Below are positions 1-64,000 of a stretch of 64,000 nt of DNA, piece after piece. The stretch comes from Chiloscyllium plagiosum. Lineage: Eukaryota. Positions within the stretch are counted from its first letter, which is position 1, and each line of letters opens with the position of its first letter. The notes under the pieces were generated by a model. It was not told the origin of the DNA and ran no database searches. It worked only from the letters and a program-made list of their open reading frames with translations. The DNA is taken from the NCBI RefSeq assembly GCF_004010195.1, contig NC_057713.1, forward strand, positions 39,051,555 through 39,115,554, written 5' to 3'. The translations under genes and the position numbers were made by a program.

Positions 1-1502
1 CTAAAGCAGTATAAGTTTATATACTATCACACTTTCAATAATTCCTTTTGTAGTCTTCATGTTCACCCTCTTCACTACTTGCACCAGATCAATGTCAGAG
101 CTTTGCTGCTGCCCTACTCTTGCATTAGGCCTTGGAAAACAATGTGTTCCCTTCTCATCAAATCACAGTTTCTGATGTCTTTCCACTCAAAGATGCTCTC
201 CTAATTAATTTCATTTTTACTGGTATTTCAATGGTCCCATAATACGCTAGGACCACATTATCAACAGGACACCATCTGACCTAAAACGTACAAGGTCAAA
301 ACTCTAGAACAAACTAAAATTTGATGGGTCTGGGTTCCTCCAGAAATGCTCCAACCTGCCATCACTCCCTGCCCATACCAGTGCTATTACTCCTTTTCAA
401 TGGAAGGCCTCAAACACCTCCTCCTCCTGTCCCTCAGTCCTGCCCCAACTCATAGCTTCTGCACACTGTCACACTTGCTAGACTGATCTGACCAGCGATG
501 GCCTGTCTTCACCCATCTCAATATCAACCTTTCACGAAGTAAACTTCTGCTTCCAACCAGTTGTGTGTGACTTACATTGTAAAATGTGAGACAAAATGTA
601 GGACATCAATAAAGGATCAAGTGGAAAACTGAACACAGCAAAAAAGTGTGAAATAAGCAAGGAAGCAAGAGCCATACAGTTTTACAGCACAGCCCTTCAA
701 CGTATTATCTCCATGCCATTCATCAAGCACTTATCTACTCTGCTCCTATTGTCTCCAGCACTTGTCTATACCTTTTAAGCTACAGCATTTCAAGAACTGA
801 TCTAAATACTTCTTAAATGTTGTGATGGTTCCTGTCCCTACCAACTTTTCAGGCAGCAAGTTCCTCTGCTTCCTGCCATGAAGCCAGTTTTGGATCCATT
901 TGCTAAATTGCCCTGGATTCCATGAGTTCTTACTTGCTTGACCAATGTCCCATGCAAGTCTTTGTAAAAAGCCTTGCTGAAATCCACATACACTACATCA
1001 CACATTATCTCCCACTGACAAAGCTAGGCTATCTTTGATTAATGTTTGCTCCTGCAAGGAGGTCAAATTTTGTTGCTCAAAATTTCACCCAAAGGTTTCC
1101 CTACCATAGATGTCAGACTTCCAGGTCCACAGTTCCTTGGTTTATCCCAATCACCCATTTGAACACTGTTACATTAGATGTCAGACTATTTGAAAAATAA
1201 TGTCAGTGTCCTTGTAATCACCTCCACTGCATTTGACAAGAGCCAGGAACATTTTTTTTCTGGGCCTGGGAAGTTATCAAATTCAATCCTGCTAAAATCG
1301 CTCATATTCCCTGCCTCTCAATTGTAATTTATTCAAATATGTCATAGTACGTCTCCTTGATTTCTAATCCTACATCATTCTTCTCTATCATGAATACAGA
1401 TGCAAACATTCTTATTGAAAACCTCACTTGTGTCTTCTGGTTCCATGCAGTTTTCTACTTTGGTCCCGAATGGACCCTACTCTTCCTCTCATTACATTTT
1501 TT

Positions 1503-1777
1503 ACATTAGGTTACAGTGTGGAAACAGGCCCTTCGGCCCAACAAGTCCACACCGACCCGCAACCCACCCATACCCCTACATTTACCCCTTACCTAACACT
1601 ACGGGCAATTTAGCATGGCCAATTCACCTACCTGCACATCTTTGGACTGTGGGAGGAAACCCACGCAGACACGGGGAGAACGTGCAAACTCCACACAGTC
1701 AGTCGCCTGAGGCGGGAATTGAACCCGGGTCTCTGGCACTGTGAGGCAGCAGTGCTAACCACTGTGCCACCGTGCCG
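1503..1777 (-). mobile_element. HE1-type tRNA-derived SINE
   Basis: Reverse complement starts GCGGCACGGTGGCACAGTGGTTAGCACTGCTGCC with A/B boxes and ends in a CR1-like tail. Confidence 0.88.
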
Positions 1778-2342
1778 CACACACTCATCATCCTTTTGCC
1801 CCTTTTGCCCCTAATATGCTTACAAAATGGACTTCTCTTTATTTACCATTCAATACATTTTCATGCCCCTCTCGTTTTTACAATTTTTAAAATATAAAGT
1901 AATCTGAGCTTTCCATACATTTCTAGGGCAATTGGTGCTTTGAGCCCTCCATTTCTACCTTTTTTATATAAACCTTATCCAATTCTGTAATTGTTCGATA
2001 TCCTGATTTTCTGGACTTGGGTCCCACCCTTCACTTTTACAGGAATATGTTGGTCCTGTGCTTTCATTATTTCCTTTTTGAAAGTCCTCCACTGCCTTCA
2101 TGTAAAATTTCCTACAAGTAGCTGTTCCAAAAGGGACGGTATGGAAGGGTGATACTTGGGAGGGAAAAGTGATGAAAAAGATTGAGGAAAATGTAAGAGA
2201 AAAAGGCTGGAGACAAATAAACAGAAGGAAACAAATTATCAGCAGATGAAAATTAGAAAACAAGTTATTAATTTTTTTACACGGAAGCAATGCTACAGGA
2301 GATCAACAGTACATTTGAAAACAAGTGATAAAGGAGCTTTAC

Positions 2343-2455
2343 CGTACAGTCGGAGCTGTGATCACACCAATGAAGAGAATTCTACCATAACTCAGCACAT
2401 GGCCTGCTTGAAACACAAAGATGTGCTTCAAGAAAAAGGTGTTCAGTTCAGTCAA
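2343..2455 (-). CDS. PTDSS1: Phosphatidylserine synthase 1, coding exon 8 (later exons lie left of the window)
   Basis: [37 protein letters not shown](R); 113 nt; tttAG / GTAAAG. Confidence 0.95.
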
Positions 2456-4343
2456 CTAAAAAACAGAAAAAAAGTTTAATAAAGTCAAATAACATTTTAA
2501 ACTTTCTTAATATGACATAAAATTGTAAATAATTTCACTGTCCTGCATTGAGGTATGAGAACAGTTAAATATTTCACAATATACCTGCTAACTTTCAAAA
2601 GCTAAAAGTTGGATCGTCCACAGGCTGAATGTCAACTTGATAAAATATTCAACAGATGTGTTCAAGGTTTTCTAATGAAAATTGGTTGATATTAATGTAA
2701 TCTACTAAGTCAAAGCTTACTGGATATACAAGAAACATGTTACCGACATGAAATCTGTATGTAATGACATGCATGTTGATAAAGAGTAGAGAATTACCCT
2801 GAAGAGCAGTTTAAATATCCACCTTCACCTTTTTAAATCTGTGATCAGCAACTATATCAACAATTTAATTGAAGACATAATATAAATATAAGTATGGAAT
2901 GTCCCAAGACACTTTACAGGAACATCATAAAGCACAATGTGACAGCAAGTCACATGTGATGATATTCAATCGGGTGACCAAGTACTAGGTCAGAGTGGTA
3001 ATTCTAAAGGAGTAGCTTAATGGAGGAAAGGGACATTGGCAGAGAGATGCAAGAAAAATATTCCAGAGCTTTGAGGTCTAGGCAGCTGAACAACATCCAC
3101 CAATGCCACAGAAGTTAAAATGGAGGGGGTCAAGTTGGCAGAATTAGCAGAGTGCTAATCTCAGAGAGTTATGGGGCTGGGGCAAACTAAGAAGTCAGGA
3201 GGGAATGAAATCATGGAGGAATTTGAAAACAAGGATGAAAATTTTAAAATCATAATGTTGCTTGATCAGAAGGCAATGAAAATCAGCAAACACAATGGTG
3301 ACAGAGAAATGGAACTTGCTGCAAGTTAAGATACGGGCCTTAGAGTTTTAAATAAGCTCACGTTTATGTGGGAGATTAGCCAGAAGTGTACTGGAATAAT
3401 GGAGTTTGCAGATAACAAAGGCAAGAAGAAGGGATTTCAATATCATTTCAGAGAAGAATGAAATCAATAAAGTAACATGTTGTAGAAATGCAAACTAGAC
3501 ATCAGATTTGCATTTATTTCATCATATATTAAAAATAAGCAGTGAAATTTGATAAGACTACACCCTTCACAATTACATGAACATTAATTCCTTGTACCAC
3601 AAACAAGAAATGAATTAGGCTGCAGAGACTGTTGCTATCCTTATAACTACAAGATTTCCAACCAAGTATAGTATCTATGTTGAAGGTTCCATACAATTTA
3701 AAGCACCAGCTTTCATTCTCCCTCCACTCCACCCAGACTTAAATTAAAATTAATTAATAACTACCAAATATGCTTCAATTCTCATCAGGTTTTCATCCCA
3801 TCAGTTCAAAGCTCCACATTCAACAGAGTTGAGTGTGTGTGCTGGAAAAGCACAGCAGTTCAGGCAGCATCCGAGGAGCAGGAGAATTGACGTTTTGGGC
3901 ATAAGCCCTTCATCAAGAATGGAACCACTGGCTTATGAAGTGAGAAAATGGGTCCGAGATTTCACAGTTATCTTATTGGCACAGCCAGACCTCCCTCTCT
4001 CCTCTTCACTTGTTTTACTCTCTCCCATTGTGTTCTTTCTTTCTCATTTGGTGTTTCCTCTTTCCTTCATTTTTATCCCACACTTCCCACAGGATTGACA
4101 CGACAACATGGGGTTAAACAAAGTGACAGAAGAGTGAGAGGTGCAATTTCAGGAGAAGTGGGTATGAGCTAGAAGGTAGAGTGCGGAGGGATATCCATCA
4201 TCAACACAACAGGATGGGGGACTGATCTGCTTTCACCCAATTTCTAGCCCCACTGAAATTGAAAGTTCCATTCAATAAGTCACAAAGAAACATCTTTCTC
4301 AGAATGAGAGGTCACATTTGCTCTGCAGATTTAGGTTTGTTAC

Positions 4344-4485
4344 CTGCCAGATAATTAGGAAGAGGTAGATTCCAGCCACTCTCTGAAAGGAGGATTTTGG
4401 GTCAAACCACCGAACGTATGTCCAGCTGGCTGGAGTAAACTGCAACACTGCCCTTTTCAGCTTTCCACTGGTTGTGTGTATTGCC
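4344..4485 (-). CDS. PTDSS1: Phosphatidylserine synthase 1, coding exon 7
   Basis: [47 protein letters not shown]; 142 nt; AG / GTAAC. Confidence 0.96.
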
Positions 4486-5079
4486 CTGATGAAGACATGT
4501 AATATTAGTACGGGCATAACAGAAAATGAAAAACCCTTCTGTCATTGAACACAAAAAGTATACGTTTTGTAAATCATTGCTTTTGTTAGCTGTTGAAGTG
4601 GCTGTGAAGTTACAAAACTGGCAGGAGAGGTCATAATGAGAAGCAAATGTTGGGGTACCTTTAGGCAACAGCAATTACAGTGTATTAAAATCAAGGTCAA
4701 GAAGGATGCAAATAGGTCCAAGACCAAACTAATAAATTGGGAAAAAAAAATTTTGAGGTGATAAGAATGAAATTAGGGAAAATAATCATTAAAAAAGCTA
4801 ACAAAGAAATAGAAGAGTAATAGGAAGTATGTACAATGGTGATAAATAGGAAAATAATATATTGCACATAAAACAAGAGAAAGCTAATAACAGCACAGTA
4901 TAAATAAGGAATGACAAATTGCATTTATATAGTGCTCTTCACAAGCATAGGATGCCTTCAAGTACCTGTATCTTCCAGGGGATTAAGTATTTTTCAGAGT
5001 GTACAAACTGTTCTAATGCAGGTATTAATTATTTGGTCTCAGCAAACTCCCACGCACAACAAAAATAATGTCTTACACA

Positions 5080-5270
5080 AAACAGAGTTTACTGGAGAAG
5101 CTCAGCAGGTCTGGCAACACTTATGAAGAGAAATCAAAGTTAATGTTTGAGATCCGGCGACCCTCAGAATGTTACGTTAACTTTGATTTCTCTCCACATA
5201 TGCTGCCAAATCTGCTGAGCTTTACCAGCAAACTTTTGTTTCTGATTTACAGCATCCACAGTTCTTTCGG
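5080..5270. mobile_element. Old fold-back element; relatives at ~6425-6555, ~34400-34590, ~59300-59410, ~62290-62530
   Basis: CTGGAGAAGCTCAGCAGGTCTGGCA / TGCCAAATCTGCTGAGCTTTACCAG inverted arms. Confidence 0.65.
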
Positions 5271-7849
5271 TGTTTAAAAATAATGACCTGATCATTTGTA
5301 GTTTTTGTGATGTTGATCGAGGATGCATCGAAAATAACTCCCCTGTTCTTCTTCAGAATAGTGCTGTGAATTTTTCATCCCGTCCAAAGAGACAGCTGGG
5401 ACCTCTTCACAACTACACTCAATGTCCATCTTTATTTTCACGATCAAGATCTGCAGCGGGTATTGAACCTGTGACCTTGTGATTCAGAGGTGAGTGTTCT
5501 ACCAAATCAGCCATGACCAACACACAGAGAAACAGATAGAGAAGCAAATAAAAGTAAAACTGAAACTAAAGAGAGAGAAATAAAGAAAGTGGTCCTGTGG
5601 CATAGCAGCAGTGTCTCTGCCAGAGTATGTCCAGGTAGGTCGATGAAAATAACTCATGGACCATCTGACCACCCCAACTGCTGTGACATTGCCCTTATTA
5701 TTAAATAGTATTACACCTGCAGTCTCATAGGTTCCACTCGCTTCCTGAGCGTGCACTTCTCATTAAAATTCCCAATAAAAGGTGAATAATAGCGCCCTTG
5801 TGGCACAGTGGTAGTGTCCCTACCTCTGGGCCAGGAGCTCTGGGTTCAATTCCCACCTGTTCCAGAGCAATGTCATAACATGCCTGAATCAGGTTGATCT
5901 ATAAAGGCAAGAAAGGAGATGACAACAAAGGGGAATGAGAAAAGTTGCAGGAAAAGAAAGAATTAAGAAAAACCATGAAGGGATAGAAAAGGAAAACAAA
6001 ATTAGTCCACGAACATCATTTTAAACATTACAGTTCAGGTTTGGGACGGGTTCACTAAAGAACACAGTTGATAATATTTCTGCCAATTTGCTTTCTTTAA
6101 GTAATTACCCAGGAAACTAACACGGTGGACATGATATTACAAAAAGATACTAAGAAAAGACATAAATACATGCAGGACAGAAAGATTGGGAGGGATAGAG
6201 GGGAAGAAGAAGCGATGACAATTAATGAAGTAATCATTCTGCAGAAAGGAAAAGAAAGAAACAGAAAATATTGGAAATACTCAAGGCAGGCAACATGCTT
6301 GTCTTTAAACATGTGAACCGAGAAGAGTTGGAACAGAACAAAAGGGAAGCTCTTTTAACGTGAAAGAGAGGCGAAATTAAAGGAAATAAAGTGTTGATGG
6401 TGCAAGGCCAGAACAGTAATAATAGATAAAAACCAAAAGAACTGCAGATGTTGCAAATCAGAAATTGCTGGAAGACTGACCCAAAATGTTAACTCTGATT
6501 TTTCTCCACAGATGCTGTCTGACTTGCTGAGCTTTTCCAGCAATTTCTGTTTTGTGACAGTAATAATAGAACAAGGGAAGAAACAAAAGAAATGGCTAGA
6601 GAAGGTGTGATGGACAGCTGCCAGCCTGGAGCAAAGGAGAAGGTGGGAAAACCGAAAACTGCGCAGGAATACACAAAAAGAAGGCGGAGATTGCAGTCTG
6701 AAATCAACGGAGTCAAGTTTAGATCTGAAAGGCTGTAATATACTTAATCTAAAAAGGTGACAATCTTTTTTTTGAGCTTATTTGGAAATTTATTGATGGC
6801 TTGTAGTGGAGAAGATAAAATAATAATAGACCCTTCATCCTCAAGATGCAGATTAAAAAACATTAGGCATTTCTACACACATATAAAAAGTCATTAGAAA
6901 AAGGAAAAGTGCGACAGAACTGGCAGTGTGCTTACATGCTTCCTATATATATTATACATATCAAAACGGAGATAGAAAACAACTATATATAAATTGGCTA
7001 AATGCTAAAGGCAAAAGAGATAATGATATCCTTACTCAAATCTATACGTGTAAAATATTGAGAAACTAAAAATGAGAGTAGTCAGCATGAATTCCAAAAA
7101 GAAAGGTCATGCCTGACCAACCTTATTAAATGATTTGAAATAACAGGATAGCTAAAGGTAATGCAGTAAATGTAATACATTTGGATTCAGAAATGTTTCT
7201 GAAACTGCACAGTAGAATCATTATTATATCATAACAGATGGAGTTAGGGAACAAATAACAAAACGGACAGCATGCTGGTTACAAATGAAAAAGATAATAA
7301 GGATTAGATAGAATAGAAAAAGGTAGCTAGCAGTATTTCACAAGAATCAGCAATGGGACCACCACCATTCACCAGGTACACAGAGAATTTGTCATTCAGA
7401 ACTGCAAGTAAAATGTCACAATTTGAGAGTGAAACCTTTCTTTTTTGGGAGGGAGACATGTAACTAATACAGAAATACAACAAAATATAAGAACACATTA
7501 ATAAACTTGCAGAATGAACTTAAATAACAATAGTATGATAAATAAGAGGCAACATCCTCCTCAGTGAGTTAAAATAGGATAGAAGAGAAAGGAGATCATT
7601 ACCAGTAGGTACACAGATCAATGATTCTTAAAAACAAAAGCAAACAAAGTAACAAAGTTAAATTTCCAGAGGAACAGAACTGAAAAGCAGAGAAGCTTCG
7701 ATAAACAGGTCTCATAACTTCGGTTAGATCTCACTTGGAACACTATGAAGTATATTATTTTCCACATCATGAGGAGGATATTAAGTCATTGGAGACGGTA
7801 CAAAAAGAGACTTACTATAATTAATTTGAATAGAATATAGAAGTAGGGT

Positions 7850-8416
7850 TGTCTTGCCAAAACTATACAGAGCACTAGTTAGACCACAGCAAGAATACTC
7901 TGAACTATTGAGACACTCCAGGGAAGGAACTTTAGGTCAAGCCAGGTTATACAGTGTTTTTATTTTAAGAAGGAGGGGACGAGTAGACTGGACCTGTACT
8001 CATTGGAGTTTAGAATAATAAGATAGCCTTACTGAACCACACAAGATTCCTTGGGTCTTAGACAGGATAGCTGCTGAGAGGTTGTTTAGCCTTGTGGGAG
8101 AGTCTGGCACCAGAGGGCATAATCTCAGAATAAGAGGTCACACATTTAGACAGAGATGACCAGGATTTGTTTCGCTCCTTTAACAGGATATTGAATCTGT
8201 AGAATTCTTTACTGCAGGAAGCTATCGAGGCTGAGTCATTAAGTCTCTTCAAGGCCAAAACTGACAATTTGTAATCAGTAAAGGGAATCAAAGGTTGTGG
8301 GTTAAATGCAGGGAAGTGGATTTGGGGATTATCAGATCAGCCATGACGACATTGAATGGTGGAGCAGATTCGATGGGGCAATTGGGCTATTCTTGTTCCG
8401 ACATCTCGTGGTCTTA
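7850..8416 (+). mobile_element. Older CR1-type LINE 3' fragment (related relics at ~19615-20225, ~15800-16500 and ~61030-62200)
   Basis: CTGTACTCATTGGAGTTTAGAA...ATCAGATCAGCCATGA...GAATGGTGGAGCAG. Confidence 0.65.
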
Positions 8417-8795
8417 TATCAGAAACAACAGGCTGTGATAAGAAAAGACTGGAACATTTGGTTTTATATGGGTAAAGATGAAGAAAAATGCTTCCACTTG
8501 TGCTCCAGACAAGAAATAAGGGCCATAAATACAAGGCAGTCACTAACAGATGCAATGGAAAATTCAAGAGGAAGATTTTCACCCAGAGAGTGGGAGGACT
8601 AGCTAAAATAAATAACACTGATGCTTTTAAATGGAAACTTGATAAGCACATAAGAGAGGAAGGCAATGCTAGTTGGTGGGGTCAGATAAAGTAGTAAGAA
8701 GCCGCTGTGCTATGTATAAACACCAGCATGAACTGCTGGAATGATTAATGCGCTGTTATTTTTTGCAATGTGGAACATATAACTAAAAGCACTTA

Positions 8796-8948
<153 letters not shown>

Positions 8949-9514
8949 CTAAAAGACAAACAAAAGGAATGCTACATCATATAAAGAACAAATTCAAAGG
9001 TAATTTACAGCAGTTAATAGTTTAAAACTTATTAACAGAATAATATTAATATCTCTCACAGGGCTCCACAGATAGTGTCCTTTTATCTGAGCCAGGAGAT
9101 CTGGGTTCACATCTCATTTGCTCCAGAGCTATGTAATAACAACCCTGAACAGGTCGATTAGAAAATTTCCATAAATACCTCTCCATTACACCAAATTTCA
9201 AACAGGTGTAGTAAGGAAGCAGTTAGAAATCCTGCATTGCCTCAAGGTCACTACACATTAAGATGTACAATATGCAACAATACTTCTGGAATTTGGATTT
9301 TCAAAAAAAATAGAGGCAGATGGACTTTGGTCAGTTATGTCAAGATTTTATTTTAAATAAAGAAAGGTCAGAAAGTCATTTGAATAGTGACCTGGATATG
9401 TCAATTCCAGGTAGGTTACGTGACTTTGGTTAAGCACTTGTGAGAAGCCTGTAGAGTTGATGGATAAATGCTTATAATATTGAGTTCATAACTGATACAA
9501 TAAAAACATTAAGG

Positions 9515-9887
9515 GCATTACTTGTAGAGGTGTGTAAAATCATGTGGAGTATAGATTAGGAAAAAGATCTTTCTGTTTACCTTATGTGGGGGAGTTCGAA
9601 ATTAGGGGGCATATTTTTAAGGTGAGAGGAGAAAGACTTAAATGGGACCTGAAGGGCAGCTTTTTCGCACAGAGGATGGCTCATATGTGGAATGAACTCC
9701 CAGCAAAGTGGTAGATGCAGGTACAGTTAAAACATTTAAAAGACATTTGGACAGGTACATGATTCGGAAAGGTTTAGAGGGAGAAAGGCCAAATACAGAC
9801 AAACGGGACTAGTTTACTTTGGGAAACTTTGTCGGCATAGACAAGTTGTACCAGAGGGTCCGTTTCTGTACTGTATAACTATGACTC
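9515..9887 (+). mobile_element. CR1/HER1-type LINE 3' fragment
   Basis: AAGGTGAGAGGAGAAAGA...CTGTATAACTATGACTC, homologous to the 13750-14378 tail. Confidence 0.75.
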
Positions 9888-10345
9888 AAAAAAGCAGTTC
9901 AGTTTTGACTTCAAAATGAAGGTTCCATGTCTCAGTTCAGAATAATCCAGTGCTCAGTCACAAGAGAGAACAATTTCTCCTGACAGAACAATCAACTCAG
10001 TTCAGGGGAATTCAACCAGTGACATTAGCAGAAGCGGTTTCTACTCTATGGAACTTACAAGCCAAAGCAGGTAGAATAGGAATTAAATTGTTAGAATTGA
10101 GAAAGTTTAGTTTCTCAAAATTATGATGAACTCATGCTAGCAGACTCAGAAAGGAATTGTAAAAGTGCCTCCAATTCCAAGGAAAAGAAATTGGGAAAGT
10201 TAATTCAGTAAAGACTTAATGAGTTGAGATAGAAGTAAAAGTTCCTCTTTCGCTGGAATGGAGTGTCTGTAACAGATAGTGTTGGAAAACGGGTTGAAAC
10301 TGTTTTATTCTGCTTGTTAAGATGTTTCCATCTGTCTTCTATATA

Positions 10346-11098
10346 TTACAGTTTGCAACCTCTTTTATATACACTTAATCCTACAGAGACTATAGCAACC
10401 GTTGAATTTACAGGTCGATTCCAGGAGCATTTGCTCATTAGATATTGTTCAGCCAACACTGAGTTGCTTTTGTTCATCTTTTGTACAATAACCTCATGTT
10501 ATGAAAATACATGAGTTGCAGTAACTAATCACAACATTAACCAACCACAAAATGTTGAAAAAAAACTTATCAAGCCAGGTTTCATTCTGGAATATGACAT
10601 GACATTTCCAGGATAATCATCTGTTGGAATTAGAACAACACAAAGTTGTTACCAGGGGATTACTCTGCCCTTTCCACCCATTACTGAGAAGGAAACTATC
10701 CCCACAACTCAGCAGAAAAATTAAAACGTTTATGTGAATAAATGGGACCTTGCCAACATTGTTTACATCTTTAAAAATTTAGATCACCGAATAAATGCTA
10801 TTCCACTACTCAATTCTGTGATGAAAACTGGAACTGCTACCACGAATAACAGGGTTGCAGATTAACACTTTCTGCAGACCGACAAAGAATAGTTACAGCA
10901 GAAAACACAAACCCACATAATACTCTCCAAGGAACAATTCTTGGGTCATTTACAAAATGTCTGGTGATCAATTATAATGTTGGCTGAACAATATCTAATG
11001 AGCAAATGCTCCTGGAATCGACCTGTAAATTCAACGGTTGCTATAGTCTCCGTGGGATTAAGTGTCTTAATGTATACAAAAGAGATTGCAAACTGTAA
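10346..11098. repeat. Inverted repeat, arms 10346-10458 and 10978-11098, in PTDSS1 intron 5
   Basis: ATTTACAGGTCGATTCCAGGAGCATTTGCTCATTAGATATTGTTCAGCCAACA is the exact reverse complement of the right-arm core. Confidence 0.92.
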
Positions 11099-11722
11099 TT
11101 GAGAAAGGTTTCATAAAAGCAGCACACTTTCTCCAATAACAAGTTCCCACCACCACAGCGCTTTCGCCTATCAAAATTATTTTCACAAAATCAAATTTTT
11201 TTTATTCCATCATGGGCATTATTGGCATTTGTTCCTAATTCCTAAATACTATTGAGATTCATAAATTTATACAAATTTTCAATTTTTTAAAAATCATTAC
11301 AGATTTACTCCAAGCAATAGGAAACTAGATTGCAAACAGAATCAGGGACTTTGATTTCTCCCCCCACTAGGCAAGGGAAGTGTGTCACAATTTACCAATT
11401 GAAAAAATTGCTTACTCAGCACAGATTGGGACATGAATCTAGATTGTGTCAAAAAACATCTTCCTTATTAAATGCTCAAATGTTCGGATTTAATGCTTAT
11501 AAAACTCAAAATAATATAACACTAACCATCTGCCGATCATATGGTTTTGTGTAACAGCACAAGAAAATTTATTGTCACTCTGTTCCTTGGTTTGGTAGTT
11601 AAAAAATAATGTTTTGTTTATATTCTGTCCCCTTCCTCATTTAAAATGATTGAGATGTCAAGATGTAGATGCAGTTCAAAATAATACAACACTGCTTCAA
11701 AATCTTAAGGAGGTCCTATTTA

Positions 11723-11950
<228 letters not shown>

Positions 11951-12772
11951 CTATTAAAACAAAATATTCAAGGAAATTGCTGTCATCTTTAAATGTTAGG
12001 CGTGACAAAAATCTGACATAGATGATTGCTTATCCAGCATTCCTCTCACATAACTTCAAGATCAGAGAAAAACATTAAACTGAGGTATTCATGCAACAAT
12101 AAAACAGCACACTAACTAAAGGAGGAACAGTTCTCAAAGGCACTGAGGGGTTGGTTACTCTACAAACATAATAACCAGGCTGGTAAATTTGTTGAGCTGT
12201 TATTATAAACAGGTCATAGTCACTTAGTCATAGAGACGTACAGCATGGAAACAGACTCTTCGGTCCAACTCGTCCATGCCGACCAGCTATCCCAACCCAA
12301 TCTAGTCCCACCTGCTAGGACCAAGCCCAAATCCCTCCCTAATCGGATACCCATAGTGAAAGTGAAGAAAAATAAGATTACAAAAGTGCTAAATACGGTT
12401 GGATATTGTAAATGAATGCAAAATGAATGAATTTAAATGAATATTTAAGCTAAGACAGTATAAATATTTTCATCAAAGACAATCTCATTTAAAATGTGAT
12501 TCATTCCCAAAGATCAAAGTTCTGTGTATATTCACTTAAAATAAGGAAACTATTCTACCACCAGATGCACCACCTGACACAGTGGTTTGTTTAGATCAGT
12601 ATTTCTATTCAAAGCCATCCAATGTTTATTGAACAGAAATTTTCTCCATTCCCCTTGCCAGTGGAAAATACAAACTTTGGGAAGATTTTTAATGTAAGGT
12701 AATGTAATGTAGACTCTCCAGAGTACCAAAAGGAAGAAAGTTTCAGGCTGATCCATGCAGCATAATTATACG

Positions 12773-13098
12773 GGGAGAAACTGAGGACTGCAGATGCTGG
12801 AGATCAGAATCGAGAGTGTGTTGCTAGGAAAGCACAGCAGGTCAGGCAGCATCCGAGGAGCAGGAGATTCGACTTTTCAGACATAAGCCCTTCAGCAGGA
12901 ATGAGGCTTGTGGGCAGGGGCTGAGAGATAAATGGAAGGGGGTGGGGTTTGGGGGGTGGAAGGTAGCTGAGAAAGTGATAAAGGTGAGGGAGAAGGCGAT
13001 AGGTTGGGGTGGGATGGGTCGGAGTGGTAATGGACAGGTCGGGAGTACGCTGCCGAGTTGGAGGCTTGGGACTGGGATACTGTGGGAGGAGGGGAAAT
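12773..13098 (-). mobile_element. Penelope-type terminal repeat, degenerate hammerhead core
   Basis: Homologous to 39640-39930 in the opposite orientation; shorter relatives at ~3827-3918, ~18800-18886, ~19490-19608. Confidence 0.75.
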
Positions 13099-13749
13099 GA
13101 GCATAATTATATGGGACATATTGTTTAATCTGCGATTTTTTATATAATGTGTACGTGAATTGAACCCAAAATCATTGGGAAAGAGAGAGTTTAAAATCCT
13201 GAAACTAAAATAAAATTGACTAAAAGTATAAATTTTAAAAATTTTTTTAGACATTTTAAAAAATTCAACTGCAAATCAACAAAAGATCCATTAAATTCAT
13301 TTTCTGTAAAATTATGAATGTTGTTCCTTCATTGAGCAGGAGAAAGAAACTTCAACTGCCTCTCAAAAGCATTGCAGTTGCAACTTTTCTTAATAATAGT
13401 GATCACAGAAACTGATTAAAAATAGGAAGAAACCTCAACTGCAAACAATGAACTGTGTCTATTGCTGAATTTGGGGCTCCTTGCTATGTACTGACCTATA
13501 TTAGAACAAACTAGCAATCTTAGCCAAGAATTTCCATAGAATTACTCTTCAAAGGTTACTTTAATTACAACAGAATAGGTAGGCATTGGATTCCAAATTG
13601 TGCAATTTTCTTCTCAACTTCCTAATAAATGTCAGGATATATACATGTGTTTAGAGAAACGTTTGGTTATATGCTGCAAGAATAACATGAGAAGAAAACA
13701 ATTAAACATTTTCAACTAATGATAACCAAAAATAATATTTCAAAATTAA

Positions 13750-14378
13750 TTTGGTATGCTTTCCTTTATTGGTTAGAGTATTGAGTACAGGGGTTGGGAG
13801 GTCATGTTGTGGCTGTACAGGACATTGGTTAGGCCACTTTTGGAATAATACATGCAATTCTAGTCTCCTTCCTATCGGAAGGATGTTGTGAAAACTGAAA
13901 GAGTTCAGAGAAGATTTACAAGCATGTTGCCAGGATTGGAGGATTTGAGTATAGGGAGAGGTTGAATATGCTGGGGTTGTGTTTCTAGAACGTCAGAAAC
14001 TGAGGGGTGACCTTATAGAGATACATAAAATCATGAGGGGCATGAATTGGATAAATAGACAAAGTCTCTTCCTTGGGATGGGGGCGTCCAGAACTAGAGG
14101 GCATAGGTTTAGGGTGAGAGGGGAATAAGAGACCTAAGAGGCAACTTTTTCACATAGAAGGTGGTACGTGTATGGAATGAGCTGCCAGAGGATGTGGTGG
14201 AAGCTGGTACAGTTGCAACATTTAAAAGGCATCTGGATGGCTATATGAATAGGAAGGGTTTGGATGGACATGGGCCAGGTGCTGGCAGGGGGGACTAGAT
14301 TGGGTGGGGATATCTGGCTGGCATGGACGAGTTTGCCCAAAGGGTCTGTTTACACACTGTACATCTCTATGACTCTAA
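13750..14378 (+). mobile_element. CR1/HER1-type LINE 3' fragment
   Basis: Typical CR1 3' sequence ending TACATCTCTATGACTCTA; absent from the duplicate at ~38160-38180. Confidence 0.85.
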
Positions 14379-14772
14379 TGCTGATGAAAAACTTTGACTA
14401 GTCACTGCTGCGATGAAAATGTTACCGTTTGTACACCTAAGGATCAAACTGCATCAATGCTCATCTGTTAAACTGAGTTTGACTGACTCCAGGAGTATTC
14501 TATTTCATGTACAACACATTTGCCATTAATTCAATTTATGGCAAAGTAACAGCAACTTTACTCATCCATGAAATAATATCCTGATCACTTGAGAATTGTG
14601 CATCACATCAACTGAAACAAATAAAACATGTGATGTTTACAGAAACCATACAAGTCAGCCACTTTATTAAATATCATGAAGAAGTGAAGAAAAATAAGAT
14701 TACAAAAGTGCTAAATACAGCTGGATACTGTAAATGAATGCAAAATGAATTTAAATGAAGGAAAAAACTTTA

Positions 14773-15081
<309 letters not shown>

Positions 15082-15296
15082 TTAGCTAATGGTGAGGTGA
15101 AATCATGAAGTGCACTTGTTCAGATCTACAAGCTTTTAGTAAATGCAATTAACGGACCCTCTGAACAACCAAGTAAGAAAACAGCTTAGAATAAGTGAAA
15201 ATTCAAGAACTAAATTTTTGAGTCATTCAATGGCATAAGAACAAAAATGTACTCCAATATACATATTATGTGCAAATTTTCAAACAAGCAACCCCC

Positions 15297-15570
15297 AATG
15301 TGGTGGCTCAGCTGTTAGCACTGTTGCCTCACAGCGCCAGGGACCTTGGTTCGATGCCAGTCTTGGGTGACTGCCAGTGCTTGTGTGGGTTTCATCCGGC
15401 TGCTCTGGTTTACTCCTGCAGTCCAAAGATGTGCCAATTAGGTGGATTGGCCATACTAAACTGCCCATAGTACCCAGGCAAGGTAGATTAACTATGGTAA
15501 AGATGGGGAAAGGATCGGTATGGTCTTGATGGGTAACATGGTCTCTATCTGCACTGTACGGATTCTACGT
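15297..15570 (+). mobile_element. Degenerate HE1-type SINE (partial copy at ~38942-39190)
   Basis: GTGGCTCAG..TTAGCACTGTTGCCTCACAGCGCCAGGGACC. Confidence 0.75.
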
Positions 15571-17455
15571 TGTCTCAGTCAAAGCAGAAGCTGAATTAAA
15601 TTTCATATTTGGAATCACCCAGTTTGCAGTTGAAACTCCAACACAAGATGTCAGCAGTAATCCATTATGTCAACTTGCGTCTGAATTTTGCATCTCACCA
15701 ATTCAGGAAATAAGCCCCTTGAATCTGGTCCGCCATTCAGTGAAATCATGACAGACCCGAAAAATCCTCAATTCTATATTCTTGCCTTTTCCATGTAACC
15801 CTTCATTCACTGATTAAAAATCTATTCATCCAAGTCCTGAATATACTTAATGATCCAGCCTCAATAGCTTTCTGCAGTAGAGAATTCCACAGATTCACTC
15901 CCCTCAGAGAAAAAAATCCCTTTTCATCTCCAATTTAAGTTCGTGATCTCTTATTCTTAGATTATGTACTCTTGTCCTAAACTCTCTGCACATGCACGTG
16001 TGCAGAGATACCTGCACATCCGCATGCAGTGACTCCAATGTTCTGCGCACCACAATTGGCACGCTGACGCAGTTCACAGCACTGACTTCCGATTCTGGAA
16101 ATTGCTTCCACACACTGTCCTTGGAGGTCTGTGCAGAAGAGTAAACAGAGGGAACTCTTCCTCTCAAGTCTGCAAAGAATCTTGTATGTCCAATAGGTCG
16201 CTTCTCATTCTTTTATTTTCCAGAGTACAAGCCCAATCTACTCAGACTCTCCTCATATGACAGTCCCTCCATCAACTGAGTGAACCTTCTCTGGATTGTC
16301 TCTAATGCCAGTATATCTTTCCTTCGATAAATGGCCAAAAGCTCCTCATATTATTCTAATTATGGCATGATTAGTGTCTTTTGTAGTTTTATACTTCACT
16401 CCCTTTGAAATAGCAGGCAATATTTCATTTGTCTTCCCTATTACCTGCTGAACTTAAATGCTAGCTTTTTGTGATTCATGGACGAGGACTCCAAACTCTA
16501 ATTGTGGCTCATCTCTTGTTACAGTATGCCACCCTAAAAATGCACTCCTTATCCCAACTCTCTATACGTTATCAATACACTGTCAATACTAATGTACTAC
16601 TTCCAATACTGTGGGCTCCTTTACTGGTTTTACATGTACATTGGAGACAAATGCCCACCATTTTCATGCAACATGCCCAGGGTTGTTATGTGGCTGCAAA
16701 TCACAGGAAAAATTACAAGTCAAGTGATGGTTAGAACAAATATGACGGACATGAGCATGTATCAGTGAAGAGATCAAGGACCAAAATGATCCACAAAAGC
16801 GAAGGTGCTAAATTATTTCTTGTATTCCTATTCAGCCAGATGAGAAGGATTGCATAGTTGTTTTTGTTTGAAGAGTTGAGAAATTGAGTATCTTAGGCAA
16901 TATTTGTTCCGAAACCAAAGCTATTATCAAAGAATTTGCTATGATCTATTTGTGAAATTGTACTGTATGTAAATTACTTAGACAATAAAACATCTCTTTG
17001 AACCAGCTTTTGGTCACCTGTCGTAATATGTGCTTATGTGTCTCAGCATTTGTCACAGGTCAGTGAGGTCTAACTAGAAGGAATTCCCAGCACGATGAGC
17101 TGAATGTTCTTCTCCGGTGTTGTACAGTACGATGACTGAAGTGTCACCTTAAATCAGAAGCAACAAACACAGCTCAAGTTTCTATAAGTTCCTGGAACAA
17201 AACCTTTTTAATTTGGGAGGCAAGGGTATTGGCTAGGTCTCAGCATTAGTTATAGGCATTCACAACCATTTATTCATATAGAATCAATCCAAGAATCAAT
17301 GATTCACCTTTTGGACTCACTTGCCAAGTTTTCATAAGCAATTCGCAAATAATTTTCTAAATCATAACATACTAAACTAACTGGGAGAAGAAAGAAATTC
17401 AAGTCCCAAATGTCAGGAAAGACTTTCAGCTTTATAGTGTAGCTTCAGAGCTTAC

Positions 17456-17500
17456 CAAAAACCATCCTCCATATTGCTGGATGTGGTCTGGTGAAAGGAC
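17456..17500 (-). CDS. PTDSS1: Phosphatidylserine synthase 1, coding exon 3
   Basis: (G)PFTRPHPAIWRMVF(G); 45 nt; tttttcAG / GTAAG. Confidence 0.95.
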
Positions 17501-17624
17501 CTGAAAAATTAAAGGGAATATCCTTAAACAACATTGCGTGAATAAACAAATTATTTCAGAATGTGGAAAATAAAATGCAAGAAATGTGACCAATCACAAT
17601 TCTCACTTGTAACAAACAACTTAC

Positions 17625-17716
17625 CATTAGGAAATGCTAAAACACTTACAATTAGAAAAAAGAACACCACGGAAAGAACCCCCTTCCATATATTGTCTTC
17701 CGGACTTGAATCATCC
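17625..17716 (-). CDS. PTDSS1: Phosphatidylserine synthase 1, coding exon 2
   Basis: [31 protein letters not shown]; 92 nt; AG acceptor and GTAAG donor; phase consistent. Confidence 0.96.
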
Positions 17717-18011
17717 CTAGATGTAAAAATAATTGCAGGATTTGTCATATCAATGCATCGGTCATACATAAAATTTCAGTTATAAAAAATATTCATTTTA
17801 CAATCCATTCGCAAAAATGTGTAAAGTCGAAAGCGGGCTGTGTACCGCGGGGGTGGGAGATCCACCTGAGACATATATCCCAAACCAGCAAATCATTAGC
17901 TTGGAAAATGCTACATTATCAAGCAGGCCTAGCAGCAGAACTCGCCTGACACACATGCACTGATATGGAAAGAGTCAGCTGTTAAATAGCAGAGCCGGAT
18001 ACAACCAGTAC

Positions 18012-18190
18012 CTGGTAAAAGCGAAATACATGACACTAACGATGGTGAAAGTGAGCAGGGTGATAGTGTGAGGTTTGTAGAAGAAGTCGATGGTGATATC
18101 CTCCACTTGCTGCTCGTTGATCATTCGGAAATGCAGTTTATAATTCACATCATCCTTGCTGATTGTCCTGCTGCCTGTACTGGACGCCAT
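18012..18190 (-). CDS. PTDSS1: Phosphatidylserine synthase 1, coding exon 1 (ATG at 18190)
   Basis: Translates [60 protein letters not shown], matching the vertebrate PTDSS1 N-terminus; 179 nt; GT donor at 18011-18010. Confidence 0.96.
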
Positions 18191-18529
18191 AGCTGCGCCG
18201 TTCCGCTTCCCACTGCCAGCAGCAGCCGAGAGACTCCACCCAAACACTCTGCGGGGGAGGGGGGGGAGAGAAATCAGCTCATCCTCAAATACAAACAACC
18301 TCCTCAGGACAAAACGGAAGGACATTTATCAGACATTAAATGGCAAATTATTTAAAACAAATCTGGAATATTTTGCATAGAGATGTTGTTGATAGCAAAT
18401 CTAAAAGAGATTTGTACATGTCTCTCCTCTTTTTTTGTGATGGACTATTCCATTCTGGTAAATGTTACAATTTAGAACGTCCTTGGTGCACGTGGGGGTA
18501 CGGGAGCAGCGCCAGAAAATTTGCAGACA

Positions 18530-19470
18530 CGTCCTAACCCAGACAGAGACACACCTCCTAACACAGACAGACAGAGAGATGCTTCCTACCCAGACAGACA
18601 GACAGACAGAGAGAGAGAGAGAGAGAGAGAGACACCTCCAAACCCAGAGACACTTCCTACGTTAGACAGGAAGAACAGAAACACACCTCCTAACGCAGAC
18701 AGAGAGAAATAGAGACCTCCGAACCCAGACAGATAGACAGACACATCTCTTCATCCAGACACCTAACCGAGAGAGAGATTTACTAAGCCAGATACCTTCT
18801 TAAGAAGGGCTTATGCCCGAAACGTCGATTCTCCTGTTCCCTGGATGCTGCCTGACCTGCTGCGCTTTTCCAGCAACACATTTTCAGAGCAGACACCTTC
18901 TTACCCAAACAGAGAGGAAGAGAGATACACAAACATTGTAACCCAGATACTCAGTCTGCCAGAGTGATACCTCCTACCCCAGCCACACAGTCAGAGCGGG
19001 AGAAAGAGAGACACACACACTTCCTAACCAAGATAGAAGGAGATGCACCCTAGCCCAGGATATTCAGGACATAAAGAGATATATTTACTAATCTAAACAG
19101 AAACAGAAAGTGATATCTTTACTCAGACCAACAGGCCATAAACAGAAACGTTCTGAACTAAGGCAGAGAGATGTCTCTCAAAACAGACACAGAGGCATCA
19201 GCTAACCTGGATCAACAGCACAAAGAGACAGTGGACATTCCTAACCCAGCCGAGCAGGACACACAGAGAGACATCTCCCAGCCAACTCTACCAGGAGGGA
19301 GAAAGAGATAGCTCCGAATCCATCTTGAGTCTCCTAGAATGAGAGTGTCCTGAATCTCAGCTGTAGCAGATGAGAAAGAGAGGCCTTCATAACTAACCCA
19401 GCAGGACACAGAGTGGAGAGAGAAAGAGAGGCCTACTAAGCTTGACAAGAGAAAGAAATAACTCCCCAGC
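18530..19470. repeat. Degenerate purine-rich tandem region (CCTAACCCAGACAGAGAGA-like), duplicated at ~40960-41970
   Basis: Repeated cctaacccagacag motifs and (AG)n tracts. Confidence 0.75.
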
Positions 19471-20227
19471 CTGTGTGGAGCAGCATGGATTAGGGATTAT
19501 GTCCGAATCGCCGGCTCTCCTGCTTCTCGGATGATGCCTAACATGCTGTGCTTTTCCAGCACCATACTTTTTGACTCTGATCTCCAGCATCTGCAGTCCT
19601 CACTTTCTTCATCCATAACCAGGAAAAAAGCAAATGGGATGTTGGCATTTATTTCAAAGAGAATGGAGTAGAGAAGAAGGGAGGTTTTGCACAAACTATA
19701 CAAGGCACTAGTTGGACCATAGCTGGGCTACTGGGAAGTTATGGGACTCTCATCTGAAGAATGATATCCTGGTTTTGGAAGCAATCCAGCAAAGGTTCAC
19801 TCAGCTGATACTAGGGTATGAAAGACTGTCTTTAAGGAAAGGCTGAGTAGGTTATGCCAGTACTCAGTGGAATTTAGAAGAATGAAAGGCAACCTTACTG
19901 AAATGTTACAAGATTCTTAAAGGACTCAAGAGGGTAAATGTGGAAAGATTGTTTAACCTCGTTGGGAGAGGCTGGGCCCAGAGGGCATGATCTCAACAAG
20001 GGGCTTAAAACAGGGATGTGGAGGATTTTCTTTCTCGAAAGGGGCAATTATGCTGTGGAATTCTTTATACCAAAAGGCTTTTGAGGCAGAGATATTAAGT
20101 ATATTCACATGATTAGAGATACCAAATATATTGTACTAAATTTAAGTGAATCATGAGTTGAGGGGGAAGGCAGCAAAGTGGAACTGAGGGTTACGAGATG
20201 AACGATGACAAAGTAAGTAGTGAATCA

Positions 20228-20745
20228 GCGGGGGTACAATGTGCCGTACTGCGGAGCTGCAGCGGGAGGACCATGTGCCGTACGGCGGAGCTGCAGCGGG
20301 AGGACCGTGCCGTACGGCGGAGCTACAGCGGGGAGGGGGTGGTCCATGTGCCGTACGGCGGAGCTGCAGCGGGGGACCATGTGCCGTACGGCGGAGCTGC
20401 AGCGGGAGGACCATGTGCCGTACGGCGGAGCTGCAGCGGGGGAATCCATGTGCCGTACGGCGGAGCTGCAGCGAGGGACCATGTGCCGTACGGCGGAGCT
20501 GCAGCGGGGGACCATGTGCCGTACGGCGGAGCTGCAGCGGGAGGACCATGTGCCGTACGGCGGAGCTGCAGCGGGAGGACCATGTGCCGTACGGCGGAGC
20601 TGCAGCGGGAGGACCATGTGCCGTACGGCGGAGCTGCAGCGGGAGGACCATGTGCCGTACGGCGGAGCTGCAGCGGGAGGACCATGTGCCGTACGGCGGA
20701 GCTGCAGCGGGAGGACCATGTGCCGTACGGCGGAGCTGCAGCGGG
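20228..20745. repeat. CpG-rich minisatellite, 34-bp unit, about 15 copies
   Basis: Unit ACCATGTGCCGTACGGCGGAGCTGCAGCGGGAGG; CATG recurs at 20547, 20581, 20615; internal palindromes GCCGTACGGC and GCTGCAGC. Confidence 0.97.
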
Positions 20746-21075
20746 TACTGTCCTGTTTCTCTTCCTCCCGGGAGCAGTGCTGACTCGGTATTGACTCTGT
20801 GTTTCCCGGTCGGAATGATTAAGGTGAGTACTGGGAGGACTGTTGTGTGCACTATCCGGTGCTTTGACCCTACTCTCTCCAGGTACTCCAACCCAAGTAT
20901 TTAATCCCTGTTACCGCTCCGATAAACTCCCCCAGACTTACATCTCCTTCCGAAAGTGGGCTGCTGCCCACACATGGACGGAATCCTCCAGCTGCTGAAT
21001 AATCGGCGCCTGATAAAGGCCTCAACGGGTTTTTAACAGCTTTCCCAACTCGTTTCTGTTCTCCTGCCGCTTCTT
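20746..21075. promoter_or_regulatory. Probable shared PTDSS1/MTERF3 promoter region with candidate non-coding first exons
   Basis: Unique CpG-enriched sequence between two divergent genes; plus-strand donor AAG/GTGAGT at 20824; minus-strand donor GAT/GTAAGT at 20941; PTDSS1 and MTERF3 are head-to-head in mammals. Confidence 0.55.
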
Positions 21076-21889
21076 TTAAATGAGTACAATTTAGAACATG
21101 AACAGTATGTAGTCTTGGGGACATTTGGTCACTCGAGGATATGCCAACTCCCTTCAGAACAACCCATTCGATCCCATTCCCCTTCCCAATCACTGTAAGG
21201 TCACACAGTGCCTGTTTAATCTCCTTTAAAAATCATTGATGGTCTCTATTTCCAACATCCTGATGGGCAGCATCTTCAAGGTCATTTGTACTTGTTGCTT
21301 TAAAAAGGGTTGTTCCTCACTTTCTCCCTGTTTGTCTTACCCAAAGCTTTAAATTCTGTGTTCCTCAGCCCTTGCACCATCGCCGAGTTGGGGACAGTTT
21401 TTCCTTGTCTACTTTATTCAATCTTGTCACAGTCTTTTATAGCTCTTACTAAATCTCCTTTGTTTCAGGAGAACAACATCCAACTTTTCCAAACTAACCT
21501 TGCAGTTAATATCACTCATCCATGCAGCCATTTTGGTAAGTTCCCCCTGCACCCTCAACTGTGATCACAAGAACTAGTTGCATACTCTATAATCTCTCCG
21601 TCTGGAAACTTATTCTTTAGAAATTTAAAAAATAAGTTCTCTGGAATTTTTCTTTGAGCAGACCAGAGCCAGTTGCAGCAGATCGGGAAGCATGAGTTCA
21701 TCTGGTTGAGGAGAGCACAGGATTTCAAGGGCTGAGTGACTTTGTAACCTTGTGTTGTACTCTCACACCCGACAGGATCACTTCATCCTCTCTACCAACT
21801 GCCATTTTTCACGCAAACTCTCTTTGCTCAAGTGTTTTTGAGCAGACCCAATTATTCTCAGGATATAGTTTGTTTTTTAATCTCTCACT

Positions 21890-23683
21890 ATGGCATGTAA
21901 GAAAAGTACAGCAAAACGTAAGCATGTTACACTTACAATATCAGAAAAGGTTGAAATCATAAATAAACTAGATCAAGGTTCTTCAGTAAAAATGTTGTGT
22001 GAGGCATATGGTGTGGGAATCACAACAATTTATGACATCAAGAAGCAACGTGAAAAGCTATTTAAATTCTGTGCTGAAAGTGACACAGTTCAAGGAATTA
22101 GTGAGCGTAAAACACTGCATCGTGCTAAGTCTGCTGACCATGATGATGCCCTGTATAAATGGTTCAGACAACGTCGTAGTAAGGGGCTCCCTATTTCGGG
22201 GACAATGCTTATGGAAAAGGCCAAACAATTTCATAATGATATGAAGATTAATTCTGTGTGCGAGTACTCTCAAGGTTGGTTGCAGAGGTTTAAACATAGG
22301 CATGGAATTCACCTTAAAGAGACCAGTGAAAAGAGCTCTGCAAATACAGAGGCTGTCAAATGTTACATAACTGAATTTGCAAAGTTGATGAAAGATGAGG
22401 ATCTTAGCCCTGAACAAATATATAATGTGGATGAGACAGATGTTTTCTGGAGATGCTTGCCACGACACAGGCCTGTTGGTCCAGAGGAAATGATGGTACA
22501 TGATTACAAAGAATCAACAGAAAGACTAACTGTGCTTGCATGCACAAATGCTGCTGGAACACATAAATGTAAACTTTTGGTTGTTGGTAAAAGTCCTAAG
22601 CCTCGTGTTTTCAAAGGGATGAAAATTATGCCGGTGCTTTATGAAGCTAATAAATGTTCGTGTGTTACCGAGGAAATATTGAGTGACTGGTTCCATAATC
22701 ATTTTGTTCCAGAGGCTCGTACACACTGTCAAAAGGTTGGGTTGGCTGCAGATTGCAAAATTGTTCTTCTTTTAGACAACTGCACACCTCATCCGCCTAG
22801 AGAGCAATTAGATGCTGACAATGTCTTCCCTACCTATCTACCCACTAGTTGTACATCTTTAATTCAGCCAATGGACCAAGGAGTTATCAGGTCAATGAAA
22901 AGTCACTACAGGAAGAGTTTTTTACGTCGTCTTGTGAGCAGCTACAATACTGGTGGCATTGATGCCTTTAAGACTGCCCTCAGTCTCAAAGATGCTATAT
23001 GGTGTTTGACAAATGCATGGGACAGTGTAACGAGGAGAACCTTACAAAATGCATGGCGTAAGTTGTGTCCTGAAATTATATTGAATGACGAGGACATGGG
23101 GGAAAGCTCTGACGCCTTTAGTTTAAGTGAAACCAAGGCAATGGTGACTGACCTCTTGTGTTGTACCAAGCAAATGGGAAGTGACTTGGATGAGGAAGAC
23201 ATTTTGGCGTGGTTAAATGGTGAAGATAATACTTCAGTTGTACAACAAGTAACAGATTCAGAGATAATTGAGGGCGTTTTACACTACAAGTCTGAGGATA
23301 GTGACAACAGCGATGAAGAAGACAATGTTACTGGGGATAAGATTACCTTGGAAGAGGGAATCAGTCTAGCTTCCCGCTTCATTCGTTTTCTTGAGCAACA
23401 AAGTTTTGTAAGCCAGCAAGATGTAATGCACATACACAGGATCCAAGAGAAGTTGATAAATGAGCAGCCAAAACACATGAAACAAATGAGGTTGCAGCAA
23501 ATGTTTGATGAAGTTGGAAAATCCTTTGCGCACACACCATTAGCATCACTGAGCTCGATCCCGTCAACCAGTGGACTCGATGACACAAAGGACCCAGAGT
23601 TGACTGCTTTTGCCATCAATTATCATCCACTCTCTCCTACACCTCTTCTAAATATTGGTGAAATAAAGCAATGTATGGAATAA
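21890..23683 (+). CDS. Intact pogo/Tigger-family transposase-derived protein (Jerky/TIGD-like; CENP-B-type HTH plus DDE domain), 597 aa, single exon
   Basis: KRKHVTLTISEKVEII N-terminal HTH; second HTH with YSQGWLQRFKHRHGI; catalytic motifs IYNVDET (D181), LLLDN (D296), IQPMDQG (D329) give DD32D spacing; no stops or frameshifts. Confidence 0.93.
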   Translation: MACKKSTAKRKHVTLTISEKVEIINKLDQGSSVKMLCEAYGVGITTIYDIKKQREKLFKFCAESDTVQGISERKTLHRAKSADHDDALYKWFRQRRSKGLPISGTMLMEKAKQFHNDMKINSVCEYSQGWLQRFKHRHGIHLKETSEKSSANTEAVKCYITEFAKLMKDEDLSPEQIYNVDETDVFWRCLPRHRPVGPEEMMVHDYKESTERLTVLACTNAAGTHKCKLLVVGKSPKPRVFKGMKIMPVLYEANKCSCVTEEILSDWFHNHFVPEARTHCQKVGLAADCKIVLLLDNCTPHPPREQLDADNVFPTYLPTSCTSLIQPMDQGVIRSMKSHYRKSFLRRLVSSYNTGGIDAFKTALSLKDAIWCLTNAWDSVTRRTLQNAWRKLCPEIILNDEDMGESSDAFSLSETKAMVTDLLCCTKQMGSDLDEEDILAWLNGEDNTSVVQQVTDSEIIEGVLHYKSEDSDNSDEEDNVTGDKITLEEGISLASRFIRFLEQQSFVSQQDVMHIHRIQEKLINEQPKHMKQMRLQQMFDEVGKSFAHTPLASLSSIPSTSGLDDTKDPELTAFAINYHPLSPTPLLNIGEIKQCME

Positions 23684-25278
23684 CTTGTTCCCTTTAAGTC
23701 ATCATCAACATTTTGATAAAGTACTTTGAAACTGGACGCATGAATAATCATATTTGAATAAGTAAAATAACATTTATAAAGTAATAACAGAATTGATCAG
23801 TATTTTATGTTTCATGAAAATTTTTATATCCATGATGTTTTCCAATTCTATTACTTTTGATTCAGAATTCTAATATCCATTATCCAGAAATGGCTTGGTC
23901 CCAAACATTGTAGACTCGAAAGGTTGCAGTATGGCTTAATCAGAGCTTTATAAGGGTTCAGCATAAATTCATTTTTGTATACTTCTGTTTATGAAGATAA
24001 AGATCTGATATGCTTTGCTAACCACTCTCTCAATATGTCTGAAACCTTCAATGATATGTACATATGTACATGATTTTCTCATTGTTCCTGCACAATTAAG
24101 TCTTTATTGCCTGTTATCCGTATGCAAACATGAATCACCTCTCACTTCTGCATATTAAATTCTATCTTCCAATTGTTTGCTTAATTATGTCCTTGTTAGT
24201 GGTATCACCGTTGGCCACAGTTCTTTTCACTTTCCCGCACTGTATTTATCAGAGTGCTGTGGTTTCAGCCATTGAGTCCTGGGGTAACACTACAGCACAT
24301 GCAGGTTGGAGTTTCTTTCTGACCCTTAACCATCTTTATACCCATGTAACCACTGTCCTTTTCAATTTTGTTAACAAGTACATCAGACCTTTCAAAAGTC
24401 CATTTACACAGTCTGCATCAAGGAACCTTAGTCAAACATGATTTACTTTTAACAAAGCTAATGTTTATTAACCCAAAATTTTCCAAGTACCAATGATTTT
24501 GCATTTTTGTCTCAAAAAGATTCCCTGCTGTCAATAGATTTTTTGTTGAGCCTGCAGTTATTGGGTTCTCTCCCTATTATTAAACATTTCTAAGTCTCCA
24601 ATTTTCTAGCAGCACCCCGGTATATGGTAAGGATTCAATGATTGTGGCCAGAGCCTGGGTGATTTTCACCATTACTTCTATCATAAACCTAGAGGCTGTG
24701 CTCCCTTTTAGTATGAGATTTGTCATAGAGCCCTGAAAGCCACAATCAACATAGCTATTCTAAAGATTGCCCATTCTCATTGCTGCCTGGCAGCTGCGTC
24801 CCTTTTTATGTTAAAAATGTATGAATCGGTCTTCAGAGAGCACCTCCCATCACTGTCCTACTGACATCGACAGCCCCCTCCACTACATTGACAGAGCTCC
24901 ACTCTAACGGGTGATCAATCTTATCATTCAGTGCTCTAGAGCCTCCTGTTGACACTTTAGTCACCATCTTCAATTGGTTGGTGATGGAGACACTGGCCTT
25001 CTGCTTAAAACTCGTGTTCAACATCAGGCGTATTTGGTGGGGTCAGGACCCGGAAATGTACCCATGCCAGAGTCGCAATCCCAGAATGAAAATTCAACCC
25101 ATGGTCTACATTTCATATTTTGATCTACTACTTAAAATCTGTAAGTATCCAAAGTGTTTTAATGCTTTGAAACACTTAATTTTAACTTTAACATAACTTC
25201 TACCGCAATTCTAATGAATACAATTACTGTTTACTCATTACATTTATTGTTTACAGGATCATGTTAAATTGAACAAAA

Positions 25279-25609
25279 ATGTCTTCACTGTGCCACCGCA
25301 TTTGTTACCGATGGTCTTCATTGAGAATTATTGGTCTAGTTTGGTCTTCAAAGCAAGAAATAAAAGTGGTACCTGTAGCATCCTATAGTCTTCAAAGTCG
25401 CTTTGGTTTAGATGCACGTCAATGCCTTTTGACTCAAAAACTCTGGATGTTGAAAAGGTCTGACTTGAGTTCTTCAGCATCAAGTTTGCCACCAAGTAAA
25501 GAAGATGGCAATGGATACCGGTTCACAGAAAGCTGTATTTTGCTAAACACAGGTCATAACTATGGCAAAACAGAACTGCCTTGTGTGGTGAAAGATGTAC
25601 AATCTGGTG
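25279..25609 (+). CDS. MTERF3: Mitochondrial transcription termination factor 3, first coding exon (exon begins at 25257)
   Basis: Acceptor ttacAG at 25255-25256; Ser/Arg/Leu-rich presequence-like N-terminus; GTAAGC donor at 25610 in phase 1 joins in frame to the next, clearly recognisable exon. Confidence 0.8.
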
Positions 25610-25674
25610 GTAAGCTATGTTTTGTTTTGTTGAATGCATTGAATATGTATATTGACATACATTTAATACATTAT

Positions 25675-25846
25675 AGAACAACTTGATGCTGACAGTTTCT
25701 TCTTCATAGATCACTCTACTAGTTGCACATCTTTAATTCAGCCAATGAACCAGGGTTGATCCATTAGATCAATGAAATGCCATTGCAAGAATCTTTCAGC
25801 ACCTTCATGTGAACACATACAGGACAATGGTGTTGGTGCTTTTTAC
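25675..25846 (+). pseudogene. Decayed fragment of the neighbouring transposase DDE region (second copy ~27153-27560)
   Basis: GATGCTGACA...ACTAGTTGCACATCTTTAATTCAGCCAATGAACCAGG...TCAATGAAA aligns by eye with 22801-22970, with indels. Confidence 0.8.
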
Positions 25847-26186
25847 CTGGGTTCATCTTCAATTAACATTCAGCTGGCTGGGTCCTAAACTCTGGAACCC
25901 CTCCCTAAACCTCTCTACCTTTGTCTTCCTTTGATCAAGTCTATCTTACTGGCACCTTGAGTGGCTCAGTGTGAAATCTTATTTAATAGTCTGAAGCTCC
26001 TTGGAATATTCTATTCTGTTAAAGGTGCCTTTTAAATGCCTTTGTAATAGTTATCCATAATTGAAATGTGCTTTTAGGTTTTTATCTTGTGGTACCTCAG
26101 TCAAATATAAATTTATTTTTCTGATAAACTGAAGTCTTAAACACCCGTAGACTACTTGACCAACTGAGGTCAGCACCACATAGTCT

Positions 26187-26394
26187 AAGATTAGAGTAGT
26201 GTTGGAAAAGCATAGCAGGTCAGGCAGCATCTGAAGAGCAGTAAAATCGATGTTTTGGGCAAAAGCCCTTCATCAGGAATCTCAAAACGTTGATTTTCCA
26301 GCTCCTCAGATACTGCCTGACCTGCTGTGCTTTTCGAGCACTACTCTTATCTTGACTCTCATCTCCAGCATCTGCAGTACCCAATTTCGCCTAT
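26187..26394. mobile_element. Older fold-back Penelope-terminal-repeat insertion
   Basis: Imperfect inverted arms; TSD CACATAGTCT at 26177-26186 and 26395-26404; empty site at ~28210. Confidence 0.85.
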
Positions 26395-27211
26395 CACATA
26401 GTCTTAAGCCTGTTTTCACCTGGGATTTAGATATATATTGCTATCCCTTCCATGTAATTGTGATGTGACTGTGTTCAAACTACAGACCAAACCTATGCAG
26501 TGCACACATGAGGTAGCAACATTACAGATATATAGATCCTGCGTGATACTTGTAATGTCTCTAAATTGTATGAATGAGTGATGCACTACATTGTACTTTT
26601 ATCGAGCTGAAAGAAATTACATTGATTAGTTCCAGTAACATTCAATGGAGCTATATATGTCTCATAATGGAGACATATATAACACATTCAAAAGTAAGAC
26701 CTGTAAGTATGTAAAGTATCACATTAGATCTGAGAAGTTCTACAACATTGACCACAAATAAAGTGCCTAATGATTGTTAGGAAAGTAGGAAGGTTAGCAG
26801 ACCACAACAGCAAGGTACTGCGGATGCTGGAAATCTAAAACGAAAACAGAAACTGCTGGAAATAAACAGGTCTAGAATCAAAAGGAAATTCGGACAGGAG
26901 TGGGGGAGAACGGATACTCAATTCTGAGGAAGTCTGCTAACAAATTACAGAAGGGCATTAATAAACTTGCAGAGTGGAAAAATAATTGGCAAATCAATTT
27001 CAACACCGATTATATTTTCTAGGAAAAATAAGGAACTATGGCAAAACAGAACTGCCTTGTGTGGTGAAAGATGTACAATCTGTCGGTAAGCTATGTTTTG
27101 TTTTGTTAAATGCATTCAATATGTAAATTGACATATATTCAATGCATTATTGAACAACTAGATGCTGATCTTCTTCATAGATCACTACACTAGTTGTACA
27201 TCTTTAATTCA

Positions 27212-27426
27212 TGATTCGGAGATGCCGGTGTTGGACTGGGGTGTACAAAGTTAAAAATCACACAACACCAGGTTATAGTCCAACAGGTTTAATTGGAAGC
27301 ACACTAGCTTTCGGAGCGACGCTCCTTCATCAGGTGACAATCACCTGATGAAGGAGCGTCGCTCCGAAAGCTAGTGTGCTTCCAATTAAACCTGTTGGAC
27401 TATAACCTGGTGTTGTGTGATTTTTA
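27212..27426. mobile_element. Fold-back Penelope-terminal-repeat insertion with target-site duplication
   Basis: Perfect 86-bp arms 27252-27337 / 27341-27426 with 3-nt loop; TCTTTAATTCA duplicated at 27201-27211 and 27427-27437; empty site at ~25730. Confidence 0.9.
27342..27376 (+). ncRNA. Minimal hammerhead ribozyme motif (mirror copy on minus strand at 27302-27336)
   Basis: CAC-CUGAUGA-A-GGAGC-guc-GCUCC-GAAA-GCUA-GUG: both catalytic boxes, stem I CAC/GUG, stem II, self-complementary AGCU in place of stem III. Confidence 0.75.
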
Positions 27427-27752
27427 TCTTTAATTCAGCCAGTGAACCGGGCTGATCCATTAGATCAATGAAATGTCATTGCAAGAATTTTTCTGCATCT
27501 TGATGTGAACACATACAGAACGATGGTGTTCGTGCTCTTAAGAAGGCTTCAATATCAAATTGACCTGAGTTCATCTTCAATTAATATTCAGCTGGCTGGG
27601 TCCTAAACTCTGGAAGCCTTCCCTAAACCTCTTTACCTTTGTCTTCCTTTGATCAGGTCTATCTTACTGGGACCTTGAGTGGCTCAGTGTGAAATCTTAT
27701 TTAATAGCCTGAAGCTCCTTGGAATATTCTATTCTATTGAAGGTGCCTTTTA

Positions 27753-28076
27753 GTGGGCGGCACGGTGGCACAGTGGTTAGCACTGCTGCCTCACAGCGCC
27801 GGAGACCCGGGTTCAATTCCCGCCTCAGGCGACTGACTGTGTGGAGTTTGCACATTCTCCCCGTGTCTGCGTGGGTTTCCTCCGGGTGCTCCGGTTTCCT
27901 CCCACAGTCCAAAGATGTGCAGGTCAGGTGAATTGGCCATGCTAAATTGCCCGCAGTGTTAGGTAAGGGGTAAATGTAGGGGTATGAGTGGGTTTCGCTT
28001 CGGCGGGGCGGTGTGGACTTGTTGGGCCGAAGGGCCTGTTTCCACACTGTAATGTAATGTAATCTAATCTAATCTA
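27753..28076 (+). mobile_element. HE1-type SINE, full length
   Basis: A box TGGCACAGTGG, B box GGTTCAATTCC, (TAATG/TAATC)n tail; empty site in the sister tandem unit at ~26022-26040. Confidence 0.9.
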
Positions 28077-29275
28077 AATGCCTTTGTATCAGTTATCCAT
28101 AATTGAAATGTGCTTTTAGATTTTTATCTTGTAGTACCTCACTCAATTTATTTTTCTAATAAGGCTAAGTGTTAAGCATCAATAGACTAATTGACCAAGT
28201 GAGGTCAGCACACAAAGTCTAAGCCTGTTTTCACCGGGGATTTAGATATGTATTGCTACCCCTTCCATGTACTTGTGATGTGACTGAATTCAAACTACAG
28301 ACCAAACCTATGCAGTGCACACACATGGGGTAGCAACATTACAGATACATAAATCTTGTGTGATACTTGTAATGTCCCTAAATTGTATGAATGAGTGATG
28401 CACTATATTGAACTTTTATCAACCTAAAAGAAATTAAATTGGTTAGTTCCTGTAACATTCAGTGGAGCTATATATGTCTCATAATGGAGTTTCCTGATTA
28501 CATACTTGCAAGTCTTACTTTTGAATGGTGTTAAGTATCACATTAGATCTGAGAAGTTCTACAACATTGACCACAAATAAAGTGCCTAATGATTGTTAGG
28601 AAAGTAGGAAGGTTAGCAGACCACAACAGCAAAGTACTGCGGATGCTGGAAATCTAAAACGAAAACAGAAACTGCTGGAAATAAACAGGTCTAGAATCAA
28701 AAGGAAATTCGGACAGGAGTGGGGGAGAACGGATACTCAATTCTGAGGAAGTCTGCTAACAAATTACAGAAGGGCATTAATAAACTTGCAGAGTGGAAAA
28801 ATAATTGGCAAATCAATTTCAACACCGATTATATTTTCTAGGAAAAATAAGGAGGTCACTAATTACTTGGAAGGTGCAGTCTACGTAAGGTAGTGGTATA
28901 CTGTAAAGGGGGTCAGGGAGAATAAATACAACAATTGCTAAAAGTTGTGCCAAAAGTTAGCTCAGTCATTAAAAATAAAGTACAGCAAACACCAGTCTTT
29001 ATTTCATGAGGGACAGAATTGAAAAGTAGGGAAGCTATGCTCAACCTATATCAAACCTTGCTTAGACTACACTGAGTGTACTGCATAATGTTCTGGTCAT
29101 TATATTATGTAAATTGCTACACAGCAATAACTTGTATAACATCTGTAATTTAATGAACAGGCACTTCACAGGAGCATTATAAACAACGTATGTCACAGAG
29201 ACAGGTGAGATATTGGGTCAGGTTCAGTACTCAGAAGTGTCTTCTCAGAGAAAAATAGAGAATGACTGTAAAGAA

Positions 29276-29662
29276 GTTAAAAATCACACAACACCAGGTT
29301 ATAGTCCAACAGGTTTAACTGGAAGCAATCACCTGATGAAGAAGCAGCGCTCCAAAAGCTCGTGTGCTTCCAGTTAAACCTGCTGGACTTTAACCTGGTT
29401 TTGTGCGATTTTTAACTTTGTACACCCCAGTCCAACATCGGTATCTTTGAGGAGAAAGTGAGGTCTGCAGATGCTGGAGATCAGAGCTGGAAATGTGTTG
29501 CTGGAAAAGCGCAGCAGGTCAGGCAGCATCCAGGGAACAGGAGAATCGACGTTTCGGGCATAAGCCCTTATGCCCGAAACGTCGATTCTCCTGTTCCCTG
29601 GATGCTGCCTGACCTGCTGCGCTTTTCCAGCAACACATTTCCAACATCGGTATCTCCAAATC
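29276..29662. mobile_element. Two nested fold-back Penelope-terminal-repeat insertions
   Basis: Outer TSD ATGACTGTAAAGAA (29262-29275, 29663-29676); inner TSD CCAACATCGGTATCT (29432-29446, 29641-29655); inner perfect 76-bp arms 29489-29564 / 29567-29642. Confidence 0.9.
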
Positions 29663-30333
29663 ATGACTGTAAAGAATGCAGAGAAGAATTATAAGGATGA
29701 TACCATAAATGCGTGGATAGACATAGAAGGAAAGGATTAACAGATGAGGTCTGTTATTCTTGGGAAAAAAGGCTGAAAGGAGACCTTTAAAATTACTAAA
29801 GATTTTGATAGAGTGCTCACAGTAAGTTGCTTCTTGTGGGGAAGAGCATAACTACAGGCCATCAATATAGGATGTCACCACATTCAAAAGGGAAATCAAA
29901 AGTAACAATCTACCTGAATTGTGAAACTTCCTGCCACAGGATTTGGTTAAATCCTATAGTTAAGAATTCAAGGCACAGGTAAACGAGCAGATTTGGGAGA
30001 AGGGAGTAAAGGTTTGAATCGGTAAGGTGAGAAAATTCAAGTCGAGCAAAACCACTGGCATGAAACAAATACAGTCAATGCTGGAGAAACTCAGCAGGTC
30101 TGGTAGTATGTGTGAAAAGAGAAACAGAATTAATGTTGAGTCCAGTATGATTCTTCAGAACCACTGGCATTGACTGGTTGACCCAAATGGCCCGTTTCTG
30201 TGCCATATAATTCCATGAAATCTAATACATGTGTGGTTAAAAGAAAAAGTGTTAAGTATGAAGAGGACCTTGCATCTGTTCTGCTCTGCAATTGTATTCT
30301 TCAGTTAATTTAATATTTTTATTTAAATCTCAG

Positions 30334-30483
30334 AATTAGATGTTCCACCTCATTCTCCATTTGATGAATTATCTGAAGAAGAGGCTTTGCAAATTGAAGC
30401 AAGTCCTTCACTCCCTCCTACCTCATTTACCTTGTGTGACTATGTTGACCAGTCAGAGACGCTAACCAAGCTGGTCCTTCTAG
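30334..30483 (+). CDS. MTERF3: MTERF3 coding exon 2
   Basis: (E)[49 protein letters not shown](G); ctcAG / GTATGT; 150 nt. Confidence 0.93.
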
Positions 30484-30555
30484 GTATGTAATGATTCTAT
30501 GAAAATAAATCTAAATAATTAAAGTGCTTTGGGGGCATTGATGCAGCAGACTGTC

Positions 30556-31032
30556 CTGGCTGACTCTTACTCACAAGTGCTAGCTATCTTTATTTGCCCA
30601 AGCTTCATGTTAATTTTCTTTTATTTAACTTCCACTCAAGAATTAAATTATTGTGGATCGCAGACATCTGAAACGACAGAAAAGAGAAGGACAGTCAGTC
30701 CACTGAGTATTTCCAATACAGACATGGTGTTATTAAGAATTATGATTCCAAATGGTAACTCGTAAAAGGTGCAAAAACATAGGAAAACAACTGGAGAGTA
30801 CTGGAGAAAAGAAAATGAAGTTGATGATCCTTGATAGAAAAAAAATCTCTTGCAACCTAAGTTAGTTCTGTGCTTATTTGACTAACTCTTTCATTACTTT
30901 TAATACTCCTTTCAAATCTTTCCAAAGTCCAGTTATTTAGATGAAAAAATTCTCTGCTGTCTAATTCTATGCTGATAGCTAGGAGATTTCAAAGTAGTTA
31001 TTATTCTCATGGCCTTCCTCTGACCTTTTTTT
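30556..31032 (+). repeat. ~470-bp intronic segment, copy 1 (direct repeat with 50311-50778)
   Basis: CCTGGCTGACTCTTACTCA...TTCCTCTGACCTTTTTTTA shared, with scattered substitutions and indels. Confidence 0.93.
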
Positions 31033-31972
31033 AATAATTAAGAAAAATCCATTTCTCAAAATAGAGACCTTCCATATGAACCATAAAATACAACCTTTAA
31101 ACTGAACTTTTCCCGTTTATATTTATGGTTTGCTTTCATTATGCATTATTCTTGTTTCGTAAGTCAATTCTCCTTCAGTACTTCCTCGATATCCAGGATT
31201 TTCTGGACTTGGTCCCACCCTTCACTTTTACAGGAATATGTTGGTCCTGTGCTTGCACTATTTCCTTTTTGAAAGTCTTCTACTGCTCTCATGTCAAACT
31301 TCCTACAAGTTGCTGTTCCAAAAGGGATAGTACGGAAGGGTGATACTTGGGAGGGAAAAATGATGAACAAGAGTGAGGAAAATTTAGGAGAAAAAGGCTG
31401 GAGACAAATAATCAGAAGAGAACACATATTATCAGAAGCAGATGAAAATTAGAAAACAACTTTTTTTTTACATGTAAGCAATGCTACAGGAGATCAACAG
31501 TACATTTGAAAACAAGTGATAAGGGAGCTTTCCCGTACAATTGGAGCTGTGATCACACCAATGAAGAGAATTCTACCATAACTCAGCACATGGCCTGCTT
31601 GAAACACAAAGATGTGCTTCAAGAAAAAGGTGTTCAGTTCAATCAACTAAAAAACAGAAAAAAAACGTTTAATGAACTCAAATAACTTTTTAAACTTTCT
31701 TAATATGCCATGAAATTGTAAATAATTTCAATGTCCCTCATGGAGGTATTAGAACTGTTAACTATTTCACAATATACTTGCTAACTTTCACAAGCTAAAA
31801 CTTGGATGTCTACCAGCTGAATGACACACCTTGATAAAATATTCAACAGATGAATTCAAGGTTTTCTATTGGTTGATATTAATGTAATCTACTAAGTTAA
31901 AGCTTACTGGATATACAAGAAACATTTTACCGACATGAAACCTGCATGTAATGACATACATGTTGATAGAGT

Positions 31973-32143
31973 ACAGCTGGAACTGACAACCGGAAGCTGC
32001 AGAGACAAACCACTATAAATGCCGGAGGAAACATCACAGAAGCACTTCACAGGAGGCTCCCAAGCACTGAGGATGTCACCTAGACGGGGGACGAAACATC
32101 TGCAACACAAATTCCCAGCTCGGCGAACAGAACCACAACACAT
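31973..32143 (+). mobile_element. Solo Penelope-type terminal repeat (same family as 62961-64000)
   Basis: Near-identical to 63885-64000; hammerhead core at 32067-32100. Confidence 0.85.
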
Positions 32144-32844
32144 CCACAAATACTGCAAAGGTTAAAATGTAAGGGCTGACGTTGGCAGAATTAGCAGAGT
32201 GCTAATCTCAGAGAGTTATGGGGCTGGAGCAAACTAAGAAGTCAGGAGGAAATGAAATCATGGAGGAATTTGAAAACAAGGATGAAAATTTTAAAATCAT
32301 AATGATGCTTGATCAGAAGGCAATGAAAATCAGCAAACAGAATGGTGACAGAGAAATGGAACTTACTGCAAGTTAAGATACGGGCCTTAGAGTTTTAAAT
32401 AAGCTCAAGTTTATGTGGGAGATTAGCCAGGAGTGTACTGGAAGAGTGGAGTTTGCAGATAACAAAGGCAAGAAGAAGGGATTTCAAGATCATTTCAGAG
32501 AAGAATGAAATCAATGAAGTAACATGTTGTAGAAATGCAAACTAGACATCAGATTTGTATTTATTTCATCGTATATTAAAAATAAGCAGTGAAATTTGAT
32601 AAGACTACATCCTTCACAGTTACATGAACATTAATTCCTGCAGAGACTGTTGCTATCCTTATAACTACAAGATTTTCAACCAAGTATAGTATCTATGTTG
32701 AAGGTTCCATACAATTTAAAACACCAGCTTTCATTCTCCCTCCATTCCACCCAGACTTGACTTAAAATTAATTAATAACTACCAAAATATGCTTCAATTC
32801 TCATCAGGTTTTCATCCCATCAGTTCAAAGCCCCACATTCAATA

Positions 32845-33040
32845 GAGTTGAGAGTGTGTGCTGGAAAAGCACGGCAGGTCAGGCAGCATCCGAGGAGCAG
32901 GAGAATCGACCTTTCGGGCATAAGCCCTTCATCAGGAACACCTGAAAGTCGATTCTCCTGCTCCTTGGATGCTGCCTATGTTTTTCCAGCACCACACTCT
33001 CGACTCTGATCTCCGGCATCTGCAGTCCTCACTTTCTTCA
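32845..33040. mobile_element. Fold-back Penelope-terminal-repeat insertion (truncated counterpart at 3827-3918)
   Basis: Inverted arms; CTGATGAAGGGCTTATGCCCGAAA on the minus strand. Confidence 0.8.
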
Positions 33041-36000
33041 CATACAGCAAAGAGATGAACTGTTAAATGTCAGTTAGATTTCCCGTAAGGAACAACACAG
33101 TTTCACGTACCTCACAGTCTCAAGCATTGAGCAGCTGAGCAAACACCAGCAGAATGTTCAACCAAAGGTGATGCAGTACTGTGCATTCAAAATAGTCCAG
33201 CTCAGGCCAAACCAATAAAGAGGTTTTATTAACTCACAAACCACTGGCTTATGGAAGTGAGAAAATGGGTCCGAGATTTCACAGTTATCTTACTGGCACG
33301 GCCAGACCTCCCTCTTTCCTCTTCACTTGTTTTACTCTCTCCCATTGTGTTATTTCTTTCTCATTTGGTGTTTCCTCTCTTTCCTTCATTTTTATCCCAC
33401 ACTTCTCACACCATTGACACTACAACATGGGGTTAAATAAAGTGACAGAAGAGTGAGAGATGCAATTTCAGGAGGATTGGGTATGAGCTAGAAGGTAGAG
33501 TGCGGAGGCAGATCCATCATCAGCACAACAGGATGCACAGTGGAGGACTGATCTGCTTTCACCAAATTTCTAGCCCCACTGAAATTGAAAGTTCCATCCA
33601 ATAAGTCACAAAGAAACATCTTTCTCAGTATGAGAGGTCACATTTGCTCTGCAGATTTAGGTTTGTTACCTGCCAGATAATTAGGAAGAGGTAGATTCCA
33701 GCCACTCTCTGAAAGGAGAATTTTGGGTCAAACCACCGAACGTATGTCCAGCTGGCCGGAGTAAACTGCAACACTGCCCTTTTCAGCTTTCCACTGGTTG
33801 TGTGGATTGCCCTGATGAAGACATGTAATATTAGTACGGGCATAACAGAAAATGAAAAACCCTTCTGTCATCGAACACAAAAAGTATACATTTTGGAAAT
33901 CATTGCTTTTGTTAGCTGTTGAAGTGGCTGTGAAGTTACAAAACTGGCAGGAGAGGTCATAAAGTGTTGGGGTATCTTTAGGCAACAGCAATTACAGTGT
34001 ATTAAAATCAAGGTCAAGAAGGATGCAAATAGGTCCAAGACCAAACTAATAAATTGGGAAAAAAAAATTTTGAGGTGATAAGAATGAAATTAGGGAAAAT
34101 AATCATTAAAAAAGCTAACAAAGAAATAGAAGAGTAATAGGAAGTATGTACAATGGTGATAAATAGGAAAATAATATATTGCACATAAAACAAGAGAAAG
34201 CTAATAACAGCACAGTATAAATAAGGAATGACAAATTGCATTTATATAGTGCTCTTCACAAGCATAGGATGCCTTCAAGTACCTGTATCTTCCAGGGGAT
34301 TAAGTATTTTTCAGAGTGTACAAACTGTTCTAATGCAGGTATTAATTATTTGGTCTCAGCAAACTCCCACGCACAACAAAAATAATGTCTTACACAAAAA
34401 CAGAAGTTGCTGAAAAAGCTCAGCAGGTCTGGCAACATCTGTGCAGAGAAATCAAAGTTAACGTTTCAGGTCCGGCGACACTTCCTCAGAACATTATATT
34501 AACTTTGATTTCTCTCCACATATGCCGACAGATCTGCTGAGCAAACTCGTTTTGCTTCTGATTTACAGCATCCACAGTTCTTTCGGTGTTTAAAAATAAT
34601 GACCTGATCATTTGTAGTTTTTGTGATGTTGTTCAAGGATGCATTAATCAAAAATAACTCCCCCGTTCTTCTTCAGAATAGTGCCGTGAATTTTTCATCC
34701 CGTCCAAAGAGACAGCTGGGACCTCTTCACAACTACACTCAATGTCCATCTTATTTTCACGATCAAGATCTGCAGCGGGTATTGAACCTGTGACCTTGTG
34801 ATTCAGAGGTGAGTGTTCTACCAAATCAGCCATGACCAACACACAGAGAAACAGATAGAGAAGCAAATAAAAGTAAAACTGAAACTAAAGAGAGAGAAAT
34901 AAAGAAAGTGGTCCTGTGGCATAGCAGCAGTGTCTCTGCCAGAGTATGTCTGGGTAGGTCCTGGGCCAGAAGCTCTGGGTTGTCCCACCTGTTCCAGAGC
35001 GATGTCATAACATGCCTGAATCAGGTTGATCTATAAAGGTAAGAAAGGAGATGACAACAAAGGGGAATGAGAAAAGTTGCAGGAAAAGAAAGAATTAAGA
35101 AAAACCATGAAGGGATAGAAAAGGAAAACAAAATTAGTCCACGAACACCATTTTAAACATTACAGTTCAGGTTTGGGACGGGTTCACTAAAGAACACAGT
35201 TGATAATATTTCTGCCAATTTGCTTTCTTTAAGTAATTACCCAGGAAACTAACACGGTGGACATGATATTACAAAAAGATACTAAGAAAAGACATAAATA
35301 CATGCAGGACAGAAAGATTGGGAGGGATAGAGGGGAAGAAGAAGCGATGACAATTAATGAAGTAATCATTCTGCAGAAAGGAAAAGAAAGAAACAGAAAA
35401 TATTGGAAATACTCAAGGCAGGCAACATGCTTGTCTTTAAACATGTGAACCGAGAAGAGTTGGAACAGAACAAAAGGGAAGCTCTTTTAACGTGAAAGAG
35501 AGGCGAAATTAAAGGAAATAAAGTGTTGATGGTGCAAGGCCAGAACAGTAATAATAGATAAAAACCAAAAGAACTGCAGATGTTGCAAATCAGAAATTGC
35601 TGGAAGACTGACCCAAAATGTTAACTCTGATTTTTCTCCACAGATGCTGTCTGACTTGCTGAGCTTTTCCAGCAATTTCTGTTTTGTGACAGTAATAATA
35701 GAACAAGGGAAGAAACAAAAGAAATGGCTAGAGAAGGTGTGATGGACAGCTGCCAGCCTGGAGCAAAGGAGAAGGTGGGAAAACCCGATAGAGGGGAAGA
35801 AGAATTGATAAAGTAATCATTATGGAGAATGGAAAAGAAGGTAACAGAAAATGTTGGAACTACTCAAGTCAGGCAACATGCTTGTTTTTAAACATGTGAA
35901 ATGAGGAGGGTTGGAATAGAACAAAAGGGAAGCTCTCCTAACATGGAAGAGAAGCAAAATTAAATGAAATTCAAGTGTTGTGGTGCAAGGCCAGAACAGT

Positions 36001-38603
36001 AATAATAGATAAAAAATCTAAAGAACAGCAGAAATTGCTGGAAAACTGACCCAAAATGTTAACTCTCCACAGATGCTGTCCGACCTGCTGAGCTTTTCCA
36101 GCAATTTTTGTTTTTGTGACTAATAATAGAACAAGGGAAGAAACAAAAGAAATGGCTAGAGAAGGTGTGATGGACAGCTGCCAGCCTGGGCAAAGGAGAA
36201 GGTGGGAAAACCGAAAACTGCGCAGGAATACACAAAAAGAAGGCGGAGATTGCAGTCTGAAATCAACAAACTCCAGTTTGAATGTGGAAGGCTATAATAT
36301 ACTTAATCTAAAGGTGACAAGCTGTTTTTTGAGCTTATGTTGAAATTTCATTGAAGGCTTGTATTGGAGAAGATAAAGTAATAATAGACCCTTTATCCTC
36401 AAGATGCACATTAAAGTACATTAGGAAACAGGTTGAAACTGTTTTATTCTGCTTGTTAAGATGTTTCTAACTGTCTTCTATATATGTCTACCTTTGGTTG
36501 CTTTTGTTCATCTTTTGTACAATAACCTCATATTATGAAAATACATGAGTTTCAGTAACAAATCACAACATTAACCAGGATGATCATCTGTTGGAATTAG
36601 AACACAAAGTTGTTACCAGGGGATTACTCTGCCCTTTCCACCCTTTACTGAGAAGGAAACTATCCCCACAACTCAGCAGAAAAATTAAAACGTTTATATG
36701 AATAAATGGGATCTTGCCAACATTGTGTACATCTTAAAAGCCAATTTAAAAATTAGATCACCGAATAAATGCTATTCCACTACTCAATTCTGTGATGAAA
36801 ACTGGAACTGCTTCCACGAATAACAGGGTTGCAGATTAACACTTTCTGCAGACCGACAAAGAATAGTTGCAGCAGAAAACACAAACCCACATAATACTCT
36901 CCAAGGAACAATTCTTGGGTCATTTACAAAATGTCTGGTGATCAGTTATAATGTTGGCTGAACAATATCTAATGAGCAAATGCTCCTGGAATCGACCTGT
37001 AAACTCACAGTTGCTCCCATGTCCGTGGGATTAAGTGTCTTAATGTATACAAAAGAGGTTGCAAACTGTAATTGAGGAAGGTTTCATTAAAGCAGCACAC
37101 ATGCTCCAATAACAAGTTATCAAAGTTATTTTTACAAAATCAAATGTTTTTTTTATTCCGTCATGGACATTATTAGCATTTGTTCCTAATTCCTAAATGC
37201 TATTGAGATTTATACATTTATACAAATTTTCAATGTTTTAAAATCATTACAGATTTACTCCAAGCAGCGGGAAACTAGATTGTAAACAGGATCAGGGACT
37301 TTGATTTCTTTTTCCCCCCACTAGTCGATGAAAGTGTGTCACAATTTTCCTTCTCAATGGAAAATAAATTGCTTTTTCAGCACAGATTGGGACATGAACC
37401 TAGATTGTGTCAATTTTCAGATTTAATGCTTGTAAAATTCAAAATAATATAACAAACACCAACCATCTGCCACTCATATGGCTTTGTGTAACAGCACAAG
37501 TAAATTTATTGTCACTCTGTTACTTGGTTTGGTAGTTAAAAAAATAATGTCTTGTTTATATTCTGTTCCCTTATTTAAAATGGATTAAATTGAGATTGAG
37601 ATGTCAAGATGCAGATGCAGTCCAAAATAACACAACACTGCTTCAAAATCTTTTAAAATTCAACTGCAAATCAGCAAAGAAACATTAAATTCATATTTCT
37701 GTAAAATTATGAATGTTGTTCCTTCATTGAGCCAGGGAGAAAGAAACCTCAACTGCCTCTCAGTAGCACTGCAGTTTCAACTTTTCTTGCTAAAATGTTG
37801 ATAATAGTGATCACAGAAACTGATTAAAAATAGGAAGAAAACTCAACTGCAAAAGACGAACTGTGACTATAATTGAATTTGGGTCTCCTTGCTAGGTACT
37901 GACCTATATTAGAACAAACCAGCAATCTCAGCCAAGAATTTCCATAGAATTACCCTTCAAAGTTTACTTATTTACAACAGAATAGGTAGGCATTGGATTC
38001 CAAATTGTATTATATCCTTCTCACCTTCTTAATAAATGTCAGGATATATACAACAAGTATTTTTACAGATATGTTTGGTTATATGCTGCCAAGAACAACA
38101 TGAGAAGAAAAAAATTAAAAATTTTCAACTAGTGATAACAAAAGAATATTTCTAAATTAATTTTGATTACAAGCTTTGACTATTCACTGCCATTTGTACG
38201 TCCAAGGGTCTAACTGCATCAATGCTCATCAGTTAGGTTTGACAGACTCCAGGATCATCACATCAACTGAAACAATAAAACATGTGATGTTTACAGAAAT
38301 CATACAAGTCAGTCACTTAGAGTCAGAGAGTCATAGAGAGGTACAGCATGGAAACAGACCCTTTGGTCCAAACCGTCCATGCTGACCAGATATCTAAACC
38401 CAATCTAGTCCCACCTGCCAGCACCTGGCCCACATCCCGCCAAACCCTTCCTATTCATATACCCAAAGGTGAAAGTGAAGAAAAATAAGAATACAAAAGT
38501 GCTAAATACAGCTGAATACTATAAATGAATGCAAAATGAATGAATTTAAATGAAGGAATAACTTTAATGCATCTTGGATTTTTCTCATTATAGAATAATG
38601 CTA

Positions 38604-38876
<273 letters not shown>

Positions 38877-39359
38877 TTAGCTAATGGTGAGCTCAAATCA
38901 TGAGGTGCACTTGTTCAGATCTACAAGCTTTTAGTAAATGCAGCGCCAGGGACCTGGGTTCGATTCCAATCTGGGGTGACTGTGTGGAGTTTGTACGTTG
39001 TGCTTGTGTGGGTTTCCTCCAGCTGCTCTGGTTTACTCCCACAGTCCAAAGATGTGCAGATTAAGTGATTGGCCATACTATAGTGTCCAAGCAAGGTAGG
39101 TTAACTGTGGTAAATATGGGGTTATGAGGAAAGGGTAGGATGCTCTTCCAGGGTCAGTATGGTCTTGATGGGCAACATTGCCTCTATCTGTCCATCCAAG
39201 TCCTGAATATACTTAATGATCCAGCCTCAATAACTTTCTGCAGTAAAGAATTCCACAGATTCACTCCCCTCAGAGAAGAAATCCCTTTTCACCTCCATTT
39301 TAAGTGTGTAATCTCTTATTCTTAGATGATGTACTCCTGTCCCAAACTCTGCATGTGAA

Positions 39360-39932
39360 TTTTTATGGACCTGACTCCCTCATCAGGTCCACACCCCCCA
39401 CCAACCCAACCTCCACTCCCGGCACCTTCCCCTGCAACTGCAAGAAATGCAAAACTTACGCCCACGCTTCCCCCCTCACTTCCCTCCAAGACCCCAAGGG
39501 ATCCTCCATATCTGTCACAAATCCACCTGCACCTCCACACACATCATTTACTGCATCCGCTGCACCCGATGTGGCCTCCTCTACATTGGGGAGATAGGCC
39601 ACCTACTTGCGGAACGTTTCAGAGAACAGACTCAGCACCGCCTTCTTGAATTGCAATCTTCTTCCCGACCTCTCCGGCCCCACCCCCTCTCCGGCCTATC
39701 ACCCTCACTTTAATCTCCTTCCACCTATCGCATTCCCAATGCCCCTCCCCCAAGTCCCTCCTCCCTACCTTTTATCTTATCCTGTTTGGCACAGCTTCCT
39801 CATTCCTGAAGAAGGACTTATGCCCGAAACATCGATTCTCCGGCTCCTTGGATGCTGCCTGACCTGCTGCGTTTTTCCAGCAACACACTTTTCAGCTCTG
39901 ATCTCCAGCATCTGCAGTCCTCACTCTTTCCT
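39360..39932 (+). mobile_element. Penelope-like element 3' fragment (GIY-YIG plus terminal repeat)
   Basis: GTFPCNCKKCK...TCTSTHIIYCIRCTRCGLLYIGEIG..LAERFRE, then terminal repeat with hammerhead-like core at ~39806-39833. Confidence 0.85.
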
Positions 39933-40334
39933 CTATATCAGCTAGGTCTAGGCATAAGTTATAAGCATTCACAACCATTTATTCATATGGAATCAAACCA
40001 GGAATCAATGATTCACCTTTTGGACTCACTTGCTAAGTTTTCATAAGCAATTCGCAAATAATTTTCAAAACTATAACATACTAAACTAACTGGGAGAAGA
40101 AAGAAATTCAAGTCCCAAATATCAGGAAAGACTTGCAGCTTTTATTGTAGCTTCAGAGCTTACTAAAAACCATCTTCCATATTGCTGGATGTGGTCTGGT
40201 GAAAGGACCTGAAACATTAAACAACATGCAAACAACATTGCATGAATAAACAAATTATTTTAGAATGTGGAAAATAATATGTAAGAAGTGTGATCAATCA
40301 CAATTCTCACTTGTAACAAACAACTTACCATTAG

Positions 40335-40950
40335 TTAAAACTCACACAACACCCGGTTATAGTCCAACAGGTTTAATTGGAAGCACTAGCTTTCGGAGCG
40401 CTGCTCCTTCATCAGGTGGTTGTGGAGTACACAATTGTAAGACACAGAATTTATAGCAAAAGTTTATAGTGTGACATAACTGAAATTATACATTGAAAAA
40501 TACCTTGATTGTTTGTTGAGTCTTTCATCTGTTTGAATACCATGATAGTTTCACTCCTTTCATATGTAAATGACAAAGCGTTTTTTTTTTAAGTTACATT
40601 CTCAGGTTAATTGTAACAGTTGGTGTTCGCCAGATACTACGTTGAAGATGTTAGCCCCCTGTGTTCTCTGTCTGTGCCATAATGTTTGGACTGATTCTAA
40701 TCTAAAAAATTAGTTAACAGAGTCTTACATGAATTTATGCAGTTTTTGAGCAGAGTACAATGTAACTTTGCAAGTACAAATTCACTCCACAAACGTATAT
40801 GTATATGTGTGCATGTGGGTTTTTGTGTGTGTGTATGTATAGGAGTCTGTCTGGATTGGGGGTTGTGAGTGTGAGAGAGAGTGTATATATATGTGTATGT
40901 GAGTATAGAGTGTCTAAGTCTGTGAGGAGGTGCATGCGTGAGTGTGGGAG
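40335..40950 (-). mobile_element. Penelope-like element 3' fragment that truncates the pseudogene exon 2
   Basis: Terminal repeat of the same family as the 27252-27426 hairpin, with CACCTGATGA..GAAAGCTAGTG on the minus strand; no ORF seen. Confidence 0.7.
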
Positions 40951-41254
40951 TGCTAGAAACTGCTAGAGAGAAAGACAGAGACACAACTAACCCAAACAGA
41001 CAGCCAGACAGAGAGCTACTTCCTAACCCAGACGAATAGAGAGAAAGACAAAGACACACCTCTTAACCCAAACAGACAGTGAGAGAGAGATGCTTCTTAC
41101 CCAGAGAGAGAGACAGACAGACAGACACCTCCAAACCCAGAGATACTTCCTACATCAAACAGAAACATACCTCCTAATGCAGAGAAACAGAGACCTCTGA
41201 ACCCGGACAGACAGAGACATCTCCTCATCCAGAAAGACAGACAGCGAGACTTCA

Positions 41255-41288
41255 TTCCTGATGAAGGGCTTTTGCCCGAAACATCTAT
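41255..41288 (+). ncRNA. Hammerhead ribozyme core in a solo terminal repeat, stem III/I mutated
   Basis: CUGAUGA-A-GGGC-uuuu-GCCC-GAAA-CAUC. Confidence 0.55.
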
Positions 41289-42394
41289 TTTCCTGCTCCT
41301 CGGATGCTGCCTGACTTGCTGTGCTTTTCCAGCGCCGCACTCAAGAGTGACATCTAACTGAGAGAGAGAGAGAGAGACCTCCTAAGCCAGACAGACAGAA
41401 AGACACCTTCTTACCCAAACGATTATGCCCTCTGGTCCCGAGAGAGAGAGAGACCGCCTAAGCCAGACAGACAGAAAGACACCTTCTTACCCAAACAGAG
41501 AGGAAGAGAGATACAAAAACATTGTAACCCAGATATTCAGTCTGCCAGACAGAGCGATACCTCCTACCCCAGCCACAGGGTGGAAGAAAGAGAAACACAC
41601 ACACTTCCTAACCAAGATAGCAGGAGCTGCATCCTTGCAGTACATAAAGAGATACATTTACTAATCTAGACAGAGACAGAAAGCCATCACTTCACTCAGA
41701 TCAACAGATCACACACAGAAACACACTTAACTAAGACAGAGGCACCAGCTAACCCAGATCAACAGCACGAAGAGACAGAGAAAATTCCTAACCCAGCCTA
41801 GCAGGACACACAGAGAGGCATCTCCCAGCCATCTCAATCAGGAGAGAGAAAGAGATAGCTCTAATCCATCTTGAGACTCCTAGATTTAAAAAAGCATCCT
41901 GAATCTAAGCTGTAGCAAATGAGAGAGACCTTCTTACCCAGTCCAGCAGGACACAGATTGGAGAGAGAGAGATTGAGTAGGTTATGCCTGTACTCATTGG
42001 AATTTAGAAGAATGAAAGGCAACCTTACTGAAATGTTACAAGATTCTTAAAAGGACTCAAGAGGGTACATGCGGAAAGATTGTTTCCCCCTTGGGAGAGA
42101 CTGGGACCAGAGGGCATAATCGTAACAAGGGGCTTAAAAGAGGGACGTGGAGGATTTGCTTTCTCTAAGGGGGCAATTATTCTTTGGATTTTTTTAATCC
42201 AAAAAGGCTTTTGAGGCAGAGGTTTAAAGTATATTCAAGTTATTAGAGTTTAATAACTTGAGTATAATTCTCGTATGCTTAATATAACATACTTAAAATA
42301 CTTAATAAGTATAAGGGAATCAAGGGTTGAGGGGGAAGGCAGCAAAGTGGAACTGAGGATTACCAGATCAACCATGATTAAGTAGTGAATCAGC

Positions 42395-42500
42395 GGGGAC
42401 CATGTGCCGTACGGCGGAGTTGCAGCGGGGGGACCATGTGCCGTACGGCGGAGCTGCAGCGGGAGGACCATGTGCCGTACGGCGGAGCTGCAGCGGGGAG
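42395..42500. repeat. Three-unit copy of the 34-bp minisatellite at the end of the duplicated segment
   Basis: Same unit and same left flank (AAGTAGTGAATCAGCGGGG) as at ~20215-20235. Confidence 0.95.
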
Positions 42501-42509
42501 GGGGGGGGG

Positions 42510-42815
42510 GTTATGATAGAGTATTCTTCTCCTCCTTTATCTCCAAGAATAGAGGAGTGGCTGTACTGGTAAGAAGGAACCTCCTATTCCAGGTAACTGA
42601 GCAAACTAAGAACGAACATAGATGGTTCATTATTCTTAAAGCTCTAATACATGGAGGACAGTATGGCGTCCTGAATGCTTATTGTCCTCCGGTGCATCCT
42701 CTTAAATTTCTAATTGATGCAGTTGCTAAATTAATGAATCTTGGGGTGTACTGCACAATATAGGAGGGGATTTTAACTGTCTAATGGATCCCAGAGTAAA
42801 TAGAATGCCAAGGGG
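42510..42815 (+). mobile_element. L1-clade LINE endonuclease fragment
   Basis: FSSFISKNRGVAVLVRRNL...VLNAYCPP, followed after a disruption by a GGDFN-like motif (GGAGGGGATTTTAAC). Confidence 0.75.
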
Positions 42816-42842
42816 CCTAGCAGGTACATCCGTGCAAGCTGG

Positions 42843-42922
42843 AGCGCGGAGGGAGCGCGGAGGGAGTGCGGAGGGAGTGCGGAGGGAGTGCGGAGGGAGT
42901 GCGGAGGGAGTGCGGAGGGAGC
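42843..42922. repeat. 11-bp G-rich tandem repeat (GCGGAGGGAGT)n
   Basis: About 7 units directly visible. Confidence 0.9.
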
Positions 42923-42954
42923 GGGTGTGACCGCCCGAAGTGGCTGTTACTCAC

Positions 42955-43127
42955 AGACATTGGCCGTGCCTTTGGGGATTGGGAGGTAGGAGCCTGCAGT
43001 CCAAGGCCGCCCATGGAAACCGTCGTTGCAGCTGCCACAGTCCTGGCCCGTGGTGTTGTGCTCACACTGACAGCTCAGCCTCCCATTCTCCAGGATACAG
43101 TTGTTGGCGTGAAGATGGCACCTACAC
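42955..43127 (-). CDS. Netrin-G family protein, laminin EGF-like 1 exon
   Basis: CRCHLHANNCILENGRLSCQCEHNTTGQDCGSCNDGFHGRPWTAGSYLPIPKGTANV(C); 173 nt; ccccAG / GTGAGT; in frame with the 644-nt exon. Confidence 0.92.
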
Positions 43128-45385
43128 CTGGGGACAGACAAGGACAAGCTGCTTCGGAACACGGTCACTCACTCCGTTCAGGAAAACACTCTGTGTAGAG
43201 GCTGTCTGTGTCTCTGCCAACAACAACACCGGGCTCCTCACTCACTCACATTCACAGCAACAGACAGGCCTGTTGCTCATTGTCCGTCTACTCATTCATC
43301 ATCAGAACCTCAACAACAACAACAACTGTGGGGCAGGGGTGAGCATCATCATCAGCTCAACTGCCCCCTCGCTCCACAGAGAAACTCCCTGCATTTATAT
43401 AGCACCCGACACAATCTCCAGTTGTCCTGTCACTTTGCAATTTTGTTCAAACACACTGAAGTCCTCAGGAGGCCATGGAAATACCAGTTGTTGTTGTTGT
43501 TGTAGTTTCTTGCTGCTCTGAAAGGAAGCTTGTACATTTACGTAGCACCATTAACAGAGGAAACAATCCCGCGGTGATTCCCGGAAGTGATTATGAAAGT
43601 GAATTTGACACTGAGCCTCGACGGGGGTGGGGAGATATTGAGGGAGGGACTGGACCCCAGGCCAAAGAGAGTGGTTTATGGAGGGTGTCAATGTTGGGGG
43701 AGCGAGATGGCGAGACAGGGAGGGGTAGTGGGGGAGTTGGAGAGCTCAGGGTTCAGGCAGCTGAAGGCAGGACAGCCAATACTGAGAGAGAACTTCACTC
43801 TCAATGACCTTTGGGAGATTCAGAGAGTCTGATCCAGACCAACCTCCCAGTGAGCAGTGAAGTCCCATCCATCCCCCCCCCCCCCCCCCCCCCCCCCCGT
43901 GACTGAACATTCCCCTCCTTCCCAATGTCTCCTACTGTGTTTGAGTTCCTCTCCTGTGTAACACCCTGAGACATTTCACTGTGTGGAAGGTGCTATGGAA
44001 ATGCAAATTGGGATTGTTTAATTGATGTGATTGTGTGAGGCCCCAAGTGTTTCAGTGTGTGAACAGTTTCCTCAGTGAATCTGTGCTGATAACATCCAGT
44101 CGGCCTGTAACTCAGCACAAAGCTTCCAAATCTGCAGATTGTCCCTTGTACATTTTGCAAATTGGCATTTCTGGGGATATTTTACTAAACTAAGCAAAAC
44201 GCAGACAGCTCCTTGGAGACAGGGGAAGGGCAGCATCAACATTTTACTGCTGCTGTTCTCTAATTAGTGTTTGAAGATTCTCCAGCACGAAAACTTGGAG
44301 TGAGTCTCCCAGAAGCTGACTCTGGAATAATGAGTTAATGGTTAAAGGCCCTGGAGACTGTGGGATGGTGGGATAAGGGACTCACTGTTCTGAATATTCA
44401 ACACACTGTCAGAATAGTTCACGACATTAGCAACAGCTTTCCCAGATTAAACAGGAACAAACTGTTTCCAGGATCAGGGACCAGCCAGAATCCGATTGAA
44501 AAGGGGAGAACGGGGCGATGGGGAATGAGCAGGGAGTGGGATCAACTGAACAAAGCTTTCACTGAGCTAGTACAGACTGAGGGGCTGACTGGCCTTTGCC
44601 TGTGCTGCTCAATTCTCTGGCGAGGCTGGGGATTGGCTGTGAGGTGAGCACAGGATCAGATTCTGCTGCCTGATTGGTTGGACTGAGCCAGTCAGCAGGA
44701 GCCTCAGAGCAGGCCCAGGGGAATGTGCCCCAGTGCCAAGGCTGTGGGCATACTCCTTCAGGGAAGTTAGCACAGGGACACAGGGCAGTGCTGACCGACT
44801 GCGGGAGGCATCACAATCCATCCCTGTTAAACCAGATGTGAACCCTGAGAGCAGGATTCCCGATGTCCAATCACCCAGCACCCTCCAGATGTTGCCCCTG
44901 GGAGATTATTCCCGAGGATGTTACCCCCGGACAATTCCCACCAGGTTTCCCAGAGTGACTGAGTGTGTTGGGTTTTGATAATGTCATGTGCCCAAAGTTA
45001 ACCTATAGGATTCCTTCCAGAGGTTACCCAGCAGAAGGTTACCCTGTGGTTTATTCCCAGAGAGCGGGGTCCACATGTTCCAGGGTCAAACAGCCTCCAC
45101 ATGTTAATGTGGGACAGTGTTAATCCGGAGTGTCACCCAGATGGTGACCCCAATGTCCACATGATCATGATCCCAATGGCCCCCAGGGGCCGCCCCCCCA
45201 CCCCCAGGTGTTCCCCTCTCCCAGGGGTCACCCTCCCCACCCACAGGTGATTCTGCCCCAGGGATTGCCCCCACCCCCAGGGATTGCCCCCACCCCCAGG
45301 GGCTGCCCCCAGCCCTGACGCAGTGCCCCCTGGGGCTGGGCCCTAGCCTCAGGAACCCCACGGTGGGGAGTTGGAAAGCTCTCAC

Positions 45386-46029
45386 CTGCCCCGGATGTCC
45401 AGGTTGGAGATGGCATAGAAGTATTTGGAGAGGTTCAGGGGGTCGACGCTGGTGGGGCCAGTGGCAGGCCGGAGGAGGCGCAGCCTCAGGTCAGTCACGG
45501 TGAAGAAGTCCCTCAGCTCCTTGGTAGTGTCCAGGCGGCTGTACAAGGAGGCCATATCACTGAGCCGGGGTCCCCCGAACAGGGCGAACCGCACTTGGAT
45601 CTCGAAACGCACCGTCTTCTCCAGCTTCCACACGTAGCCCCTGGAATACTCCTCGGTGCAGATAATGTCCAGGACGGAGGCAGCGGTGAGATCCTGGGCT
45701 CTCCGTGACTCCATGCCAAAGGAGTTGAGGCAGTCGACAGCGTAGAACTGATAGGGCTGCCACGTGTGGCCGTGATCGAGAGATTTCTCCAGCACCATCT
45801 GCTCTGGCCGGCCCGATTCAAAGGTGATGACAATGTCCTCGGTCAGCTCGATGCTCTTACCCCAGGACAGGGTGAGATTGACCACCAGAGGCTCCGGGAA
45901 CTGCCTCCACGAGACACTTTGCCAAAAGGTGTTGGGCACCCGGCCCTCATCGTCCACCATCAGCTCGGGCGGGTGGGCAAGCTCAGGCGTACGGGCATCA
46001 CACTCATTATTGCACATGTACGGGTTCTC
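45386..46029 (-). CDS. Netrin-G family protein, laminin N-terminal (domain VI) exon; paralog not assigned
   Basis: [24 protein letters not shown]...[27 protein letters not shown]...[13 protein letters not shown]; 644 nt open; tttctAG acceptor and GTGAG donor. Confidence 0.92.
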
Positions 46030-46061
46030 CTAGAAACAGAAACAGAGCAGGAGAAGGGTCG

Positions 46062-46898
46062 GACACTGAGGAAAGCTCCCTCTACATTGTACACCCCCAT
46101 CAAACACTCCCAGGGACTGGGACAGCACGGGGTCCCACACTGAGGAAAGCTCCCTCTACACTGTACACCCCCATCAAACACTCCCAGGGACTGGGACAGC
46201 ACGGGGTCAGACACTGGGGAAAGCTCCCTCTACACTGTACACCCCCATCAAACCCTCCCAGGGACTGGGACAGCACGGGGTCTGACACTGGGGAAAGCTC
46301 TCTCTACATTGTACACCCCCATCAAACACTCCCAGGGACTGGGACAGCACAGGGTCCCACACTGAGGAAAGCTCCCTCTACATTGTACACCCCCCATCAA
46401 ACACTCCCAGGGACTGGGACAGCACAGGGTCTGACACTGAGGAAAGCTCCCTCTACATTGTACACCCCCAATCAAACACTCCCAGGGACTGGGACAGCAC
46501 AGGGTCTGACACTGGGGGAAGCTGCCTCTACACTGTACACCCCCATCAAACACTCCCAGGGATTGGGACAGCACAGGGTCCCACACTGAGGAAAGCTCTC
46601 TCTACATTGTACACCCCCATCAAACACTCCCAGGGACTGGGACAGCACGGGGTCTGACACTGGGGAAAGCTCCCTCTACACTGTACACCCCCATCAAACA
46701 CTCCCAGGGACTGGGACAGCACGGGGTCTGACACTGGGGAAAGCTCCCTCGACACTGTACACCCCCATCAAACACTCCCAGGGATGGGACAGCACGGGGT
46801 CAGACACTGGGGAAAGCTCCCTCTACACTGTACACCCACATCAAACACTCCCAGGGACTGGGACAGCACGGGGTCTGACTCTGAGGAAAGCTCCCTCT
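46062..46898. repeat. 74-bp tandem repeat array, about 11 copies, in the netrin-G intron
   Basis: Unit approx. GACACTGAGGAAAGCTCCCTCTACATTGTACACCCCCATCAAACACTCCCAGGGACTGGGACAGCACGGGGTC; TCTACA at 46081 and 46155. Confidence 0.95.
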
Positions 46899-47240
46899 CC
46901 AAACTTTTTGATTACAGGAATATTCATTCCCTGTAATGCTCTCTGGTTAAAAGCGAAATGAATGTGTGTGTGTGTTTAATCAGGTTGCAGCGTGGAGTGG
47001 ACAGTTAGACAGCTGCAGAATGACTTTGCTGCTGGTGCTAATGATTGATGGCAGCTCTCTGACTAAACATAGCCTCACAACATAAAATATTTACACACAG
47101 GAATTATAAAACAGCACAGGATTGGGAAAGGAGATGTACGATCTCATTTTGTCCTCACTGGAACTGTGTCCCTGTCTCTGAGTGATTCCCCATCACAACA
47201 AAAACATCAGAAACAGGAACATAAGGAGACCATTCAGCGC

Positions 47241-48480
47241 GTCATAGAGATGTACAGCACAGAAACAGACCCTTCGGTCCAACCCGTCCATGCTGACCAG
47301 ATATCCCAACCCAATCTAGTCCCACCTGCCAGCACCCGGCCCATATCCCTCCAAACCCTTCCTATTCATATACCCATCCAAATGCCTCTTAAATGTTGCA
47401 ATTGTACCAGCCTCCACCACNNNNNNNNNNNNNNNNNNNNNNNNNNNNNNNNNNNNNNNNNNNNNNNNNNNNNNNNNNNNNNNNNNNNNNNNNNNNNNNN
47501 NNNNNNNNNNNNNNNNNNNNNNNNNNNNNNNNNNNNNNNNNNNNNNNNNNNNNNNNNNNNNNNNNNNNNNNNNNNNNNNNNNNNNNNNNNNNNNNNNNNN
47601 NNNNNNNNNNNNNNNNNNNNNNNNNNNNNNNNNNNNNNNNNNNNNNNNNNNNNNNNNNNNNNNNNNNNNNNNNNNNNNNNNNNNNNNNNNNNNNNNNNNN
47701 NNNNNNNNNNNNNNNNNNNNNNNNNNNNNNNNNNNNNNNNNNNNNNNNNNNNNNNNNNNNNNNNNNNNNNNNNNNNNNNNNNNNNNNNNNNNNNNNNNNN
47801 NNNNNNNNNNNNNNNNNNNNNNNNNNNNNNNNNNNNNNNNNNNNNNNNNNNNNNNNNNNNNNNNNNNNNNNNNNNNNNNNNNNNNNNNNNNNNNNNNNNN
47901 NNNNNNNNNNNNNNNNNNNNNNNNNNNNNNNNNNNNNNNNNNNNNNNNNNNNNNNNNNNNNNNNNNNNNNNNNNNNNNNNNNNNNNNNNNNNNNNNNNNN
48001 NNNNNNNNNNNNNNNNNNNNNNNNNNNNNNNNNNNNNNNNNNNNNNNNNNNNNNNNNNNNNNNNNNNNNNNNNNNNNNNNNNNNNNNNNNNNNNNNNNNN
48101 NNNNNNNNNNNNNNNNNNCAGTCTCCCATGGGGAACCTTGTCGAATGCCTTACTGAAGTCCATATAATTCACATCTACTGCTCTGCCCTCATCAATCCTC
48201 TTTGTTACTTCTTCAAAAAACTCAAATAAATTTGTGAGGCATGATTTCCCACGCACAAAGCCATGTTAACTATCCCTAATCAGTCCTTGTCTTTCCAAAT
48301 ACATCTACATCCTGTCCCTCAGGATTCCCTCCAACAACTTGCCCACCACCAACGTCAGGCTCACCGGTCTATAGTTCCCTGGCTTATCCTTCTTCAACAG
48401 TGGCACTACGTTTGCCAATCTCCAGTCTTCCAGCACCTCACCTGTGGGACTATCGATGACACAAATATCTCAGCAAGGGG
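47241..48480 (-). mobile_element. CR1/HER1-type LINE fragment interrupted by the assembly gap
   Basis: RT motif GKSCLTNLFEFFEEVTKRIDEGRAVDVNYMDFSKAFDKVPHGRL right of the gap; 3' tail left of the gap on the same strand. Confidence 0.88.
47421..48118. other. Assembly gap (698 N)
   Basis: Run of N. Confidence 1.
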
Positions 48481-49639
48481 CCCAGCAATCACTTCTCTGG
48501 TTTCCCAAAGAGTTCTAGGGTCAGCCTCTCAAGTGTGCTGTATCAGACTTGAGAGGCTGTATCCCAGACCGAGAGGGAATCTCATTGAAAGGTACAAGAT
48601 TCTGCAGCAGTTGATTGGTTCGGTACGAAGAGACTGTGTCCAATGGGAGCGTATCAAAAAACTGGATCCATGACATCCCAGACTGACATCGATGTAACGA
48701 TGGAACTTGCTGAACCCTCTGTGAGGGCTTTCCACTCATTAACAACACTCTGAGGGAAGGAGTTGTTCCTTATCTCACTCTGGATGGCTGGACCCTGATC
48801 CCAAGAATGGATCCAGCTTTTTGATTCGCTTCATGAACCCACCCATACTTCTCTGAACATTAACTTTTACAGGTTTCATCCTTTCAAAAATACTTGCCTT
48901 TTCAATCCTTACAACATCACTTCCCCACTCTCTGCCTCCCAGTATAATGTATTGACCTTGTTTTGTACACTGCGTATATTTAAGTACAACACCCTCAGTC
49001 CTGTATTGACTGACCCCATTCTCATAGTTGTCCCCTTTTTCTGCTGTGCCTGAAGTTAGGTACTTGGCCCTCTCCATTCTCTCTGTCCTATGACTTGTTC
49101 TGGAAACTCGAACCTTTGCTGTGCCCATCCCCCCTCGCCCTCCTATAGCTCTTTCCATTATTTTCCACACCACTGATCACCTCCGTCCCCCACATCCACC
49201 CACTATTCAGTTAAAAGCCCTATCCATCGCCCTAGTTATAGCATTCACCAGGACTCTGCTCTCAGCCTGATCCAGGTGAAACCCATCCCATCAGGACAGC
49301 CCCCTCCTTCCCCAGTACCGACGCCAATCTCCCCGAATTCAAACCGCTATCTCCCACACCAATCATTGAGTCACACGTTTACCTCTTTCATCTTGTTGGC
49401 TCTGTGCCAATTGGTCATAAACCCTCAATTAACGGGAAATGCTGAGGGGGAGGGAGCTACATCTGAATGGAGTTAGAGGGGGAGATAAAGCACTGTATCC
49501 CCACGGTGCCCAACTCTCTCGAAAGGCATCAAGGGCACTGATGGACACCGCGTGCTCCCCCTCCAAGGTCACCCGGGCTCGGACATAACCGTGGAAGAAT
49601 GGCAGGCAGTGGGCAGAGCTGACCCCATCCACGACCCAC

Positions 49640-50310
49640 TGCCTGGACTTGGTTCATCTGGAGATCATTACCTTTCTGATTCTGCTTTGTCATTCAGCCC
49701 CAAGCTGCTGTGTTCTCTCAGCAGAACCTCTTTCCTATTGCAACCTGGATCAATGGTTTGCAGCCAAGATCCTCCGCTCCACACTCGCAGCAATGCGCCG
49801 GCACCTAACCTCTCTACAGTCAGCCCTGCCTCAGCTGAGGGCCACACTCTCCCAGAATTGCAAAGGACCCACTCTGTACCACATCCTCAGGAGAATTCAT
49901 ACTCTCAACAAACAGTATTTCAACTCCATCTCAAACATCAAAAACTGTAAGTACAACAAACTTTTATCTACCCCGCCTCCATAACCAGCGCTCCTCAAAC
50001 ATTCCAGAAGATTCCCCCAACCTCTGGAACTATTTGGATGCCATTAGCCATGCGGCTGGTGCAGCTGCCATCCCCACGCTGATTGATGACGTCACTTCCG
50101 CCCCCATCATGGCCATTCCCACAGCCACTTCCGCCCCTCACAATTGCTCATGCATCACACGTGACATCACTACCGGCCTTCACATCATCGCTGATGCCAC
50201 ACGCTCAATGACTTCCGCCACCCCTACTGCCGTGTCTGCCACCACTTCCGACCCCACCAGCGCCACTCACCTGCATTCTGCTGACACGCCCCCCACAGAC
50301 CCCACTGTCA
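49640..50310 (+). mobile_element. Probable Penelope-like element 5' ORF fragment
   Basis: ILRSTLAAMRRHL...TLYHILRRIHTLNKQYFNSISNIKNCKYNKLL resembles recalled Penelope N-terminal regions, followed by a low-complexity Thr/Ala/Pro tract. Confidence 0.45.
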
Positions 50311-50778
50311 CCTGGCTGACTCTTACTCAAAAGTGCTAGCTATCTTTATTTGCCCAAGCTTCATGTTAATTTTCTTTTATTTAACTTCCACTCAAGAATT
50401 AAATTCTTGTGGATCGCAGACATCTGAAACGACAGGAAAGAAGACATTCAGTCCACTGAGTATTTCCAATACAGACATGGTGTTATTAAGAATTATGATT
50501 CCAAATGGTAAGTAACTCCTAAAAGTTGCAAAAACATAGGAAAACAGCTGGAGAGTACTGGAGAAAAGAAAATGAGGTTGATGATCCTTGATAGAAAAAA
50601 AACCTCTTGCAATCTAAGATAGTTCTGTGCTTATTTGACTAACTCTTTCATTACTTTTAATATTTTTCCAAAGTCCAGTTATTTAGATGAAAAAATTCTC
50701 TGCTGTCTAATTCTATGCTGATAGCTAGGAGATTTCAAAGTTGGTATTATTCTCATGGCCTTCCTCTGACCTTTTTTT
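50311..50778 (+). repeat. ~470-bp intronic segment, copy 2
   Basis: Diverged direct repeat of 30556-31032; both give related spurious ORFs (LAIFICPSFMLIFFYLTSTQELN). Confidence 0.93.
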
Positions 50779-51257
50779 AGGTTCCTGTAATTCTCCATCA
50801 CAAAACAAGGCTAGAACCATATGTCATGTTCTGAATGAAGCCTAACTGTATTCTTGTTACAGTGATTTTGTTCAGCATTAGAATATGCATGCAATATATT
50901 CATGGATTCTATTAAAGCCTGATGGCTCTCATCATAAGTTTTTGAGTCTAGTGGGGAAATTTGAAATAGGGAACACTCATCATTCACTTTGATGTTACTT
51001 GTTTCTTCATCTCCTAGATCACATCTTCTAGATTCCCTGTCTGTGCTAGTGCATACCACATTCATTCAAACTCCACATATGAACAAATTTTTGTTTGAAT
51101 TCTGGACAAGTAGTATTGCTGTGTACAAAAGTATGCTGTTAACATGTATTAAAACATAATGCCTTTCTTTTAAACTAATTATCACAGCCAGAAAACAAAT
51201 AACTGTGATTAACATTGTGCTGTATTGATCAATTTTATTATAAATCCTATCTTACAG

Positions 51258-51447
51258 GTGTAGATCTGTCTAAACTAGAAAGGCGACCAAATGTGGCCAA
51301 TATGCTATTAAGACTGGATTTTAACAGAGATGTAAAAGAGAGACTTCTGTTCCTAAAGGATATAGGAGTAGATGATCATTTGCTTGGAGCATTCCTCACC
51401 AGCAACCCCTTCATTCTGACTGAGGATGTGGAGAATCTACGGATGAG
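51258..51447 (+). CDS. MTERF3: MTERF3 coding exon 3
   Basis: (G)[62 protein letters not shown](R); 190 nt; AG / GTAAT. Confidence 0.95.
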
Positions 51448-53637
51448 GTAATGTAAGGGATATTGAGATCTATCTAGCATAAGAAATACAAAGAAACTGG
51501 TGGTAAAGAAAAATCAGAAGGGAAATCTAGCTAGAAGCACAAAACAATGTCCAAGAATGACAAGAATACATAATAGGTAAAACGAGGTATTCGCCCAATA
51601 AATGTCAATGGAGAAATTCTACCTAAAGACAGGGAAAAAAAGCCAAAGTACTGTATTTAACTGTGGTTCTTAATGCTTGTAAAATAAAATAGTGGGAGAC
51701 TGCAAGACTTGGCCTGCAGTTTAAAGATTATTAGACATAGAGTCTTGGTCATTCCAGCATGGGAGGACATGATTCAGACTATTGAGTCCAGTACTAGGAA
51801 TGTATTTGTGGTTGTGAACTTCATACATATCTTTGTTATTGACAAACTAATCTATTCCAATGAATCTATCCTTCACCCTCTAAACTTTTAGCTTAGGCAA
51901 AATGTTGTACTTCTTCCTATACCAAGTCCTGATCTCTTGTCACTTCTTTTCTTTATGAACATCTTGGATCCCAGCCCCTCTGTCTCAACTTTAAAATTAT
52001 GATTTATTCCCCTTTTACCTCTCCAATCCCTTCAGCAATATAAAACAACTCAGCGACTCTCCTTTCCTCTGGATGCAGTGTTCTGGGGGATCCCCCTGTC
52101 CCAACCTAATCATGTTTGAACACTCCAGAGTTCACTCCTTAAACTTTTCATCTCCATTTTCTCTTATTAAGAACCCCTTGAATCAAATGAGTTTGAGCAA
52201 AGTTTTCTTATCTTAATTTCTCTTGGGTTTGATTTTTTTTTCCCTTATAAATGTTTAAAATGTTTTTTTCAACAATTGAGTATTGTAAACGACCAATGTG
52301 AATCCAAGTTGATGGTGGCAGCAGCAGGAGTAGTATTACTACTAAATTGATATAATAATTCTGCTTTATTTACAGGCTATTAAAGAAGTCTAGATAAACT
52401 ACAATTAAAAGATAATTTTGTTGAGACAAAGTTCATTAAGAAAAACCTATTAACTATATAGTATGTCAGGACATTGTTTTTGTGGGATTACATAGGGTGT
52501 ATGGCACAGTCACAACCAAACCAACTAACCTAGTTAACATCAAGGCTTATGTTCCACTCTCTCCCCTTCCCACCTATCCTCATCTAAATCTGCCATTATA
52601 ACCCTTCTCCATCATATTCTTCTGTAATTTTCCTTAAATGTATTTGTATTATTCAATTCAGACCGTCGCAGTGGTGGCAATTTCTATATTCTCACTACTC
52701 TGGATAAAGAATATCCTTCTGAATTCCCTGTTAGAATTCTTGGTGCTTATCCCGATGATGGAAGTTATGTTCTTCCTCACCAGTGGAAAAATGCTCTTTG
52801 TGCTATCAAAACGTTTCTCAATTTTAGAAACTTTATATTGTCACTTACGGCCCTCTTTGTTTCATAGAGAAAAGAGGTCTAGCCTGTCAATCTTTCTAAT
52901 AAGAATGCACACATCAATTCAGATTTAGCATCAATCCCATCCTTTTCTATTCTATCCCTCAAGAAATAAAATCAAGTGCTTGGTTTGTATTTTTATGACC
53001 TTGCTAACGTATGGCATAGTTTTTAGTGTTCAGGTGTATTTGTATTCTGAAATATCCCTTTGTTCCTCCTTCCCACTAAGACATGTCCATTCAAAGTAAT
53101 AAATGACCACACTATGTTTTATCAAAAAAACTACCTCACATTTATTATTCACCTGTGTTGAACTTCATTTGCTAATTATTTGTCCATTTACAAGCGTATT
53201 AATGTCCTCCTTAATTTGTCCAGTCCTCTTCAATGTGGTTTATGAATAGCCCTTCCCCCAATTTGTTGCACTGAAATTGGAAGTTATGTTTTTGATTCTG
53301 AAGTCTGAGTTGTTCATGTAAATTTTGAATAGCAGTAGACCCAATACTGATCCTCGTGGAACACTACTTCCCATCGCCGCAACTGAAATTAACTACCAGT
53401 TACTCTCACTCTCTGCTTTTAGCCTTGAAGCCAGCAGTAATCAACTCTGCCCTCTGCCTCTTGACTCCATGTTTTCTTAGCTGTCATCAGTCATTGTACC
53501 AAATAATCAGATAAATAACACGTTCCCCTATATCCTAAAATTAAAATCCAAATATAGATGCAAGATGTTTGGTGATATCTTTGGTTTAAGTATCTTTTTT
53601 CTCAATTCAGCACCAATGGTTTTTCATTTCCTTTTAG

Positions 53638-53785
53638 AATACAGTACTTGCAATCAAAGAAATTCAGCAAAGAAGCCATTTCAAGGATGGTGTCAGGAGC
53701 CCCTTATTTGCTAAACTTCAGTGTGGAAAGACTGGACAATAGGCTGGCATTCTACCAGAGAGAACTGAGATTAAATGTGCAAAAG
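53638..53785 (+). CDS. MTERF3: MTERF3 coding exon 4
   Basis: [49 protein letters not shown]; 148 nt; ttttAG / GTACT. Confidence 0.95.
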
Positions 53786-54880
53786 GTACTGCTATGTGAT
53801 GAATTTTAACACTGTATGTGTGGCTCTCATGAGGGAAGTGAAGCAGTATGTGTTGAGACTTGATGCTGTGGGCTGAGGAGACCTTCTACAATTGCTGTTT
53901 CTCTAATCCAGTCATGGACACAGAATAACTAAACCTTAATGCCACTTATCCTGTCTTTAATCATTACCATCAATCATCAATGTTACACCTAGCATGAGAC
54001 TGTTAATTGGATGGCCTATTAATGGGCAGTCTAGATTTTAAAGTGATGCCTAATTACTTTGGCATTTAAAAGAAAAAAGGAAACCTTGTTTTTACTTGGC
54101 ACCTTACCATATTTCAAAGTACTTCATTTGAAATGAGTTGCTTTGAAGTGCATTATAGGGGTTGCACAACAAAGATACCATAAAGAACAATGTGACGGAC
54201 GATTAATTAATTTAATTTTGGTGATCTGGAGAGATTGACCACTGTACTAACAAAAATGCCTTACTATTCACAAGTTTGACATGAAATTTTTAATATCCAA
54301 CTAAATCACTGAGACAAGAGAACTAGCCTCAGTTTAACACCTTCGATAATACGAGGCTTTCTTAGTAATGTATTGGTCTGCCAGTTTACATGGTGTGTTT
54401 CTTTTCTGCAATAGACCTTGAGTTGTCAACATTCAGACTCCATTGTAAGAGTGCTATAAACTGAGCCTTACTACATTTGTAAGAAGTAAGAGTTATATGA
54501 GACAAGTGAATATTTTTGTTGAGACAGCATTTTACAGTATGATATGAATAGTTGACAATGTAAAAGGGCAAAGTTATACTTTGTTTTGCACTGGCAACAG
54601 GCAGAATACCTTTTTCATGGGATCCTCATCCTCGTTGTTACAGATTCCTGCTGAAATTCTGTTAAGAGTCTTTGGTGAAATATTTATTAATCTGAGGTTT
54701 TGCTATTCAGCTATTAACCTGAAATTACCAACATTGATGAAAAAAATGCTGAGACCTCTCTCTTTTACACACATGCTCAGTACCATCTAGTGAAATGAAT
54801 CTAGCTGAAAAGGTTACCAGGCAGTTGTCCATTACCTTGTTGATGCGTGCGAACATCCTAACAAGTGAATACTATCACCA

Positions 54881-54914
<34 letters not shown>

Positions 54915-54915
54915 C
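54881..54915. repeat. (CT)n(CA)n microsatellite
   Basis: Directly visible. Confidence 0.9.
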
Positions 54916-55914
54916 CTTGGAATTCAAAGCATTTCAAGTGCACAGCTGAGAGAATGTTTATCATGTGGAGAATCCTTATTAAGGAATTACACTCCAATGT
55001 TATAGCCCATCAAGTTGGAACTGCAAGTGGATCTTTATGTTCCTCTAGCAGAACATACAATGGATTTATTGTAAATATACAGCTAACAGAGTGATTATTT
55101 TCTGCTGTTTGTGGTAAAATCAAAGTAGATCACAAACTCCCTCTTATGTGAATTTTTCAAATGTTGAAATGCCTTTTCAGTTGAAATTAGATTAACATTA
55201 TTCTTCATCAGTATCGCTGTTTGCTTTTGCTATGCTAGATGATGGCCTACAGCATTCTTCTACTTAACAGCTATGTAATGCATTTTAAGAAGAGAAAATA
55301 TCCCATGGGACTTTTACGAATTGTTTCCAAACAAATTGATTGTTGTGCCACATAGAGAGAATACAACAGAAATCAAAAGCTTGGTTAAACAAATGGAAGA
55401 ATCTTCCGAAAGGAAGAGAACAGTCAGAGGGGTTTATGGAGAAAATTGTATCACTTTAAGGCTTAGCAGCGAATGGTGACACAGTCGAGGGTGTTGAGAA
55501 GTCAAGGCTCAAGTCAAAAGAAATAAAAGGAGAAATTACTGGCAATTTTCCATAGATGAGGATCCGTGGAAAGAAAAGAAACATTTAAGGTTTCAGATCG
55601 ATAATCTTTCTTCAAAACCGAATAAGGTTGCAGATGGAACCAATTTTAAGCAACAAAAGAAATGTAGAAATGATGAATGTTGGGAATGGGAAAAGGGAAG
55701 GTATGTGCTCTGACGGAAGGTGAGCGAGATTAATTGTAATGAGAGGGTTGATAGTTCACAGCAAAAGGTGATGGACAGTGGCATGAGCAGAGGAATAATG
55801 AATCTAAGGATGAAAGCAAAAGATGCTGGAAAACATTCAGCAGGTGTTATATTCAATTTAATTAGTAGTGAATTGATTGGACACTTGGTGATAATCTAGA
55901 GCAAAATTACAAGG

Positions 55915-56180
55915 AGCAGCTCAGTGTTCAGCACTGCTGCCTCACAGTGCCAGTGACCCAGATTTGGCCAACTGACTGTCTGGAGTTTGCACATTCTCCC
56001 CATGTCTGCGTTGGTTTCCTCGTGGGCTCCAGTTTCCTCACATCCAGAGATGTGCAGGTTAGGTAGATTGGCCATAGTGAATGTAGGGTTACGGGATAGG
56101 TTCGGGGGTGGGTCTGGGTGGGATGCTGAATATGTTGATGAACTGAATAGCTTGCTTCCACACTGTGTAGGGATTCTATG
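55915..56180 (+). mobile_element. Degenerate HE1-type SINE
   Basis: CAGCACTGCTGCCTCACAGTGCC...TGGAGTTTGCACATTCTCCCC. Confidence 0.75.
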
Positions 56181-56414
56181 AATTTATTCCCCATTCTTTC
56201 TAAATGAAAAATACTACTTTATCAAGAAAAAGTAATGATGGGTCTTCACTCATCCTTTCTCTCTCACCAGATTTGATTCTGATAGTGGATCTTTATCTAA
56301 ATGTTAACATTATTTTTTTTCCAGCATCTATAAATTCTGTTTTTCAATTGCGTTTGAAATGTTCTTCTCTTTTTACCTTAAATTTTAATTTGAGTGTCTT
56401 TTATTTTCTGCTAG

Positions 56415-56486
56415 ACACGTGATCTGGTCACCCGTCTCCCCAAATTGTTAACTGGCAGCTTGGAACCAGTTAAAGAAAATCTGAAA
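56415..56486 (+). CDS. MTERF3: MTERF3 coding exon 5
   Basis: [24 protein letters not shown]; 72 nt; ctAG / GTAGGT. Confidence 0.94.
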
Positions 56487-57153
56487 GTAGGTGGAATTAC
56501 TCCTTTTTTTTCCCCCAAGAGTAAAGGTATTTACAAGATGCTAGTCCCTCTGTTGCCTGTGAGATATTGATCCTCTTTCTCCTGCGGGTCTCAGCGAGCA
56601 GGATCACACAACCCAAGTCAAATTGCCTTTGCTGGAAAGCATCTAAGTCTCAAGACAGTCATCCCAAAATCCCTAACCCTTTCACTATGCAAATATACTT
56701 AATTTGTATCGGAAAAAGATTAACTCTAAACTCGTACACAAAAACATAAACATTACAAAAGTCAAGGCAAGAAGTGTCCTAATCTTAAACAAATGCAATA
56801 GAAATCCTAAGATTTCAACATTAAGTTTACTAAGGCAATTTCTGTTAAAAAGATTAATACTTTAAACAATGCATTTTACAATTTGTATTTCAAAAATATT
56901 TGGTATACAACGTTTCTTATTTAAAAGGAAAGCCATTACAAACAGTTACAAGACAAGCTCATCTTGACTATGAACAGAAAATGCTGGAAATAGTCAACAG
57001 GTCGTACAGATTTCCTACTTCCTGTTTTTGAACCAAAATTGAACCGATTTAACTTTGACTATTATCTAATGGCTGCAGTAGCTAGTTTTCCATGCAGTTG
57101 TGCCAATTTTATCATTGCAAAGCTCTCCCTCAGGCAATTTTGTTGTTTTCCAG

Positions 57154-57315
57154 GTTTGTCGGATTGAATTGGGATTTCGTGATAATGAAATCCAACACAT
57201 GGTAATCAGCGTCCCCAAACTCCTCCTGGCTAGTAAGAAAAAATTGACTAGATTGTTTGATTACTTACACAATACCATGGGAATCCCCCACCACCTGATT
57301 ACAAAATTTCCTCAG
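57154..57315 (+). CDS. MTERF3: MTERF3 coding exon 6
   Basis: [54 protein letters not shown]; 162 nt; cAG / GTAAGT. Confidence 0.95.
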
Positions 57316-58225
57316 GTAAGTATGACATTCTGTTCACCTTTTTATGTTAACTGTACTATGTCCTAATCAAACAATATTCCAATGAATCCAGGATCTTGAT
57401 TGAAGTAATTCTTTATTGCTTCATTAATATTGATTCCTTTTTAGATAATGAGAAATTATTTTAAAATTAAAATGGCATTACCACAGCACGTTTCAATTGA
57501 ATTGGACCAATGCAGTCTGAGAAATGAATTTTCCAATGCAGTGTCTCATTTAATGATACTGTGCTGATAATAAAGACTTTATAACATGTAAGTTTGCAAA
57601 TATTTTTAGCTGTAGTGAGGGAGTGTATAATAGCAACCACCCTAAGAACAGCCTACTATTCCTACAAAATGTAAAAGGGTTATGAGTCAGTCACCTGGCC
57701 AAACCTTTCAGGATTTTTTTATTTCCTCGCTCCATCATTATCAGGGTCTGTGTTCGCATACGAGGTTGGATGGGTGACCAGCATCCTCTCCTTGCATAGA
57801 CTTGTGTGCATTATTGATGTAGGAATGGTTATTATTTTCTTCTCCCTCTTCCCCCACCTCTTTACATCCCAGTTTCCTTCCAATCTTTGCGAAAACCCAA
57901 AACCTCTCCATCCAACACCATTAGGGACACATCTTACCATCAACATCTTAACACTATCGGTGGTATAGAGATTTACTAATTTTTCACAAAATATATTATC
58001 TACGTAGCTTAATATGGATAAATAGTTTTTCTTGTAATATTAGTGACTGTAATTAAAGACTTCAAAATTATTCATTTTGAATATTAACTTATTGGCTTTG
58101 GTGTTATAAAAGAATGTGTGTTAAGGTGATGGAAAAATGTTATTACTTATTATTTTTGTTACAGCATGTGTTGAGAATTAACTTTCTGCACCTAACTTTT
58201 AAAAAAAACTTTATTCTTGCCTTAG

Positions 58226-58420
58226 GTTTTTAATGCAAAATTTCTGAGAATAAAAGACAGACATCTGTTTCTTGAACACTTGGGACGAGCGCAATATGAT
58301 CCAACTCAGCCGAACTACGTCTCACTGGATAAGTTGGTTGCAACACCTGATGAAGTATTCTGCGTGGAGATAGCAAAAGGCACATTGCTGGACTTTGAGG
58401 CATTCCAAAAAACACTTTAA
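58226..58420 (+). CDS. MTERF3: MTERF3 last coding exon with stop
   Basis: [64 protein letters not shown]; spliced CDS totals 1248 nt = 415 aa plus stop. Confidence 0.95.
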
Positions 58421-61400
58421 ATTCTCTTAAATGGTTTCAATATGTGCTCATTTACAAAAAGAATAAGTAAATGTAGAGTCATGATTATTTTTCCTGTATA
58501 TCCGATAACTAAATCAACTACTTCCAGACCCACAGTTTGCTTAGTAGCAATAAGAGAGATATCTGACAGTGAATCCAAAAAAAAGCTTTAATTCTTCTGA
58601 GTGCAATTGTCAATTTTGCCTCTAGTTTCAATACTCTGAATCAGTCCTCACTGGGAAATGGATTTAACTTTCCTCGAACTAATTTCTGCGGTCACTGCTT
58701 GCCAGAAAACTGCTACCTTTATCCTTTTATTATGAGCAGGATTTATTCCAGGGCCAAGAGGTGAATACTCTACACATTTGGTAAGAATATTTTAATGGCA
58801 GTTGGACTAAGAATTTCTCCCAAAAAAGTTGAAAATTATGTGAATCCTTTTGAAAGCCACCGGGTTAAAATTCAATAATTTATTGATGCAAATAGGTATT
58901 TATATTTGTGAAATGATGCAGTGTTATTCGGCTCTGAATAACCTTGAATGTAGATAAACTGTAACTTTGCAAATAATATTCTAAACCCTTAGTTCTGTGT
59001 ATTTTGACTTGCAGCTAACCTAAAAAGCAATTGCTGAAGGTAGACAGTGCCTCTATCAGGATTGTACATAGGTCAAGACAATGTTTCTTGAGCTGCTGTT
59101 TTATTTCAGTGAAAATTTGAAGGCTTTTACTCATCAATTAATGACTATGATAGACATGTTTTTATTCAGCAACTTATATTATCACCTCTGTTGACCTTTC
59201 CACTGCTTCTGATTTGCCACCTTTTTTTAATCCAATATGGAGCGCACAGAAAGTTCCCCAGTTCTCTACTGGGTTTGGTAGCATCTGTGACCTTTCATCA
59301 GAACACACATGTAATTCTGTTCTCTCCACAGATGCTGCCAGATCTGATAAATATGTCCAGCAATTTTTGTTTGTCTATCAGATCTTCAGAATCCACAATA
59401 TTTTGTTCATCTTTTATTGTCTTTGAGACACAGCTACAAATTCCATCACCACTGATGCCATTCTTCTCTTTGGTCGCTCTGAAGCTAAATTAGACTATTA
59501 ACTTGCAACCCTGAGCTGAGAGTCCAACTCTGTATTCTATATGACCAAGAGTGCTTGCACCACTGTCAAATGATCTGTCTCCGCATATTGCTGAAATCAT
59601 CATCCATGAAGATATGTGCCTTACACAAAATCCCAAAGCTCTTTACAGCTGATTAAATTCATTTTTCCTGAGAGATAAATGTAGGAAAAATGGCAGCCAA
59701 ATTGTGTGCTGAAGGCTCCCACAGCAACAAAATAATATTGAAAAGATAATGTGATATTGAAGGATGATTATTAGCTAAGACATTGGGAATAATTCTTCTG
59801 CTGTTTGAAATAGTGCCATAGGATCTTTAATGTCCGACAGAAAGGATAGATTAGGCCATAGTTTAATGTTTCAACTGAAATATAACATTTCCTTCAATAC
59901 TGCACTGGATGCCAGTTTTGTAACTCAGGTCCTGAGGTAGGACTTGAATCCATAACTTCTGACTTAAAGGTACTGACTGAACCATAGCTATCACTGTCAC
60001 ATGTAGCTGTTACCTTTAGGTTTAATTGGTTCAGTGCTCTCCTAGCTACCATCCCTTAAACTTCAGCTACTCCAAAATTATGTTGCTTCTATCCTAACTT
60101 TTAAAAACTCCTGTTCACGCAAGACCCTATGCTTGTCACTTTGAAATTCTCATCTTATTTTGACATATCTCCATGGTCTTGGCTCTCCCTCTCCCTGCAA
60201 CCTCCAGCCCAATAACCCTTAGGCATCTGGTTTCTTCAACAGAGGCTTCTTATAAATCTCCAATTTTCATTAATCCATTTTGCAGCTGTGGTTTCAGCTG
60301 GCAAGGACCTAAACTCTCCGTCCACCATTTCCAACGGACTGTCTCCATCTCTTCCTTTAACATGTTCCTGTTCACCACCTGCCTTAATATTTTTGAGGAG
60401 CTCAATTTCAAGTTTTGTTTGAAAATATTCTTGTAAAGCTCCTTGGAACATTTTATTTTAATAAAAAAGTGCTATTACAGATTAATATTGATAAATGTAT
60501 TTAATCTGCTTGATTTTCTTGACAGCAGTCAGACTTAAATACGATTGGAAGGAACTTTGCTGCTGAGCATTGAGGTGATGAATGACCAAGTGTAGGGTTT
60601 GACGTATTCTATTTAAGATGGCACTTACAGTTTATCTTTCATTCCAGGGATATGTGCTTTGCTGCCTAGGCCAGCATTTATTGCTCATCCCTAATTGTCC
60701 TTGAGAAAGTGGTGATAAGCACCTTGTTGAGCGGTCCATGTGTTATAGGTCAACCTGAGTGCTGTTAGGGAGCGAGTTCCAAACTTTTAAGCCAGTGGCA
60801 CTGAAGATATAGTTACAAGTCAGGAATGCAAGTGGCTTGGAAGAAACATGCAAATGTCGGTGTTCCCATGTGCCGTCATTGTCCTTTGAGCTAATAGCAT
60901 TACAGGTTTGGAAGGTGCTTTCAAAATAAACTGATGAGTTACTTCTGTGCAAATTGTAGATGTTGCTGTGTATCAATGGTGGAGGGAGTGAAGGCTGCTT
61001 TATACATAATCTGTCACATGCTGGGTAAAAATTTGTCTACCTCAGCCTTCACCACACTTAATGACCCAACCTTGACAGCTCTCTCTGATGTACAGAATTT
61101 CACAGATTCACTATTATGAGAAGAAATTCCTTCTTGTAACTGTCTTAAATGGGCAACACATTACTGCTGAGTTTATGCCCTGTGGTGCCAGACCCTCCCA
61201 AAGGGAAGCAAGCTCTTCTCATCTACCCTGCTAAATGTCTCAAGAATCATATATGTTTAAAGACGGTCTCTTCTCAATCTTATAAACTTTAGTAAGTATA
61301 AGCCCAACCTATTCAACATTTACTCTTCAGAAAATCCCTCCCTACCGAAATCAACTATGTCTCTAATGTTTCTAATGCCAGTACATCTTTCTTTAGATAA

Positions 61401-62960
61401 ACGTTTCAAACCTGTTCCCAGTATTCCAAATGTGACTGATTAGCGCCTTGTATGTTTTAGGAAGACCTCTCTTTGTACTGCAGCATTCTGCAGTATTTTT
61501 CCATTTAAATTAGACTTAGTTCTTCTGCCTACAAAAGTGCACGACCTCACATTTTCCACTTATCTTCCATCTGTCCACTTACCTAAGCTTTCTGTATCCC
61601 TTTGTTGACTGTGTCATCTTCAATACGTGTCTTCTCATCTATTTCAGTGTCATCTGCAAACTTGGCAATAGTACTTTAACTATCACCCAAGTCATGAACA
61701 TATATTGTTATTAACTGTGGCCCCAGCACTGATCACCGTGGCACTCCACTAGTTACAAGTTGCCATCCTGAATCTGCCCCTTTTATCCCAATCTTATTCT
61801 TCTACTCATTAGCCAATCACTTGTCCGTGCTAATATCCCCAACACCATCTCATTGAAATATATAGGATTTTTCAGGGGCTTGACAATCGTTTCCCCTCAT
61901 GGGGAAATCTAGGGCCAGAAAGCATAGTCTCTGAATGCTAATTTAATATTGAGGTAAGGAAGAATTTCTTTTGAAGGTTTAGAGTCTTTGGCATTGTTTG
62001 CCACAAAGAGCTGTGGGGTTAGAGTCTTGAAGTCTCTTTAGGACTGATATAGATTCTTGATCAGTAATGGAATCAAAGGTTATGGGAAAGAGCAGGAAAG
62101 TGGATGTGAGGAGTATCAGATCAGCCATAATCCTACTGAATAGTACAGCAAGCTTAAGGAACTGAGTGGTGTATTCCTGTTCCTATTTCTTATGGACTTA
62201 TTGTCCTAAGTCTATCCTTAAACGTCTGCACAAAAAGAACAATCCCAGTTTTTCAGATCTTTCCATGTAACCGAAGTCTTTAATACCTAAATTAAAAACA
62301 GAAAATGCTGGAGAAACTCAGATCTGACTGAATCTGTGAAGCGGGAAAGTGAGTCAGCATTTTGACCCCAACAACTCTTCAGAATGTCTTCAGACTCTTC
62401 TGAAGAAATACCTTTGGATTCAGAATATTTACTGTTTTTCCCTCCAAAAATGCTGCTGGACCTGCTGAATTTCTCCAGCATTTCCCTGTTTTATTTCAGA
62501 CTCCCAGTATCTGCAGTATGTTTTTTTTTTATTAACTACCTGCTTCAGTTTTACTAATGCTCCTATGTACCTTATTTCAATCTTTGACATTTTTATTTAA
62601 CTGTGGTGTTTAGAATTGGCTGCAATAGTCCCCACTGGGGACAGAACAACTGTTGTATAAAAGTTTAGCAAAACTTGGTTTTGTGTGCTGCCTCTATGTT
62701 TGAAACTAAAGTTCATAAATTCCCTTTCAGTGACTTCTTCAACTTGACTTTGCTTTTCCACAAATTTTGTACTTACAGCCTGGGTCCACTTCAGAACTGA
62801 CTTTAAATTGTACCACTTAAGTTTATATTATCTCTCCTTATTATTCTTCCCTCAAGCCAACCATAGGTCTCTGCTTTAATCTGATATGTCTGATATTTCT
62901 ACCATGATCCCGTTGTATTCCTCTAAAGTTTGATGCTAATCTCCTTACAACAATTCCAAA

Positions 62961-64000
62961 GTTTGGGAGAAGATTTGTAGCTCAGGTGCTCGTTGTTGTG
63001 GTTCTGTTTGCCGAGCTGAGAATTTGTGTTGCAGACGTTTCGTCCCCTGTCTAGGTGACATCCTCAGTGCTTGGGAGCCTCCTGTGAAGCGCTTCTGTTA
63101 TCTTTCCTCCGGCATTTGTAGTGATTTGTACCTGCCGCTTCCGGTTGTCAGTTCCAGCTGTTCGCTGCAGTGGCCGGTATATTGGGTCCAGGTTGACATG
63201 CTTGTTGGTTGAATCTGTGGATGAATGCCATGCCTCTAGGAATTCCCTAGCTGTTCTCTATTTGGCTTGTCCTATAGTAGTAGTGTTGTCCCAGTCGAAC
63301 TCATGTTGCTTGTCATCTGAGTGTGTGGCTACTCAGGATAGCTGGTCATGTCGTTTCGTGGCTAGTTGGTGTTCATGGATGCGGATCGTTAGCTGTCTTC
63401 CTGTTTTTCCTATGTAGTGTTTTGTGCAGTCCTTGCATGGGATTTTGTACACTACATTGGTTTTGCTCATGCTGGGTATCGATCCTTCGTCCTGGTGAGT
63501 TGTTGTCTGAGAGTGGCTCTTGGTTTGTGTGCTGTTATGAGTCCTAGTGGTCGCAGTAGTCTGGCTGTCAGTTCAGAAATGTTTTTGATGTATGGTAGTG
63601 TGGCTAGTCCTTTGGGTTGTGGCATGTCTTCATTCCGTTGTCTTTCCCTTAGGCATCTGTTGATGAAATTGCCGGGGTATCCGTTTTTGGCGAATACGTT
63701 CTATAGGTGTTCTTCTTCCTCTTTTTGCAGTTCTGGTGTACTGCAGTGTGTTGTGGCCCTTTTGAACAGTGTCTTGATGCAACTTCTGTGTGTGTTGGGG
63801 TGGTTGCTTTCGTAGTTTAGGACTTGGTCTGTGTGTGTGGCTTTCCTGTATACCTTTGTGGTGAATTCTCCGTTCGGAGTTCGGTAAATGCCAGAGGAAA
63901 CATCACAGAAGCGCTTCACAGGAGGGTCCCAAGCACTGAGGATGTCACCTAGACAGGGGACGAAACGTCTGCAACACAAATTCCCAGCTCGGTGAACAGA
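62961..64000 (-). mobile_element. Penelope-like retroelement 3' part (RT C-terminal region, GIY-YIG endonuclease, terminal repeat) with an inverted terminal-repeat copy at 63885-64000
   Basis: TTKVYRKATHTDQVLNYESNHP motif; YKIPCKDC..HYIGKTGR GIY-YIG-type motif on minus strand; 63885-64000 is the reverse complement of ~63003-63120. Confidence 0.88.
63933..63972 (+). ncRNA. Minimal hammerhead ribozyme motif (identical copy on minus strand at 63031-63070)
   Basis: GCA-CUGAGGA-U-GUCaCCU-agac-AGGgGAC-GAAA-CGUC-UGC: stem I GCA/UGC, GUC cleavage triplet, palindromic ACGU. Confidence 0.78.

Follow-up and report, generated by a model that had tools for sequence, protein, structure and literature searches.

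A Tigger-Type Transposase in the MTERF3 Leader of Sharks, Probably Retained as a Host Gene

The MTERF3 gene of sharks carries in its leader a Tigger-type transposase that serves as an alternative last exon and has probably been kept by selection as a host gene, with a product predicted to be a dimeric DNA-binding protein. The analysis was centered on a window of 64,000 nucleotides of Chiloscyllium plagiosum (the whole stretch of DNA examined, from contig NC_057713.1), and the features found in it are collected in Table 1.

The Transposase Exon in the MTERF3 Unit

MTERF3 was confirmed as seven coding exons (25279-58417), and its divergent neighbor at ~18011..18190 on the minus strand is, from short motifs alone, the putative first coding exon of PTDSS1. 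The preliminary description had seen the transposase as nested in the 5′ region of MTERF3; the position was right, but the element is not merely nested, as it is spliced to the shared exon of MTERF3. Three GT-AG joints leave this exon in run X11, a presumed RNA run and the one run with the joint into the element, and the exon is also present in the RefSeq isoforms P0150 and P0207. A search of sequencing runs listed none registered as RNA, which counts neither for nor against this. Because the shared exon is joined to the element in some contigs and to MTERF3 in others, the transposase exon counts as an alternative last exon in the MTERF3 unit. Further upstream, the end of a leader exon matches the N-terminus MIK of the C. 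punctatum RefSeq isoform P0207. The DNA run X1 reads through 20750-21871 without a break and lacks the joints of the shared exon. In about 2% of a raw-read RNA run, 12 reads were found, mostly at 23487-24130, and none of them crossed the 21535-21662 joint. The X11 contig covers 21661-23737 and the X17 contig likewise stops at 23737, although contigs cannot fix the end of the RNA. Short ORFs of 4, 5, and 49 codons lie upstream of the transposase ATG. A transposase-MTERF3 fusion was considered and, for the transcript forms found here, rejected, since both ATGs lie downstream of the shared exons.

Table 1. Features of the transposase element and the MTERF3 5′ region in the window.
Feature	Position	Strand	Remarks
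Upstream MTERF3 leader exon, 3′ end	20815..20823	+	ATG-ATT-AAG, then GT donor
CR1-like LINE relic, left of the interruption	21150..21584	-	minus-strand translation
Optional upstream leader exon, 3′ part	21239..21280	+	first 14 aa of isoform P0150, 2 differences
Shared non-coding exon within the CR1-like relic	21469..21535	+	donor joins 21662, 24932 or 25257
TA and eroded left terminal repeat	21583..21606	+	rank 109/7158 on the terminal-repeat matrix, weak
Transposase-bearing alternative last exon	21662..23737	+	acceptor AG 21660-61; 3′ end 23737 or beyond
597-aa Tigger/Jerky-type pogo transposase ORF, paralog A	ATG 21890, stop 23683	+	internal stops: 0
Bipartite HTH DNA-binding region	21914..22318	+	Pfam CENP-B_N 9-60 and HTH_Tnp_Tc5 83-143
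DDE_1 catalytic-fold domain	22430..23056	+	Pfam DDE_1 211-389; D181 (22430), D296 (22775), D329 (22874)
C-terminal helical hairpin, predicted homodimerizing	23339..23464	+	helices 487-502 and 509-529
PIP-box-like QMRLQQMF	23483..23506	+	residues 532-539; partial consensus match
Eroded right terminal repeat and TA	23908..23931	-	rank 11/7158 on the terminal-repeat matrix
CR1-like relic, right of the interruption	23930..24700	-	minus-strand translation
Optional MTERF3 leader exon	24932..25140	+	joints in X11, one raw X21 read
MTERF3 first coding exon	25257..25609, ATG 25279	+	100% match to residues 1-110 of C. plagiosum MTERF3 P0204

Architecture and Ends of the Element

A check of the frame and its residues bore out the uninterrupted 597-codon ORF with D181, D296, and D329 that had been described before. 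The spacing of D296 and D329 is 32 residues (DD32D), and the combination of CENP-B_N, HTH_Tnp_Tc5, and DDE_1 in this ORF is the architecture of Tigger-family pogo transposases. The bipartite HTH region matched the CENP-B structure 1hlv of the PDB in sequence (E 1.5e-7) and in fold (TM 0.79, rmsd 2.3), and the DDE domain was predicted to be whole, its fold matching those of Mos1, Metnase, and Sleeping Beauty. The tail motif QMRLQQMF, first noted for its likeness to a PIP box, is in place, and its agreement with the consensus Qxx[ILM]xxF[FY] (PMC5371812) is partial only: M replaces the first F, and Q is changed to R in 2 of the 9 shark proteins.

The transposon extends over ~21585-23929. Its ends were ranked with a matrix of 18 ends from distant Tigger-like loci, taken from a metagenome scan with distant relatives only (25–45% identity) and no shark DNA; with ranks of 11 for the right end (TA at 23930-31) and 109 for the left end (TA at 21583-84) out of 7158, neither stands out alone. 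The best ungapped match between left and right ends was 13 of 25, the mode of 500 random pairs, a chance-level value that confirms the erosion reported for them. An inverted-repeat search gave nothing above chance at the ends of the element, which lack the TA duplication and undamaged terminal inverted repeats that mark an active Tigger. The minus-strand translations of the two flanks run on across the element (..ALIKP / EYATSS..), in agreement with the claimed interruption of a LINE relic, and resemble the C-terminal part of CR1 ORF2. The CR1 label is tentative, as blastn and tblastn searches with the flanks gave no second copy of that part in the window.

A Probable Shared Locus in Seven Shark Species

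The orthologs found share 96–97% identity with the window protein in C. punctatum and Hemiscyllium, 84% in Stegostoma, 76% in Carcharodon, and 72–73% in two Scyliorhinus species, and the next-best match beyond them was 48% among the best 120 of 252 hits. A search of 50% representatives gave no further ortholog, the closest match listed there being ~46% over full length. In all seven species, the transposase and MTERF3 records are on contigs equal in size. Their accessions are adjacent or near in Hemiscyllium (..679679-80 and ..679681), S. canicula (..664895 and ..664896), and S. torazame (..324184 and ..324188), and the two are merged in one gene model in C. punctatum. The shared contigs give indirect support to an orthologous position across sharks and, with adjacent or merged records in four species, fixation at one locus, as had been supposed. 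Among the best 120 of 252 hits, no close ortholog was present for Cetorhinus, Mustelus, Heterodontus, Heptranchias, Pristiophorus, rays, or Callorhinchus; the MTERF3 proteins of these taxa are in the same database, and both loss and non-annotation are possible.

A Reading Frame Under Constraint

A neutral simulation, which covers the species with an annotated ORF only and takes the window ORF as its root, kept all 7 tips free of stops in 0 of 2000 runs at each of three scalings. The 33 differences listed for X17 (16 synonymous and 17 non-synonymous) correspond to a pN/pS of 0.28–0.42 (p 0.0004–0.012), a value that derives from 40 of 115 rows of pooled contigs, probably mixing paralog B and alleles, and is not a between-order dN/dS. 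The available portions of the literature gave no usable value for neutral Ks between shark orders. Moreover, sharks show less variation at the columns conserved in 30 relatives (45 of 158, against 169 of 383; p 0.0007), also when Stegostoma is removed (p 0.0001). No indel was listed in the ORF in X17, X11, and X1, against 10–13 expected from the duplicated non-coding DNA of the window if its duplicate is correctly assembled, and between intact shark proteins every indel is in frame. Variable columns make up 25–31% of the DNA-binding domains and the C-terminal hairpin, 39% of the DDE core, and 51–61% of the linkers and tail. Constraint is moderate, as the transposase reaches 72–76% identity where MTERF3 of the same species reaches 83–84%.

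Purifying selection is therefore seen in the shark ORF, with the exception of the zebra-shark copy. This protein is labeled LOW QUALITY, carries N296 and N329, and, relative to the background rate, shows 1.48 times as many private changes at conserved columns (0.53–0.56 in the others, none significant alone), so that the copy looks decayed or dead. Otherwise, the view of an old, immobile insertion with an ORF preserved by selection agrees with the chance-level ends, the simulation, and the pN/pS values.

The gene could instead be a passenger, that is, an old insertion that owes its transcription solely to its trapping of MTERF3 splicing and that is slowly decaying in genomes that themselves evolve slowly, with no selected protein function. 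The zebra-shark copy is degenerate, and the identity of the transposase is below that of MTERF3, both of which would suit a passenger, as would the lack of a basking-shark or smooth-hound ortholog among the best 120 of 252 hits and the view of Gao et al. (PMC7386202) that the whale-shark copy is a pseudogene. Nevertheless, such a relic should not have kept frames that no neutral run kept, nor show this pN/pS, spared conserved columns (p 0.0001–0.0007), and only in-frame indels between intact proteins, and both terminal repeats have decayed where the ORF has not. We regard this explanation as improbable.

A Predicted DNA-Binding Product

The intact DD32D triad holds for the window ORF and not, as first proposed, as a conserved feature. 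D181, D296, and D329 are intact in 8 of the 9 fetched shark proteins (bamboo, epaulette, white, and cat sharks), and the triad is D-N-N in the zebra shark and, by eye, in the whale-shark row of Gao Table S2, where a frame of 595 aa is kept. In catsharks, the residues beside the catalytic Asp drift from DNC to DSY or DNY. In the line of the zebra and whale sharks, at least, catalysis is dispensable; in the sharks with an intact triad, it may persist.

The C-terminal hairpin was modeled as a dimer with a score of 0.46 (best of 3 controls, 0.00), a contact agreement between runs of at least 92%, and a pLDDT of at least 69. In microbes, 21 of 30 solved pairs reached the mark used, as did 0 of 23 single chains; in eukaryotes, the figures were 17 of 29 and 0 of 30. 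The score may reflect memory of solved relatives, given that of the 7 eukaryotic pairs lacking an older solved relative, only 1 passed. The product is predicted to act, most likely, as a dimeric DNA-binding protein of the CENP-B/JRK kind and not as an active transposase.

Domestication for a nuclease or recombinase activity, comparable to piggyMac or RAG1 and serving, for example, DNA repair or programmed rearrangement, appears unlikely. The triad retained in most of the proteins and the whole DDE fold, with its matches to Mos1 and Metnase, speak for it; the Asn at 296 and 329 in the zebra shark and in the whale-shark row mentioned above, the drift beside the catalytic Asp in catsharks, and a DDE core that varies more than the DNA-binding domains speak against it.

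Two tandem paralogs were found in the bamboo and epaulette sharks (Hemiscylliidae). The 6 sites separating paralogs A and B in both genera are all within the first 77 residues, and the remainder is homogenized.

Phylogeny and Relation to JRK

All nine shark rows form one clade, ((Carcharodon, Scyliorhinus),(Stegostoma, Hemiscylliidae)), with an SH-aLRT of 100 and following the species tree; in a more careful tree, the shark clade (5 rows) received 100/100. Both trees were built with LG+G4 without a mixture model, leaving out 12 and 25 of the 61 rows, respectively, and the whale-shark sequence, taken from the supplement of Gao et al., is in no tree or count. Among the best 120 of 252 hits, the nearest relatives belong to multi-copy Tigger-like families, with 9 records in the coelacanth and 12 in a damselfly. 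These multi-copy relatives and the intact Tiggers of Chiloscyllium (PMC9219625) would fit a young, active family inserted independently in each shark, but this is very improbable with one or two transposase records in each species, all located on the MTERF3 chromosome, a gene tree that tracks the species tree, ends at chance level, two alleles and not many in the DNA contigs, and intact shark Tiggers (Table S1 of PMC9219625) whose ORFs measure 306 and 560 aa and whose ends differ.

That the gene is the shark ortholog of mammalian JRK can practically be dismissed: the NCBI name "jerky protein homolog," the DD32D spacing, and the label JRK-rhityp favor it, but the AU test rejects a clade of the shark gene and JRK (log-likelihood 303.6 lower, p 2.6e-107, LG+G4), and JRK clusters with elements from turtle, alligator, and coelacanth and with another shark gene (P0093/P0140). 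Named JRKL and TIGD proteins are neither in the trees nor among the best 120 of 252 hits, save for "TIGD2-like" labels in the hits, which are on the shark clade and on transposon-like relatives. Gao et al. (2020) classed the whale-shark sequence JRK-rhityp (XP_020373306.1) as a JRK pseudogene, in line with their treatment of cartilaginous-fish entries as pseudogenes of JRK (PMC7386202), and the text of their Fig. S5 places it outside the JRKL and TIGD blocks (PMC7386202). In the first 400 characters, JRK-rhityp matches the N-terminus of the shark gene by eye, and its length is 595 aa; from this portion it is very likely the whale-shark ortholog of the transposase gene at MTERF3. The candidate had been put forward as lineage-specific; it is separate from JRK, as the phylogeny showed, and its probable whale-shark copy was already in print as JRK-rhityp.

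Proposed Origin and Function

We propose that a single insertion into the CR1-like relic preceded the split between Orectolobiformes and Lamniformes plus Carcharhiniformes, which dates to ~200 Ma or more. The element's own acceptor, 74 nt inside the left end, would have captured the MTERF3 promoter, and decay of the ends would have made the element immobile. Transcripts from this promoter would then give the transposase protein when they end in the element and MTERF3 when they skip it. The two HTH domains are predicted to bind DNA and the C-terminal hairpin to dimerize, and PCNA may be recruited through the PIP-like tail. Such a protein would likely bind dispersed relics of Tigger ends or other repeats in order to silence or organize them. 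In a more speculative version, to which we give little weight, galeomorph sharks would have independently recruited their own CENP-B-like chromatin protein and placed it under the MTERF3 promoter, where a splice switch made from a LINE relic would trade a mitochondrial regulator against a nuclear DNA binder; after duplication in the Hemiscylliidae, the DNA specificity would have been retuned, and in some lineages the intact triad may still cut DNA.

An independent, shark-specific domestication would thereby be added to the pogo list, which in its published form recognizes none in cartilaginous fish (PMC7386202). The sharks also offer a natural series: the triad is retained in bamboo, white, and cat sharks, the whale shark has lost it but maintains the frame, the zebra-shark copy is in decay, and in the Hemiscylliidae the gene is duplicated, with an altered DNA-binding region in the duplicate. 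This series lets one ask what a host keeps a transposase for. The route to expression is a simple one, the capture of the leader exon of a housekeeping gene, and it is because of this shared MTERF3 leader exon that the C. punctatum transposase, modeled by RefSeq as MTERF3 isoforms X1 and X2, is named "MTERF3 isoform X1." Since bamboo sharks and catsharks are egg-laying animals already used in the laboratory, the function of the gene can be tested.

Comparison With Known Systems

The shark gene resembles JRK in having CENP-B_N, HTH_Tnp_Tc5, and DDE_1, in the DD32D spacing, and in the domestication of a whole transposase. It differs in its transposon lineage and its locus, human JRK being at 8q24.3, and in contrast to the pseudogene label of Gao et al., the present data indicate an independent gene under constraint. 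With CENP-B, it shares the bipartite HTH region matching 1hlv, a pogo origin, and perhaps, on the dimer prediction, a homodimerizing C-terminal hairpin; CENP-B, however, derives from pogoR and not from Tigger and has lost a recognizable triad. Fission-yeast CENP-B-like proteins silence LTR elements (PMC5371812, PMC3424704).

The Tigger-like families of the coelacanth (P0006/P0007), a damselfly (P0021), and Pseudophryne (P0013) are the nearest relatives (44–48% identity, same clade with 100/100), but they are dispersed, multi-copy records, whereas the shark gene is a single locus with eroded ends. In its gene structure, the shark locus resembles PGBD3 in intron 5 of CSB, also a selected intronic transposase with its own 3′ splice site that serves as an alternative last exon (PMC5381638). 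PGBD3 is a piggyBac element giving a fusion protein, whereas the exons trapped in sharks are non-coding, and the products are therefore either the free transposase or MTERF3.

Results

The transposase ORF in the 5' region of MTERF3 (paralogue A) belongs to a real, databank-annotated gene that has been misnamed. The preliminary description of an uninterrupted 597-codon frame with a complete DD32D triad (D181/D296/D329) and a QMRLQQMF motif was borne out on all three points. The protein contains CENP-B_N, HTH_Tnp_Tc5 and DDE_1 domains, and its AlphaFold model (mean pLDDT 70) matched the structures of the CENP-B DNA-binding domain and of the catalytic domains of Mos1, Metnase and Sleeping Beauty. 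The ends of the element are eroded, as had been described: left and right match at 13/25 positions, the same as random pairs (mode of 500 nulls, 13), and they rank 11 and 109 of 7158 against a terminal-repeat matrix from 18 ends of distant Tigger-like loci. Of the claim that a CR1 relic was interrupted, the interruption stood, both flanks translating as a single broken LINE-like frame on the minus strand; CR1 is our presumed label.

Features of the window
Feature	Position	Strand	Remark
Element	~21585-23929		bounded by two TA dinucleotides
Transposase ORF	21890-23683		597 aa
QMRLQQMF motif	23483-23506
MTERF3 coding exons	25279-58417	plus	first exon 100% identical to C. plagiosum MTERF3 protein
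PTDSS1 start	near 18190	minus	presumed from short motifs
Tandem segmental duplication	1983-20342 and 31174-42507
34-bp repeat, GC-/CpG-rich	20226-20745		15 copies, directly 5' of MTERF3 leader exon
34-bp repeat	42395-42498		3 further copies
Related-transposase relic	25672-25791		120 bp, right after MTERF3 first coding exon; 73% identical to 22798-22914
Local duplication	25558-28853		part of MTERF3 first coding exon and intron, 86-93% identity
Palindrome	27247-27431		185 bp, within local duplication
Laminin-N exon, 215 aa	45382-46029	minus	domain search; presumably netrin-G-like
74-bp tandem repeat	46056-46898
N gap	47421-48118

In the contigs of X11, a run classed as RNA by automatic guess, the donor at 21535 was joined by GT-AG junctions to 21662 (within the element), 24932 (an optional exon) and 25257 (the first coding exon of MTERF3), at contig depths of 12.9, 6.4 and 12.1, a poor gauge of expression. 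The DNA run X1 was unbroken across 20750-21871. The joining of exon 21469-21535 to 25257 was independently present in C. punctatum RefSeq isoforms, which also include upstream exons with 3' ends at 20823 and 21280. A raw-read RNA run, sampled at about 2%, yielded 12 reads, mostly from the 3' end of the element; one spanned an MTERF3 joint and 0/12 the joint 21535-21662. The ORF is thus most plausibly an alternative last exon belonging to the MTERF3 unit. A transposase-MTERF3 fusion protein is not expected, since the shared exons lie 5' of both start codons. Separately, C. punctatum MTERF3 isoforms X3-X6 (P0150, P0201, P0202, P0207) read the first coding exon in a different frame before returning to the MTERF3 sequence, pointing to a frameshifted second copy of the exon.

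The tandem segmental duplication (5.8% mismatch over 8843 columns, many indels) places within an MTERF3 intron a partial PTDSS1 copy, antisense to MTERF3, that appears to lack the first coding exon of PTDSS1. No second element was found in the window at the expected place, 42.5-50.3 kb, which holds unrelated DNA and an N gap instead. X1 and a further run, X17, carried two alleles over the transposase N-terminus, each at about half depth; therefore, a second copy likely exists but is missing from this assembly. Region 42500-50300, where paralogue B (the second tandem copy of Hemiscylliidae) was expected, is possibly mis-assembled.

Among the best 120 of 252 matches in the protein search, four shark clusters stood at 72-96% identity and the next-best match at 48%; C. 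punctatum had an extra second copy and Hemiscyllium two copies. Transposase and MTERF3 records lay on contigs of the same length, indicating one chromosome, in 7/7 species. Their accession numbers are next or close to each other in Hemiscyllium, S. canicula and S. torazame, both are merged into one gene model in C. punctatum (the transposases being named MTERF3 isoforms X1 and X2), and the agreement is at chromosome level only in Stegostoma and Carcharodon. Among the same 120 matches no close orthologue was found in Cetorhinus, Mustelus, Heterodontus, Heptranchias, Pristiophorus, rays or Callorhinchus. MTERF3 proteins of all these animals are present in the database, and the missing match may reflect absence, loss or lacking annotation.

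In phylogenetic analysis, with JRKL and TIGD genes left out of both trees, the shark proteins were monophyletic and branched as the species tree (nine rows, SH-aLRT 100, 49/61 rows used; five rows, 100/100, 36/61 rows used in the second tree). Their neighbours were Tigger-like families present in multiple copies in coelacanth, insects and frogs. Mammalian JRK fell in a separate clade, together with elements from turtle, alligator and coelacanth and another shark gene, and a forced grouping of the shark proteins with JRK as orthologues was rejected (p-AU 2.6e-107). This other Jerky-like shark gene (P0093 in C. punctatum; P0097/P0140 in whale shark), in the clade from which mammalian JRK arose, is a candidate for another domestication. 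Long "jerky-like" ORFs were also seen in rodents and a lemur (P0024, P0027, P0032, P0038, P0043, P0045, P0060); the two placed in the trees, P0024 and P0032, clustered with skate P0019 apart from JRK, and these ORFs may therefore represent an unnamed gene of mammals or a family acquired by transfer.

Purifying selection on the ORF, as previously proposed, was upheld, the zebra-shark copy excepted. A neutral simulation scaled to observed protein divergence, with indels uncounted and biased because only annotated frames were sampled, gave 3-6.5 stops per lineage and left all seven tips open in 0/2000 runs at each of three scalings. Among the 40 of 115 X17 rows listed, 33 ORF differences (16 synonymous, 17 non-synonymous) gave a pN/pS of 0.28-0.42 (kappa 1-5, p 0.0004-0.012), and the listed differences included no indels, against 10-13 expected from duplicated non-coding DNA. 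Sharks also varied less at columns conserved in 30 relatives (45/158 vs 169/383, p 0.0007). These results make a slowly decaying relic improbable, although transposase identity (72-76%) is below that of MTERF3 (83-84%) and the zebra-shark copy, flagged low quality, has N296 and N329 and does not spare the conserved columns (ratio 1.48, against 0.53-0.56 in the other sharks; no single value was significant).

The least variable parts of the protein were the HTH domains and hairpin 486-542. Modelling predicts that this hairpin, which we take to resemble the CENP-B dimerisation domain, forms a homodimer (score 0.46 against 0.00 for the best control, contact agreement at least 92%, pLDDT at least 69), on a score whose mark was reached by 21/30 microbial and 17/29 eukaryotic pairs, by 0/23 and 0/30 single chains, respectively, and by only 1/7 eukaryotic pairs without a solved relative. 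All six sites at which paralogue A differs from paralogue B in both genera (6/6) lie within residues 3-77, a pattern compatible with gene conversion that spared the DNA-binding end or with selection that altered it.

Discussion

The shark gene is apparently an undescribed, shark-specific domesticated Tigger-type transposase, and its domestication is likely. No description of it was found in the literature on pogo/Tigger/JRK domestication in sharks and cartilaginous fish or on MTERF3 with jerky, a scope mostly of open papers. Gao et al., 2020 (PMC7386202) lists the whale-shark protein as JRK-rhityp, classes cartilaginous-fish JRK entries as pseudogenes and excludes clades of <5 species; the available part of PMC9219625 lists other shark Tiggers, the MTERF3-locus gene not among them.

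Retention for a nuclease role is unlikely, given the zebra-shark change of D296/D329 to Asn and the same two replacements, judged visually, in the whale-shark entry of Table S2 of Gao et al., though that table states DD32D. Both this role and slow decay are live rivals to a dimeric DNA binder, the reading that we somewhat favour. The shark protein would then act on repeats or chromatin in the manner of CENP-B and JRK. The gene has two unusual features: expression through trapping of the MTERF3 leader, and a duplication changing only the DNA-binding end.
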